Virus record (IMG/VR): IMGVR_UViG_3300028920_001939
Reading direction: 5' to 3' (one strand)
DNA from: a virus
Taxonomy: Duplodnaviria > Heunggongvirae > Uroviricota > Caudoviricetes
Length of the DNA: 36,983 nucleotides
Positions within the stretch are counted from its first letter, which is position 1; each line of letters starts with the position of its first letter. The notes beneath the pieces are model-generated. The model was not told the DNA's origin, made no database searches, and was given only the letters and a program-made list of their open reading frames with translations. Shown here piece by piece: positions 1 to 36,983 of this stretch. The translations under genes and the position numbers were made by a program.

Positions 1-148
1 TAAGTTGAATTGAAAGATAAAGAAAGAGAATATGAGATGTTAATAGAAGATTTAGCAAATATGTGAATAGATATGAAAATCAAATTTATGGAGAAGATAG
101 GTAAATTTTTTCACGATTTGTTTGAAACTTTTGAGAGGATGCGATAAG

Positions 149-451
149 ATGATAATATTGTATATGATACTGATATTTACAGCAGGTATATTTTTCGGTT
201 ATGGCTTACGAAGTAATATAAGAGATCTTTTACGAAGTATTCATTATCATATTTGGGCTTTCTGGAATTATAAGATACTGAAAAGACCTGAACCTGATCC
301 AATTGAAACTTTGTATGATATGATGCCGCTTGTTATGATGGCTGGTTTAACTGCTTCTGTTGCAAGTAGTTTAAATAAAGCTATAGGTAAAGAAAAGATA
401 GAATATATGGCAAAGAAGAAGTCGTCTACCGGGAGAAAACTTAAAAGGTGA
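149..451 (+). CDS. Hypothetical membrane protein (N-terminal TM, basic C-terminus)
   Basis: ORF track 122..451; ATG 149 follows an upstream mini-ORF stop (TAA 145-147) and begins a hydrophobic stretch MIILYMILIFTAGIFFGYGL. Confidence 0.6.
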   Translation: MIILYMILIFTAGIFFGYGLRSNIRDLLRSIHYHIWAFWNYKILKRPEPDPIETLYDMMPLVMMAGLTASVASSLNKAIGKEKIEYMAKKKSSTGRKLKR

Positions 452-456
452 TCGAT

Positions 457-900
457 ATGGAAGGAAAAACATTTGTTAGATTAGTAGGAATAATTATTGC
501 AATTCTTATCTTTATAGCACTTGTTATATACATATGTTTTCCTGTATGCGCCTGTCCTGGTGGTAATTCTGTTGTTTATGGTTATGGAGGAGAAGATATA
601 ACTATAGGACTTGTTGTTGCGATCCTTTGCACAAGCACTATTGTGTTGTTTGGGTTGAATCTAAAAGGTTATCTATCAAAAAGAGGCGCATCATTTAATT
701 CAATAGTTATAAGTTTTATATTTGTTATAGGAACTGCTCTGTTGAATGTTATAACATTTGCTTTCTTTATTAAACCAGATAATGAATATGTAATGCATGG
801 TGCAACAAGTAGTATGAATGCGCCAGAGATAATTAGTCCTTTGATAATCATTGGTGTTATTATGATTGTAGTGGGGATTGTTTATTCAAAGATAAGGTGA
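457..900 (+). CDS. Polytopic membrane protein (about 4 TM)
   Basis: ORF track 448..900; AGGTGA SD then ATG 457; four hydrophobic segments. Confidence 0.7.
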   Translation: MEGKTFVRLVGIIIAILIFIALVIYICFPVCACPGGNSVVYGYGGEDITIGLVVAILCTSTIVLFGLNLKGYLSKRGASFNSIVISFIFVIGTALLNVITFAFFIKPDNEYVMHGATSSMNAPEIISPLIIIGVIMIVVGIVYSKIR

Positions 901-910
901 GGGATCTAAA

Positions 911-1189
911 ATGAAAGTTATTGCTATAGGTAACAGTATGAAACCAACTAAACCTTTTGTTAGTATTCTTACTATTAAGAAACAAAAAGAGTATCACGTT
1001 GGTGATATCGTGTCATTTAGAGGAAAAGGGAAACTATGGGGAAGATATTGCCATAGGATTGTAAAGATTGATGATAAAGTGTTTACTGCTAAAGGCGACA
1101 ACAGAGTTGTTATTGAGAAGTATGAAAAGGATGTTCCTATAAGAAATATAATTGGGAAGGTAATGAATGATAGTAGCAATATATGTTAG
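911..1189 (+). CDS. Peptidase S26 (SEC11/archaeal signal peptidase I-like) catalytic domain without membrane anchor
   Basis: GNSMKP (catalytic Ser box), GDIVSF, HRIV (His general base of the SEC11 type), KGDN and IIGKV motifs. Confidence 0.8.
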   Translation: MKVIAIGNSMKPTKPFVSILTIKKQKEYHVGDIVSFRGKGKLWGRYCHRIVKIDDKVFTAKGDNRVVIEKYEKDVPIRNIIGKVMNDSSNIC

Positions 1190-1811
1190 AGTATCAACAA
1201 GAACACAAGAATCAGAGAATCAATTAATACAATTAAGAAAGTATTGTGAAAGATCTGATTGGACTATCTATAAAGAGTATGTTGATATTATATCAGGGAA
1301 AGAAGAAAAAAGACCTGAATATGATAAATTATTTACAGAAGCACATCAGAAAAAATTTGATGGTGTTTTATTTTGGGCTTTAGATAGATTTTCTCGTTCC
1401 GGAACATTATTTACTTTACAAAAGTTGAATGAATTAGATAAGCTTGGTATATTCTGGCATAGTTATCAAGAACCTTACTTTAGTAGTGTAGGAGAATTCA
1501 AAGATGTTGTAATATCAATAATGGCAACACTTGCAAAGATAGAGAGAAAACGTATAAGTGAAAGAACTAAAGCCGCTTTTCAAAAAGATAAGAAAGGTGT
1601 TACAGTATCGGTTAAACACGGTAAGAAAGTTGGGAGAAGTTCTATACCTGTGGATGTTGAGAAATTAGTAGTATCTTATCTTAAACAAGATAATCGTCCA
1701 AGCTATAGAGAGATCTCAAAGATGGTTAAGTATAAAACTAAACGTGGTAAAGAACATAATATTAGTCCTGCTCAAATAACACAAATCAAAAAGAAGTATA
1801 ATATTGTTTAG
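1167..1811 (+). CDS. Small serine recombinase (resolvase/invertase family) with C-terminal HTH
   Basis: YVRVST (catalytic Ser), SG...RP, LDRFSR, ERKRISERTK helix E; C-terminal SYREISKMV helix. Confidence 0.92.
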   Translation: MIVAIYVRVSTRTQESENQLIQLRKYCERSDWTIYKEYVDIISGKEEKRPEYDKLFTEAHQKKFDGVLFWALDRFSRSGTLFTLQKLNELDKLGIFWHSYQEPYFSSVGEFKDVVISIMATLAKIERKRISERTKAAFQKDKKGVTVSVKHGKKVGRSSIPVDVEKLVVSYLKQDNRPSYREISKMVKYKTKRGKEHNISPAQITQIKKKYNIV

Positions 1812-1885
1812 AAATCGGGTATCAAAAATGTTATCAAGAAAATTTGAAAAAATCGGATGTTTAAAAACTACACGATTTATAAACA

Positions 1886-1980
1886 TAAAGAGGCGATAGA
1901 TAATGGTGAGTGATTTTTTTATCCCATCCATTCCATATCACTATGGAAATCTCCTAGCGCCATTATCCGCCAAATCTTTA
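1886..1980 (+). ncRNA. BHB-flanked structured RNA unit 1
   Basis: TAAAGA/TCTTTA outer helix; GGCG/CGCC 4-bp central helix; 3-nt bulges ATA (1896-1898) and AAA (1972-1974); 10-bp inner stem GATAATGGTG/CGCCATTATC. Confidence 0.8.
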
Positions 1981-2124
1981 AAAGGCGATAGAGTAACAGA
2001 ATATAATAGTATTCTGCGTGCATCAGGAAGTATGACCGTGCTATTACGGTGGTTTCATCTCGACTTTTTTTGCTTTCTCAGTAAAACTACAGATGAAACG
2101 AATCTCCGTTACTCCGCTAAATTT
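1981..2124 (+). ncRNA. BHB-flanked structured RNA unit 2 (multibranched interior)
   Basis: AAA/TTT outer helix; GGCG/CGCT central helix; bulges ATA (1988-1990) and AAA (2119-2121); inner GAGTAAC/GTTACTC; internal stems CAGAATA/TATTCTG, ACCGTG/TACGGT, GTTTCATCT/AGATGAAAC. Confidence 0.78.
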
Positions 2125-2127
2125 AAT

Positions 2128-2211
2128 AAGAGTGGTAAGATAGAGGGAATAAAGGTGTAATTATGTACCCACATCACATCCTCAATAAATTCTCTCTATC
2201 CCACAAATCTT
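2128..2211 (+). ncRNA. BHB-flanked structured RNA unit 3
   Basis: AAGA/TCTT outer helix; GTGG/CCAC central helix; bulges TAA (2136-2138) and AAA (2205-2207); 12-bp inner stem GATAGAGGGAAT/ATTCTCTCTATC. Confidence 0.8.
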
Positions 2212-2225
2212 CGAGTTGATATAAA

Positions 2226-2402
2226 ATGGAATTGATGTTGATTGGTATAGGTTTTATTCTTACTATTCTTGGCATTATCAATATCTTGCTTAGATGGTGT
2301 TGTACTGACGCAGAAATGATTAGTTGGTTTATGTTTATCGGTGGAATAATTATCACTATACTTGGATATATTGTTGCACCGTTATCAGAGGTGACATTAT
2401 GA
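2226..2402 (+). CDS. Small 2-TM membrane protein (58 aa, not in ORF track)
   Basis: Manual translation MELMLIGIGFILTILGIINILLRW...; stop overlaps the next ATG (ATGA). Confidence 0.65.
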   Translation: MELMLIGIGFILTILGIINILLRWCCTDAEMISWFMFIGGIIITILGYIVAPLSEVTL

Positions 2403-2626
2403 GTTTATCAGAAAAAATAATTAATGGTGTTGCTTTTGTAATTGCAGTTTTCATTGGTGTTTTAACTTTGTGGTGGATTGCTGATATGATTGATTTTGAG
2501 TATTATAGTAATAACCCAGAAGAATATACAGAAAAAGAGATTGATCCAAAACTGATATTACAAGAAAGATACGCAAGAGGCGAAATAGGTAGTTTAGAAT
2601 ATTTAGAAAGAATGACAAGGTTATGA
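2399..2626 (+). CDS. Membrane protein with C-terminal SHOCT domain
   Basis: GAGGTGA SD before ATG 2399; one TM then ILQERYARGEIGSLEYLERMTRL, a SHOCT-like pattern. Confidence 0.75.
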   Translation: MSLSEKIINGVAFVIAVFIGVLTLWWIADMIDFEYYSNNPEEYTEKEIDPKLILQERYARGEIGSLEYLERMTRL

Positions 2627-2627
2627 T

Positions 2628-4844
2628 ATGGAAGTACCACTAATAGCTAAACCAATTGTGAAATACAACAGAGAATACTTCGAGATATGGCATAACAAGA
2701 GTAAGAAGCATATTGAATCACCTATCAAACCCTATTTCTACAGTTACAAACCAGATTTGTTATCAGGCGATATCGAGATAAAACAGATACAAGCAAAGGC
2801 ACTATCAAACATGAAAGAGAGAACCTTTTACAAGTATGAATTTAATTTAAGAAGTGAATTAGTTAAATCAATAGAAGATGGTGTTACTTTTGAAGATAAT
2901 ATACCATTTGTTATCAGAAACAGAATTGATAATCCAGAGATATTCAGAAGATACAGAAATTCAGAAGAATTAACTTTCTTGTTTCTTGATATAGAACAGT
3001 ATTGTCCACCGGGTGAACCCTTTCCTTCTTATGAAGATAGATTGTTATCAATAGCGTGGTGCACCAACGATAGAATAATCAAATGTGCTTATCTTAAAGA
3101 AGATAATACAACTGATAAGAAACTTCTGAACTTATTCTTGAATAAATACAAAGAGATAGACCCAGATGTTATCGTGGTATTCAATAAGTCATATGATATA
3201 CCAACGATTATCAGAAGATGTGAAAGAAATGGATTAGATATCAAGAGATTATCAAGAGATTCAAGTAAACCTGAGCTTGACAAACACGGCAATATCAATA
3301 TTGGTGGCGTTATTGTATATGATGTTTATGATTCTGTTAGAGATGATCAATCACTTACAGGCAACGTGCCTAATCGTGGATTAAAAGCAGTATCAGATTA
3401 CTTTGGTTTTAATAGTGAAAGAGAACCTTTGACTAATAAAGAGATACAGATGTATATAGGTAAGAAAGAATTAACAGATTACAACAAAGATGATATAAGA
3501 AGAACACTACACTTGTTTGATATTTATTGGGATAACATAGAATTCAACGCAAACGATTTGGGTATACCACTTAACGAAGCATTAGATTTAAACATATCAA
3601 ATCTCGGTCTTATTGTTATAGGCGACGCTTATAGAGAATACAATATCATAGCAGATGGTAAGAATGAAGATAGATTTCCAGAGATATTCCAGAGAGGGAA
3701 AAGTCAATTTGAATCTAATTATGAAGGTGCTTTAGTAGATATAGCAAGAACTGGATTGTTTGAACCTGTGCTTAAAGCAGATTACGGTAGTATGTATCCT
3801 ACAATTATGGCTGAATTTAACTTATCACCAGATACGACAACACTAATAGGATTTGAAGAATATGGTAAGTTTGATATAATCGAAGAAGATAATTGGTTTA
3901 TTTACAGAATACCAGATAAAGAATTGAATAAAACTATGGTGATTCAAGTTTTGAAGAATGTAAAAGGGTTTTCTGCAGAGTTAGTAAAAAAGTTCTTAAA
4001 AGAACGTTCTGAATACAAAAAACTATGGAAAACAACGAACAAAAAGCATTACCGTGTAAAAAGTGATAACCGAAAGGTTAAAGCGAATGGTGGAGTTTAT
4101 GGCAATCAGGGTTTTGGAAAGCATCCATTTGGATTTGTTCCAATTGCAATCGCAACTACCGGGCTGGGACGTGAATGTGCAACACTATTGATTGATATTT
4201 TAGATAAATTATACCCAGATTCAGTTATAGAGTGGGACACAGATGGAGTTTACTTCTCGGCGAAAGATGTTGATAAAGATAAGATACAACAGTTGTTTAT
4301 CAATGAGTTAGAAAAGAGATTTAAGAAGAAGTTAGAATTAACAATAGATATAGATGATTACGATAAGGGTTACTTTTACAAAGCGAAAAACTATGTTTTA
4401 CAGAAAGGTGATAACATAATATATCACGGCGTGGCTATGAAAGGTAGAAACAAAGATTTATTAAAGAAAAATCTTATACGGGATTTAGCGGTTTCTAAAC
4501 TATCAGGTAGTCCAACGCAACCGATAATAGATAAATATATGGAATTAGATTTCCCACTTAAATTCTTTGCTATGAATGTAACTTTGAGGCGACATATCAA
4601 TCAGTATAAAAATCCTGAATCAACACTATCATCAAGATTAGCGTTACGTGCTGAGAAACTCTTGAAGAAGAAACCCGAAATAGGTTCGATATATCACTAT
4701 GTTAAAACAAATCAAGATTATGAATTACTTGAGTTGGCGAATGTGAAAGATATAGATAAAGAATACTATAGAAATGAGATTAAAACAATCGCTGATATAT
4801 TTCAAGTAGTATTGAAAGAACCGAAAATAGATAAATGGTTATAG
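2628..4844 (+). CDS. polB: Family B DNA polymerase with 3'-5' exonuclease domain
   Basis: ExoI LDIEQ, ExoII FNKSYD, ExoIII YNKDD; Pol A DYGSMYPTIM, Pol B KVKANGGVYG, Pol C DTDG; C-terminal IDKWL. Confidence 0.95.
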   Translation: MEVPLIAKPIVKYNREYFEIWHNKSKKHIESPIKPYFYSYKPDLLSGDIEIKQIQAKALSNMKERTFYKYEFNLRSELVKSIEDGVTFEDNIPFVIRNRIDNPEIFRRYRNSEELTFLFLDIEQYCPPGEPFPSYEDRLLSIAWCTNDRIIKCAYLKEDNTTDKKLLNLFLNKYKEIDPDVIVVFNKSYDIPTIIRRCERNGLDIKRLSRDSSKPELDKHGNINIGGVIVYDVYDSVRDDQSLTGNVPNRGLKAVSDYFGFNSEREPLTNKEIQMYIGKKELTDYNKDDIRRTLHLFDIYWDNIEFNANDLGIPLNEALDLNISNLGLIVIGDAYREYNIIADGKNEDRFPEIFQRGKSQFESNYEGALVDIARTGLFEPVLKADYGSMYPTIMAEFNLSPDTTTLIGFEEYGKFDIIEEDNWFIYRIPDKELNKTMVIQVLKNVKGFSAELVKKFLKERSEYKKLWKTTNKKHYRVKSDNRKVKANGGVYGNQGFGKHPFGFVPIAIATTGLGRECATLLIDILDKLYPDSVIEWDTDGVYFSAKDVDKDKIQQLFINELEKRFKKKLELTIDIDDYDKGYFYKAKNYVLQKGDNIIYHGVAMKGRNKDLLKKNLIRDLAVSKLSGSPTQPIIDKYMELDFPLKFFAMNVTLRRHINQYKNPESTLSSRLALRAEKLLKKKPEIGSIYHYVKTNQDYELLELANVKDIDKEYYRNEIKTIADIFQVVLKEPKIDKWL

Positions 4845-4857
4845 TGGAGGAAAGAAA

Positions 4858-5178
4858 ATGAAATTTGGTAGAAGAAAAAGTAGTATGAAAACTATGACGC
4901 AAGAAGATATAGACAAAGGACTTGAAGAATTGTTTAAGGGGCAGAAAAAACCAGAAGAAAAATCAGTTGTTCAACAGAGAGAAAATTTGCCAAGAGCAGG
5001 AGCCCCAAAACTATCATTCGAGCCAGAACCTGAACCAGAGCCAGAAGAAGAAGAAACGTATTGGACTGGTGAAGATTGGGAGAAATGGGCTTATTCTATG
5101 TATAAGAACTATCCCGATTCGAGAAACTTCTTGCCAGAGTGGTTTTTGAAAGCAATACAAGATGCACTAAATCAATAA
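4858..5178 (+). CDS. Hypothetical protein with acidic EP/E low-complexity linker
   Basis: GGAGG SD; EPEPEPEPEEEE tract; fills the gap between polB and the AAA+ gene. Confidence 0.7.
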   Translation: MKFGRRKSSMKTMTQEDIDKGLEELFKGQKKPEEKSVVQQRENLPRAGAPKLSFEPEPEPEPEEEETYWTGEDWEKWAYSMYKNYPDSRNFLPEWFLKAIQDALNQ

Positions 5179-5183
5179 GTTGG

Positions 5184-6167
5184 GTGGGTAATATCTTAAA
5201 CAACTTTGTAGGTTACACCAGCAATATAAGAGATTTAGAGAATTGGTTATCAGATTTCTTTGATAACAAAAACAGAGAAAACAACTATGCGATAGTAGTT
5301 GGTAAATCAGGTAACGGTAAAACATATCTTGTAGAGAAATTAGCAAACAGATTTAAATCTCAATTATTTAGAATAACACCAGATGATATACAAGATAACA
5401 ACGATATCAATAATGTGATTAAATCTCTTAATCTGTATAACCCACTTGAGGGAAGTAGGCGAAAGATTATTCTTATTGATGATATAGATGAGTTTTATTA
5501 TGTCTATAGGAATAGACTAATAAAAGATTTGCCAAGATTATCACTTAACCCTGTTATCTTTACGAGTAAATCGTTTAAATTCCCACCAGAGTTTAAGAAT
5601 TATTCTTTAAAAGTTGGTAAGAAGAAAACTTGGTATGTTTTAATTGATCCATTTGAATATAATGTTTATCAATTTCTAAAAACATTACCTTCTGATTATT
5701 CTGATAAACAACTGAAAGATATAGCATACAAATCTCCTTCTGTAAGAAGCGCAATATTATCTCTGAATGGACCCATTAATGATATAATAGAAACAGATGT
5801 AACAAGATGGGATAACATTAGAAACATTAAAGAGAGAAAATTCAACGAACCGCTTACGAGAAGGAACAAAAAATATATATTTAACAGTATCAGAGGTTGT
5901 AATAATGGTACATTATATGATTTGAGTGCTGTTGTAGATAAGTTTCTTGATTTTAACGAGAGAATCGTGTGCAAACACGAAACACATGATGGTGTATCTG
6001 AAGGGATTAACTGTTGGTTTATCAATAATATGAAAGAACCGGTCACAAAAGTTAAGTGGTATTATACTTATAGTAAGAAAAAAGGTAATAATAAAAGTAA
6101 GAAGGTAATAGAGAAGAAACCGAAAAAGAAGATTGTTAAAAAGACCCAGATGGACAAGTGGTTATAA
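5184..6167 (+). CDS. Clamp-loader (RFC large subunit-like) AAA+ protein
   Basis: Walker A GKSGNGKT, Walker B ILIDDID, LENWL before Walker A, Lys-rich tail ending in PIP-like TQMDKWL; GTG 5184 preferred over the track start 5139. Confidence 0.8.
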   Translation: MGNILNNFVGYTSNIRDLENWLSDFFDNKNRENNYAIVVGKSGNGKTYLVEKLANRFKSQLFRITPDDIQDNNDINNVIKSLNLYNPLEGSRRKIILIDDIDEFYYVYRNRLIKDLPRLSLNPVIFTSKSFKFPPEFKNYSLKVGKKKTWYVLIDPFEYNVYQFLKTLPSDYSDKQLKDIAYKSPSVRSAILSLNGPINDIIETDVTRWDNIRNIKERKFNEPLTRRNKKYIFNSIRGCNNGTLYDLSAVVDKFLDFNERIVCKHETHDGVSEGINCWFINNMKEPVTKVKWYYTYSKKKGNNKSKKVIEKKPKKKIVKKTQMDKWL

Positions 6168-6469
6168 TGAAAAGAGATAAAAGTTATAGTAGTTTGGTGC
6201 TGTTGGTTTTCGTAAGGAATATAGATAAAGAGAAATGTGATTCTATCAAACAACTGATAGATATATCCGATAAGTTAGGTGAAAAAATAGGTTATAAAAC
6301 AGATATAAGTTATGATACGAAACTATCAATAATAAATGATATGATAGATAGGGGTATCTTAATAAAAGGTAAAAGAACTGAAACACAACCTATATCTGTA
6401 AAACCGGAGGTAAGAGAATATATTGTTGAGGCATTATCAAAAGTGAGAATGATGAAAGATGGAAGTTGA
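6167..6469 (+). CDS. Putative winged-helix DNA-binding protein
   Basis: TAATG coupling to the RFC-like gene; LSIINDMIDRGILIK helix plus wing-like segment. Confidence 0.55.
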   Translation: MKRDKSYSSLVLLVFVRNIDKEKCDSIKQLIDISDKLGEKIGYKTDISYDTKLSIINDMIDRGILIKGKRTETQPISVKPEVREYIVEALSKVRMMKDGS

Positions 6470-6761
6470 TTCTGATAAGAGAAAGTATAAGATATGGTTC
6501 GATGAAATCTGTTTAGGGAAGCAACAAATAAGAAAAGTTGGTAATAGCTTCGTTATAACAATTCCAAAATCAATGCTAGAACGAAATAAATTGAAAAAAG
6601 GTGATAATGTAATTCCCATATTGCTTATGCGAAAAAGAAAGTTAGTTGGGGAAGCAGATGAAGGTTTTGAATGGTTAAAAGTTTCTAAGCAAGACAGAAT
6701 TAGGTTCAAAAGGTATTTGAAAGATATGGAAGATTTAGAGCATGCGGCGCAAAAAAATTAG
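6459..6761 (+). CDS. AbrB/MazE/SpoVT family DNA-binding protein
   Basis: IRKVGNSFVITIPKSMLERNKLKKGDNV signature. Confidence 0.85.
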   Translation: MEVDSDKRKYKIWFDEICLGKQQIRKVGNSFVITIPKSMLERNKLKKGDNVIPILLMRKRKLVGEADEGFEWLKVSKQDRIRFKRYLKDMEDLEHAAQKN

Positions 6762-6794
6762 TCCAAAATCTCCAGAGAGAAACCGTAATGTTCC

Positions 6795-6933
6795 GGTTGT
6801 GGTCGTATATACGTGCAACAGAAGTACGTGTATATACGAGACTAGTACTAGTTATATGTACACACTTTTTCATAATACCTTTTTGGATATGGCGAGGGCT
6901 TTAGCCCCTCGCCTAATATCCCACAACCAAAGG
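6795..6933. other. Palindrome- and hairpin-rich intergenic element (candidate origin, regulatory site or ncRNA)
   Basis: TCGTATATAC/GTATATACGA inverted repeat (6803-6812/6830-6839), perfect palindrome ACTAGTACTAGT (6841-6852), GC-rich hairpin 6886-6920, long-range GGTTGTGG/CCACAACC pairing. Confidence 0.55.
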
Positions 6934-6940
6934 TGGTAAA

Positions 6941-7192
6941 ATGGTTATAAAAAAAATCTGGGATTACCAAAATAGACTTGAGGAGATAGGAAAAAAATTC
7001 GTTGAGAAGAATATGAAACACCTACGAATGTTTCCCAAGATTATCATCTTCTTTAGCATAACATACTGGCATAGTTTGTTTATTAGTTGCCAACTTGATT
7101 TATATATGTGGCTATTTGTTACACTTAGCTTTGGTCTTTTCATATTCATATTTCCATTTTCTAAATTCATCAAGCTTGATAATAATCAATAA
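6941..7192 (+). CDS. Hypothetical 2-TM membrane protein
   Basis: AGGTGG SD; two hydrophobic segments. Confidence 0.65.
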   Translation: MVIKKIWDYQNRLEEIGKKFVEKNMKHLRMFPKIIIFFSITYWHSLFISCQLDLYMWLFVTLSFGLFIFIFPFSKFIKLDNNQ

Positions 7193-7335
7193 TGATCAAA
7201 TCTTTTAAAAGGAAAGAACTTAATCTGACCTTACCGAGAGTGGTCACCAGGTAGAGTAAAGGTATGCTAGAATACCAAAAAAATTTAATAATGTTTATAA
7301 GCATAAATACGATACATAATAATAAGGTAAAATCT

Positions 7336-7698
7336 ATGAGTAAAGAAGAAGATATATTACAACAACTGAAAAAACACAAGTCGCTTACACACTTAGAATT
7401 GGAGCTACTGAATAACATTCCCTATAATTCTGTTAGAGCCCGGATCTCAAATCTTCGCAAAAAAGGTATTGATATCAAATACGATATGGTAGAAACAGGG
7501 AAATATATTCTATCTGAAGATTATCAACTACTTAACTACCTTGCTAAAAATAGATTATTCAACCGGGAAATATCAATTAAAAAGGTAGCGAAAGAGTTAA
7601 GTGTAAAGGAAGACGATTTGAAGTTATTAGTATCAAAATTGTTTGATAGGTATGATATCATTCAATTGTCACCAGATAGGGTGATTATCAAAAATTGA
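7336..7698 (+). CDS. Helix-turn-helix (winged-helix) DNA-binding protein
   Basis: ILQQLKKHKSLTHLEL...SVRARISNLRKKGIDI pattern; ATG 7336 preferred to track start 7264. Confidence 0.7.
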   Translation: MSKEEDILQQLKKHKSLTHLELELLNNIPYNSVRARISNLRKKGIDIKYDMVETGKYILSEDYQLLNYLAKNRLFNREISIKKVAKELSVKEDDLKLLVSKLFDRYDIIQLSPDRVIIKN

Positions 7699-7705
7699 GG
7701 TAGAA

Positions 7706-9052
7706 ATGCAGAGAAGAATTTTGTTATATGAAGGCGCCGTGTCAACGCAAAAATTAAACGCTTGTAGCTCTATGATCCTTTTTAAAAATTTTATCAATTA
7801 CAGTAACAAAAAACAAAATTGGCAGTATCACTTTTTTTATCCAAAAGACAGCAAACACCAACACACAATCCCTTTCCCAGAGTTAAACAAACCCAACATA
7901 CACAACTACTCCCACCAAGCACCCGGAAGTTGGTATCGTTGGCATTTCAACGCAAATGCTATAAAAGACCACGTTAATATGTTTGATAACGATTTCGATT
8001 GTATATTTACCAACGACGTAGAAACAGCTCCACATTTCAACGAATTATTCAACCGCCGGTGGCATTTCGACATACCTATACTCGCATACTGGGATTGGGT
8101 AGAATTACCCGAAAACGGCGGAAACTTAGATAATTTCGTAGTTCAACTCGCTTCTGTATTAACAACCACAAAAACCGGTGTTAATTCCCAATGGCAGAAA
8201 GATATCATAATGAGATACGCCAAAAGATACTTTTCTCCAGATACAATAGAAAAACTTGAAGAAAAGATACAACCACTCTATATTGGCATAGAAACAGAAG
8301 AAATCAACAAATATCAACCCTTTGGCAATCAAGATAACGATTTCAAGATAATATGGAACCACCGAATATCACCACAAACTGGTTTCAACAAATTCATATC
8401 AAAGATAGATAAATTGTATAAGAAATACAACAATATCAAAGTTATAGTAACAAACCCAATAAATAAAGGTACAGTAAAGAAAAAACCCTATATCATAGAA
8501 TTACGAGATTTAGACCGTGCTAAATACTTCTCTATCATAAAAGATTGCCAACTTGGCGTTGGTTACTTTCAAAACTACTCTGCCTGGTCAATGTCCATAA
8601 CAGATGTAATCGGTTGCAACATACCGGTACTAGTACCAAACGACTTCGCTTTTAGAGAGATGTTGGAATGGAATTATCCCTATCTCTTTACAAACGATTT
8701 TGAGAAGAAACTCATATCAATAATCGAAAATTATCCAAAAGAGTATTTTATGAAGAAATACATAGATAAACACGATTGGAATAACAGAATAGATGATTGG
8801 ATATCATTTGTAGAAACATCATTCAACACCGATGAAAAATCCACCTCAAACAACAAAAACGTATTAGATATAGTTAAGAAACACAAAACACTACCAAAAC
8901 GTGAACTAGTCCAAAACATAATGAAATTCGGCTATATCATAAAATGGACACCCTTCCGCAACTACCTGCTCAATCACGGCGTAAACGAAGAAATATCAAA
9001 AAACACAATATACACTACAAAAGATCCAAAACATATCAAGAGGTGGTTATAA
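7706..9052 (+). CDS. GT-B fold (GT4-like) glycosyltransferase with C-terminal helical extension and PIP-like tail
   Basis: IIWNHR at start of the C-terminal Rossmann domain; SAWSMSITDVIGCNIPVLVPNDFAFREML resembles the GT4 E-x7-E region; GAGGT SD. Confidence 0.75.
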   Translation: MQRRILLYEGAVSTQKLNACSSMILFKNFINYSNKKQNWQYHFFYPKDSKHQHTIPFPELNKPNIHNYSHQAPGSWYRWHFNANAIKDHVNMFDNDFDCIFTNDVETAPHFNELFNRRWHFDIPILAYWDWVELPENGGNLDNFVVQLASVLTTTKTGVNSQWQKDIIMRYAKRYFSPDTIEKLEEKIQPLYIGIETEEINKYQPFGNQDNDFKIIWNHRISPQTGFNKFISKIDKLYKKYNNIKVIVTNPINKGTVKKKPYIIELRDLDRAKYFSIIKDCQLGVGYFQNYSAWSMSITDVIGCNIPVLVPNDFAFREMLEWNYPYLFTNDFEKKLISIIENYPKEYFMKKYIDKHDWNNRIDDWISFVETSFNTDEKSTSNNKNVLDIVKKHKTLPKRELVQNIMKFGYIIKWTPFRNYLLNHGVNEEISKNTIYTTKDPKHIKRWL

Positions 9053-9053
9053 A

Positions 9054-9185
9054 ATGAATTTCTGGGAAAGTCCTGAATGGTTCTGTATTCAAGTAACATT
9101 CTGGATTTTCGTTATAACAACATGCTTTTGTGGATTATTCTTATTTGTAAGATGGTTAAGGGATAAATATGAGAAAAGAAACTAA
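9054..9185 (+). CDS. Single-TM microprotein (43 aa)
   Basis: Manual translation; hydrophobic core; operon-style spacing. Confidence 0.5.
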   Translation: MNFWESPEWFCIQVTFWIFVITTCFCGLFLFVRWLRDKYEKRN

Positions 9186-9189
9186 AGAA

Positions 9190-9282
9190 ATGTATACCAC
9201 AATATTCTACATATTATTCATAGCATTCATAATCCTATCAATAATCGCATTCCTATCATTCTATTATCCAAATTGGTTATAA
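9190..9282 (+). CDS. Single-TM microprotein (30 aa)
   Basis: Manual translation MYTTIFYILFIAFIILSIIAFLSFYYPNWL. Confidence 0.45.
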   Translation: MYTTIFYILFIAFIILSIIAFLSFYYPNWL

Positions 9283-9283
9283 T

Positions 9284-9385
9284 ATGAAAAAAGAAAATAA
9301 AGATATGTTACTCGCTATATTAGCCGGAATATTACTGTTAGTTATATTGATACTATGGTATTACACCATCATGTTTCTGAAGTGA
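9284..9385 (+). CDS. Single-TM microprotein (33 aa)
   Basis: Manual translation MKKENKDMLLAILAGILLLVILILWYYTIMFLK. Confidence 0.45.
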   Translation: MKKENKDMLLAILAGILLLVILILWYYTIMFLK

Positions 9386-9389
9386 TATA

Positions 9390-9725
9390 ATGAAAAAAGC
9401 AATACTGATAATTATAATCATTCTTCTGCCTTTAACAGGTTGCATAGAAGAAAATCCAAGACCTTCTGATTTCTACGGCACTTGGATACCCTGTGATGAA
9501 ACAACAATAGATTACGGTTATTATTTTGATTCTATAGGCAACGTATTCAAAGCAATAAAGATAGGCGATGAAATCTTCTATATGAGATACTGCAATTGGC
9601 AACTACAACATCACATACTCGTTCTTTGTGGTCAACGCTTAAACTTCAAATTCGAAGGTAACAAACTCTACCTATATGATTTTCAAGATACAAGCACCGA
9701 AAAATGTTATGTGAAGGTGATATAA
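9390..9725 (+). CDS. Putative lipoprotein
   Basis: MKK + hydrophobic + LTGC lipobox followed by IEE. Confidence 0.7.
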   Translation: MKKAILIIIIILLPLTGCIEENPRPSDFYGTWIPCDETTIDYGYYFDSIGNVFKAIKIGDEIFYMRYCNWQLQHHILVLCGQRLNFKFEGNKLYLYDFQDTSTEKCYVKVI

Positions 9726-9983
9726 ACGAATAAATTTATCATAATAATTATATTATTTCTTTTGTTATCACCTATGTTAGTTTATTCTTCTGTTTCAAAT
9801 ACTAAAAAAGAAAAATATGGTGAATGGTCACCTTATTGGAAGATAGGAAATTTCCCTAACAGTTTATTCTACATAGTTAAAAATTGTTTAAAATATGATA
9901 ATTCATCTTCAATTATTGATTGTATAATAAAATGCATACATATTTATTTAGAGGCGAGAATCAATGCGTTGTCAAAAGTGTGA
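9726..9983 (+). CDS. Hypothetical secreted or membrane-anchored protein, probable ACG start
   Basis: Track ORF 9762..9983 extends in frame to ACG 9726, 5 nt after a GGTGA SD, giving the signal-like NKFIIIIILFLLLS. Confidence 0.55.
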   Translation, partial: TNKFIIIIILFLLLSPMLVYSSVSNTKKEKYGEWSPYWKIGNFPNSLFYIVKNCLKYDNSSSIIDCIIKCIHIYLEARINALSKV

Positions 9984-10500
9984 ATTGTATAAAACAAGAA
10001 AAAACATAGTTTTAGGTAGCGGCTCCATATCTTCAAGAATAATATTCATAGGTGAAGCACCTGGATTTCACGAAGATAGAGTAGGCAAACCCTTTGTTGG
10101 CAAAGCTGGTAAAATCTTCGATAATATGCTATCAACTATCAATCTCAACCGAAACCAAATATATCTTACAAACATAGTAAAATGCCGACCACCCAAAAAT
10201 CGCAATCCAACAGATGAAGAAATATCAACATGTAGCAAATATCTCGATATCGAAATCAGAAATATACAACCCAAAATTATCATTCCAATGGGAAAATTCG
10301 CAACACAATACATTCTACAGAAAAACGACATCAACTTCGAATCAATGTTTAAATCCCGTGGCGTATCAATAAAAACAAGAGATTACATAATCTACCCAAT
10401 CTACCACCCCGCCGCTCTTATCTATAACAACGATTTAAAATCAGTTATGAAAGATGATATGAAAAGAATAAAAGAAATTATAGAAGGTGATAAGAAATGA
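9964..10500 (+). CDS. udg: Uracil-DNA glycosylase, family 4 (4Fe-4S)
   Basis: CxxC N-terminus, GEAPG, PFVGKAG, TNIVKCRPPKNRNP, C-terminal YHPAA. Confidence 0.95.
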   Translation: MRCQKCELYKTRKNIVLGSGSISSRIIFIGEAPGFHEDRVGKPFVGKAGKIFDNMLSTINLNRNQIYLTNIVKCRPPKNRNPTDEEISTCSKYLDIEIRNIQPKIIIPMGKFATQYILQKNDINFESMFKSRGVSIKTRDYIIYPIYHPAALIYNNDLKSVMKDDMKRIKEIIEGDKK

Positions 10501-10715
10501 AGCGAGCAATTATGAAACCTTTTTTCTTTCTAACATCTCTATCAGCCGCTTGGATGATGGGAATAGGATTTAGGTTTTTAATGATGAGTGAAAGAGAGAT
10601 ATATATAAATAATTCATTCGACAAATTCTTCAATTGGGGTATTCTTATAATCTTAGGACTTTTACTTTTCATAACAACAATTTTTCTATATATCAAAAAT
10701 AATCAAAAACTATAA
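10497..10715 (+). CDS. Hypothetical 2-TM membrane protein
   Basis: GGTGA SD, ATGA overlap, two hydrophobic segments. Confidence 0.65.
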   Translation: MKRAIMKPFFFLTSLSAAWMMGIGFRFLMMSEREIYINNSFDKFFNWGILIILGLLLFITTIFLYIKNNQKL

Positions 10716-10740
10716 TAACCCTATAAACGATTCACTATAT

Positions 10741-10846
10741 GGTAAAGGCAGTCCACGTAAAATCCCATAGAAACGCAGGACAGATGATATTCAAAATATC
10801 TTGGTCGAAAATAAAACTTTTCTTGGTTGTGGCGACTGCCTTTGCC
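10741..10846 (+). ncRNA. Candidate structured RNA closed by a 13-bp stem
   Basis: GGTAAAGGCAGTC (10741-10753) pairs with GACTGCCTTTGCC (10834-10846); internal hairpin 10779-10806; lies in a ~260-nt gap. Confidence 0.45.
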
Positions 10847-10975
10847 CGTATTTTAACTCCACCTTGAAAAAATAAAAAACTATAAAACGGTCGAAAATTA
10901 TACATACCTTGGCAAACATATGATGCACTTGATAGGGAAAATAACACCATCAGGTGATATAAAGAGAGGTGGAAT

Positions 10976-11269
10976 ATGGAAATAAAAGGTATAAAAATTT
11001 TGTATTTTGTAGTAATATTATTGTGGATAGTATTTTTTACTCTTATGACACCCGCAATATTTAATGATGTTGGAGAAACACATATTGATAACGATGGAGT
11101 GCTTTATACAGAAACATTTGAAGGTTGCTTGATGAAAACTGCACAAGCAGCAGTTGCACTACTAATTTTATCATTACTAATTTTATCACCAGATATTGTG
11201 AAAAGATTTGAAAAAACTAAATTTGGTAAATGGTTACTTACTCCACCTCCCAACAGAGGCAAGAGATGA
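10976..11269 (+). CDS. Hypothetical 2-TM membrane protein
   Basis: GAGGTGG SD; two hydrophobic segments. Confidence 0.7.
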   Translation: MEIKGIKILYFVVILLWIVFFTLMTPAIFNDVGETHIDNDGVLYTETFEGCLMKTAQAAVALLILSLLILSPDIVKRFEKTKFGKWLLTPPPNRGKR

Positions 11270-11457
11270 TAAAAGAAATGTATTATGCTATGAAACATAC
11301 ATTTCAAAGAGATAAAGGTATTTGCCCTCGTTGTGGCTATAACGCTTTTGAACACGGTTTTATACCAGATGAAGATTATTACTGTACCAAATGCCACTTG
11401 TGGGAACCTGATTGGGAAAAACTTGAAAATGATTTAAAGAGAGTGATGAATGAATGA
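11266..11457 (+). CDS. Zn-ribbon protein
   Basis: CPRC...CTKC; ATGA overlap at 11266. Confidence 0.7.
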   Translation: MIKEMYYAMKHTFQRDKGICPRCGYNAFEHGFIPDEDYYCTKCHLWEPDWEKLENDLKRVMNE

Positions 11458-11783
11458 AAAAGATAATTATAGCAATATTGATACTATCAACCTTACTTTT
11501 AACAGGTTGCATAGAAGAAAGTTCATATCTAAATGAAGATTATGTTACAATTGTTGGTATATTATATGATTACAACGAAGAAGGTTATACTTTATATAGA
11601 ATGGATATAGATGAAAATATATCATATGCTTACAACGAAAAGTTAAGTTATGATATCGCCAAACAACTTAACAAAGGTGAATTGTATTATTTCGATTATC
11701 ATATATATGAAACTAAAGGCAACGTAGATCATATAATTTTATTATCAATACGAAACTCTGAAAATGTTACTGTGTGGAGTTAA
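11454..11783 (+). CDS. Putative lipoprotein
   Basis: MKK + hydrophobic + LTGC lipobox + IEE, same as 9390. Confidence 0.7.
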   Translation: MKKIIIAILILSTLLLTGCIEESSYLNEDYVTIVGILYDYNEEGYTLYRMDIDENISYAYNEKLSYDIAKQLNKGELYYFDYHIYETKGNVDHIILLSIRNSENVTVWS

Positions 11784-11785
11784 TA

Positions 11786-13624
11786 ATGAATGCTTTGATA
11801 TCAGTAGTAATACCCACGATACCAGAGAGAAAGAAATATTTAGATAACGCCATCAATTCAGTAAAAAATCAAACATACAAAAATATTGAATTGATAATCG
11901 TAACAGAAGGCAAATCAGCAGGAGCATCACGAAACATAGGTATCAAAAAAGCAAGAGGCAACTATATCGCGTTCCTCGACGACGATGATACTTGGCACCC
12001 AGAGAAATTAGAGAAGCAACTTAAACTTGCCGAAAAATATCCCAAATGCCCACTTATAACCTGTTACTCTCACGACAAACGATTCGGTCAAGATAAAATC
12101 AACAAACCACCCGAAGTTATCACTCAACGCAAAATACTAAACTCTTTTAACTATTCATCAACCTCAACATATCTAATAAACAGATACTATCTCAATCTTA
12201 TAGGTTTATTTGATGAATCATTACCTTCTGCTCAAGAATACGAACTTGCTATACGATTATCTGAAAAATACAATCCCAGATGTGTTCCCGAAGTACTCGT
12301 AACCCAAAATCCAACAGAAGGGCAAATATCAGAAAACTGGACAAAGAAAGCAAAAGGTATCAAACAAGTTTACAAAAAGCACAAAGAACTATTTTTGAAA
12401 GCTTCTAAGTTCAACAGAATAAAACTATACGGTTTATTTCTTGTTTTTTATGCAGGTCACATATTCGGCAACAAAATATACAAAATCATATCACCTATGA
12501 AACAACGATATGAAGATACAAAAGATATCATAATCTCTCGTGGCACCATCCAACACTTCGACAACCGCCTCGCACAAATATTCAAAGAATACGGCTACAA
12601 AACTTACAGCATATCAATATACAAACCCCAAGATGAATTCTTATCTAATTTTGAAAAATCCTACTATCTACTTGACAAATCTCTCAAATCAGAACAATCA
12701 TCAAAATCAGGCAAACTAAAAACAATCTTACGAATCGTAAACAGAATACCCAGATTATACAAAGCTAAAAAGCAACTAAAAGGTTCAACAGTAATAGGCG
12801 TATCTGAACCCAACACATTCATATCATATATCTTTCATCTATTCAGAAAATCAACCAAAATTTATTTCCCCTACGATATCACTTACTTCCGCTACGAAAA
12901 CTACAACAAAAACTCCTATCTCGAAAGATTCTGTGAAAAACGAAACTTCAACAAATGCAATGGCATAATCCACAAAGGTCCCGAAGATGAACTATCTTTA
13001 CTACCCTTCAACATAACAGATAAACCTTCAATACAATTCTTACCCTACTCTTGTATCAAATCACTACTGCCTATACAAGACAACTATTTAACAAAACTAA
13101 CCCTTGTTTACGTCGGCGGCGTTTACCCCAGTTACTCATTCCCAAACTTCCCCTCAACCGCTAAAATCTTCTCAAAGATAACTGAACTAAAAAATATCAA
13201 CCTACACATATATCCCTTGAATTATGATCAAATAAAAAACAGATTAGATTACTCAACACTCAACATTCATGAACCACTTTACAGCGACAATCTAATCAAA
13301 GAGATATCGAAATATGATTACGGCATATACATCTTCAATTTACACAAATCAAAACACAAGAAGCTCCTATCAACCGCTTTCGGCAACAAAGTATCAACAT
13401 ATCTCGAAGCAGGTCTCCCAGTGATAGTAAATAATGATTTGTCGTTTGTATCAAAGATAATACAAGATAACAAACTCGGCATTGTCATAAACGATATCAA
13501 TGATATAGAAAACATAAAAAAAGATTTTGATAGATATGAATTCGATAGAGCACGAAAGGAATTCACATTAGAAAAACATTTTCCAAGAATGATAGAATTT
13601 TTAAAAGAGGTTAAAAGCAAATGA
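11786..13624 (+). CDS. Two-domain glycosyltransferase: GT2 (GT-A) fused to a GT-B-like domain
   Basis: ISVVIPT, GASRNIGIKKARGNYIAFLDDDDTW (DxD), EYEL; C-terminal VYVGG and GNKVSTYLEAGLPVIV. Confidence 0.88.
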   Translation: MNALISVVIPTIPERKKYLDNAINSVKNQTYKNIELIIVTEGKSAGASRNIGIKKARGNYIAFLDDDDTWHPEKLEKQLKLAEKYPKCPLITCYSHDKRFGQDKINKPPEVITQRKILNSFNYSSTSTYLINRYYLNLIGLFDESLPSAQEYELAIRLSEKYNPRCVPEVLVTQNPTEGQISENWTKKAKGIKQVYKKHKELFLKASKFNRIKLYGLFLVFYAGHIFGNKIYKIISPMKQRYEDTKDIIISRGTIQHFDNRLAQIFKEYGYKTYSISIYKPQDEFLSNFEKSYYLLDKSLKSEQSSKSGKLKTILRIVNRIPRLYKAKKQLKGSTVIGVSEPNTFISYIFHLFRKSTKIYFPYDITYFRYENYNKNSYLERFCEKRNFNKCNGIIHKGPEDELSLLPFNITDKPSIQFLPYSCIKSLLPIQDNYLTKLTLVYVGGVYPSYSFPNFPSTAKIFSKITELKNINLHIYPLNYDQIKNRLDYSTLNIHEPLYSDNLIKEISKYDYGIYIFNLHKSKHKKLLSTAFGNKVSTYLEAGLPVIVNNDLSFVSKIIQDNKLGIVINDINDIENIKKDFDRYEFDRARKEFTLEKHFPRMIEFLKEVKSK

Positions 13625-14481
13625 GCAACACATACAAATGCCCAAAATGTGGGCAAGAAACTTTACAGGTTACAGAGAATCACAACAAAATAGGCGGCGT
13701 TTGTAGTAACTGTAATTATAAGTTTGTAAAAGATAAACAAAGCAAATCTTTAGTTATACTGAAACTGTTAAAAGAATATTCCTTTATCATAGCAATAGTA
13801 GCAATAGTAATCGTTGCAATATCATTTAGTGGTTTTAGTTCAGAAGATGCAAAACTCAATACTCGAATAAAAAATCTGAAAAGTGATATCGAAGAAGATA
13901 TAGGTGCAATTAATGTAAAGCTAAATGGATTAGATTCAGATATCAGCGCCCACGGAACTCTTATCAACGGTTTAACAAATAGATTAGAAAACGCTGAAAG
14001 CAATTTAACAGCACTAAAAAATCTACATTCTGATACAAGAAACATATTGTTACAATTAAATGATACAGTAAACAGCATATCTAAAAATGATATTATTGAT
14101 AACACTAAAGTATTTTTTAATATAACAAACTATGAAGATCAAAACATCTCTAACAGCAATTACTATGCCAACGCTGAGTTGAATATTATAAGTGAAGAAA
14201 CAATAAGTTTACTTGAATTTTATCTAACTTACCCCAACAGCAACATATCAATAGTAGATGAAAAAGTTATTAATGAAACATACTCGCAAACACTTAATTC
14301 TTACGATACTATAAATTTATTTAAGATAGGCGAATTTAAAAATTTCAATATCAATTTCAATATCACCTGGAATTCAACTCTGTATGATTCTACATTGATT
14401 TCTCACGCAGAAATTGTTCCAGTATTGAAACTTAACGCTACATATTTTAATGATATAAAATTTGAGGTGAAAACTGTATGA
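13621..14481 (+). CDS. Type II membrane protein: Zn ribbon, TM, coiled coil and sequon-rich ectodomain (putative surface/virion glycoprotein)
   Basis: CPKC/CSNC, TM FIIAIVAIVIVAISFSG, heptad-like stretch, 9 N-x-S/T sequons counted after the TM. Confidence 0.65.
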   Translation: MSNTYKCPKCGQETLQVTENHNKIGGVCSNCNYKFVKDKQSKSLVILKLLKEYSFIIAIVAIVIVAISFSGFSSEDAKLNTRIKNLKSDIEEDIGAINVKLNGLDSDISAHGTLINGLTNRLENAESNLTALKNLHSDTRNILLQLNDTVNSISKNDIIDNTKVFFNITNYEDQNISNSNYYANAELNIISEETISLLEFYLTYPNSNISIVDEKVINETYSQTLNSYDTINLFKIGEFKNFNINFNITWNSTLYDSTLISHAEIVPVLKLNATYFNDIKFEVKTV

Positions 14482-14924
14482 TACTTGAACCCGTAACAGA
14501 AGAAAATTTAGAGCTGATGTTAGCTTGGCGTTCTATACCTGAAGTTTACAAGTTTCAAGAAACACAAGATAAACCCTTCAAGTGGGAAGATCACTACAAT
14601 TGGTTTATTAACAGAAAGAACAGAGAAGATTATTTTATAATATATGAAGATAGAAGAATAGGTATAGTGAATGTAATTGCACTTAACGAAGATATACCTG
14701 AACTCGGCGTTTACATAGGCGAAACAACTCTTTGGGGAAATGGTTTGGGTTGTGAAGCAATAAAGATATTAATGCAAAGATTACAGAATAAAGGTTATGA
14801 AAAAGTATGTGCAACTACAAACAAAGAAAATGAAAGAAGTAATAAACTTTGGCAGAAGTTAGGATTTAAAAGAGAAAAAGAAGTCAAAGATGGTAAGGAG
14901 TGGCTATACATATGCAAGTTTTAG
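14478..14924 (+). CDS. GNAT N-acetyltransferase (PseH-like amino-sugar acetyltransferase)
   Basis: LAWRS, GVYIGE, WGNGLG acetyl-CoA loop, NERSNKLWQKLGF; context beside an aminotransferase. Confidence 0.8.
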   Translation: MILEPVTEENLELMLAWRSIPEVYKFQETQDKPFKWEDHYNWFINRKNREDYFIIYEDRRIGIVNVIALNEDIPELGVYIGETTLWGNGLGCEAIKILMQRLQNKGYEKVCATTNKENERSNKLWQKLGFKREKEVKDGKEWLYICKF

Positions 14925-15889
14925 TTACTGGCGGAAGTGGTTACGTTGGCTCTGTTTTAGTTAGAAAACTTATCAAAGAAGGTCATAACGTATCTGTTTT
15001 AGATAAGATGATGAGTGGCAACGAACCTTTGAGAGATATCAGAGATTCCATTGAGATATTTGATGGAGATATAAGAAACCTGGAACTTTTAAAAACTATT
15101 CTAACAAATACTGACGCTGTTATTCACCTTGCTTGCATATCTAACGACCCCGCTTCAGAATTGAATCACGAACTCACATTGGATATTAACTACAACGCAA
15201 CATACGGGTTACTCAACTTATCAAAAAAGTTAGGTGTTAAAAGATTCATATACGCTTCAACAAGTAGTGTTTACGGTATCAAAGAAGAAGAAAAAGTAAC
15301 TGAAGATTTACCTCTTGAACCTCTAACAATCTATTCTAAAACGAAAGCGTGGGCTGAAAGTGATATCTTAAAAAGCAACGCACCTGATTTTACCACAACA
15401 TCAATACGTTCCGCTACAGTATGTGGTTATTCGCCTTGTATGAGTTTTGATACTGTTGTTAATCTACTAACAGCATACGCAATCAATAACAATAAGATAA
15501 CAGTTTTCGGTGGTTCACAAAAAAGACCAAACATACACATCGACGACATAACAGATACTTATACTATGATGTTAACCGCTGATGAAGATAAGATAAAAGG
15601 TCAAGCATTCAATGTAGGATTTGAAAATCATACAGTAATGCAACTTGCTGAAATGATACGAAACATCATATCAAAGAATGTAGAAATCGAAGTTAAACCA
15701 ACAGATGATTTACGTTCATATCATATCTGTTCAGATAAAATCATCAACACACTCGGTTTCAAACCCAAGAAATCTATATCAGATGCGATACACGATATCA
15801 AAGAAGCATTTAAATCTGGTAAGATACCTGATTGGAAATCATATAAATATTATAATGTTAAAAAGATAAAGGAGTCAAATATCTTATGA
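14912..15889 (+). CDS. NAD-dependent NDP-sugar epimerase/dehydratase (extended SDR)
   Basis: VLVTGGSGYVGS, ASTSSVYG, YSKTK (YxxxK). Confidence 0.92.
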   Translation: MQVLVTGGSGYVGSVLVRKLIKEGHNVSVLDKMMSGNEPLRDIRDSIEIFDGDIRNLELLKTILTNTDAVIHLACISNDPASELNHELTLDINYNATYGLLNLSKKLGVKRFIYASTSSVYGIKEEEKVTEDLPLEPLTIYSKTKAWAESDILKSNAPDFTTTSIRSATVCGYSPCMSFDTVVNLLTAYAINNNKITVFGGSQKRPNIHIDDITDTYTMMLTADEDKIKGQAFNVGFENHTVMQLAEMIRNIISKNVEIEVKPTDDLRSYHICSDKIINTLGFKPKKSISDAIHDIKEAFKSGKIPDWKSYKYYNVKKIKESNIL

Positions 15890-16992
15890 GAAAGAATATA
15901 AATTATATCGGACTGAAAGAACAACACTCCACATTAAGAAATCAAATAATAAGAAGTGTAAATTCAGTATTAAATGATTCAATGTTTATACTCAGCAAGC
16001 AATTAGAAGAATTTGAAAAAACCTTTGCTGAATATGTAGGAGCAAAATACTGCGTGGGCGTAAATTCAGGTACCGATTCTTTATTCTTATCAATGAAAGC
16101 TTTAGGTATAAATCAGTATTCTTCAGTAATAACTGCACCAAACTCATTCTTAGCAACCGCTTCTTCTATAGTAGCAACAGGCGCACGACCTATCTTTGTA
16201 GATGTATCTGAAGATATGAATATCAATCCCGACTTGATAGAAGATGCAATTGAGGTTGATACAATCGCTACCATTCCAGTTCACTTAACAGGTCGCCCCG
16301 CAAAGATGAATAAGATTATGAGAATCGCTGAAGATAAAGGACTATATGTTATAGAAGATTGTGCTCAAGCAATAGGCACCAAATTCAAAGATAAGCACGT
16401 TGGCACATTCGGCGATATTGGCTGCTTCAGTTTCCACCCACTCAAGACACTAAACGCTTGTGGCGATGGTGGTGCTATCGTAACAAACAGTAAACGAATA
16501 TATGATAAGCTCTTACAGTTGAGAAACATTGGCTTGAAAGATAGAGACCACGCAGATTTGTGGGGTTACAACAGTAGATTAGATACACTACAAGCATCAA
16601 TACTTCTTACAAAGATGAAATACGTTAATTACTGGGTTGAGAAAAGAAGAAACAACGCTAAGATATATTCACATAATCTTAAAAATATTGTCAACACGCC
16701 TAAAGAAACAAAAGATGAATATTCTACATATCACACATATATAATAAAAACTGAAAACAGAAACCATTTACAATCTTATCTTAAAGATAACAGAATAAGA
16801 ACTGCAATTCATTATCCCATTCCAATACACTTACAGAAATGTGCACAATCACTCGGCTACAAGAAAGGGGATTTTCCCGAAACTGAAAAGCAAGCAGATA
16901 CAATCTTATCACTACCCATTTACCCCGAATTGAAAATAGAAGAAATAATGTATGTTATAGAGATGATAAAGAAATGGAAAGATGTGTTTTAA
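15886..16992 (+). CDS. DegT/DnrJ/EryC1/StrS PLP-dependent sugar aminotransferase
   Basis: VNSGTDSL, IEDCAQAIG, FSFHPLKTLNACGDGG, NSRLDTLQA, LSLPIYPEL. Confidence 0.95.
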   Translation: MRKNINYIGLKEQHSTLRNQIIRSVNSVLNDSMFILSKQLEEFEKTFAEYVGAKYCVGVNSGTDSLFLSMKALGINQYSSVITAPNSFLATASSIVATGARPIFVDVSEDMNINPDLIEDAIEVDTIATIPVHLTGRPAKMNKIMRIAEDKGLYVIEDCAQAIGTKFKDKHVGTFGDIGCFSFHPLKTLNACGDGGAIVTNSKRIYDKLLQLRNIGLKDRDHADLWGYNSRLDTLQASILLTKMKYVNYWVEKRRNNAKIYSHNLKNIVNTPKETKDEYSTYHTYIIKTENRNHLQSYLKDNRIRTAIHYPIPIHLQKCAQSLGYKKGDFPETEKQADTILSLPIYPELKIEEIMYVIEMIKKWKDVF

Positions 16993-17975
16993 CCGGCGGC
17001 GCAGGTTTCATAGGTTCACACCTCGCTGATTTGCTAATCAAGAAAGGACACGAAGTAATAGTTATCGATAATATGGTAACTGGTCGACCTGAAAATATAA
17101 AACAACACATCAATAACAACAATTTTATTTTACACCCACTTGACATAACTGATTTCAGAAAAAGATTTCAGATGGTAAAAGAAATCTTCTCTGGAGCTGA
17201 TTGGGTATTTCATCTCGCCGCTCTTGCTGATATTGTGCCTTCTATAGAAAATCCTGTAAAATATCATAAAGCAAATGTTGATGGAACAATTAATATGCTT
17301 GATTGCGCTAAAGAAACACATGTAAAAAAATTCATCTATATGGCTTCATCATCTTGTTACGGCATTCCTGATATCTATCCTACACCTGAAACAGCACCCA
17401 TACAACCTATGTATCCATACGCTTTAACCAAATACCTCGGCGAATACATATCATTACACTATCATAAAGTTTACAATCTACCTGTAAATTCTATACGTTG
17501 TTTCAACGTCTACGGTCCCAGAGCAAGAACCTCTGGCGCTTACGGCGCCGTATTCGGTGTGTTCCTCGCACAGAAACTACACAACAAACCCTTTACAGTT
17601 ATAGGCGATGGTAATCAAACCCGTGATTTCACTTATGTAACAGATGTAACTGAAGCACTTTATGAAACTGCAAAATCAAAGTTTGCAGGAGAAATCATAA
17701 ACATAGGTAGTGGCGAAACACACTCTGTAAATGAAATAGTAGAACTACTCGGCGGTGATAAGATACACATTCCAAAACGACCAGGCGAACCAGATATAAC
17801 ACACGCCGACATCACCAAAGCAAAACGATTCTTAAACTACAAACCTAAAGTATCATTCGAAGAAGGTATAAAACAACTCTTGAAGAATACCAATCACTGG
17901 AAGAATGCACCTATTTGGACACCTAAAACTATTGCGAAAGCAACAAGGTCGTGGTATAAATATATAAAAGATTAA
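16974..17975 (+). CDS. NAD-dependent NDP-sugar epimerase/dehydratase (extended SDR)
   Basis: TGGAGFIGSH, HLAALA, YALTK, RCFNVYGPR, RDFTYV. Confidence 0.93.
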   Translation: MERCVLTGGAGFIGSHLADLLIKKGHEVIVIDNMVTGRPENIKQHINNNNFILHPLDITDFRKRFQMVKEIFSGADWVFHLAALADIVPSIENPVKYHKANVDGTINMLDCAKETHVKKFIYMASSSCYGIPDIYPTPETAPIQPMYPYALTKYLGEYISLHYHKVYNLPVNSIRCFNVYGPRARTSGAYGAVFGVFLAQKLHNKPFTVIGDGNQTRDFTYVTDVTEALYETAKSKFAGEIINIGSGETHSVNEIVELLGGDKIHIPKRPGEPDITHADITKAKRFLNYKPKVSFEEGIKQLLKNTNHWKNAPIWTPKTIAKATRSWYKYIKD

Positions 17976-18511
17976 CACAAGAAGAACTAAAACATTTCAA
18001 ATCACCATTCATAGTAAACGAAGAAAGATTAATAGAAGCAGTAGGTATGTTGAAATACAACAACTACAAAGTTGGTTTATGTTGTGGCACCTTTGATCTA
18101 TTACACCCTGGACATATAATACATCTTAATTCTGCAAACAAACTATGTGATAGACTTATTGTTGGCGTTGCTTCTGATATGCAAGTAAGAAGAAGAAAAG
18201 GTTACGGTCGGCCCATCTTTCAACAAGAGTTACGAATGTATCAAATAGCAAATCTGAATATATATCCATTAGTAACATTAAACGAATATCAAACCGCTGT
18301 GTATCTTATCAATAAGATAGAACCAGACATATACATAAAAGGTATAGAATACAAAACAAAAACAACACACGGCATTACTTCTGAAAAAGAAGCAATCAAA
18401 TCTGTCGGCGGCGAAATAAAATACACTAACGATCCAGTATTATCAAGTAGTAAAGTTTTAAACTGTATCTACAAGGATATGATAAACAACAAAGCATTAA
18501 GTGGGATATGA
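17960..18511 (+). CDS. HxGH-type nucleotidyltransferase (RfaE/HldE domain II or cytidylyltransferase-like); start uncertain (ATA 17960 or ATG 18047)
   Basis: GTFDLLHPGH, LIVGVASD, PDIYIKG, SSS tail; frame open upstream of the track ATG. Confidence 0.85.
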   Translation: MYKRLTQEELKHFKSPFIVNEERLIEAVGMLKYNNYKVGLCCGTFDLLHPGHIIHLNSANKLCDRLIVGVASDMQVRRRKGYGRPIFQQELRMYQIANLNIYPLVTLNEYQTAVYLINKIEPDIYIKGIEYKTKTTHGITSEKEAIKSVGGEIKYTNDPVLSSSKVLNCIYKDMINNKALSGI

Positions 18512-18517
18512 TATAAT

Positions 18518-19057
18518 ATGGATTTAATAATACTCGATAGAGATGGGACACTAATCCCAGATGAATTCTACAAAAACTGCAACAGAGAAAACTGGCACCA
18601 CATTATGCCAATCAATCACAAACTCATAAAACTAATCAAGAGAAATTTCAAAGATTACATATGCTTCATAGTAACAAATCAAGCACCCGTTGCTTTAGGT
18701 CTATACACCGAATCAAGAGTAAAAGAGATAAACAACTTTCTAATTACCTATCTCAAAAACGAATGCATAAATGTAATCGACCATAACTACTGCCCACACG
18801 TTGATATCAATTGGGCAACAGATACAGGCACTCCCGTAAACGTAAACTATGTAAGAGATTTCACAAACAGAAAGCCCTCACCAACAATGGTTTATCAATT
18901 ACTCAAGAAACACAACTACACAATAAAAGCATTTGATAAGATATACGTCTTTGGCGACCGCCACGAAGATAAAGAGTTAGCAATCAATCTAAGCGCAAAA
19001 TACATTGCGATGGATTTCGACACACCATATTCAGAATTAGAGAATAAGATAAAATGA
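18518..19057 (+). CDS. HAD-IIIA phosphatase (GmhB/HisB-like)
   Basis: LDRDGTL, VTNQ, CPH, RKPSPTM, GDRHED motifs. Confidence 0.85.
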   Translation: MDLIILDRDGTLIPDEFYKNCNRENWHHIMPINHKLIKLIKRNFKDYICFIVTNQAPVALGLYTESRVKEINNFLITYLKNECINVIDHNYCPHVDINWATDTGTPVNVNYVRDFTNRKPSPTMVYQLLKKHNYTIKAFDKIYVFGDRHEDKELAINLSAKYIAMDFDTPYSELENKIK

Positions 19058-20046
19058 AAATAGAACCCATACTTAAAACATTGAAATCATTACGAAATCT
19101 AAAAGTGTTAGTGATAGGCGAAACTATCATTGATGAATACATTTTCTGTAAAGCGATGGGACGACCTGAAAAAGCCGCAACAGTATCAACAAAATTCTTA
19201 TCGAAAGAACAATACGTTGGCGGTTGCTTAGCAGTAGCAAATCACGTTTCTGGTTTTGTAAAGCAAGTTGATGTTATAACAGTAGCAGGTAAAAATCCCG
19301 AATGGAAACTTTTTATAAACAGTAAAATAAATCAAAACGTAAAAACATTATTCTTTGATAACAACAAATCACCAACAATCATAAAAACACGATTTCTTGA
19401 AGATTGGAATAAAGCAAAACTTTTTGAGGTATCAATAATCGACGATAAACCTCTACCACCCGAAGTTGAGAAAACTATAGTAACTTTTCTCCAATACGAA
19501 CTACAAGATTACGATTTAGTAATCATCACCGACTTCGGACACGGACTTTTCACACAAAATATTCGTGATACAATATCAAAATACGCAAAATACATATGCG
19601 TAAACGCACAAACCAATTCTGCCAATCACGGATTCAACTTAATCACGAAATATACCGGTGTTCAATTTATTTCCCTTGACGAACAAGAAATTCGTTTGCC
19701 CTATTGTAGCAAGTATGGAGATCTACTTGAACTGATACATACACTATCTGTTGATACTACCTGTAATAAAATAAATGTAACGCTTGGCTCAAATGGAATA
19801 ATTTATTATCAAGATAAAAAAACGTATCAGGTGCCGGTATTTAACTCGAAACCAGTAGATACTGTGGGTGCTGGAGATGCAGTTTTATCAATTTCATCAT
19901 TATTGGCATACAAAAATACAAACCCAGAAATAATACCATTCGTCGGCAACGCTGTTGGCTACCTCGCAACACAATATTTAGGTAATAAAGAATCAATAAA
20001 CTATAAATTATTATCAAAAACATTAAAGGAGGTATGTAATGACTAA
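19054..20046 (+). CDS. PfkB-family sugar kinase (RfaE/HldE domain I-like)
   Basis: VLVIGETIIDEY, DFGHG, VTLGSNG, VDTVGAGD. Confidence 0.9.
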   Translation: MKIEPILKTLKSLRNLKVLVIGETIIDEYIFCKAMGRPEKAATVSTKFLSKEQYVGGCLAVANHVSGFVKQVDVITVAGKNPEWKLFINSKINQNVKTLFFDNNKSPTIIKTRFLEDWNKAKLFEVSIIDDKPLPPEVEKTIVTFLQYELQDYDLVIITDFGHGLFTQNIRDTISKYAKYICVNAQTNSANHGFNLITKYTGVQFISLDEQEIRLPYCSKYGDLLELIHTLSVDTTCNKINVTLGSNGIIYYQDKKTYQVPVFNSKPVDTVGAGDAVLSISSLLAYKNTNPEIIPFVGNAVGYLATQYLGNKESINYKLLSKTLKEVCND

Positions 20047-20605
20047 TAATTTCATTAAAAATTATAAAATAAACCTGATAAGCACTTTAAACAAAATCAA
20101 TGATAATGCCATATTACAATTATCAAATATGTTAATTAACGCAAGAAACAAATACAAAACAATCTTCATTATGGGCAACGGCGGTTCAGCCGCCACCGCT
20201 TCACACTTCGTTGGTGATTTATCAAAAGGCGCACTTGTTGAAAACAAGCCACGATTCAAAGCTATCGGCTTAACTGATAACATACCCAACATTACACAAT
20301 GGGGTAACGATATCAATTACGAATCAATATTCGTTGAGCAACTAAAAAACTTACTTGAAATAGATGATATCGTAATCGGTATCAGCGGTAGTGGCGAATC
20401 AAAGAATGTGATAAACGCAATCAAATACGCAAACTCAATAGGCGCTTACACAATAAGCATAACAGGTTATTCTGAAGATAACACACTAAACAAAATATCA
20501 AAATATCATATACACATACCCTGCGATACAATGCAAGTGGTAGAAGATTTGCATATGATAATAGAACATATGATAACATTAATGATACACGAGGAGAAGA
20601 AATGA
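20039..20605 (+). CDS. SIS-domain phosphosugar isomerase (GmhA-like)
   Basis: GNGGSAATASHF, GISGSGESKNV, QVVEDLH. Confidence 0.9.
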   Translation: MTNNFIKNYKINLISTLNKINDNAILQLSNMLINARNKYKTIFIMGNGGSAATASHFVGDLSKGALVENKPRFKAIGLTDNIPNITQWGNDINYESIFVEQLKNLLEIDDIVIGISGSGESKNVINAIKYANSIGAYTISITGYSEDNTLNKISKYHIHIPCDTMQVVEDLHMIIEHMITLMIHEEKK

Positions 20606-21366
20606 TAAGGTATAAACTTTATTTGCATTACTTGAGATTAAAGCATATAAGAGGTAATAAAAATAAGGTTAACTTTCTTAATAGAAATTGGGATTACGCA
20701 ATCGTTCTTGATGCTTGCCGTTATGATACATTCAAAGAGTTATATGAAAGTGATAGATACAAAGATATAGGAATATATGGCAAACTATCAAAGATGATAT
20801 CTCCCGCTTCACATACGATTGATTGGATAAAATATTGTATGAAAGAAGAACATAAAGATATGATTCTATTAACTACAAGTCCTCATTTCGATCCTTCGAG
20901 ATTGAAGAAATATAAAGTAAAGAATTGTTTTTATAAGATAAAACACCTTTGGAAAAATTACTATAATGAAAAACTTGGTGTTGTACACCCTGAAAGTATG
21001 ATTGATGCATTCAATATCACTAAAATGAGATATCCTGATAAAAGAATCATTTTATGGTTTATGCAACCTCATAGACCTTACATTATCAATAAAGAAAAAT
21101 CCTGGACAGATTATCATAAACTTAAAGATACAAACGCAGAAGAAATAAATTATGAAGATATAGAAAAAAGTTACGAAGCGTATGTTGATAATTTATATCT
21201 TGTTATGAAAGTTATCAAAAATATAATTCCTAAGATGAAAGGAAAAGTAATCATTACATCTGACCACGGTAACCTTTTTGGAAAATATAATGTTTTCTTA
21301 CACCCAAGAATGTTACGAGTTCCTGAATTAGTAGAAGTTCCTTATCTGGAGGTTGATAACAATTAA
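20602..21366 (+). CDS. Alkaline phosphatase/sulfatase-superfamily core protein
   Basis: IVLDACRYD, FMQPHRPY, ITSDHG, VPYL motifs. Confidence 0.8.
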   Translation: MIRYKLYLHYLRLKHIRGNKNKVNFLNRNWDYAIVLDACRYDTFKELYESDRYKDIGIYGKLSKMISPASHTIDWIKYCMKEEHKDMILLTTSPHFDPSRLKKYKVKNCFYKIKHLWKNYYNEKLGVVHPESMIDAFNITKMRYPDKRIILWFMQPHRPYIINKEKSWTDYHKLKDTNAEEINYEDIEKSYEAYVDNLYLVMKVIKNIIPKMKGKVIITSDHGNLFGKYNVFLHPRMLRVPELVEVPYLEVDNN

Positions 21367-22003
21367 ATCATTTCTATTCAAATTGTTTTATCCATTATAT
21401 CTACAATATTGTAAAATTAAATACATTCAAGGAAATGTAGAGTTAAATAGAAAAACACATTTGTTACTCTATAAAAACTCAAGAATTATATCAAATGGCA
21501 ATCTTAAAATAGGTATTGATTACTCGAAATACGGCGGTTCAGGAATTGACCCACGAAAAGATAACTGTAGAATACATCTTAAAAATTCAACATTATACAC
21601 AATAGGCAACGTAAGTATAAAACCATCTGTTAAGATAATAGGTTACAATTGTGATATTGAAATAGATGATGGAACACAAATAAACTACGGCACCGAAATA
21701 ATCTGTAGTAAAAGAATAACAATAGGTAAGAATTGCCGTATTGCACCTAATGTAGTTATTCGTGATTCAGATGCTCACAAACATTCTTATGGAAAAGAAA
21801 AACCCAAAACATCAATCAAAACTATTCATATCAAAGATAACGTGTGGCTCGGTCAGCAATCAATGATACTCAAAGGTGTAACAATCGGAAAAGGTTCTGT
21901 AGTTGCACCTAAATCAGTTGTAACTAAAGATGTTGAACCGCACACACTCGTCGGCGGGATACCAGCTAAAAAATTAAGAGATAATATAAAGTGGGAGATA
22001 TGA
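21353..22003 (+). CDS. Left-handed beta-helix acyltransferase
   Basis: Hexapeptide repeats; ITIGKNCRIA, DSDAH, VWLG...ILKGVTIG, VGGIPAK. Confidence 0.9.
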   Translation: MITIKSFLFKLFYPLYLQYCKIKYIQGNVELNRKTHLLLYKNSRIISNGNLKIGIDYSKYGGSGIDPRKDNCRIHLKNSTLYTIGNVSIKPSVKIIGYNCDIEIDDGTQINYGTEIICSKRITIGKNCRIAPNVVIRDSDAHKHSYGKEKPKTSIKTIHIKDNVWLGQQSMILKGVTIGKGSVVAPKSVVTKDVEPHTLVGGIPAKKLRDNIKWEI

Positions 22004-22593
22004 TATACAAATATAAAAAAAGTATAATGAAACACCGTTGGAGATACGGACGTATATCTGATAAGTTTTTACAAATTATATTTGGTTATAAGTATCATAT
22101 GCGACCTTTTAATTTACAACTTTTGTATCTAAAAAATCTTGTTGGTGTTGAAATAGGCACCCGTGAAGGTTTCAATGCTCGTGTAATGTTAGATACTTTA
22201 GATATCAAAAAACTCTATCTTATTGATCCTTATTTTTACTATGATGACTTAAAAGAAAAATATGATAATCTTGAGAATAGTATAAACGTAGCAAAAAGAA
22301 GATTGTATAAGTATAGAGATAAAATCATATTTGTAAAGAAAAAATCAGAGGACGCAAAAAATGATATACCCGACAATCTCGATTTCGTTTACATAGATGG
22401 CAACCATTCATATCAATATGTTAAGAAAGATATCGAACTATACTATCCAAAAGTAAAAGAAGGCGGTTTACTTGCTGGTCATGATTTTCAAGCATCAAGG
22501 ATAAATGATGTGTGTCTTGCTGTAACTGAATTCTCCCAAAAACATAACATAAAACTAAACGGATTAGATAGGGATTGGTGGTTCATAAAATGA
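22000..22593 (+). CDS. Class I SAM-dependent methyltransferase (Methyltransf_24-like)
   Basis: GVEIGTREG, LIDPY, DFVYIDGNH, GGLLAGHD. Confidence 0.88.
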   Translation: MIYKYKKSIMKHRWRYGRISDKFLQIIFGYKYHMRPFNLQLLYLKNLVGVEIGTREGFNARVMLDTLDIKKLYLIDPYFYYDDLKEKYDNLENSINVAKRRLYKYRDKIIFVKKKSEDAKNDIPDNLDFVYIDGNHSYQYVKKDIELYYPKVKEGGLLAGHDFQASRINDVCLAVTEFSQKHNIKLNGLDRDWWFIK

Positions 22594-22985
22594 AAGTAAC
22601 AAACAACTTCACAAAAAGAAAACGATTCTTTTACTGGCTATTCAGAAGATTCTATTTCTACTTGACAGGTTTAAATCCCAACATCTACATACACAACTTT
22701 CACCACACACATATAGGCAACAACACACGAATCGCTTCAGGCGTCGCAATCATCTCATCTAATCACAACAATTACAACGTATCAATACAAGATGAACACA
22801 AAGATATCAATATAGGTAAAAACTGTATGCTCGGATGCAACGCTGTAATCTTACCCGGCGTAACACTTGGCAATAACACAATCGTCGGTGCTAACTCTGT
22901 TGTAACTAAATCATTTCCAAAAGGTTACTGTGTAATAGTAGGTAACCCCGCAAAGAAAGTTAAAGATTTAAAGGAGAAAAAATGA
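22590..22985 (+). CDS. Left-handed beta-helix acyltransferase
   Basis: INIGKNCMLGCNAVILPGVTLG, VGNPAK. Confidence 0.88.
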   Translation: MKVTNNFTKRKRFFYWLFRRFYFYLTGLNPNIYIHNFHHTHIGNNTRIASGVAIISSNHNNYNVSIQDEHKDINIGKNCMLGCNAVILPGVTLGNNTIVGANSVVTKSFPKGYCVIVGNPAKKVKDLKEKK

Positions 22986-23710
22986 ATTTAAAACATATCA
23001 AAGATAGTATTGATAGAAACACAATAAGAATTCTTTATAAAAAACAAATGAATAAATCTTCAGAAAGAATAAGAGAGTTACGAATAAAACATTTAGGTGA
23101 AAGAGTATTCATATTAGGCAACGGTCCCTCTTTGAACGAAACTGATTTCTCACTTATCAAAAACGAAACATTCTTTGCCGCAAATGCTTTCTATAAAGGT
23201 ATGAAAAATTTTAATATAAAACCCCAATACTGGGCAATCGGTGATGGCGGAATATTTGATAACCATTACAAGAAAGTTATGAAACTCAACACAAATCTAT
23301 TCTTAACACATCAAGCACTATATAATTATTTAACTTGTCCTGTATATAAAAAGAAAGAACCTTACCTTATAGAAACAATAGGTAAGATAAAAAATAAAAC
23401 AAATTTCAGTTTCGACATATCAAAAGGCATTTATATCGGTGGCGGTATAATTCCCATTATGATACAAATATCATTTTATCTTGGATTTAAAGAAATGTAT
23501 CTTTTAGGTTGTGATTGTGGGAGCAAAGGAAAACCCTCCCATCACTTTTATAAAAGCAACAGAAAACCCCGAGATGATTATTCTGAAATATTCGAAATAT
23601 ATGAAATTTGTAAATACGCACTTAACTTTTGCGGTAGAAGAATATACAACGCAACAGTTGGTGGCAATCTTGAAGTATTCCCAAGAGTGAAGTTGGAGGA
23701 TATTGTATGA
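22982..23710 (+). CDS. DUF115/Maf/GT42-like protein, putative CMP-sugar-acid transferase
   Basis: FILGNGPSL, FAAN, QISFYLGFKEMYLLGCD, HHFY, YNAT; resembles the GNGPS...LGYKEIYLxGxD layout of CstII-type sialyltransferases. Confidence 0.7.
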   Translation: MNLKHIKDSIDRNTIRILYKKQMNKSSERIRELRIKHLGERVFILGNGPSLNETDFSLIKNETFFAANAFYKGMKNFNIKPQYWAIGDGGIFDNHYKKVMKLNTNLFLTHQALYNYLTCPVYKKKEPYLIETIGKIKNKTNFSFDISKGIYIGGGIIPIMIQISFYLGFKEMYLLGCDCGSKGKPSHHFYKSNRKPRDDYSEIFEIYEICKYALNFCGRRIYNATVGGNLEVFPRVKLEDIV

Positions 23711-24543
23711 AACCATATACAGTAGGTGAGATAGGCATTAACCATAACGGTTCTTTAGAGTTAGCAAAACTTATGATAGATTACGCTAAGTTACATAAAA
23801 TTAACGCTGTTAAGTTTCAGAAACGAAATCCTAAAGAATGTGTTCCGAAAGATCAATGGGATATATACAAAGACACACCCTTCGGTGAAATGAAATACAT
23901 AGATTACAAAGAAAGAATCGAATTCGGTGGAAGAGAATACGACGAAATAGATTCATATTGTAAACAAAAGAATATCAGTTGGTTCACTTCTGTTTGGGAT
24001 AAAACAAGTTTCAAGTTCATAGCAGATTTCTATAATACACCTTTTATAAAGATACCTTCTGCTTGTATAACAGATATTGATTTACTTAAATGTGTTTCAG
24101 AATATGATATTCCAGTTATTTTATCAACAGGCATGACAACGCAAAAAGAAATTGATAACGCACTAAAGATAGTTGGAGATAAAGTAAAATATATCTTACA
24201 TTGTGTATCATCTTATCCTACGCCAGATAACGAAATGAATATGCTAAAACTCAAAACATTACAAGAGAAATACGGCGATGATTACAAGATAGGTTTCTCA
24301 AATCATTCTGTAAAACTAATCTACACGATACAAGCATATATAATGGGAGCCGAAATGTTAGAGTTCCATATAACACTCGACCGAAGTTTTAAAGGCACCG
24401 ACCACAAATCAAGTATAGGTCCACGTGGTCTTGAAGTTTTGATGAATCATATTGATTCTGTAGAAAGCGGTTGGGGTAACGGTGAATTACAATATCAAGA
24501 TTCAGAATTACCTATTATAAGAAAATTGAGGAAAATAAAATGA
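23707..24543 (+). CDS. NeuB-family (PEP-dependent) nonulosonate-type synthase, short form without C-terminal SAF/antifreeze domain
   Basis: EIGINHNG, KFQKR, LHCVSSYP, GFSNHS, EFHITLD...GTDH. Confidence 0.92.
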   Translation: MKPYTVGEIGINHNGSLELAKLMIDYAKLHKINAVKFQKRNPKECVPKDQWDIYKDTPFGEMKYIDYKERIEFGGREYDEIDSYCKQKNISWFTSVWDKTSFKFIADFYNTPFIKIPSACITDIDLLKCVSEYDIPVILSTGMTTQKEIDNALKIVGDKVKYILHCVSSYPTPDNEMNMLKLKTLQEKYGDDYKIGFSNHSVKLIYTIQAYIMGAEMLEFHITLDRSFKGTDHKSSIGPRGLEVLMNHIDSVESGWGNGELQYQDSELPIIRKLRKIK

Positions 24544-25226
24544 ATAGAGATATACTCTTGTTAGGTATGGCAAGAGAAAGTAGCACCCGCTGTCCTAATA
24601 AAATGATACGCAAGTTTGATAATACTACATTATTTGATATCTATCTAAAAAAATTAGAACATATAAAAGATATATCAGGTAACGATATATTTTCTAATAT
24701 AGTTATTGCTGTTAGTCCTGAAGATAAAAAGTTATATGAGATATCAAAAAGATATAATGTTGATATAGAAGATAGAAATAAGATTTCTATTAGACAAGGA
24801 GCAGTATTAGGTGAAATATTTAATTATCTAAATAAGTATGATGAAGAATATGTTATGTGGGTAAATGGGTGCTTTCCATTTCTAGAACCAGAAACAATCG
24901 CTTCTGTAGGTAATTTTTTTAGAGTTGCCTATACTATGAAAAGTTTGCATTGTATCAAAAGAAGAAAGAACTGGTTCTGGCGTTATAACAAACCAATAAA
25001 TATCAAAAGTGGTTCGCATTCAAAGACACAAGATTCTTTGCCTATATATGAATCAGTCCATTGCTTTCATATTTTCAACAGAGAATATCTATTAGATAAT
25101 TGCGCTTATTGGGATTTCACTAAAAACAATCCCTTCTTATACAAAGTTGAAGAAGGTAAAGAGTTTCTTGATATTGATACTGAATTAGATTTCGAGATAT
25201 GTGAGAAATTATGGGAATCGAAGTGA
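24540..25226 (+). CDS. NeuA/KdsB-family CMP-sugar-acid synthetase
   Basis: ARESSTRCPNKM (ARxxSxRxxxK loop), LDIDTELDF. Confidence 0.85.
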   Translation: MNRDILLLGMARESSTRCPNKMIRKFDNTTLFDIYLKKLEHIKDISGNDIFSNIVIAVSPEDKKLYEISKRYNVDIEDRNKISIRQGAVLGEIFNYLNKYDEEYVMWVNGCFPFLEPETIASVGNFFRVAYTMKSLHCIKRRKNWFWRYNKPINIKSGSHSKTQDSLPIYESVHCFHIFNREYLLDNCAYWDFTKNNPFLYKVEEGKEFLDIDTELDFEICEKLWESK

Positions 25227-25522
25227 TATTAGAATGGCTGGAAAAGAAATTCATAGGAGCACCGAAATACAATCTACTACCAGAAGCAGTAGAACATGGT
25301 TTAGACAAATCATTTTTGGCCCAGATTATAAGATGCGAAAGTACACACTTCTTATCCTCTGCAGTTTCGGGTTGGTTAGTATTCTCATTGATTTGGATCA
25401 TTTTATCATACAACAAACCCAAATGTTACGACCCTTACATATTCCGATTTTCGTTTTTGTGTGGATTGTGTGCATCAGTTACGGTGCATATCTTTATAGA
25501 TGGATTCACAAGAATAGCATAA
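25211..25522 (+). CDS. Hypothetical 2-TM membrane protein
   Basis: Fits operon spacing (stop 25522 followed by GGAGGT and next ATG); overlapping frame also open. Confidence 0.5.
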   Translation: MGIEVILEWLEKKFIGAPKYNLLPEAVEHGLDKSFLAQIIRCESTHFLSSAVSGWLVFSLIWIILSYNKPKCYDPYIFRFSFLCGLCASVTVHIFIDGFTRIA

Positions 25523-25534
25523 AGGAGGTAAAAA

Positions 25535-25951
25535 ATGAGAACAAAAAATGTTAGACATGTAGGTATGTTTACAGATAAACCCGAAGAAATGATAAATTTC
25601 TACATACAAGTTTTGGGTTTTAAGAAAGTGTGGGACGAAAAAGAGAATGTGAAAGAGATAACAGGTTTAGATCTAAATCTTCGCACTATCAAACTATCTT
25701 CTGATAACGGCAGCCAAATAGAACTTTTAGTCCCAGAAACGAAGTTAGAAAATAGAAGGCAAAACTATGATAGTGGCGGTATAACACACATCGCATTAAC
25801 TGTTATAGATATGGAAGAGATATACAACAAGTGTATTGAATTCGATATTGAAATGCTAACGGGAGAATATTATACTCAAGAATCTGGTAGAAATATATTC
25901 TTTGTAAAAGATCCAGATGGCAATATTCTTGAATTAGTAGAAGATCCATAG
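25535..25951 (+). CDS. VOC/glyoxalase superfamily protein (methylmalonyl-CoA epimerase-like fold)
   Basis: RHVGM, FYIQVLGF, IELL, THIALTV, FVKDPDGNILELVE. Confidence 0.9.
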   Translation: MRTKNVRHVGMFTDKPEEMINFYIQVLGFKKVWDEKENVKEITGLDLNLRTIKLSSDNGSQIELLVPETKLENRRQNYDSGGITHIALTVIDMEEIYNKCIEFDIEMLTGEYYTQESGRNIFFVKDPDGNILELVEDP

Positions 25952-25961
25952 GAGTGAAAAT

Positions 25962-26666
25962 ATGTTTGAAGTAGAAAATAAAGTAATAATAGTAACAGGC
26001 GGAAGTGGCGGACTTGGTAGTGCTATATGTGAAGCACTCTATGATTTAGGTGCTGTTGTGTATAATATTGATATTACAGAACCGAAGAATAAAGATATAG
26101 CGTTTATCAAAACAGATTTAACTAAACACAAGGATTTAATCAATGTGATTAATGTAGTTAATTCAAAACATAAAAAAATTGATGGTCTTGTCAATTGCGC
26201 CGCAATAACAGGTAAACCTTGGGAAGATGTAATAGCAGTTAATCTTACAGCACCCTACAAACTGATAACACTTGTAACTGATTATATGAAAGAAAGAAAG
26301 ATGAAAGGTTCTATTGTAAACATAGGCAGTTTAAACGCAATTGTAGCATTACCTAATAACCCTATGTATATCGCATCAAAAGGTGGAATAGCCGCAATGA
26401 CACGTTCCTTTGCTGTTGATTTAGCAAAGTATGGTATTCGTGTGAATTGTGTACACCCAGGATATTTTGAAACACAAATGAATGCAATATCAATGGCTAA
26501 TCCTGAACTAAGAGCAAAGAGAACCGAAAGAATAGCACTTGGTCGTTGGGGTAAACCAAAAGAAATCGCACCACCAGTTATCTTTTTGTTATCAGATTCA
26601 GCATCATATGTAACAGGTGCCGAATTAAGAGTAGATGGTGGTTGGACAATAAAGGGATTGAGTTAA
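25962..26666 (+). CDS. Classical SDR oxidoreductase
   Basis: VTGGSGGLG, LVNCAA, YIASKGG, RVNCVHPG, VTGAELRVDGG. Confidence 0.92.
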   Translation: MFEVENKVIIVTGGSGGLGSAICEALYDLGAVVYNIDITEPKNKDIAFIKTDLTKHKDLINVINVVNSKHKKIDGLVNCAAITGKPWEDVIAVNLTAPYKLITLVTDYMKERKMKGSIVNIGSLNAIVALPNNPMYIASKGGIAAMTRSFAVDLAKYGIRVNCVHPGYFETQMNAISMANPELRAKRTERIALGRWGKPKEIAPPVIFLLSDSASYVTGAELRVDGGWTIKGLS

Positions 26667-26953
26667 TGATAATAATGGTAGATATAGATGGAGTTATCTG
26701 CAACAACACTTGGGGAGAATATAAGAAAGCGAAACCTTTTAAAGAAAACATAGAGAAAATCAATAAACTCTATGATGAAGGTAATAGAATAATCTTGTGG
26801 ACAACCCGTGGTGTTATAACAGGTATCGATTGGGAGAAACTAACTAAACAACAGATGAAAGAGTGGAATGTAAAGTATCACGAATTGAAACTTGATAAAC
26901 CTTATTATGATTTGTTTATTGATGATAGAACCAAAAGAATTGATGAAATATAA
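26666..26953 (+). CDS. Minimal capless HAD phosphatase (capsule-biosynthesis type)
   Basis: VDIDGVIC, WTTRG, KP...FIDDR. Confidence 0.85.
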   Translation: MIIMVDIDGVICNNTWGEYKKAKPFKENIEKINKLYDEGNRIILWTTRGVITGIDWEKLTKQQMKEWNVKYHELKLDKPYYDLFIDDRTKRIDEI

Positions 26954-27014
26954 ACATATGGATAATTACATAATGTTTAAATACGGTTTAATTGATTTCA
27001 AACTGTGATTCAAA

Positions 27015-28256
27015 ATGGGAGAAATATTAATTTCGGCAAAAGTATGGGAATTAAAAGATGGCATTATAACAAAGATATCAATAAATGATGTTATTTTTAA
27101 AATCGAAAGATTAGAAGAAAATATCATTAAGAAACCAGAACCAGTTGAGCAAGTTGAAACAAAAAGATGTATTCAATGTGGTGAAGTTAAACCTTTATCT
27201 GAATTTTATAGAAGAAAAGACTCAAAAGATGGTTTTAACAACAGATGTAAGAAATGTTTAGATGAATATCAGAAATTACATAAACAAGGTTTAATTCCAA
27301 AAAGAACTAAACCGAAAGCATCAGCTAATTACGGCGGAATATCAATACTACCTGAAGTTGCTGATAGAATCAGAGAAGCATTATCATCACGAAAGAATGC
27401 TAATCTTAGAAGTATAATAAAAGAATACTATCCAAATGTTTCAAGAAAATCTGTGAAAAAATATGAATGGGCTTACAAGAGATATCTTAAAGAAAGTGAA
27501 CCTGAAAAATTCGGTGATGTTATTGGGGATAAAGCAAATAGAAAAAAAGATTATACTGGTAAAATTCTTGGTTATGTAGGTCATACACCTATCATTGATA
27601 CTGTTTTAGAAGAATTCAAAGAAGCAGTATCGAAGAATAGAAGCGTAAAAAAAGTTATGAGAAATTTTTTTCCAACTTATAAAACAAGCACACATAGAAG
27701 TTTAGTAACAACATATAAAAGATGGGTAAGAGAACAAGAGGGTAAAGAATTAGATATTAAACCTAAAAAATCTGAAAGACACTTACCAGAAGATACTGTT
27801 GGTTACTGTGAAACATATCAAACATTGATAAAGAAAGATGAGTATGATGATGTGTTACGAGTTATCAATATAGTTGAATACGATTATCAACCTACTGCTG
27901 AAGCAATAAGAAACAGAAGCACAATACCTAAACACCGAGTTGCCGCAACTTTGAGATATCTACAAGATGAGAATATTGTTAAATACAGAATCAATGAATT
28001 CGGCAAACCTGTTTACTTTACAGTTAATAAAAAAGAAACTAATCCTGTTTTAGAAGTAATGGATTACGGCAATTTCACATTAGAAGAAATATCAAAAAGA
28101 GTTGGCTGGGATAACAAAAAAACAAGAGAAGCATTAGTAGATTTAAAAAATAAAAACAAGATAGAAATTGTATTTGATGATACAGGACATATCGTATATA
28201 AGAAAATTAAGAGAAATAGGATAATCAAAGAGGATCAAAAGAAAACAGGTGATTGA
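27015..28256 (+). CDS. Multidomain putative DNA-binding protein (Zn finger plus repeated helical/HTH domains)
   Basis: CIQC...CKKC; two similar ~50-aa helical units; two C-terminal wHTH-like units. Confidence 0.6.
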   Translation: MGEILISAKVWELKDGIITKISINDVIFKIERLEENIIKKPEPVEQVETKRCIQCGEVKPLSEFYRRKDSKDGFNNRCKKCLDEYQKLHKQGLIPKRTKPKASANYGGISILPEVADRIREALSSRKNANLRSIIKEYYPNVSRKSVKKYEWAYKRYLKESEPEKFGDVIGDKANRKKDYTGKILGYVGHTPIIDTVLEEFKEAVSKNRSVKKVMRNFFPTYKTSTHRSLVTTYKRWVREQEGKELDIKPKKSERHLPEDTVGYCETYQTLIKKDEYDDVLRVINIVEYDYQPTAEAIRNRSTIPKHRVAATLRYLQDENIVKYRINEFGKPVYFTVNKKETNPVLEVMDYGNFTLEEISKRVGWDNKKTREALVDLKNKNKIEIVFDDTGHIVYKKIKRNRIIKEDQKKTGD

Positions 28257-28694
28257 ATGAATAAGGAGAAAAGAAAAATATATAATGAAGGAACAGGATT
28301 TCTTATTGCTATACTTATATTAGGTATTGTAGCAACAGTATCAATAGGATTTGCTGTAATATTAGTTCCTCTTAACGTATTGACAATGACAGTTCCAAGT
28401 TTGATATATGCTGGTTTATTTATGAATAGAGTATCGGAGTTTTTTGAACAATATGAAATACCCAACAAAAGATATTGTTTGCATTGTAAACATTATGGTG
28501 GAAGGTTTGTCGAGTTTGTCGAAACAGAGAATAATGATAACTGTTACGCAAAGGAGAATGCAACAAGGATAGAATGGGATACTCATATCATGACTAAACA
28601 CAAATATAAATTTAAGAGGAAACCTAGTGAAATAAATAAGAGTAATGATTGTGAATGGTATGAAAGAATGCCATCTGGTGATTATGGTGATTGA
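28257..28694 (+). CDS. 2-TM membrane protein with Cys-rich C-terminal domain
   Basis: Two hydrophobic helices; CLHCKH...C...C. Confidence 0.65.
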   Translation: MNKEKRKIYNEGTGFLIAILILGIVATVSIGFAVILVPLNVLTMTVPSLIYAGLFMNRVSEFFEQYEIPNKRYCLHCKHYGGRFVEFVETENNDNCYAKENATRIEWDTHIMTKHKYKFKRKPSEINKSNDCEWYERMPSGDYGD

Positions 28695-29129
28695 ATGAAA
28701 GATAGAATGAAAGATAGAATTGGTTCATGTATTCTGATAATACTTTTACTTACTGCTTGTGTATTACTTTTTATAGCTGGTTCTTCTGCTGAACATCCAG
28801 AGGAAAAGGTAGAAACAATAAGTGGAATATTAGTAAGTTATAAAGTTCATAAATATATAGATTATGCAATTTTAGATAATGATGAAATGTATGCTACAAT
28901 ATATTTAAATGTTGATAATACAATATATGAACTTAAAGGTAAAAAAATATTATGTGAAATATATAATGATAAAATTTTTGGTACTTATGAATTAGAGGAG
29001 TTGCAACTTATACTTGACAATTCTATCAATAAATATATAGTGATACAGTATAGACAAAATGATGGTTTTTATTATAACTATCATGATGTAATATCTGTTT
29101 GTAGTTGTGAAGATTGGGAGATGATGTGA
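28695..29129 (+). CDS. Hypothetical secreted or membrane-anchored protein
   Basis: GGTGA SD; N-terminal hydrophobic signal. Confidence 0.65.
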   Translation: MKDRMKDRIGSCILIILLLTACVLLFIAGSSAEHPEEKVETISGILVSYKVHKYIDYAILDNDEMYATIYLNVDNTIYELKGKKILCEIYNDKIFGTYELEELQLILDNSINKYIVIQYRQNDGFYYNYHDVISVCSCEDWEMM

Positions 29130-29336
29130 ATGGAAATAGAATTATATGATTGGTTTAAGATATGGGTGTTCTTTATGGTTCCAGTTGTAGGGTTAGTTAC
29201 TCTTATACAGATAAGCAATCCAGACGCACTTAGAGAGAAATTTAAAAGTTGGATGTTCTTAATGGGTGTATTCAATGGGGTATTTCTTGTATCGTTTTTG
29301 TTTACGATTTTTTTGTTATGGTGGATTAATTGGTGA
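29130..29336 (+). CDS. Hypothetical 2-TM membrane protein
   Basis: Abuts previous stop; two hydrophobic segments. Confidence 0.65.
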   Translation: MEIELYDWFKIWVFFMVPVVGLVTLIQISNPDALREKFKSWMFLMGVFNGVFLVSFLFTIFLLWWINW

Positions 29337-29383
29337 TTAAATGAAGATAAAATATTTACCTGAAGCAGAAGTTTGGTATAGAG

Positions 29384-30280
29384 ATGTATTGTAATGGGTG
29401 TGGAAGTAGCAAAGTAAATAAGATACGAGATTATGTTAGATACAACATACCTATTAAAGTTTATCAATGTAGAGAATGTGGTTTACAGTTTCTCGGTGAA
29501 CACAAGAAGTTAGATTACAACAAGAGTTACAGAAAAAAGTATTCACCTATACTTGGCAAACCCTGTGATTCAGAGGAATTGTTTGATATCTATTCACGTT
29601 TTCAAGATTACAAGATTAAAGATTTAACAAAGCATATCAATATTAAAGACAAAACACTACTTGATGTTGGGTGCGCTTCTGGTTACTTTGTAGAAGCGAT
29701 AAAACCCTATGTAGCAGAATCATACGGTCTTGAGTTACGAAAGAAAGATGTTGATTTCGCAAAGAAGCGTGGATTAGATGTTAGAAGAAACCTATCTGAT
29801 TTTGATAGATATCAATTTGATGTTATAACTATGTTTCACACACTTGAGCATATGGAAGATCCTTTATCATTCTTATCATATCTAAAACCCTATATGCGTA
29901 AAGGATCAAAAATATATATAAGTGTGCCTAATCTTGATGATGTTATGTTATCAGTTTACGGGTTAGAAGAATACGCAGATTGGTGGTATGAAGAACCACA
30001 CTTGTATTACTTTAATTCCAAATCATTACTTACAATGCTGTTTATCGCTGGATATAAGGGAGATATACATACACAACAGCGTGTAAACTTTCTTAATCAT
30101 ATGCATTGGTTATACACCAGAAAACAACAAGAAAAAGAAGAAGAACGAATGTCTGCACCCTTTATTGCTAAAAATGAAAAACTAAATATGTTTATACAAG
30201 ATATTGATATGAAATACAAGAAACTACTTGAAGAAAACTATATCGCTGATAATCTTGTGTTTGTAGGTGAGAAGATATGA
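29384..30280 (+). CDS. Class I SAM-dependent methyltransferase with N-terminal Zn ribbon
   Basis: CNGC...CREC; LLDVGCASG; FDVITMFHTLEH; ISVPN; PHLYYF. Confidence 0.9.
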   Translation: MYCNGCGSSKVNKIRDYVRYNIPIKVYQCRECGLQFLGEHKKLDYNKSYRKKYSPILGKPCDSEELFDIYSRFQDYKIKDLTKHINIKDKTLLDVGCASGYFVEAIKPYVAESYGLELRKKDVDFAKKRGLDVRRNLSDFDRYQFDVITMFHTLEHMEDPLSFLSYLKPYMRKGSKIYISVPNLDDVMLSVYGLEEYADWWYEEPHLYYFNSKSLLTMLFIAGYKGDIHTQQRVNFLNHMHWLYTRKQQEKEEERMSAPFIAKNEKLNMFIQDIDMKYKKLLEENYIADNLVFVGEKI

Positions 30281-30594
30281 GAATGAAGAAGATGGGGATA
30301 AGATTCAGATTAGGTCAATTGAAAACCTGGGAAAACAGATTATCATCTTATGTAGCAATAATAAACTTTGCTATGATATTTTATCTGTATATATTAGAAA
30401 CACCTTTCGGTTTAGAATGGTATCAATGGCTCGCTCTTATATCTGTCGCTATAGTTCTAATCATATTCATAGATATCAAATTTGTATTTCCCGGCGTTTT
30501 AGATTATACATTCAAGAAAAATCCCGAATGGAAACGAATGATGCGCAACCAGAAAAAGATAATGGAGAAATTAGGATTGGAGTATGAGAAATAA
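30277..30594 (+). CDS. Hypothetical 2-TM membrane protein
   Basis: ATGA overlap; two TMs; followed by TAATG coupling. Confidence 0.7.
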   Translation: MRMKKMGIRFRLGQLKTWENRLSSYVAIINFAMIFYLYILETPFGLEWYQWLALISVAIVLIIFIDIKFVFPGVLDYTFKKNPEWKRMMRNQKKIMEKLGLEYEK

Positions 30595-30758
30595 TGGCGC
30601 ATAATAGTAGATGTGCAAACGCTAACCCAGATTCAAAATGCCGTTGTAGTTGTGGAGGAAAACTACATGGTATAAACTTTCACAAACCCGAAACACTTGT
30701 AACAGTTGATAAATACATAGATATGGATAATACCAAAAAGTTTATAAAGTCAAAATAG
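30594..30758 (+). CDS. Small Cys/His-rich protein (54 aa)
   Basis: Manual translation; CANANPDSKCRCSCGGKLHG metal-binding pattern. Confidence 0.65.
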   Translation: MAHNSRCANANPDSKCRCSCGGKLHGINFHKPETLVTVDKYIDMDNTKKFIKSK

Positions 30759-30780
30759 TTACTACCTATGGTGATATGGA

Positions 30781-31020
30781 ATGAAAATCCCGCAAAATGA
30801 AATAAAATCTTACGCAAATGCCGTGTCGAATGATATTTTTGGTAAGAATCTATCTAAACTGATTAAACCAGAATCAACAACTTTGAGATTATCACTAATT
30901 GTAAGATTGAATTGTGATGAGATAGATTTAACTACATATAGACAAGTTGATGATTACGTTAAGAATATACTCTTTCCAGATCCAAGAAAGCCAACAGTAG
31001 TAACTAAAAAGGTGGACTAA
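30781..31020 (+). CDS. Hypothetical protein
   Basis: ORF track; GGTGA SD. Confidence 0.6.
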   Translation: MKIPQNEIKSYANAVSNDIFGKNLSKLIKPESTTLRLSLIVRLNCDEIDLTTYRQVDDYVKNILFPDPRKPTVVTKKVD

Positions 31021-31023
31021 AAG

Positions 31024-31173
31024 ATGACAAGATTAACAAGTGTTTACGGATATTGGTATGATAAGAAAGAAAAACTTTTAGCTAAATATCCAATAGAGTT
31101 AATACAAAATCAGTTGTTTCTAATAAATAAATTTTTAGAGGATTTAGATTATATAAGAGAAAAGGAGGAATAA
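31024..31173 (+). CDS. Hypothetical microprotein (49 aa)
   Basis: Manual translation; AGGTGG SD; tight spacing. Confidence 0.5.
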   Translation: MTRLTSVYGYWYDKKEKLLAKYPIELIQNQLFLINKFLEDLDYIREKEE

Positions 31174-31174
31174 A

Positions 31175-31285
31175 ATGACACCTATATTTTATATCGGTCT
31201 CATTACTATAGTAGTTGCCTTTATTGCTGCAACTGTTATAAGAAAGATAATGAGATACAGATACAGAAAAGCAAAGGAGCAATAA
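31175..31285 (+). CDS. Single-TM microprotein (36 aa)
   Basis: GGAGG SD; hydrophobic N-half, basic tail. Confidence 0.55.
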   Translation: MTPIFYIGLITIVVAFIAATVIRKIMRYRYRKAKEQ

Positions 31286-31289
31286 TAGT

Positions 31290-31409
31290 ATGAAGAAAGT
31301 TTGGAAGTGTGGATGTATCTATGATAATGGCAAATGGGATTTCTGTGCGTGGCATGAAGAAATCATTTGTGATATTTTAGATGAAGATGAGGGGGAAAGT
31401 TCTTTATGA
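31290..31409 (+). CDS. Cys/His microprotein (39 aa)
   Basis: GGAG SD; CGC...CAWH motif; ATGA overlap downstream. Confidence 0.5.
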   Translation: MKKVWKCGCIYDNGKWDFCAWHEEIICDILDEDEGESSL

Positions 31410-31558
31410 AAGATATTGTTAGCCAAAGAAAAGAAACTATGAGCATAGATCTTGAGTTAGTTACAATAGAAGAAATGTTAAAGTTACTCAATCAATATCA
31501 AGGTTATGTTGATAGTGAAAGCAGGACGCTTGAGTTGTATGTAAAAAGGAGTAAATAA
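31406..31558 (+). CDS. Hypothetical microprotein (50 aa)
   Basis: ATGA overlap; manual translation. Confidence 0.5.
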   Translation: MKDIVSQRKETMSIDLELVTIEEMLKLLNQYQGYVDSESRTLELYVKRSK

Positions 31559-31630
31559 AATGAAAGAAGAAAATCTTGATTTAGTTAATAAAGAATATTA
31601 TTGGTTATGTTTCAATAAGAGGGATAATTG

Positions 31631-31789
31631 ATGAAAAGATACTGTGAAATATGTGGGAAGCTAAAAGAATCAACCGAAGAACACGGGAATGATTTTTACG
31701 TTATAACAGTATGTAAAGATTGTTTTAATAGAAAACACACGTTTGTCAATAAAAAGAATAAAACTTTAGATGAATGGGTTGATGATTAA
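31631..31789 (+). CDS. Zn-finger microprotein with PIP-like C-terminus (52 aa)
   Basis: CEIC...CKDC; ends NKTLDEWVDD; TGATG overlap. Confidence 0.6.
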   Translation: MKRYCEICGKLKESTEEHGNDFYVITVCKDCFNRKHTFVNKKNKTLDEWVDD

Positions 31790-31791
31790 AA

Positions 31792-31995
31792 ATGATAATC
31801 GCTGGATTAGTTGATATGGAAGAGATTGATGTGATAGATGAGATTATCAAAGTATCTTCAATCGGTTCTAGAATTAGAGATTTAAGTTCAGTTGAAGCGC
31901 AGAAAACGAAGATAGAGAATAAGTTGTTACAAGAACAAATAATAAATAATTTAATTGAGGAGTATCTGGATGATGTATGTTATCAAGAGGTGTAG
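31792..31995 (+). CDS. Hypothetical protein
   Basis: ORF track; fits packing. Confidence 0.55.
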   Translation: MIIAGLVDMEEIDVIDEIIKVSSIGSRIRDLSSVEAQKTKIENKLLQEQIINNLIEEYLDDVCYQEV

Positions 31996-32119
31996 AAAGT
32001 GTGGCACGCACATACACATACATAAACACAGCGGTTACTATACTATACGAAATGTTTGTGATCACGTGCCACGATTAGATAAAGCATTCAATAAAGATAT
32101 AAGAAGGTATTTGAGATGA
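31970..32119 (+). CDS. Cys/His-rich microprotein (49 aa)
   Basis: GAGGAG SD; CRKC...HIH...CDH. Confidence 0.5.
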   Translation: MMYVIKRCRKCGTHIHIHKHSGYYTIRNVCDHVPRLDKAFNKDIRRYLR

Positions 32120-32218
32120 ATAAGATTATCATTGAACCGTTTATAGATTTCGATTTAGAAGATGATGCAGAAATGATTGATAAAGTTAAAGAAAAAGGTA
32201 ATAAAGAAATATGGTGAT

Positions 32219-32350
32219 ATGAAAATGGATAAAGATGTTGAATATACATTCAAAGAAGAAATGCGTAATGCACTATTGTTTGTTTTTTTAATGGGATTAC
32301 CATTTTTATTAATCATTGTTTTTAAATGGTTTTTCCTTGTAGTTGGGTGA
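32219..32350 (+). CDS. Single-TM microprotein (43 aa)
   Basis: GGTGA upstream; hydrophobic C-half. Confidence 0.45.
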   Translation: MKMDKDVEYTFKEEMRNALLFVFLMGLPFLLIIVFKWFFLVVG

Positions 32351-32351
32351 T

Positions 32352-32546
32352 ATGATGATGAGACAATGTCCGTTATGTAATGAATTATTATTTGATAATG
32401 ATTGGATAGACCATTTTAGATTAAGTAAAGAACCTAAACATAAAGAGATTTGGAATGATGTTATTACATTTGAAATTATGATTGATGATGTTACTGATTT
32501 AGAATTAATTAAGGTATTGAGAGAGAAATACCTTGTAAAAAGGTGA
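32352..32546 (+). CDS. C2H2-like Zn-finger protein
   Basis: CPLC...HF...H; GGTGA SD. Confidence 0.65.
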   Translation: MMMRQCPLCNELLFDNDWIDHFRLSKEPKHKEIWNDVITFEIMIDDVTDLELIKVLREKYLVKR

Positions 32547-32551
32547 TAAAA

Positions 32552-32674
32552 ATGAATTGCCCCAAATGTGGAAGCGATAGATACTATATGCAACGTAAGT
32601 TTACAAACATATGGTATCAATGTCCCGTTTGTGGTTATGATAGTAGGAATGAAACTGTTGATGTGGAGGAATAA
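32552..32674 (+). CDS. Zn-ribbon microprotein (40 aa)
   Basis: AGGTGA SD; CPKCGS...CPVCGY. Confidence 0.7.
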   Translation: MNCPKCGSDRYYMQRKFTNIWYQCPVCGYDSRNETVDVEE

Positions 32675-32693
32675 ATATGAAACATTGTAGTTG

Positions 32694-32838
32694 TAAATTA
32701 GAATGTAAGGTAAAACAGAAGGGATAAAATGGAAAAATGGAAGAGAAATAGAATATTATTTTTGATATTTTGTTTTATTATAGGTGCTTTAATTTCAAAT
32801 ATAGATAGGATAATATAAATTAGAATGTAAGGTAAAAC
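32694..32838 (+). repeat. Exact 23-bp direct repeat TAAATTAGAATGTAAGGTAAAAC (32694-32716, 32816-32838); near-copy at 33356-33376
   Basis: Read directly; third copy has one extra A. Confidence 0.9.
32729..32818 (+). CDS. Single-TM microprotein (29 aa) between the direct repeats
   Basis: Manual translation MEKWKRNRILFLIFCFIIGALISNIDRII. Confidence 0.45.
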   Translation: MEKWKRNRILFLIFCFIIGALISNIDRII

Positions 32839-32860
32839 TTTAAGGTTGTTAATATACCGC

Positions 32861-32876
32861 TAAGTATATATACTTA
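32861..32876. promoter_or_regulatory. Perfect 16-bp palindrome TAAGTATATATACTTA containing a TATA-like core
   Basis: Self-complementary; about 33 nt upstream of ATG 32909. Confidence 0.5.
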
Positions 32877-32908
32877 TGAGTGTATATAGTATATTGGTGA
32901 TAAAAAAA

Positions 32909-33007
32909 ATGAAAACATGTGAAATGTGTGGATTTAAAGAAAGAGATGTTAAACGAGTTAGAAAATTTGGACATCTTTGGTGGCTTTGTAAATCGTGTAG
33001 GGATTAA
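32909..33007 (+). CDS. Zn-finger microprotein (32 aa)
   Basis: GGTGA SD; CEMC...CKSC. Confidence 0.6.
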   Translation: MKTCEMCGFKERDVKRVRKFGHLWWLCKSCRD

Positions 33008-33009
33008 AT

Positions 33010-33138
33010 ATGAATCTATTGTGTAATCGTTGCAATCATAGTTGGTATAGTCGTACACCTAATAAACCGAAAGTTTGTCCTAGGTGTAAATCTCCTTATT
33101 GGAATAAGAAAAGAGTTCGTAAGGTAGGAATACAATGA
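33010..33138 (+). CDS. Zn-ribbon microprotein (42 aa)
   Basis: CNRCNHSW...PKVCPRCKSPYW. Confidence 0.7.
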   Translation: MNLLCNRCNHSWYSRTPNKPKVCPRCKSPYWNKKRVRKVGIQ

Positions 33139-33281
33139 AAAATGATATAGTGTTTAATGCTGTTGAAAGTCATCCTAAATCTTTTACAATGTATGTTGGT
33201 TTATTTCATCCAATTCTTTTTAGATTTTTACATTGGAGATTTGAAAAGTTAAATAAAAAAACAGAAAAAAGAATAAGGTAA
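33135..33281 (+). CDS. Hypothetical microprotein (48 aa)
   Basis: ATGA overlap; manual translation. Confidence 0.5.
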   Translation: MKNDIVFNAVESHPKSFTMYVGLFHPILFRFLHWRFEKLNKKTEKRIR

Positions 33282-33288
33282 AAGTGAA

Positions 33289-33356
33289 AGGTGGATAGAT
33301 GAAAAGGTGGAAGGTTAAAAATCCATGCACCCTCCTATCTTTTCATCCCACAAACT
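33289..33356 (+). ncRNA. BHB-flanked structured RNA unit 4
   Basis: AG/CT outer pairs; GTGG/CCAC central helix (33291-33294/33348-33351); bulges ATA (33295-33297) and AAA (33352-33354); 9-bp inner GATGAAAAG/CTTTTCATC extended by GTGGAAGG/CCTCCTAT with wobbles. Confidence 0.72.
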
Positions 33357-33407
33357 AAATTAAGAATGTAAGGTAATATATAAAGGAAAAAGGAGGTGAA
33401 AAAGAAA

Positions 33408-33575
33408 ATGACAATATATGATCCAAAAAAAGAAAAGATAGTTTATGAAGGTTCTTTAAGTCGTATGCCTAATAAAACTAAGGCATACTATACCAAAAAA
33501 GGATATAAGTTGAAATGTCGTGAGGTTAAACCTCGTTTTGGTAAAAAGGATTCTGTTGTAGTTATTAATAAGTAA
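33408..33575 (+). CDS. Basic hypothetical microprotein (55 aa)
   Basis: GGAGGTGA SD; manual translation. Confidence 0.6.
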   Translation: MTIYDPKKEKIVYEGSLSRMPNKTKAYYTKKGYKLKCREVKPRFGKKDSVVVINK

Positions 33576-33586
33576 GGTAAAATAGC

Positions 33587-33913
33587 ATGGAAAAAAAAGA
33601 AGTTGTAAAGTCAAAATGTGTTTCTTGTGGTAAGCCAACTCCTATGTGTATACCAATTACAGTATGCAGAAGTTGTAGAGGTAAAATTGAGAGATTTTTA
33701 AAGGCACAAGAAAATTATGAAAATACTCTCATGCTTTCAAGAGATGTTAAAAAGATTTCTGCTTTTGATAGTGGTAATGAAGATATTGATTATGCTCTTG
33801 ATATTATTGGTGATCAGGTTTTCACTATTGAAAAACAGTTGGAATGGATTAAAAATAATTTGGTTAATATTCAACAGATAACAAAATCTAAGGTAGGAGT
33901 TCAAGAGAAATGA
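33587..33913 (+). CDS. Zn-finger plus coiled-coil protein
   Basis: CVSC...CRSC; helical C-terminus. Confidence 0.7.
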   Translation: MEKKEVVKSKCVSCGKPTPMCIPITVCRSCRGKIERFLKAQENYENTLMLSRDVKKISAFDSGNEDIDYALDIIGDQVFTIEKQLEWIKNNLVNIQQITKSKVGVQEK

Positions 33914-34098
33914 CTTTGAAATATCAAGGTGGTTTAAAGACTTGTGAAAGATGTGGGCGATTAATGAAAAATAGAATTAATATAGGGGTTTACTGTGAAA
34001 ATTGTTTGAAAGAAAAGAGATTAGCTAAAAAAAGATTTATGGAAAGATTGAAGATTAGCAATCAAGAGGAGTCTGTATATAAGTTGGAACTAAGGTAA
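33910..34098 (+). CDS. Zn-finger protein
   Basis: CERC...CENC; ATGA overlap. Confidence 0.65.
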   Translation: MTLKYQGGLKTCERCGRLMKNRINIGVYCENCLKEKRLAKKRFMERLKISNQEESVYKLELR

Positions 34099-34209
34099 AA
34101 TTACAAGGTAAATAGATATGAAACCTGTAAGATATGATAGGTGGTCTATACCGAGAATATGTATAATATGAAATCAAAAACATTTAGGTTTGAATGAAAA
34201 TTAAAGGTA

Positions 34210-34341
34210 ATGATGATGAAAAGAATATTGTATTGGATTTCGTGTTACATATCACTTGCTTGGTCTATATCTTTGATACTGTTCGGATTATTTTTTAGTT
34301 TATTTGGAATTAAATTTAAAAAAAGAGGAGAGAAAATATGA
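34210..34341 (+). CDS. Single-TM microprotein (43 aa)
   Basis: Manual translation; ATGA overlap with next ORF. Confidence 0.5.
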   Translation: MMMKRILYWISCYISLAWSISLILFGLFFSLFGIKFKKRGEKI

Positions 34342-34439
34342 TAGAGGGATTTTTGTTTGGTTTCTTTATGGGTATGATAGCGATGATTATAATTGATATC
34401 TATAATCATTATCGTAAAGCATTCAAACAAGATAAATGA
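34338..34439 (+). CDS. Single-TM microprotein (33 aa)
   Basis: GAGGAG SD; hydrophobic N-half. Confidence 0.5.
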   Translation: MIEGFLFGFFMGMIAMIIIDIYNHYRKAFKQDK

Positions 34440-34448
34440 GTTGATGAT

Positions 34449-34658
34449 GTGAATATAAAACTATATGGATTGTCCATATGTAGTAGATGTAAAACAGCAC
34501 GATTAATGCTTGACAAGCGTAATATCAATTACAGATACGTTGATTTGAATCCATCTACTACTCCAAAGTATTTAATATCAAATTTACCAATTCTTGAAAT
34601 TGATGGGATAAAATACAAAGCAAGAGATGCTTTGATAAAAATAAAAGAATTGAAATGA
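34449..34658 (+). CDS. Glutaredoxin/NrdH-like redoxin
   Basis: IKLYG..CSRC (CxxC), YVDL, LPILEIDG cis-Pro region. Confidence 0.8.
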   Translation: MNIKLYGLSICSRCKTARLMLDKRNINYRYVDLNPSTTPKYLISNLPILEIDGIKYKARDALIKIKELK

Positions 34659-34667
34659 GGTGGTCAT

Positions 34668-34835
34668 ACGACACAAAAGATGTGTCAAGTATGCAGGAAG
34701 AGATACGATAAGTTTAGTATGTATGTTACGAAAAAAGGTTATACCTGTAGAGGTTGTTACGAGAAATTCAATTTGAATTCAACAACGAAATTTCATCTTT
34801 TGGCAAAAAAGTATGGAAATAGGCAAAAACTTTAA
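34668..34835 (+). CDS. Zn-finger microprotein; ACG start (or ATG 34680)
   Basis: GAGGTG SD 5 nt before in-frame ACG; CQVC...CRGC. Confidence 0.55.
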   Translation, partial: TTQKMCQVCRKRYDKFSMYVTKKGYTCRGCYEKFNLNSTTKFHLLAKKYGNRQKL

Positions 34836-34867
34836 AAAGGCATAAAATATTATACCGTTGATGAATT

Positions 34868-35158
34868 ATGAGCGAAAACGCAAAAAAAGAGGAAGCAAAA
34901 AAGTCAACTGTAACTGTTTCTGACTTTAAGAATCATATCAAAGATACTGATCTAAAATTAGTTCCTTTAAAAGGTACTAATGCAGTAAAGTATGACAGAA
35001 ACGTATGTTACGTTCGTAATGCAAATTACGGATTATCAGTTTGGGTTGCAGTTGGTAAAGAAGCTAACAAAACAAAAAGGATAGTATCAGAAGAACAACT
35101 ATCTACCTTTGTTGGCAATCTCAATAAATACGTTGAGAGTTTAAAGAAACAAAATTAA
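34868..35158 (+). CDS. Hypothetical protein
   Basis: ORF track; followed by a T-rich tract. Confidence 0.7.
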   Translation: MSENAKKEEAKKSTVTVSDFKNHIKDTDLKLVPLKGTNAVKYDRNVCYVRNANYGLSVWVAVGKEANKTKRIVSEEQLSTFVGNLNKYVESLKKQN

Positions 35159-35164
35159 AGGTGA

Positions 35165-35200
35165 AAATTACTATTTTCATCTTTCTACCTTATTTTTTGA
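35165..35200 (+). terminator. Possible archaeal-type oligo-T terminator
   Basis: TATTTTCATCTTTCTACCTTATTTTTTG just after stop 35158. Confidence 0.35.
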
Positions 35201-35210
35201 ATCCATTGTA

Positions 35211-35226
35211 GAAAATTATTTATATA
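35211..35226 (+). promoter_or_regulatory. Possible BRE/TATA promoter for the downstream large gene
   Basis: GAAAATTA followed by TTTATATA (35219-35226), matching the archaeal TATA consensus. Confidence 0.35.
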
Positions 35227-35306
35227 CCTTTTCGTACTTATTATATGGTAAGGCAAGGTGAATAAGTTGACTCTTTTTAAAAAACTATTTTTAGCTGGTG
35301 GTATTT

Positions 35307-36983
35307 TTGGCTAAATTAGATGATAGTAGAGATAAAAGTAGAGATAAATCATCTTCTCGTTCTTCTAAATCATCTTCTCCAAGTAAAACAACTTATCAAG
35401 ATGTTTATTCTGATATCGCAGAACAACAGAGACAAGTAGAACAAGCCAAAAGACAATTACAAGGTTCAGTTGCTCAAAGAATAGCGCAACGTGAAGCGGC
35501 GATGAAAAGTCCTGCTTACAGGCAACAATATCAAGAGAGAACTTCAGCATTATCAGATATAAGAGAAGCTGAAGGGAGTTTAGGGGAGCAACTTGAAACT
35601 ATAAAAAAATATGAGAAGAAAGGTTACAAGGTAAAAGATACTGATAAGGGTTATCAATTTTCTAAAACAACAGGTAGAAGATCTTCTGGAGGAACTAGTT
35701 ACGCTGGTTATGATGAGAAATATAAAAAGCTTACTAATTTGATTAATTCGTTACGAAAACTTAAATCTCGTGCACAATCAGAAGGAATGAAAGCCGCTAT
35801 TCAGAAACAGATTGATGTTGCTGTTAAAGCAAGAAAAAAATATGTAACACCCAGCAGAGCTAAAAAAACTGTTACTACTTACGATACTCTTTCTGATTTT
35901 GCTGAAAGATTTAAAACTCCTATTAGTTCTAATGATAGAATCAATGAAAGTCGTGCCAGAATGGGAGAAGGTTTATCTAAAGTTGTTTCTAGATATGAAC
36001 CTTCAGCTGAAACAAGATTGATTGCTTCTGGTGCTTCAAGAGATTATTATTCAAATGTTGGAGAGATAACTGTTCCCGATTATGAAGGCGAATATGGTAT
36101 ATCTGTTCCAGGTAAAACTTTTAAATATGGAGAAGATCCTTATGAAAAAATTATAGAACACTACGAAACCTTACCTAAAGTTTATGCTAGCAAATTAGAA
36201 TCATTTGGAGAAAAAGCAAGTAAATTTGTTGATTTATCTCCCATTATAACTAAACTTCAACCTCAAAGTAGATTAGGTCAATATTTTTCAGATGTTGAAG
36301 AAATGATACCCGATATGCCTGATTTCTACAAGAGCAAGGAAGGAAAAGATGTTCTTGGAATGGAACCTGCTTACAAAAACATAATGCGCCAATTAATAAC
36401 GAATAAGATAACAGAAGAAAAAGCAAAAGAGAAACTATCAGAAGAATTTGATAAGAAACTATCAAGTGCAACATTAGCAAATCAACAAGCTTGGTTGGGA
36501 GTAGATTACAATCCATCAACACAAGAATTTTACGGTCAAAGCAAAGAGATATTTTTGAAACCTTCTTTAGAACAAGATATTTTCAAATATACAGAAAAGT
36601 ATAAACTAATGACAGATGTATCAAAAAGTAAACCATCAGGTTTAGCAATTCCAGCTACTAAGATTAGCGTGCAATCTAAAGCAGAAGATGCTAAAAAATG
36701 GTTAAAAGAACATGAAACACCAGAAGAATATACAGCAAGAATTGCCGCACAATCAGGTTCATTTGTTGATTGGGAAAAATATGTTGAGTTACATCCAGAT
36801 AAAAGAGCATTGGTGTTAAAGATTAATGAAGAAGGAGAAGATTTATCAACAATATTTAAACCAGAACTCAGTTTTAAGAAAGCAGAAAAAAGTGAATTTT
36901 ATGATGAGCTTGGTGGGAAAGTAACTGCATCAGATATTATAGGAGGAATGGCATTAGCATCTCCTTTAGTTTATGCTGTTGGT
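35307..36983 (+). CDS. Large hypothetical protein, truncated by window end (>559 aa); possible virion/internal protein
   Basis: TTG 35307 after GGTGG SD; frame stays open to base 36983; Ser/Arg/Lys low-complexity start then Q/E/A-rich helices. Confidence 0.75.
   Translation, partial: MAKLDDSRDKSRDKSSSRSSKSSSPSKTTYQDVYSDIAEQQRQVEQAKRQLQGSVAQRIAQREAAMKSPAYRQQYQERTSALSDIREAEGSLGEQLETIKKYEKKGYKVKDTDKGYQFSKTTGRRSSGGTSYAGYDEKYKKLTNLINSLRKLKSRAQSEGMKAAIQKQIDVAVKARKKYVTPSRAKKTVTTYDTLSDFAERFKTPISSNDRINESRARMGEGLSKVVSRYEPSAETRLIASGASRDYYSNVGEITVPDYEGEYGISVPGKTFKYGEDPYEKIIEHYETLPKVYASKLESFGEKASKFVDLSPIITKLQPQSRLGQYFSDVEEMIPDMPDFYKSKEGKDVLGMEPAYKNIMRQLITNKITEEKAKEKLSEEFDKKLSSATLANQQAWLGVDYNPSTQEFYGQSKEIFLKPSLEQDIFKYTEKYKLMTDVSKSKPSGLAIPATKISVQSKAEDAKKWLKEHETPEEYTARIAAQSGSFVDWEKYVELHPDKRALVLKINEEGEDLSTIFKPELSFKKAEKSEFYDELGGKVTASDIIGGMALASPLVYAVG

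What the first reader, a model, noticed from the sequence alone, without database searches (positions are those of the whole stretch)
1886..2211. Tandem array of three bulge-helix-bulge motifs: element-encoded substrates for the host tRNA-splicing endonuclease, possibly circular RNAs
Seen (hand-paired): three abutting units share one architecture: outer helix, 4-bp helix (GGCG/CGCC, GGCG/CGCT, GTGG/CCAC), a 3-nt bulge 3' of that helix on each strand (ATA/AAA, ATA/AAA, TAA/AAA), and a long inner stem starting GA. The stem sequences differ between units but pairing is kept, which is internal covariation. Established: this is the canonical BHB geometry cut by archaeal EndA after the second bulge nucleotide, and excised pieces are circularised by RtcB-type ligase. 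The geometry is canonical only on the + strand. Predicted excised RNAs: 1898-1973 (76 nt), 1990-2120 (131 nt), 2138-2206 (69 nt). The ligated exons would not form a tRNA and do not restore an ORF, so the excised RNAs are probably the products. Inference: a polycistronic small or circular RNA cassette matured by host splicing; I know of no described viral example. The interiors have pyrimidine-rich single-stranded tracts (ATCCCATCCATTCC; CATCACATCCTC, anti-SD-like) that could be guides or sponges. I saw no canonical C/D box or K-turn.
Basis: partly seen in the sequence, partly recalled or inferred. Interest (0 to 1): 0.93.

Follow-up and report, generated by a model that had tools for sequence, protein, structure and literature searches.

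The report
Splicing-signal RNA hairpins in archaeal virus
A large archaeal virus-like DNA element carries, between its genes, RNA hairpins shaped exactly like the cut-and-rejoin signal of the host's tRNA-splicing enzymes. Its operon transcripts are therefore probably spliced and release small RNA circles, which I could not find described for any virus.

Summary
[quoted passage not shown] The MFE fold gives z = -4.1. A fourth unit lies at 33289-33356. All four are on the + strand.

The geometry is conserved with compensatory changes in related contigs that share the resolvase-to-PolB synteny. In total there are 12 distinct simple units and 4 copies of the complex unit 2.
- On the nine simple units first aligned, 91% of cells are paired, against about 45% when partners are slid.
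- 12 of 17 pairs show changes on both sides.

The ORF across the array is not conserved, so the region is not coding.

New points:
- The units are intercistronic. Some abut the upstream stop codon, which leaves no room for a promoter.
- They are present or absent at orthologous gene junctions.
- Unit 2 is an Rfam-orphan junction RNA with a covarying long-range helix.

Best reading: host EndA and RtcB splice the operon mRNA and release circles of 76, 131, 69 and 57 nt. Their function is unknown. Tests for anti-Shine-Dalgarno mimicry and for targets within the element were negative. No RNA data were available and the host is unresolved. The scan has noted stand-alone BHB RNA genes in cellular archaea on other DNA, but not in a virus.

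The parts
1886..1980 (+). BHB unit 1 (full hBHBh'): outer 1886-1891/1975-1980, central helix 1892-1895/1968-1971, bulges 1896-1898 and 1972-1974, inner stem 1899-1908/1958-1967, 49-nt G-poor loop with a U7 run at 1914-1920. Predicted circle 1898-1973 (76 nt).
1981..2124 (+). BHB unit 2: outer AAA/TTT 1981-1983/2122-2124, central helix 1984-1987/2115-2118, bulges 1988-1990 and 2119-2121, P1 1991-1997/2108-2114. Predicted circle 1990-2120 (131 nt). The interior is a junction RNA.
2004..2046 (+). Unit 2 covarying long-range helix: TAATAGTAT 2004-2012 pairs with GTGCTATTA 2038-2046. It encloses the core CATCAGGAAGTATGACCGT 2021-2039, which is identical in the window and L001 and differs at 2 positions in L003 and 3 in L005.
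   Evidence: (helix 4: 6 of 9 pairs changed on both sides among 4 relatives)
2048..2104 (+). Unit 2 arm P4: GGTGGTTTCATCT 2048-2060 pairs with AGATGAAACGAATC 2091-2104. Its loop holds a U7 run (2065-2071) and TGCTTTCT (2071-2078), which is complementary to AGGAAGTA (2025-2032), a candidate tertiary pairing.
   Evidence: (pairing suggested by a chance alignment)
2128..2211 (+). BHB unit 3 (full hBHBh'): outer 2128-2131/2208-2211, central helix 2132-2135/2201-2204, bulges 2136-2138 and 2205-2207, inner stem 2139-2150/2189-2200, 38-nt loop. Predicted circle 2138-2206 (69 nt).
33289..33356 (+). Solitary BHB unit 4 between two small genes: central helix GTGG 33291-33294 / CCAC 33348-33351, bulges ATA and AAA, 13-bp inner stem, 2-bp outer helix. 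Predicted circle 33297-33353 (57 nt).
   Evidence: MFE equals centroid, z = -3.3
1167..1811 (+). Serine recombinase (resolvase) gene upstream of the array. In relatives its stop codon abuts unit 1.
2226..2626 (+). Two small membrane-protein ORFs (2226-2402, and one ending at 2626 with a SHOCT-like C-terminus) between the array and PolB. They are probably downstream cistrons of the same transcript.
   Evidence: SHOCT assignment by eye, not tested
2628..4844 (+). Family B DNA polymerase, the syntenic anchor used to find relatives.

Best explanation
The array consists of three substrates for the archaeal tRNA-splicing endonuclease EndA. They are embedded in the resolvase-to-PolB operon transcript of a roughly 101-kb archaeal virus-like element. 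They belong to a family of such hairpins that this virus clade carries at intercistronic junctions.

Mechanism:
1. Shown: the + strand RNA folds into hairpins with a 3-4-3 BHB base.
2. Established for BHB motifs in general, inferred here: EndA cuts after the second nucleotide of each bulge.
3. Inferred: RtcB-type ligase joins the flanking mRNA pieces, so the operon mRNA loses 76 + 131 + 69 nt. It also closes each excised piece into a circle of 76, 131 and 69 nt, plus 57 nt from unit 4.

The simple circles would be dumbbells: a 10-13-bp stem, a 7-nt ligation loop and a 24-49-nt G-poor, often oligo-U-bearing loop. The 131-nt circle is a compact junction RNA with conserved long-range pairings.

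I think the circles are the selected products, that is, stable small viral RNAs that bind a protein or a host RNA. That last step is the least supported.
For: Fold:
- MFE and centroid contain all three BHBs, z = -4.1.
- the solitary units keep the BHB in their MFE.

Family and strand bias:
- 25 signature hits on + against 4 unrelated hits on -.

Conservation in relatives found through PolB synteny:
- L001/L002/L014 carry u1 and u2. L003/L004/L015 carry u1, u2 and a solitary unit. L005-L007 carry u1, u2 and u3. L019 carries one unit in the 92-nt resolvase-PolB gap. L044 carries two solitary units. An IMG/VR contig (L024) carries one.
- (nine simple units): 91.4% of cells paired against 38-48% when slid. 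12 of 17 pairs changed on both sides. The central and inner helices are 100% paired. 0 of 500 shuffles reach the score.
- Unit 2 central helix: GGCG/CGCT, GGTG/CACC, AACG/CGTT.
- unit 2 structure 97.5% paired, 12 pairs doubly changed.

RNA rather than DNA level:
- G-U pairs occur (first central-helix pair GC in 5 units, GU in 4). These would be A-C mismatches on the other strand.

Not coding:
- the frame shifts in L001 and the ORF is broken into 26-44-aa pieces in L003.

Co-transcription:
- The stop codon abuts or lies inside the outer helix in L001, L019 and L044.

Hints that the excised RNAs matter:
- Unit 2 has 18-19-nt stretches invariant in all four relatives, such as TGAAACGAATCTCCGTTA.
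- The win_u3 and L044_A loops share AUCACAUC(U)CCUCA although their stems differ.
- 2 of the 7 T7 runs in the window lie inside units 1 and 2.

Precedent:
- A 46-nt BHB intron in the 5' UTR of Haloferax HVO_1309 is cut by EndA in vitro and found as a circle (PMC7714728).
Against: - There is no RNA evidence of any kind.
- The host is unknown, so its EndA type and even its archaeal nature are inferred.
- Unit 2's outer helix is only three A-U pairs. L005's unit 2 has a mismatch in the central helix. L024 lacks an outer helix. L015's solitary unit prefers another register in the MFE.
- Relatives at 63-64% PolB identity (L017, L020) have no unit upstream of PolB, so the array is dispensable.
- No function for the circles could be shown. 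Complementarity to the Shine-Dalgarno consensus and to the element's own transcripts is no better than for shuffles.
- The covariation rests on few, related sequences.
Confidence: 0.72

Rival explanations
1. Selfish or neutral BHB mini-introns. The hairpins are insertions that spread or turn over at gene junctions. They persist only because host splicing removes them from the mRNA, and the circles are waste.
For: - Presence/absence at orthologous junctions. L044 has a 75-nt unit between the stop of the gene upstream of the AAA/RFC-like gene and that gene's ATG. The window has only about 5 nt there.
- u3 occurs only in the window and L005. L017 and L020 have none.
- Units at unrelated loci share the same core, GTGG-ATA-GAT...ATC-CCAC-AAA.
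- No target or function was found.
Against: - No target-site duplication or donor was seen.
- Unit 2's interior is more elaborate and more conserved than splicing needs.
- A loop motif is shared between units with different stems.
- A preprint found no mobile-element route for Asgard tRNA intron gains.
Confidence: 0.2
2. Cis-regulatory introns. Splicing, or termination at the internal oligo-U runs, controls expression of the downstream cistron. For example, it could free a Shine-Dalgarno sequence held in the BHB helices and bring it next to the start codon.
For: - In L044_A, AGGAGG lies in the outer and central helices and the ATG follows the hairpin directly. After excision GGAGG would sit 9 nt from AUG.
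- Splicing of the HVO_1309 5' UTR seems to be needed for expression.
- T7 runs lie inside units 1 and 2.
Against: - The SD arrangement is seen in only one unit. PolB in L019 and the gene after unit 4 have their own SD downstream of the hairpin.
- After removal of all three units the window's downstream ATG at 2226 still lacks a well-spaced SD (reading).
- It does not explain unit 2's structure.
Confidence: 0.15
3. A DNA-level element: the recombination (res) site of the adjacent resolvase, or a replication origin made of inverted repeats.
For: It lies between a serine recombinase gene and the DNA polymerase gene. Inverted repeats are typical of such sites.
Against: - G-U pairs and exact 3-nt bulges are strand-specific.
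- Arms change by compensatory substitution rather than being conserved as protein-binding sequence.
- Identical units occur far from any resolvase, at window 33.3 kb and in L044 and L024.
Confidence: 0.03
4. Unit 2, or the array as a whole, is a disguised known RNA: a permuted or divergent 5S rRNA (as in Heimdall-group hosts), a permuted or intron-rich tRNA, a C/D-box RNA, or a small protein gene (ORF 1903-2160).
For: - Unit 2 has 5S-like length and three-arm topology.
- The word C(A/C)GGAAGU recalls 5S loop C (my own recollection).
- Earlier scan notes report BHB-flanked circular 5S in Heimdall archaea.
Against: - No Rfam family reaches E <= 10 on 140-nt searches of two unit 2 copies, and none reaches gathering score on the window.
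- ARAGORN finds no tRNA.
- GGAAGU is more likely paired with the P4 loop.
- The ORF frame is not conserved, and the internal AUG is absent in L003 and L005.
Confidence: 0.03

Closest known systems
BHB intron in the 5' UTR of Haloferax volcanii HVO_1309 (Schwarz et al. 2020, PMC7714728), and the cbf5 pre-mRNA intron of Crenarchaeota (PMC2738675)
   Same: A BHB-bounded insert in an mRNA rather than in a tRNA or rRNA. In Haloferax it is cut by EndA in vitro and recovered as a circle, and it is small (46 nt). It lies in a non-coding part of the message.
   Different: Those are single cellular cases. Here the elements are on a virus-like element, in tandem arrays and at several intercistronic junctions. 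They vary in presence between relatives, and one unit (131 nt) is a complex structured RNA. No experimental evidence exists here.
Archaeal tRNA introns and their circular products, including the C/D-box sRNA in the tRNA-Trp intron
   Same: The same 3-4-3 geometry, and the same predicted cleavage after the second bulge nucleotide and ligation. The excised intron can be a stable, functional circle.
   Different: No tRNA surrounds these units (ARAGORN none). The ligated exons are mRNA spacer. No C/D boxes or K-turn were recognised.
Leader-trailer BHB of pre-16S/23S rRNA, and permuted or circular RNAs (SRP RNA of Thermoproteus, permuted tRNAs)
   Same: A whole functional RNA is excised from a longer precursor at a BHB formed by its flanks, and is circularised.
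   Different: The excised RNAs here match no known RNA family. There is no evidence for later re-linearisation or permutation.
Stand-alone BHB hairpin or structured circular RNA genes noted earlier in this scan (Woesearchaeota, Desulfurococcaceae; unchecked AI notes)
   Same: 'Host-less' BHB hairpins predicted to give small circles of unknown function.
   Different: Those are chromosomal and reported as independently transcribed. These are viral, intercistronic and co-transcribed with protein genes.
phi29 pRNA (analogy only, from memory)
   Same: A virus-encoded structured RNA of about 120-170 nt whose loop-loop complementarity covaries among related viruses.
   Different: No sequence or fold homology was tested or claimed. 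pRNA is not BHB-processed, and the virus type is different.

Membership tests
Canonical archaeal BHB (hBHBh') splicing-endonuclease substrate | Central helix of exactly 4 bp | tested here: met
   All four window units and all relatives (100% of cells paired). The one exception is a single mismatch in L005 unit 2.
Canonical archaeal BHB (hBHBh') splicing-endonuclease substrate | Two 3-nt bulges on opposite strands, each 3' of the central helix. This is the geometry of the tRNA 37/38 intron. The definition 'two 3-nt bulges separated by a 4-bp helix' is in PMC5829648; the orientation is derived from tRNA numbering. | tested here: met
   The mirror geometry appears only on the - strand.
Canonical archaeal BHB (hBHBh') splicing-endonuclease substrate | Flanking outer (h) and inner (h') helices | tested here: met
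   Inner helix 7-13 bp in all units. Outer helix 6, 3, 4 and 2 bp in window units 1-4. It is weak for units 2 and 4 and absent in L024, which makes those the relaxed HBh' form.
Canonical archaeal BHB (hBHBh') splicing-endonuclease substrate | Cleavage by EndA at the bulges, and ligation to a circle in vivo or in vitro | not testable with these tools
Canonical archaeal BHB (hBHBh') splicing-endonuclease substrate | The host possesses EndA and RtcB, meaning it is an archaeon | tested here: inconclusive
   No genome is held. One PolB relative is binned as Heimdallarchaeaceae. Earlier notes call the element archaeal.
tRNA or permuted tRNA | Cloverleaf with conserved D and T loops | tested here: not met
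   ARAGORN found 0 genes. There is no Rfam tRNA hit.
5S rRNA (including the permuted, circular Asgard form) | Match to the 5S covariance model, or to its halves | tested here: not met
   No RF00001 hit at E <= 10 on 139-143-nt searches. A model of the permuted form was not available.
C/D-box sRNA | C (RUGAUGA) and D (CUGA) boxes forming a K-turn | tested here: not met
   There are no Rfam C/D hits near threshold (best 19 bits against a gathering score of 70, outside the units). Boxes were not seen by eye.

The most novel reading that the evidence does not exclude
A clade of large archaeal viruses, possibly Asgard-infecting, encodes its own small circular RNAs as spliceable introns inside operon mRNAs and has them matured by the host's tRNA-splicing machinery. 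One of them, unit 2, would be a new class of compact structured RNA with covarying loop contacts. The dumbbell circles would display oligo-U and C-rich loops that sequester a host factor such as an Sm-like protein or a purine-rich RNA. This would be the first case of a prokaryotic virus using protein-catalysed host splicing of its mRNAs.
Probability: 0.35. Interest if true: 0.88.

Novelty: new variant of a known kind. Interest (0 to 1): 0.78.

Why it matters
BHB processing is known for tRNA, rRNA and two kinds of cellular mRNA. The searchable literature holds no paper describing a virus or plasmid that carries such elements.

If the prediction holds, archaeal viruses exploit the EndA/RtcB pathway in two ways: to splice polycistronic mRNAs, and to make exonuclease-resistant circular RNAs. 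That is a prokaryotic counterpart of eukaryotic viruses using host splicing. If the host is an Asgard archaeon, it also bears on how non-tRNA introns arise and spread in the lineage closest to eukaryotes.

The presence/absence polymorphism at gene junctions gives a natural system for studying the gain of BHB introns, a route that is still open. The units are also compact natural circRNA expression cassettes.

Tried and rejected
**Known RNA families.** Rfam at gathering score on the window found nothing. Rfam at E <= 10 on five sub-regions gave no consistent family. ARAGORN found nothing.

**5S-like reading of unit 2.** This lead came from earlier scan notes. There was no 5S hit, so it was dropped.

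**Protein-coding reading of ORF 1903-2160.** The frame is not kept in relatives.

**Anti-Shine-Dalgarno mimicry of the loops.** Duplex energy against AGGAGGUGAUC is no better than for shuffled loops (146 of 500).

**Antisense targets inside the window or relatives' loci.** The best hit was an 18-bp match of the u1 loop to 30766-30783 at a start codon. It lies within the shuffle range: 4 of 40 shuffles did as well. An RNAduplex version of the search timed out.

**Collection scans.**
- PolB and resolvase found no relatives in IMG/VR.
- The unit 2 18-mer found none in IMG/VR. In GTDB genomes it found only chance bacterial matches.
- A metagenome pattern scan gave two true relatives and one chance hit, L016.
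- Four BHB-signature patterns were scanned in IMG/VR. Nearly all matches were chance. One was a true hairpin (L024) and one a doubtful hairpin (L041).

**Expression.** No RNA holder was listed.

**Host.** No genome is held. The DegT search returned bacterial-type relatives and was uninformative. The cluster look-up named one Heimdallarchaeaceae bin.

**RNA-processing enzymes.** The 30 larger window ORFs scanned against Pfam (about half of those of 90 aa or more) include no EndA, RtcB or other RNA-processing enzyme.

**Promoter upstream of unit 1.** None is conserved. The bacterial-type promoter and terminator scan was uninformative.

**Covariance model.** None was built, because MAFFT misaligned the added units.

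Full report
**1. The observation**

ViennaRNA folds 1870-2230 into exactly three hairpins. Each hairpin's base is a 4-bp helix with a 3-nt bulge 3' of it on either strand. The MFE is -91.6 kcal/mol against -70.7 +/- 5.1 for shuffles, which gives z = -4.1. The centroid keeps the same three motifs.

I wrote a scanner for this geometry: outer helix, 4-bp helix, 3-nt bulge and inner helix, read the same way on both strands.
- With loose settings a 37-kb Markov shuffle gives about 16 hits. A single weak BHB is therefore not evidence.
- Next I required a G-C first inner pair and a G-C closing pair of the central helix. The + strand then holds only four long-stem hits: the three units and a fourth at 33291/33348. 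The - strand holds none, and shuffles give 0-4 minimal hits.
- A relaxed scan that allowed one inner mismatch gave the same four on +. On - it gave four unrelated hits, at the chance level of about 2.
- The reverse complement has the mirror geometry, so the canonical form is strand-specific, as claimed.

The orientation matches the tRNA 37/38 intron. There the 3' splice site leaves nucleotide 38 next to the anticodon stem, so each bulge is 3' of the central helix. This is my derivation. The definition 'two 3-nt bulges separated by a 4-bp helix' is in PMC5829648.

**2. Relatives**

The element is 32% G+C and all its genes are on the + strand. It encodes a serine recombinase (1167-1811), a family B polymerase (2628-4844), an AAA/RFC-like protein, UDG and a glycan-synthesis island. 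Earlier notes of this scan describe the whole contig as a roughly 101-kb circular archaeal virus-like element.

PolB has about 120 relatives in metagenomes. The contigs that encode the closest ones keep the resolvase-gap-PolB synteny. The gap holds the following:
- L001/L002/L014 (87% PolB identity): units 1 and 2.
- L003/L004/L015 (86%): units 1 and 2, plus a solitary unit 7.7 kb downstream.
- L005-L007 (82%): units 1, 2 and 3.
- L019 (62%): a single unit that fills the 92-nt gap, with entirely different stem and outer-helix sequences but the same geometry.
- L044 (60%): two solitary units at other junctions.
- L017/L018 and L020 (63-64%): none.

One further unit sits among small genes of an unrelated low-GC IMG/VR contig, L024.

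**3. Covariation**

On an alignment of nine distinct simple units:
- 91.4% of cells form standard pairs, against 38-48% when the 3' partners are slid by 1-3 columns.
- 12 of 17 pairs have changes on both sides.
- The central and inner helices are 100% paired.
- No shuffle out of 500 reaches the observed score.

Unit 2's central helix reads GGCG/CGCT, GGTG/CACC and AACG/CGTT in three relatives. Its outer helix reads AAA/TTT, ATGAGA/TCTCAT and GAGA/TCTC.

G-U pairs are frequent, for example in 4 of 9 units at the first central-helix pair. This fits an RNA on the + strand and not a DNA cruciform or a protein-binding site.

**4. Not coding, not a known RNA**

The 85-aa ORF 1903-2160 has a partial look-alike in L005. 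However, the shared peptide is simply the translation of unit 2's conserved RNA core. In L001 the frame shifts between units, and in L003 the region breaks into ORFs of 26-44 aa. The internal AUG preceded by AGGAAGU is replaced in L003 and L005.

Rfam gives nothing at gathering score. It gives no consistent family at E <= 10 on five sub-regions. ARAGORN finds no tRNA.

Earlier scan notes report BHB-flanked, permuted, circular 5S rRNA in Heimdall-group archaea, so I considered a 5S-like reading of unit 2. It has three arms, is about 125 nt long, and contains a C(A/C)GGAAGU word. No 5S hit appears even in 140-nt searches, and that word is better explained by a pairing inside unit 2 (see section 6). 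I dropped the idea.

**5. Context: intercistronic, co-transcribed, variable**

- In L001 and L019 the resolvase stop codon abuts or lies inside the outer helix of unit 1.
- In L044_A the upstream TAA abuts the outer helix and the next gene's ATG follows the hairpin directly.
- In L044_B the upstream TAG is inside the outer helix, and the true ATG of the AAA/RFC-like gene lies 16 nt after the 3' bulge. The gene caller had read through the hairpin.
- Unit 4 of the window and the L015 solitary unit also sit between a stop codon and the next ribosome-binding site.

There is therefore no room for a dedicated promoter in several cases, and no conserved promoter is seen. The units are most simply parts of polycistronic mRNAs.

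At the junction orthologous to L044_B the window has only about 5 nt between the two genes. This is a clean presence/absence difference.

**6. Anatomy of the predicted products**

Cutting after the second bulge nucleotide gives pieces 1898-1973 (76 nt), 1990-2120 (131 nt), 2138-2206 (69 nt) and 33297-33353 (57 nt).

*Simple units.* A circularised simple unit would be a dumbbell. It has a 10-13-bp stem, a 7-nt loop made at the ligation site, and a 24-49-nt loop that is G-poor (0-7 G). These loops are richer in C than the + strand overall, which is 14% C.
- Words such as CUCCU and CAUCC are rare on the + strand (9 each in 37 kb) but recur in the loops.
- win_u3 and L044_A share AUCACAUC(U)CCUCA although their stems differ.
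- Complementarity of the loops to a Shine-Dalgarno consensus is nevertheless explained by composition alone (146 of 500 shuffles).
- No target in the element beats shuffles.
- Only seven T7 runs exist on the + strand of the window, and two of them lie in units 1 and 2. L019, L005_u3 and L044_B also carry U6-7 runs. I cannot decide whether these are archaeal termination signals, Sm-like protein sites or chance.

*Unit 2.* This unit is different.
- It has a 7-bp closing stem.
- It has a 9-bp long-range helix (2004-2012 with 2038-2046) in which 6 of 9 pairs change on both sides among the four relatives.
- It has a 12-bp arm (2048-2060 with 2091-2104).
- Its sequence is strongly conserved: TGAAACGAATCTCCGTTA (18 nt) is invariant in all four relatives, and the core CATCAGGAAGTATGACCGT differs at only 2-3 positions in L003 and L005.
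- Overall 97.5% of cells are paired, against about 40% when slid.
- A further 7-8-bp complementarity, AGGAAGUA with UGCUUUCU in the arm's loop, is kept in all four relatives. It shows only one-sided changes, so it is only a candidate.

**7. Mechanism and alternatives**

What is shown is a conserved, strand-specific BHB family at gene junctions. What is established elsewhere is that EndA cuts such motifs and that a ligase joins both the exons and the intron ends. This includes a 46-nt intron in the 5' UTR of HVO_1309, found as a circle and cut in vitro (PMC7714728; see also PMC12558985).

I therefore infer, at about 0.7, that the operon RNA is spliced and releases four circles. It is much less certain whether the circles are the point (my preference, because of unit 2 and the shared loop motif), or the units are tolerated selfish inserts, or splicing regulates the downstream cistron. 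These are given as rivals. A DNA-level reading and disguised known RNAs are unlikely.

**8. Novelty**

Searches of the paper library found tRNA, rRNA, cbf5 and HVO_1309 cases but nothing on a virus or plasmid. The terms covered BHB motifs, archaeal viruses, the splicing endonuclease and Asgard archaea. A 2026 preprint on Asgard tRNA introns found no link to mobile elements. The scan itself has noted stand-alone BHB RNA genes in cellular archaea on other DNA.

I class this as a new variant of a known kind: a known processing signal in a new genetic setting (viral, intercistronic, arrayed), with one orphan structured RNA.

**Limits**
- There are no RNA data.
- The host is unresolved.
- The covariation comes from few, related sequences.
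- L015's solitary unit has a competing register.

Noticed in passing
window 30594-35300: A run of about 20 very small ORFs (40-108 aa). Many are joined by a TAAGGTA-like stop-plus-ribosome-site junction, in a stretch with very high GC skew (0.3-0.46). The solitary BHB unit 4 sits in one of these junctions.
   Followed up: partly
window 5176-5190 versus L044 12225-12360: The AAA/RFC-like gene is probably mis-started by ORF callers. In the window it likely begins at a GTG about 5 nt after the upstream TAA. In L044 the called start reads through a 75-nt BHB hairpin, and the real ATG is at 12355.
   Followed up: yes
window 2324-2626; L003 4770-5000: A conserved small membrane protein lies just upstream of PolB. 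Its C-terminus, ...LILQ(E/Q)RYARGEI..EYLERM.RL, resembles a SHOCT domain. It is absent in L001, where PolB follows unit 2 directly.
   Followed up: no
window 1914-1920 and 2065-2071: Two of the only seven T7 runs on the + strand of the window lie inside BHB units 1 and 2. Several relatives' units also carry U6-7 runs. They may be an internal termination signal or an Sm-like protein site.
   Followed up: partly
L041 4586-4648 (IMG/VR contig labelled GVMAG, 31% GC): A GTGG-ATA-G...C-CCAC-AAA hairpin with a 6-bp inner stem and one bulged A. It may be a distant member of the family on a contig binned as a giant virus. Chance is not excluded.
   Followed up: no
L003 4536-4615: Between units 1 and 2 this relative carries about 80 nt of extra A-rich sequence that folds into an ordinary hairpin without BHB geometry. 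It may be a degraded unit or an unrelated insert.
   Followed up: no
window 6459-6761 and relatives: A MazE/AbrB-type (SpoVT-AbrB) small protein is conserved downstream of PolB in the window, L001 and L003. No obvious toxin partner was noticed.
   Followed up: no
L001 91-2103, L003 389-2260, L005 1779-3635, L019 219-2060: Relatives carry a large N6/N4 DNA methyltransferase gene just upstream of the resolvase. The window instead has small membrane proteins and an S24-like peptidase fragment there.
   Followed up: no

Follow-up and report, generated by a model that had tools for sequence, protein, structure and literature searches.

An array of three bulge-helix-bulge motifs, one of them enclosing a conserved structured RNA, on a probably archaeal mobile element

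In the window (the whole stretch of DNA that was analysed, 36,983 nucleotides), three canonical bulge-helix-bulge (hBHBh') motifs abut one another on the + strand at positions 1886-2211, and the structure, strand, conservation, covariation, geometry-specific enrichment and intergenic placement of this array follow from the data presented below. The middle unit very likely represents a new family of conserved structured RNA without an Rfam match, and the element probably uses the splicing enzymes of its host to release the enclosed RNAs (likely as circles), although EndA cleavage, ligation and circularity are all inferred.

Fold and geometry of the array

A motif was required to have two 3-nt bulges on opposite strands, a 4-bp central helix, and both an outer (h) and an inner (h') helix, and in every unit the bulge lies 3' of the central helix on each strand. 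Unconstrained folding of positions 1880-2220 with RNAfold returns exactly these three motifs, in the minimum-energy as well as in the centroid structure (ΔG -90.4 kcal/mol, z -4.2, with none of 100 shuffles as good), and the same motifs are obtained when units 1, 2 and 3 are folded singly (z -3.9, -3.6 and -3.2, respectively). On the - strand of the array only the mirror geometry forms. The units are composed as follows.

1886-1980, + strand: BHB unit 1 (three-motif fold)
1886-1891/1975-1980, + strand: unit 1 outer helix TAAAGA/TCTTTA, 6 bp
1892-1895/1968-1971, + strand: unit 1 central helix GGCG/CGCC, 4 bp
1896-1898 and 1972-1974, + strand: unit 1 bulges ATA and AAA, 3 nt each
1899-1908/1958-1967, + strand: unit 1 inner stem, 10 bp, stem ΔG -22.3 kcal/mol
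1914-1920, + strand: T7 tract of the unit 1 loop, which also has the C/U-rich stretch ATCCCATCCATTCC...AATCTCCT
1981-2124, + strand: BHB unit 2 (fold and family alignment)
1981-1983/2122-2124, + strand: unit 2 outer helix AAA/TTT, 3 bp, A-U only
1984-1987/2115-2118, + strand: unit 2 central helix GGCG/CGCT, 4 bp
1988-1990 and 2119-2121, + strand: unit 2 bulges ATA and AAA, 3 nt each
1991-1997/2108-2114, + strand: unit 2 inner stem (P1) GAGTAAC/GTTACTC, 7 bp
2128-2211, + strand: BHB unit 3 (three-motif fold)
2128-2131/2208-2211, + strand: unit 3 outer helix AAGA/TCTT, 4 bp
2132-2135/2201-2204, + strand: unit 3 central helix GTGG/CCAC, 4 bp
2136-2138 and 2205-2207, + strand: unit 3 bulges TAA and AAA, 3 nt each
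2139-2150/2189-2200, + strand: unit 3 inner stem, 12 bp, ΔG -20.9 kcal/mol
Unit 3 loop, + strand: contains CATCACATCCTCA

Among the three units of the window, unit 2 forms the weakest BHB and does not reach a ΔG of -10 kcal/mol or lower in the energy scan; its assignment rests on its orthologues, in which the outer helices measure 4-6 bp.

The T7 tracts within units 1 and 2 could be archaeal terminators, which would cut the precursor short before the 3' half of the BHB.

Conservation and covariation among relatives

The same units are carried by PolB-syntenic relatives from metagenomes, where (at 55-87% PolB identity) they lie upstream of PolB or of other early genes. Unit 1 has orthologues at 3991/4058 in locus L001, at 4461/4522 in L003 and at 4486/4552 in L005, all with differing inner-stem sequences; unit 3 has an orthologue at 4735/4800 in L005 and is absent from L001 and L003. 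All 10 members of the unit-2 family have exactly 3 nt in either bulge and exactly 4 bp in the central helix, the sequences of which include GGCG/CGCT, GGTG/CACC, AACG/CGTT and GATG/CATC.

In the alignment of these ten members, 95.5% of the cells are paired and both sides have changed in 22 of the 34 pairs, and neither the observed pairing nor the covariation is matched by any of 500 shuffles; when the partner columns are slid by 1-3 positions, only 38-53% remains paired. Pairing reaches 97.5% in the central helix (three of its four pairs show compensatory changes), 98.6% in the inner helix and 88% in the outer helix. Because this alignment was fitted to the structure of the model, its pair counts lean towards that structure; in an independent MAFFT alignment analysed with RNAalifold, 17 of 33 pairs show compensatory changes. 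The stem sequences thus vary among relatives and only the pairing is kept, i.e. the hBHBh' geometry is evolutionarily maintained. Moreover, the unit-2 family has 19 G.U cells versus 3 A.C cells, which indicates an RNA that is read from the coding strand.

The first-pass annotation had placed three BHB units at these positions, on the + strand only, and had claimed that their stem pairing is kept by covariation. The former was confirmed in the sequence and by RNAfold, and the latter holds both between units and between relatives. It had also named, as grounds for refutation, a different favoured fold or a geometry not kept in relatives, neither of which was found.

Enrichment and placement of modules in related DNA

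BHB scans based on pair counts proved too noisy in AT-rich, G.U-permissive sequence, and an energy-scored scan (stable meaning ΔG ≤ -14 kcal/mol), with strand, shuffle and geometry controls, was used instead. In 344 kb of related loci, stable modules with the 3-4-3 geometry number 23 on the + strand, 2 on the - strand and 0 in shuffles, and altering the length of the bulges or of the central helix leaves only 0-9 on the + strand. The 23 modules do not count as independent cases, since they comprise approximately 3 orthologous sets and approximately 10 singletons. Most fit closely into the gap that separates a stop codon from the following ribosome-binding site, many of them 0-25 nt past the former and 1-14 nt ahead of the next start or Shine-Dalgarno region, and some lie far from the resolvase or PolB genes (e.g. 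L017 8438, L022 8026 and L041 10877). The array is not a private oddity of the window, but one instance of a wider habit in this family of elements. A few modules lie inside long ORFs and may be fortuitous matches.

Pattern-only look-alikes retrieved from IMG/VR have an inner stem of 0-1 bp in 13 of 14 cases and of 4 bp in the remaining one. Chance can be excluded as the origin of the array, because of the conservation and covariation, the strand- and geometry-specific enrichment, and the lack of a real inner stem in such look-alikes.

The position of the array, between the resolvase gene (1167-1811) and PolB (2628-4844), could also point to a role at the level of DNA, either in recombination by the neighbouring serine recombinase or as an origin of replication beside PolB. 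This is very unlikely: the excess of G.U over A.C cells means that the pairing works on one strand only, neither DNA cruciforms nor protein sites need the observed enrichment of 3-nt bulges with a 4-bp helix, modules also occur at a distance from both genes, and it is the pairing that is kept rather than the stem sequences.

Unit 2 as a conserved structured RNA

The RNA of unit 2 measures 127-149 nt in its 10 members, which are recovered by the covariance models R1 and R2 at E-values from 1e-13 to 1e-43; beyond these 10 distinct loci, the models find no match in 833 kb. Its architecture is that of two stacked three-way junctions. Its elements are P1, AGAAUA with a variable hairpin, GCAUCA, P2 (2026-2028/2105-2107), the P3 hairpin ACCG/CGGU (2035-2038/2047-2050), a G, P4 (2052-2060/2091-2099) with a U7 tract (2065-2071) and a C/U-rich tip, and GAAUC. 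Both the sequence and the structure of this core are conserved, and the reading frame is not. A search of the whole window against Rfam 15 (which does not cover permuted forms) gave no match at the gathering threshold, and at E ≤ 10 the region 1800-2300 yielded only noise (E > 2). Exact 18-mers of the unit-2 RNA have only six matches in 185,579 species genomes, all bacterial and attributable to chance. It is thus very likely that unit 2 constitutes a structured RNA family that has not been described in Rfam. That the excised RNAs are the products, as had been proposed initially, is supported for unit 2, because its interior is such an RNA.

The array is overlapped by an ORF of 85 codons (1903-2160, + strand), which was judged spurious and which the first-pass annotation had named only as a product that, if seen in proteomes, would refute its reading. 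That the region encodes the corresponding 85-residue protein is suggested by an ATG with GAGG 9 nt upstream, and in L005 an ORF of 121 residues has been called over the array. This reading is nevertheless all but excluded, since the ORF is not conserved (the homologous frame ends after 6 codons in L005 and after 18 in L003), the nucleotide blocks that are conserved are spread over all three reading frames among four relatives, and neither the window's own record nor L001 has a gene call in this stretch.

Another possibility is that of a known RNA in disguise, i.e. a permuted or split tRNA, a C/D-box or H/ACA sRNA, a ribozyme or a riboswitch. Archaea do have BHB-flanked permuted tRNAs and intron-borne C/D sRNAs, and one of the predicted excised pieces is 76 nt long. 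This too is very unlikely. ARAGORN detected no tRNA gene in the window, in the spliced exons or in 17 doubled (i.e. circularised) excised pieces, by which tRNA, tmRNA and permuted tRNA are excluded, and the Rfam searches described above gave no match at gathering thresholds and mere noise at E ≤ 10. Neither a C box (RUGAUGA) nor a D box (CUGA), the pair that forms the kink-turn of C/D-box sRNAs, is present in 1886-2211, which rules out such an sRNA there, and the C box is also absent from the arrays of five relatives; the only snoRNA match in Rfam (E 2.7, 19 bits against a threshold of 70 bits) lies 5' of the array. The initial claims that the ligated exons do not form a tRNA and that there is no C/D box therefore hold, the former also for the circularly permuted excised pieces.

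Loops of the short units

Units 1 and 3 each form a hairpin, the loop of which is poor in G, C/U-rich and rich in CUCCU, an anti-Shine-Dalgarno-like motif. In the loops of the short units G amounts to 6.6%, compared to a background of 18.8%, and CUCCU is present in 7 of 13; this G-poverty, together with the recurrence of CUCCU, suggests selection on the excised part. Against the 46 translation-initiation regions of the window, the three loops pair better than with random windows; shuffled loops, however, pair equally well with the purine-rich start regions, which makes it a composition effect only. No specific antisense target of the three loops was found among these 46 regions. Of what the first-pass annotation had said of the loops, the pyrimidine-rich, anti-Shine-Dalgarno-like character holds, while for a function as guides no specific target was found.

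The element and its host

The element that carries the array has a low GC content and a length of at least 101 kb, 37 kb of which is the window, and it is a mobile element, probably of archaea. An archaeal host is inferred from the affinity of PolB, whose nearest relatives are archaeal (Thermococcales) family B polymerases, and from a syntenic relative, a contig of 11 kb that falls in a Heimdallarchaeaceae genome bin. This contig is the sole taxonomic hint, and no strong BHB module was found in it. The presence of EndA and RtcB in the host is in turn inferred via the presumed archaeal host. The DegT-like aminotransferase of the element was considered as a further host clue and is uninformative, its closest named relatives being assorted bacteria.

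Approximately 30 ORFs were compared with Pfam (the first 10 also with PHROGs), and revealed genes for replication, a methylase and sugar biosynthesis. No capsid, portal or terminase gene was found among them, with just 37 of at least 101 kb visible, and the viral nature that had been assumed for the element is hence unproven. GenBank phages and archaeal viruses gave no DNA match, the best PolB match having 24% identity. Within IMG/VR, neither a PolB peptide scan nor an 18-mer scan identified a member of the family, and scans for the unit-2 motif and for the Shine-Dalgarno-like BHB pattern likewise returned chance matches only.

Two TATA-box-like A/T octamers lie just 5' of unit 1:

1860-1867, + strand: TTTAAAAA
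1877-1884, + strand: TTTATAAA

Judged from sequence alone, these octamers possibly form an archaeal promoter, and use of the first might start the transcript approximately at the outer helix. In L001 the array abuts the stop codon of the resolvase gene, so that co-transcription with the upstream gene is equally possible as an own promoter.

Predicted processing and products

Placing the cuts after the second nucleotide of each bulge, which is the established rule for EndA, gives the following predictions.

1898-1973, + strand: excised RNA 1, 76 nt (predicted, cut sites inferred)
1990-2120, + strand: excised RNA 2, 131 nt (predicted, conserved structured RNA)
2138-2206, + strand: excised RNA 3, 69 nt (predicted, cut sites inferred)
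1973 to 1898: predicted back-splice junction of RNA 1, CGCCAA/AGATAAT (the slash marks the junction)
2120 to 1990: predicted back-splice junction of RNA 2, CGCTAA/AGAGTAAC
2206 to 2138: predicted back-splice junction of RNA 3, CCACAA/AGATAGAG
1897 to 1974: predicted exon junction of unit 1, GGCGAT/ATCTTT
1989 to 2121: predicted exon junction of unit 2, GGCGAT/ATTTAA
2137 to 2207: predicted exon junction of unit 3, GTGGTA/ATCTTC

In the proposed mechanism, the cassette between resolvase and PolB would encode three RNAs, each closed by a canonical hBHBh', and would be transcribed from the + strand within the leader or intergenic RNA of a replication-gene operon. Host EndA would then cut each bulge, which should leave 5'-OH and 2',3'-cyclic phosphate ends, and an RtcB-type ligase would join the ends to yield RNAs of 76, 131 and 69 nt, most likely circles, while the flanking mRNA would be resealed with a short hairpin scar left behind. 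The middle RNA would be the functional cargo, and the flanking units would use the same chassis of BHB plus stem to display U-tract and C/U-rich, anti-Shine-Dalgarno-like loops. EndA cleavage, ligation or circularisation by RtcB, transcription and the function of the released RNAs are inferred, as there are no expression, junction-read or enzyme data. The arithmetic of the three excised pieces, which had already been given by the first-pass annotation, is thus correct, with the cutting inferred, and its circular RNA matured by host splicing remains an inference with respect to both cleavage and circularisation.

Whether it is the excised RNA or the act of splicing that is selected is where a second reading departs from this one. 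The modules may possibly represent BHB introns located in untranslated or intergenic mRNA, either selfish passengers that are tolerated for their clean excision (an archaeal counterpart of phage group I introns) or cis-regulators by which a Shine-Dalgarno sequence stays masked or misplaced until splicing has occurred; EndA cleavage would be the same in both readings. In favour of introns, the presence of short units varies in close relatives (as for unit 3, present in the window and L005 and absent from L001 and L003), the loops of the short units are poorly conserved compared to the BHB and stem, and the modules are squeezed in after stop codons, ahead of the following Shine-Dalgarno sequence. 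The BHB has a 5' strand that itself resembles a Shine-Dalgarno sequence (AGGAGGTGA), and splicing of the module at L015 4257-4321 would place AAGGAGG 10 nt away from the start codon (ATG) of the following gene. A short unit of L015 furthermore has the unit-2 chassis without the unit-2 core. Against introns, the interior of unit 2 is conserved and covaries over 10 loci, far beyond what splicing needs, the composition bias and CUCCU of the short-unit loops suggest that the excised part is selected, and for most modules the Shine-Dalgarno sequence that follows is not part of the BHB and is independent of splicing. Splicing as a general assembler of the Shine-Dalgarno/start pair was accordingly rejected, as it fits one module (L015 4257) and not most. 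To our knowledge, there is no mobility mechanism for BHB introns either.

In a third reading, the array acts as a decoy or sink: by titrating EndA or RtcB, it would help to take over a host that relies on splicing for its tRNAs. Each element does have several strong canonical substrates, and Asgard lineages can have most of their tRNA genes interrupted by introns (bioRxiv 10.64898/2026.10.13.758758). Yet the element itself depends on the tRNAs of the host to express its Shine-Dalgarno-led genes, the conserved core of unit 2 would not be required in a decoy, and Heimdallarchaeia, the sole hinted host, are reported to be intron-poor (bioRxiv 10.64898/2026.10.13.758758), which makes this very unlikely.

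Comparison with known systems

Cleavage of BHB motifs by EndA, followed by ligation to circular RNAs, is established in archaea (PMC12558985, section 4.2). The array resembles archaeal pre-tRNA introns and the 16S/23S processing stems in its hBHBh' 3-4-3 motif, flanking helices and predicted cuts, and the rRNA processing stems also in that a long stem, closed by the motif, surrounds an RNA that is set free in one piece and circularised. It differs from both in being located on a mobile element, head to tail three times in an mRNA leader or intergenic spacer, with a cargo that is neither tRNA nor rRNA and with its processing inferred. The tRNA-Trp intron of Euryarchaeota, a BHB intron that becomes circular, doubles as a C/D-box guide RNA (PMC12558985), and is thereby a precedent for a functional non-coding RNA excised as a circle through BHB; the array, in contrast, has no C/D boxes and no tRNA host gene, and its cargo is a new structured RNA with C/U-rich loops.

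The BHB introns of archaeal mRNAs (cbf5 of Crenarchaeota; PMC2738675) are likewise EndA substrates within mRNA of which the exons are religated, although they interrupt an ORF and restore its frame, whereas the present units are arrayed in untranslated spacers of a mobile element. Phage group I introns share with the array that they are intervening RNAs of a mobile genome, removed at the RNA level, which keeps gene expression intact, and variable in presence; the chemistry of the array is protein-dependent and host-supplied, however, and its units lack a homing endonuclease and are intergenic instead of intragenic. The circular omega-RNAs of archaeal IS200/IS605 elements (PMC12558985) are also circular non-coding RNAs from an archaeal mobile element, but lack the BHB motif that defines the array, and their biogenesis is proposed to be independent of EndA. 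In tricRNAs and engineered BHB circRNA scaffolds (bioRxiv 10.64898/2026.10.12.758436), a BHB-closed stem around any cargo gives a circle; these are metazoan by-products or laboratory constructs, while in the array a mobile element would have evolved such a use in nature. In the literature searched, no published example was found for a mobile element.

Implications

BHB splicing is generally seen as housekeeping for tRNA, rRNA and a few mRNAs. If the proposed release of RNAs is true, it would be the first natural case found of an archaeal mobile element or virus that uses EndA and RtcB for the maturation of its own RNA, with a design that matches the present approach of synthetic biology to circRNA expression. 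The array yields a new conserved structured RNA family (unit 2) without an assigned function and exact, testable junction sequences, and it provides a candidate link between mobile elements and intron-like BHB modules in the archaeal lineage for which the arrival route of introns is unresolved (bioRxiv 10.64898/2026.10.13.758758). A bolder reading, which we consider unlikely, is that a family of mobile elements associated with Asgard archaea makes general use of BHB-closed cassettes in which one chassis can carry exchangeable cargo, and hijacks the tRNA-splicing machinery of the host to produce stable circles. The U-tract/CUCCU loops and unit-2 scaffold of these circles would influence translation or an RNA-binding factor of the host in trans, and the modules, which are able to sit wherever their flanks pair, would also be a source or carrier of the BHB introns that Asgard genes have gained repeatedly and without explanation. 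Should the circles bind Shine-Dalgarno-like sequences or a host factor, they would represent a new kind of host-takeover RNA.

Architecture and setting of the array

The window, part of a 101,246-bp contig from an ENA metagenome, has 31% GC and carries all its convincing genes on the + strand. The bulge-helix-bulge (BHB) array lies in a 414-nt intergenic gap, with a serine recombinase gene on one side and two small membrane-protein ORFs on the other.

Features around the array
1167-1811, +: serine recombinase (Pfam Resolvase, E 2e-29)
1886-2211, +: array of three abutting BHB units, identical in architecture
between the array gap and PolB, +: two small membrane-protein ORFs, preceding PolB
2628-4844, +: family B DNA polymerase (PolB), the gene after these two ORFs

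Every unit has the canonical hBHBh' arrangement (the motif is also defined in bioRxiv 10.64898/2026.10.13.758758): a 4-bp helix between an outer helix and a long inner stem, with a 3-nt bulge on the 3' side of the 4-bp helix on both strands (a 3-4-3 geometry). Pre-tRNAs with a 37/38 intron show the same order: on the 5' strand the outer stem and 4-bp helix lead to the bulge and then the intron, and on the 3' strand the intron is followed by the 4-bp helix, the bulge and the outer stem. Unconstrained RNAfold of 1880-2220 gives exactly these three BHB motifs (dG -90.4 kcal/mol, z -4.2), units folded singly also give their own (z -3.9, -3.6 and -3.2 for units 1, 2 and 3), and the - strand offers mirror-image geometry only. 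The three-unit + strand geometry that the first-pass annotation had paired from sequence alone therefore held, as did its predicted RNAs of 76, 131 and 69 nt (1898-1973, 1990-2120 and 2138-2206, i.e. cuts after bulge nucleotide 2), the latter as geometry, since cleavage itself is inferred.

The same annotation had named, as an outcome that would refute it, evidence that ORF 1903-2160 is the real product, and the ORF is not borne out: the homologous frame ends after 6 codons in one related locus (L005) and 18 in another (L003), conserved nucleotide blocks are spread over all three reading frames in the four relatives compared, and the window's own record calls no gene here. Its statements that the ligated exons form no tRNA and that no canonical C/D box is present both held, as no tRNA, permuted tRNA or spliced-exon tRNA was found and C/D boxes are absent.

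A non-coding stretch right after the resolvase stop (1815-1855, AAAAATGYTATCAAGRAAAATT...) is common to the window and a relative without BHB units (L014, 2645-2690), and may act as a recombinase site or be a promoter or terminator element.

Conservation and covariation

Relatives were found through PolB homologues leading to syntenic contigs in ENA, JGI and Logan assemblies. Among the closest (82-87% PolB identity), L001 has units 1 and 2, L003 units 1 and 2 with a small insert between them, and L005 all three units, in the same place as in the window. In farther relatives (55-60%), unit 2 lies directly upstream of PolB or another early gene, two of them (L016, L017) having a second, short unit besides. 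The insert in L003 (4530-4640; also L004, 3850-3939) is a lysine-rich 29-codon ORF between units 1 and 2, whose last codons and stop lie beyond the predicted unit-2 5' splice site, so that splicing would alter its C-terminus.

From six copies of unit 2 aligned with MAFFT, RNAalifold recovered the BHB, 17 of 33 pairs showing compensatory changes. The covariance model built from this alignment found ten distinct unit-2 members (E 1e-13 to 1e-43). A second model found no further family member in 833 kb of other loci, leaving aside near-identical duplicate contigs of known members and two partial BHB-only matches. In the ten-member alignment, 95.5% of cells are paired and 22 of 34 pairs changed on both sides; neither the pairing nor the covariation was reached in any of 500 shuffles, and shifting partner columns by 1-3 lowers pairing to 38-53%. 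This alignment was fitted to the model's own structure, but the MAFFT-only alignment gives the same picture. All ten members have bulges of exactly 3 nt on both strands, while the central helix varies (GGCG/CGCT, GGTG/CACC, AACG/CGTT, GATG/CATC). G.U cells number 19 versus 3 A.C cells, and the structure therefore belongs to the coding-strand RNA. The earlier claim that pairing is kept by compensatory change thus held and extends to relatives.

Specificity of the geometry

The 3-4-3 geometry was scanned in 344 kb (the window and 29 close-relative loci), with helices scored by ViennaRNA. At dG <= -14 kcal/mol, the + strand has 23 modules and the - strand 2, with none in block-shuffled sequence; altered geometries (bulges of 2 or 4 nt; central helices of 2, 3, 5 or 6 bp) give 0-9 (+) and 1-5 (-). 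The 23 are not independent (about three orthologous sets and about ten singletons), and a few, inside long ORFs, may be chance matches. The 14 pattern-only look-alikes in IMG/VR lack a real inner stem, with 0-1 bp in 13 of them and 4 bp in the other.

Relatives, covariation and geometry-specific enrichment are three independent grounds placing the array beyond chance. That the units are DNA-level repeats serving the resolvase or a replication origin is contradicted by the strand asymmetry of pairing, by the 3-4-3 specificity, and by modules far from both resolvase and PolB genes.

Within long ORFs, two candidates with BHB geometry have interiors whose length is divisible by three: window 35672-35981 (303 nt, AU/GU-rich, probably chance) and L032 2341-2509, in a related locus (162 nt, 14-bp inner stem).

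The unit-2 RNA and the short units

The unit-2 RNA is structured and conserved, with a length of 127-149 nt across the family. A search of Rfam 15 gave no match, and the family appears new.

Layout of the unit-2 RNA (+ strand, 5' to 3')
start: P1, 7-bp stem, covariation at every position
after P1: conserved AGAAUA string, then a variable hairpin
after the variable hairpin: conserved GCAUCA string
after GCAUCA: P2, 3 bp, third pair covarying A-U to G-C
between P2 and P3: short purine linker
after the linker: P3 hairpin, ACCG/CGGU, then a single G
after the single G: P4, 9 bp, 6 covarying pairs, tip with a U-tract and C/U-rich stretch
after P4: GAAUC, leading back into P2 and P1

The short units (units 1 and 3 and about ten others in relatives) each combine a stem of 9-13 bp with a loop roughly 30-50 nt long, and the RNA predicted to be released from each is 61-76 nt. 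In one relative, the short unit at L015 4257-4321 keeps the BHB and P1 as in unit 2 but has a C/U-rich loop where unit 2 has its core, which suggests a shared chassis whose cargo is exchangeable.

Short-unit loops are poor in G (6.6%, background 18.8%) and rich in C (27%, background 13%), with TCCT in 10 of 13, CTCCT in 7 of 13 and frequent U-tracts. CUCCU forms the anti-Shine-Dalgarno core, and the 5' strand of many BHBs is Shine-Dalgarno-like (AGGA-GGTG-A). The pyrimidine-rich, anti-SD-like tracts of the first-pass annotation thus held as composition; for its idea that they could be guides, no specific antisense target emerged among the window's translation-initiation regions. These purine-rich regions pair with the loops better than random windows do, but shuffled loops pair equally well, so that this reflects composition only.

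For the short units, a role purely in cis or as selfish introns remains in contention as a partial rival, since their presence varies among close relatives and their loops diverge, but it leaves the conserved unit-2 core unexplained. The array could conceivably be an EndA decoy, for which there is no support.

T7 tracts lie inside unit 1 (1914-1920) and unit 2 (2065-2071), with T5-T8 equivalents in most relatives' units; this feature is unexplained, archaeal terminators, Lsm/SmAP sites or termination-factor binding sites being possibilities.

Genomic context and host

Many high-confidence modules lie 0-25 nt past one gene's stop codon and 1-14 nt ahead of the next start or Shine-Dalgarno region; they therefore occupy polycistronic spacers, and their removal would leave a compact, intact message. 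The short unit at L015 4250-4335 occupies exactly the interval that separates a stop codon from the ATG of a rhodanese-like gene. Its 5' exon carries the Shine-Dalgarno AAGGAGG and its 3' exon abuts the ATG, so that splicing would leave the two 10 nt apart. It might be a splicing-dependent translation switch; among the modules this arrangement is the exception, not the rule.

The host is inferred to be archaeal, possibly Asgard, the BHBs themselves being the strongest support. In addition, the nearest PDB entries of the window PolB are Thermococcales family B polymerases (E 2e-30), its identity to the best GenBank virus polymerase being only 24%, and a Heimdallarchaeaceae genome bin includes one syntenic 11-kb contig, which has no strong BHB. 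No EndA or RtcB homologue was found among about 30 window ORFs scanned.

Several other features accompany these loci. ARAGORN reports a gene resembling tRNA-Gly(UCC) at L016 510-584, where it overlaps the annotated start of a DruA-family ORF, and at L023 3361-3434 in a second relative; it has a perfect T-arm (CCTGG-TTCAAAT-CCAGG) but an odd anticodon loop and D-loop, and before it stands AAAGAGGCGAAC, similar to the 5' strand of BHB units. Several PolB homologues (P0038, P0044, P0046, P0051, P0073 and P0099) have 1080-1115 residues, with intein/LAGLIDADG domains (PF14528, PF14890) that the window PolB lacks. A 448-residue protein (7706-9052) without Pfam or PHROG match has conserved counterparts of 446-460 residues, equally placed, in all close relatives. 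The mobile element also holds a long sugar-modification block, resembling a nonulosonic or amino-sugar pathway.

Genes of the sugar-modification block
11774-26666, +: family 2 glycosyltransferase, GNAT acetyltransferases, epimerases/dehydratases, DegT aminotransferase
11774-26666, +: cytidylyltransferases, NeuB, SIS and PfkB proteins, methyltransferases

Processing, novelty and significance

The coding-strand RNA thus holds three canonical BHB structures that are conserved, covarying and geometry-specific, with conserved structured cargo and intergenic placement. It is established for archaea that EndA cuts BHBs, that the ends are joined by RtcB or another ligase, and that excised pieces circularise (PMC12558985, section 4.2). 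By inference from this biology, host enzymes would excise 1898-1973, 1990-2120 and 2138-2206, circularise the pieces and reseal the mRNA around them. The units are probably EndA substrates, although cleavage is inferred; accumulation of the excised RNAs as circles, likewise inferred, is more likely than not, and confidence in any particular function for them is low.

The BHB motif and its enzymes are already well known; apparently new are the carrier, the intergenic arrayed arrangement and the unit-2 RNA family. The full-text literature searched holds no report of BHB arrays in viruses, archaeal viruses, Asgard archaea or mobile elements, and within that scope the earlier statement that no viral example is described held. 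The omega-RNAs of archaeal mobile elements are also circular, but the paper describing them explicitly finds no BHB (PMC12558985), whereas the window units have one. The BHB array is thus of high interest to archaeal RNA biology and to that of viruses and mobile elements.

Follow-up and report, generated by a model that had tools for sequence, protein, structure and literature searches.

A PIP-like C-terminal tail shared by replication proteins and a glycosyltransferase of an archaeal virus-like element: a candidate clamp-docked DNA glycosyltransferase

We asked why a DNA polymerase, a clamp-loader-like protein and a putative glycosyltransferase encoded by an archaeal virus-like element (~101 kb) should end in the same type of peptide. 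The features of the window (the whole stretch of 36,983 nucleotides that was analysed) to which we refer are the following.

2628..4844, + strand: family-B DNA polymerase (PolB, P0001), 738 aa; Pfam DNA_pol_B 1.3e-18 plus an exonuclease domain
4818-4841 (stop codon 4842-4844), + strand: PolB tail EPKIDKWL; terminal h-x-x-[WFY]-h in 94 of 118 family members
4858..5178, + strand: small acidic protein P0004, 106 aa, from its translation; between the PolB and clamp-loader-like genes
5139..6167, + strand: AAA+ clamp-loader-like protein P0002, 342 aa; Pfam AAA 1.5e-6, PHROG 11838 'clamp loader of DNA polymerase' 2.6e-13
6141-6164, + strand: P0002 tail KTQMDKWL, after a Lys-rich stretch
7264..7698, + strand: winged-helix (HTH_39) protein; Pfam HTH_39 2.3e-5; directly 5' of the glycosyltransferase gene, syntenic in relatives
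7706..8821, + strand: predicted GT-B (GT4-like) core of P0003, residues 1-372; AF2 pLDDT 94, pTM 0.93
8846..9016, + strand: predicted basic wHTH-like domain of P0003, residues 381-437; pI 9.9, net charge +6
9017..9052, + strand: flexible tail of P0003, residues 438-448, TKDPKHIKRWL plus stop codon; candidate PCNA-docking peptide
9964..10500, + strand: UDG-superfamily protein, 178 aa; Pfam UDG 6.3e-37; syntenic, downstream of the glycosyltransferase gene, without the tail

The sequence-only reading had pointed to three ends of one type, EPKIDKWL in PolB, KTQMDKWL in P0002 and PKHIKRWL in P0003, each followed directly by the stop codon, and the translations match these exactly. Among the 65 non-overlapping ORFs of the window, [LIVM]-x-x-W-[LIVMF] was C-terminal in just these three, against 0.116 expected (P=2.3e-4), and in the relative L010 four such ends were found against 0.07 expected (P=8e-7); the expectation was the per-position rate of the motif inside the same proteins, and because the pattern was defined after seeing the data the P values are indicative only. 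No further WL ending was present in the + strand ORFs of at least 40 aa in the window. The DNA encoding the three tails differs in its synonymous codons and in its stop codons and is followed by unrelated 3' DNA, so that what is conserved is the peptide and not a DNA element common to the three genes. More weight falls on the comparative evidence than on the enrichment P values. In the PolB family, h-x-x-[WFY]-h was exactly terminal in 94 of 118 members (within the last 4 residues in 101 of 118), where the per-position background was 0.011, and six relatives had the full Q-x-x-h-x-x-a-a form. The position of the PolB tail is that of the PIP in archaeal PolB. Thus, the view of the tails as a conserved C-terminal PIP-type motif was borne out by the family counts, and the shared endings are real and not due to chance.

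The last 40 residues of P0002 are Lys-rich (net charge +14), and its orthologues are full-length, in frame and end in MDKWF, MDRWL, MDRWM or VDNYF; P0002 is likely an analogue of the RFC large subunit. The same genome encodes a radical-SAM protein (P0312) with CxxxCxxC and a 'DNA repair photolyase'-like PHROG match, which by its sequence appears to be an SPL-like enzyme and ends in KVDKWL. A 264-aa N6/N4 DNA methyltransferase in L010 and L011 ends in LVDKWTI, and a 193-aa protein in a close relative likewise bears the tail. Apart from P0003, all tail-bearing proteins of identifiable function act on DNA. P0004, which gave no match in family searches (Pfam, PHROG), has a conserved L-P-x-W-F-[LI] near its C-terminus that recurs in its orthologues in L001, L004, L006 and L010, and it is a possible further clamp client.

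Could the element provide a clamp for these tails? As the sequence-only reading stated, the window contains no PCNA gene, but the contig has one a few kb upstream of it. The protein, P0281 (254 aa, listed on a contig of 101,246 bp, which is also the length of the window's contig), is 94% identical to the product of L011:5560-6324, which adjoins primase, XPF and RFC-S genes, and XPF and RFC-S were also found upstream of the window on the contig. The best 50 PDB matches of the P0281 model (pLDDT 92) were all PCNAs (TM 0.70-0.79), including P. furiosus PCNA complexes with PolB (3a2f) and with the RFCL PIP-box peptide (1isq), at an identity to solved PCNAs of only 8-17%. Judged by this model, the element encodes, together with RFC-S, its own highly divergent PCNA, recognisable by fold only.

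P0003 itself had no family match in Pfam or PHROG, and Glycos_transf_1 was matched by 41 of 90 members of its family. The predicted core gave Foldseek matches to MshA, GlgM, PimA and BshA (E 1e-13 to 1e-10), and D98, H219, R220, Y274 and W294 are near-invariant. From the model we are confident that P0003 is a GT-B (GT4-like) enzyme, and catalysis is plausible. The basic helical C-terminal extension described earlier was recovered in the AF2 model and in the charge, and its secondary structure (helix-strand-helix-helix-strand) is wHTH-like; two family members match HTH_24 or HTH_45, and the domain is kept in viral Atlas clusters and in the QTMAN_N-type protein P0099. The four Atlas clusters nearest to P0003 are 100% viral, C-terminal domain included. 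The tail appears disordered, with a mean pLDDT of 61 for residues 441-448 and below 50 for residues 446-448. Over a short segment, the neighbouring HTH_39 protein resembles the first helix of this C-terminal domain. Membership of the T4 AGT/BGT families, with which the earlier reading had proposed a structure comparison, was ruled out, as P0003 matches neither PF11440 nor PF09198.

Is the tail kept in other glycosyltransferases of this family? The answer was divided. The closest homologues retain it (K[KR]WL in P0006-P0009 and in L010; EEWI in P0013, 51% identical), and so does P0042, ~25% identical, which ends in SLEGWL and is encoded on a 182,603-bp contig near RFC-S and Cas4; the linker varies in length while the WL/WI end is invariant. 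Among 150 independent 50%-identity representatives of the family, the strict motif was terminal in six (one of them the canonical QKSLSGWL) against 0.73 expected (P=1e-4), and its frequency spikes at the exact C-terminus, even though such a motif is terminal in only ~4-10% of the representatives. The L004 enzyme ends in PKTPKKWL, without the hydrophobic residue at position 4. In three lineages (P0010-P0012) the tail is absent, yet their PolB and AAA+ proteins retain theirs; therefore the glycosyltransferase can do without clamp docking.

The reading that we prefer, at somewhat less than an even chance, is that the tail tethers P0003 to PCNA and that the enzyme transfers a sugar to a base of the viral DNA, with a protective effect. 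[IMV]-[DK]-[KR]-W-L would be a Q-less, C-terminal PIP-type docking peptide that marks clamp clients: PolB, P0002, the SPL-like radical-SAM enzyme and P0003, and in a close relative the DNA methyltransferase and the 193-aa protein. Most likely, the tails hook PolB, P0002, P0312 and P0003 onto the element's own clamp, and P0003 is therefore probably active on newly copied DNA. The tail would tether it to PCNA rings left on freshly replicated viral DNA, the wHTH-like domain would hold the duplex and the core would move a sugar onto a modified base. We infer PCNA binding and DNA as the acceptor, and likewise the acceptor base, the donor sugar and the anti-restriction role.

A precedent comes from T4, where, according to PMC13216743 (citing Sommer 2004), alpha-glucosyltransferase co-purifies with the gp45 clamp, although clamp binding proved not to be the chief factor that sets the alpha/beta ratio. 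There, too, a viral GT-B enzyme is proposed to sit on the virus's own clamp and to glycosylate DNA at or behind the fork, as we propose for P0003. In contrast to the T4 enzyme, P0003 belongs to another glycosyltransferase family, carries a clear PIP-like tail at its C-terminus as well as an extra wHTH-like domain, and would use an archaeal PCNA-type clamp instead of gp45; no T4-like 5hmC pathway was seen in the window and ~10 kb upstream.

Alternatively, the tail may dock on the viral PCNA while P0003 glycosylates a replisome or DNA-bound protein, or is merely sequestered or timed, its chemistry being that of the glycan island. This 15-kb sugar-nucleotide island (heptose-type and nonulosonic-acid donors) begins 2.7 kb downstream of the glycosyltransferase gene, and sugar genes likewise flank the replication block of L012; because of this adjacency, the location of the gene in the replication block and not in the island, to which the sequence-only reading had appealed, is weak evidence. 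Further, the GT4 fold matches are generic enzymes with small-molecule and lipid acceptors, and the search for genes generating 5hmC or 5hmU found no dCMP/dUMP hydroxymethylase or TET/JBP in the window and ~10 kb upstream (~47 kb) or in the fetched relatives. The first reading was borne out in part: the tails, the GT-B fold and the basic extension stood and were joined by the element's own clamp, whereas its positional argument weakened and a base-hydroxylating gene was not found. Docking without DNA modification nevertheless fits poorly with the DNA-directed functions of the other tail-bearers, with the basic wHTH-like domain, with the lack of the strict tail among the island transferases and with a family whose closest relatives in structure are all viral and which is homologous to a nucleobase-glycosylating lineage. 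We consider it unlikely, though a real contender.

Does the tail address PCNA at all? In Thermococcales PolB the PIP has W-L at positions 7-8. The tails resemble archaeal PIP boxes of PolB and the RFC large subunit (3a2f, 1isq) in their extreme C-terminal position, in the hydrophobic residue at position 4 and the aromatic and hydrophobic residues at 7-8, and in being carried by PolB and, after a basic stretch, by a clamp-loader-like subunit in a genome that encodes PCNA. They differ in having E, K, P or V and not glutamine at position 1, in a clamp that is virus-encoded and so divergent that its pocket cannot be assumed, and in clients that extend to a radical-SAM enzyme, a DNA methyltransferase and a glycosyltransferase. 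The missing Q and the divergent clamp would suit another hub (such as the clamp loader, a scaffold of the replication factory, a protease or a receptor in packaging), which we rate as quite unlikely given that position, spacing (h-x-x-aromatic-h) and carriers match the PIP arrangement known from experiment in archaea, and given the six PolB relatives with the full motif and the presence of the clamp gene.

P0003 could also glycosylate a modified RNA base (such as a queuosine- or archaeosine-like tRNA base), the tail being incidental. QTMAN/GTDC1 (PF12038 + PF00534), which mannosylates queuosine in tRNA-Asp (PMC12518689), is a GT-B alpha-mannosyltransferase acting on a hypermodified nucleic-acid base, and the comparison with GTDC1/DUF3524 proposed earlier revealed homology: P0003 (residues 92-439, C-terminal domain included) aligned with P0099 (hhalign 98.2%, E 2.9e-14), and no cellular Atlas cluster superposed more tightly than that of QTMAN (RMSD 2.6 A). 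By profile alignment, the P0003 family is homologous to QTMAN-type enzymes. P0003 itself, however, is not matched by the QTMAN_N model and has the N-terminal signature of the viral '...YPNIT...DS[YF]' group; neither a PIP-like tail nor a replisome context is known for QTMAN, and the tail is common to replisome proteins and kept across deep divergence. Together with the viral nature of its nearest structural relatives, this makes an RNA acceptor improbable. Finally, chance or compositional coincidence, with a functionless ending in the glycosyltransferase, is very improbable and already disfavoured: the post hoc pattern, the L004 end and the tail-less lineages speak for it, and the enrichment in the window and L010, the C-terminal spike, the synonymous codon differences, which point to selection on the peptide, and the invariant WL/WI end speak against it.

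Returning to a clamp-tethered DNA glycosyltransferase, a parallel is offered by the phage MT/5mYOX-dependent enzymes, which, according to Pyle et al. (bioRxiv 10.1101/2023.12.21.572611), are GT-B proteins with MshA and BshA, both also among the fold matches of P0003, as nearest solved structures, and which have been repurposed to glycosylate 5hmC in DNA with sugars including heptose and Kdo; a heptose-type and nonulosonic-acid island lies nearby here. Their 5hmC is supplied by a C5-methyltransferase and a TET-like oxygenase, neither of which was found here, and the section of that paper on which we draw describes no clamp-docking tail or wHTH domain. In eukaryotes, the DNA-modifying enzyme DNMT1 has a PIP box, in this case N-terminal, that recruits it to sites of replication. 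It is listed among PCNA clients (PMC5264654) and performs methylation for cellular maintenance, whereas the modification proposed here would be glycosylation for viral self-marking. Base glycosylation of this kind would shield the viral DNA from host nucleases.

The C-terminal ends that the sequence-only reading had claimed for three proteins were confirmed by translation:

2628-4844, + strand: PolB, ending EPKIDKWL
5139-6167, + strand: AAA+ clamp-loader-like protein (P0002), ending KTQMDKWL
7706-9052, + strand: glycosyltransferase (GT; P0003), ending PKHIKRWL

No further + strand ORF of at least 40 aa in the window had a WL ending. Compared with the frequency of [LIVM]xxW[LIVMF] within the same proteins, which served as background, the pattern was enriched at C-termini both in the window (3 observed versus 0.116 expected in 65 non-overlapping ORFs, P=2.3e-4) and in the close relative L010 (4 versus 0.07, P=8e-7). 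Since the pattern was set post hoc, we place the weight mainly on the comparative evidence and not on the P values. The tails differ in synonymous codons, stop codons and downstream DNA, which rules out a shared DNA element at the gene ends as their source and indicates that conservation is at the level of the peptide and not of a DNA signal. As had also been noted, the Q of the PIP box is absent from all three proteins and positions 4, 7 and 8 are kept (I, M and I at position 4, W-L at positions 7-8); position 1 is E in PolB, K in the AAA+ protein, P in the GT and V in a radical-SAM protein described below. PIP variants that lack Q and bind the same pocket are on record in a passage of PMC6881253. 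Taken together, the tail is probably a PCNA-docking peptide.

A homology search gave 118 PolB relatives (41-87% identical, on contigs of up to 183 kb). The motif h-x-x-[WFY]-h formed the exact end of 94 of them and lay at most 4 residues from the end in 101 (background 0.011 per position), while the full Q-x-x-h-x-x-a-a form was found in only 6; a relative with 55% identity (P0188, recorded on a 182,603-bp contig) ends TLDAWI. The identity of PolB to Salinibacter and Halorubrum virus polymerases was at most 24%. P0002 matched Pfam AAA (1.5e-6) and the PHROG 'clamp loader of DNA polymerase' (2.6e-13) and had no Rep_fac_C match. Its last 40 residues are Lys-rich (net +14) and lead into KTQMDKWL, and its full-length orthologues end MDKWF, MDRWL, MDRWM or VDNYF. 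Archaeal PolB and the RFC large subunit show the same arrangement as the tails of PolB and P0002, including, in P0002, the basic stretch before the PIP.

Truncation of the AAA+ gene in relatives was ruled out by tblastn, which recovered the full length in frame. Gene callers shorten this gene to 215-273 aa (L010:12562-13554, L001:6803-7801, L004:7490-8458); since the ~330-aa frame is uninterrupted, translation probably begins at a non-ATG codon or at a site further upstream. Eight PolB relatives (P0199, P0204, P0205, P0207, P0212, P0234, P0236 and P0260) are 1062-1115 aa long, ~330-380 aa of this being extra. Most of these long relatives carry PF14528 and/or PF14890, which we take to be intein/homing-endonuclease domains; thus inteins seem to be common in this PolB family. 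The long relatives retain the C-terminal tail. Another relative (P0223, 54% identical) lies in a MAG labelled Candidatus Heimdallarchaeaceae, and one fragment was found in an Atribacterota MAG.

The window itself contains no PCNA, as the sequence-only reading had stated, and the search was extended beyond it. Directly upstream on the 101,246-bp contig, the gene-position index lists an XPF-like nuclease, a canonical RFC-S (AAA + Rep_fac_C) and a Cas4-like nuclease. In the related loci L010 and L011 (PolB 86% identical), a 254-aa ORF lies upstream beside primase, XPF and RFC-S genes (P0280, L011:5560-6324, in the latter). The L011 ORF had no Pfam, PHROG or PDB sequence match; a protein 94% identical to it, P0281, is listed on the 101,246-bp contig, which is equal in size to the contig of the window. 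The model of the viral PCNA (pLDDT 92) matched PCNAs in 50 of the top 50 PDB structure matches (TM 0.70-0.79, 8-17% identity), among them the solved P. furiosus PCNA complexes of PolB and of the RFC large subunit (3a2f and 1isq). P0281 and P0280 are therefore PCNAs by predicted structure, having the two-domain fold of a DNA clamp (about 250 aa), and from this and the contig on which P0281 is listed we conclude that the element encodes its own, very divergent PCNA. Homologues of the viral PCNA numbered 23 (38-94% identical), and HRTV-27 has no annotated PCNA. As this PCNA was missed by every sequence model, viral clamps are under-counted. A complex prediction for the viral PCNA with residues 376-448 of P0003 scored 0.16 against a mark of 0.32, which is no answer and counts neither way.

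We then considered the GT. The AlphaFold model of P0003, built on 90 relatives, had a pLDDT of 94 and a pTM of 0.93. Residues 1-372 form a GT-B fold of two Rossmann-like domains, with MshA, GlgM, PimA and BshA as the nearest solved structures (E 1e-13 to 1e-10, TM by target 0.6-0.76). The basic helical C-terminal extension proposed earlier was recovered in the predicted structure and in the charge: residues 381-437 (pI 9.9) form a wHTH-like helix-strand-helix-helix-strand arrangement, and two relatives match HTH_24 or HTH_45 over this region. The tail follows this well-folded domain and is predicted to be disordered (mean pLDDT 61 at 441-448, <50 at 446-448). P0003 itself matched no Pfam (below thresholds) or PHROG model; 41 of the 90 aligned relatives matched Glycos_transf_1, the family profile matched GT4 structures at 5e-15, and a PHROG scan of the family returned 'glycosyltransferase' and nothing else. 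H219/R220 are near-invariant across the family, which comprises 643 representatives at 50% identity in the profile search. The four nearest ESM-Atlas clusters, which include the C-terminal domain, are 100% viral (Uroviricota). AFDB Swiss-Prot and AFDB clusters gave generic GT4 matches only, an Atlas feature search with the C-terminal domain gave no usable match, the GT alignment retrieved no relative from IMG/VR, and P0003 and the proteins P0019 and P0046 had no tblastn match in the 50,697 phage records.

Conservation of the tail among GT homologues was partial. The four homologues nearest to P0003 and the GT of L010 keep the tail and end K[KR]WL. It also persists in P0013 (51% identical to P0003, ending EEWI) and in P0042, a GT of only ~25% identity that ends SLEGWL and is encoded near RFC-S and Cas4 on a contig of 182,603 bp, equal in length to the one recorded for P0188. 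It is absent from P0010-P0012, though PolB and the AAA+ protein of the same viruses retain theirs, and in the GT of L004 position 4 is not hydrophobic. Linker length differs between homologues, whereas the W-[LI] end is constant. In a set of 150 independent GT representatives, 6 had the strict motif as their ending (0.73 expected, P=1e-4), and its frequency peaked sharply at the very terminus; one representative ends in the canonical QKSLSGWL, and a looser post hoc Q...h...aromatic pattern was found in 14 versus 1.8 expected.

The tail is carried by further proteins. L010 and L011 add an SPL-like radical-SAM protein (KVDKWL), a 264-aa N6/N4 DNA methyltransferase (LVDKWTI) and a 193-aa protein (SVDRFL), and on the 101,246-bp contig the orthologue of this radical-SAM protein, P0312, has CxxxCxxC at C43/C47/C50 and also ends KVDKWL. 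The tail carriers with a recognisable function all act on DNA.

Other endings resemble the tail less closely. P0004 (window 4858-5178), a small acidic protein encoded between the PolB and clamp-loader-like genes, has a near-C-terminal L-P-x-W-F-[LI] (NFLPEWFLKA), which is kept in all relatives (L001:6481-6813, L004:6941-7477, L006:5783-6247, L010:12231-12569). Although spaced like a PIP, the motif is internal; the protein could be a further clamp client or a regulator. A large N6/N4 DNA methyltransferase (613-670 aa) has the conserved acidic ending E-[EK]-I-D-W-E-I (DDEWEL in L006); its orthologue is located immediately before window position 1, and it is found at:

L001:91-2103, large N6/N4 DNA methyltransferase
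L004:1496-3352, large N6/N4 DNA methyltransferase
L011:14681-16552, large N6/N4 DNA methyltransferase
L006:735-2576, large N6/N4 DNA methyltransferase

This is a different C-terminal Trp motif and may be a second docking variant. A hexapeptide-repeat acyltransferase of the sugar island (window 21353-22003) ends NIKWEI, similar to the large methyltransferase, which is probably a coincidence because the hexapeptide protein of L001 has no such end. A 65-aa ORF (L001:8380-8577) ends PKVVKWL and has counterparts ending HNQRW (window 6742-6939) and NLRW (L004:9058-9246); the one in the window may not be a gene, because it overlaps a palindrome-rich stretch.

The comparison with GTDC1/DUF3524 that had been suggested for P0003 revealed homology to the QTMAN_N-type relative P0099. 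In hhalign, the P0003 group aligned with P0099 (98.2%, E 2.9e-14) over P0003 residues 92-439, i.e. part of the N-domain and the C-terminal domain, so the homology extends beyond the generic donor domain. P0003 itself is not a QTMAN_N protein (0 Pfam families). QTMAN_N is carried by 6 of 90 distant relatives (P0099 at 3.4e-30) and was absent from two further subsets of relatives. An Atlas QTMAN cluster superposed on P0003 with TM 0.69/0.82 and an RMSD of 2.6 A, and the QTMAN/GTDC1 type (PF12038 + PF00534) is the closest named cellular lineage. QTMAN adds mannose to queuosine of tRNA-Asp (PMC12518689). By sequence, P0003 falls outside the T4 AGT/BGT families: it lacks PF11440/PF09198, with no Pfam match at E<=0.1, and no match was found by tblastn in the 50,697 phage records.

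Does P0003 act on DNA? The search for genes that generate 5hmC or 5hmU took in roughly half of the 101-kb element (the window and ~10 kb upstream of it) as well as the related loci, and neither a hydroxymethylase nor a TET/JBP turned up. A 15-kb sugar island lies close downstream (GT2, SDRs, DegT, GNAT, SIS, PfkB, NeuB and cytidylyltransferases) and offers a conventional glycan role for P0003. The donors for DNA glycosylation could just as well come from this island, because phage GTs put heptose and Kdo on 5hmC, as stated in a passage of bioRxiv 10.1101/2023.12.21.572611. We rate DNA as the substrate of P0003 at close to an even chance. The statement as a whole, which follows the clamp-recruited, replication-coupled DNA glycosyltransferase proposed earlier and joins a clamp-docking tail to a GT working on newly copied DNA, is put forward tentatively, at a little under even.

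Within the island, heptose-type genes (PfkB kinase, SIS isomerase, nucleotidyltransferase) occur together with NeuB and a CMP-sugar cytidylyltransferase (window 19054-21366 and 23707-25226), and these donor kinds match those reported for phage DNA glycosyltransferases. In L004, QueF (preQ0 reductase, L004:12876-13241) lies right after a UDG-family gene, downstream of its tailed GT, a hint of 7-deazaguanine chemistry in the L004 lineage; no DpdA/TGT was seen in L004 (21 kb). ARPP-1 beside the L012 GT was rejected as a sign of base modification, being a conflict-system domain. A 413-aa protein (window 27015-28256) has weak TrmB-type wHTH and Stc1 (Cys-rich) matches and is followed by two ~145-aa genes; an identical copy is present on a short Logan contig.

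A broader and much more speculative possibility, which we consider improbable, is a private clamp-client network (divergent PCNA and Q-less tails) that assembles a multi-step DNA hypermodification on the clamp. The tailed SPL-like radical-SAM enzyme (and, in relatives, methyltransferases) would make an acceptor on an ordinary base, with neither hydroxymethylase nor TET. Onto this acceptor the tailed GT-B + wHTH enzyme would transfer a sugar, which might be an island-supplied heptose or nonulosonic acid. If true, this would be a new DNA glycosylation chemistry in an archaeal virus.

T4 alpha-GT co-purifies with the gp45 clamp, according to a passage of PMC13216743 that cites Sommer 2004. What is new here is that an archaeal virus with its own strongly diverged PCNA encodes a GT-B enzyme carrying both a wHTH-like domain and a PIP-like tail; clamp-coupled DNA glycosylation is known already. 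For the latter, the in vitro binding of gp45 by T4 alpha-GT is, to our knowledge, the only known case, and we know of no description of DNA glycosylation for any archaeal virus; DNMT1 is a known case of PCNA-coupled DNA modification. Full-text literature searches found no paper joining PIP-box/PCNA and archaeal virus and none for 'DUF3524'. Should P0003 prove to be a DNA glycosyltransferase tethered to the clamp, replication-coupled hypermodification would reach the archaeal PCNA world, and a family of 643 representatives with all-viral nearest structural relatives would gain a testable function and a link to the tRNA-base-glycosylating QTMAN lineage. The more general lesson may be that one short tail is found on a polymerase, a clamp loader, a radical-SAM enzyme, a methyltransferase and a GT, a cheap sequence signature for function-unassigned DNA-acting enzymes of uncultured viruses.
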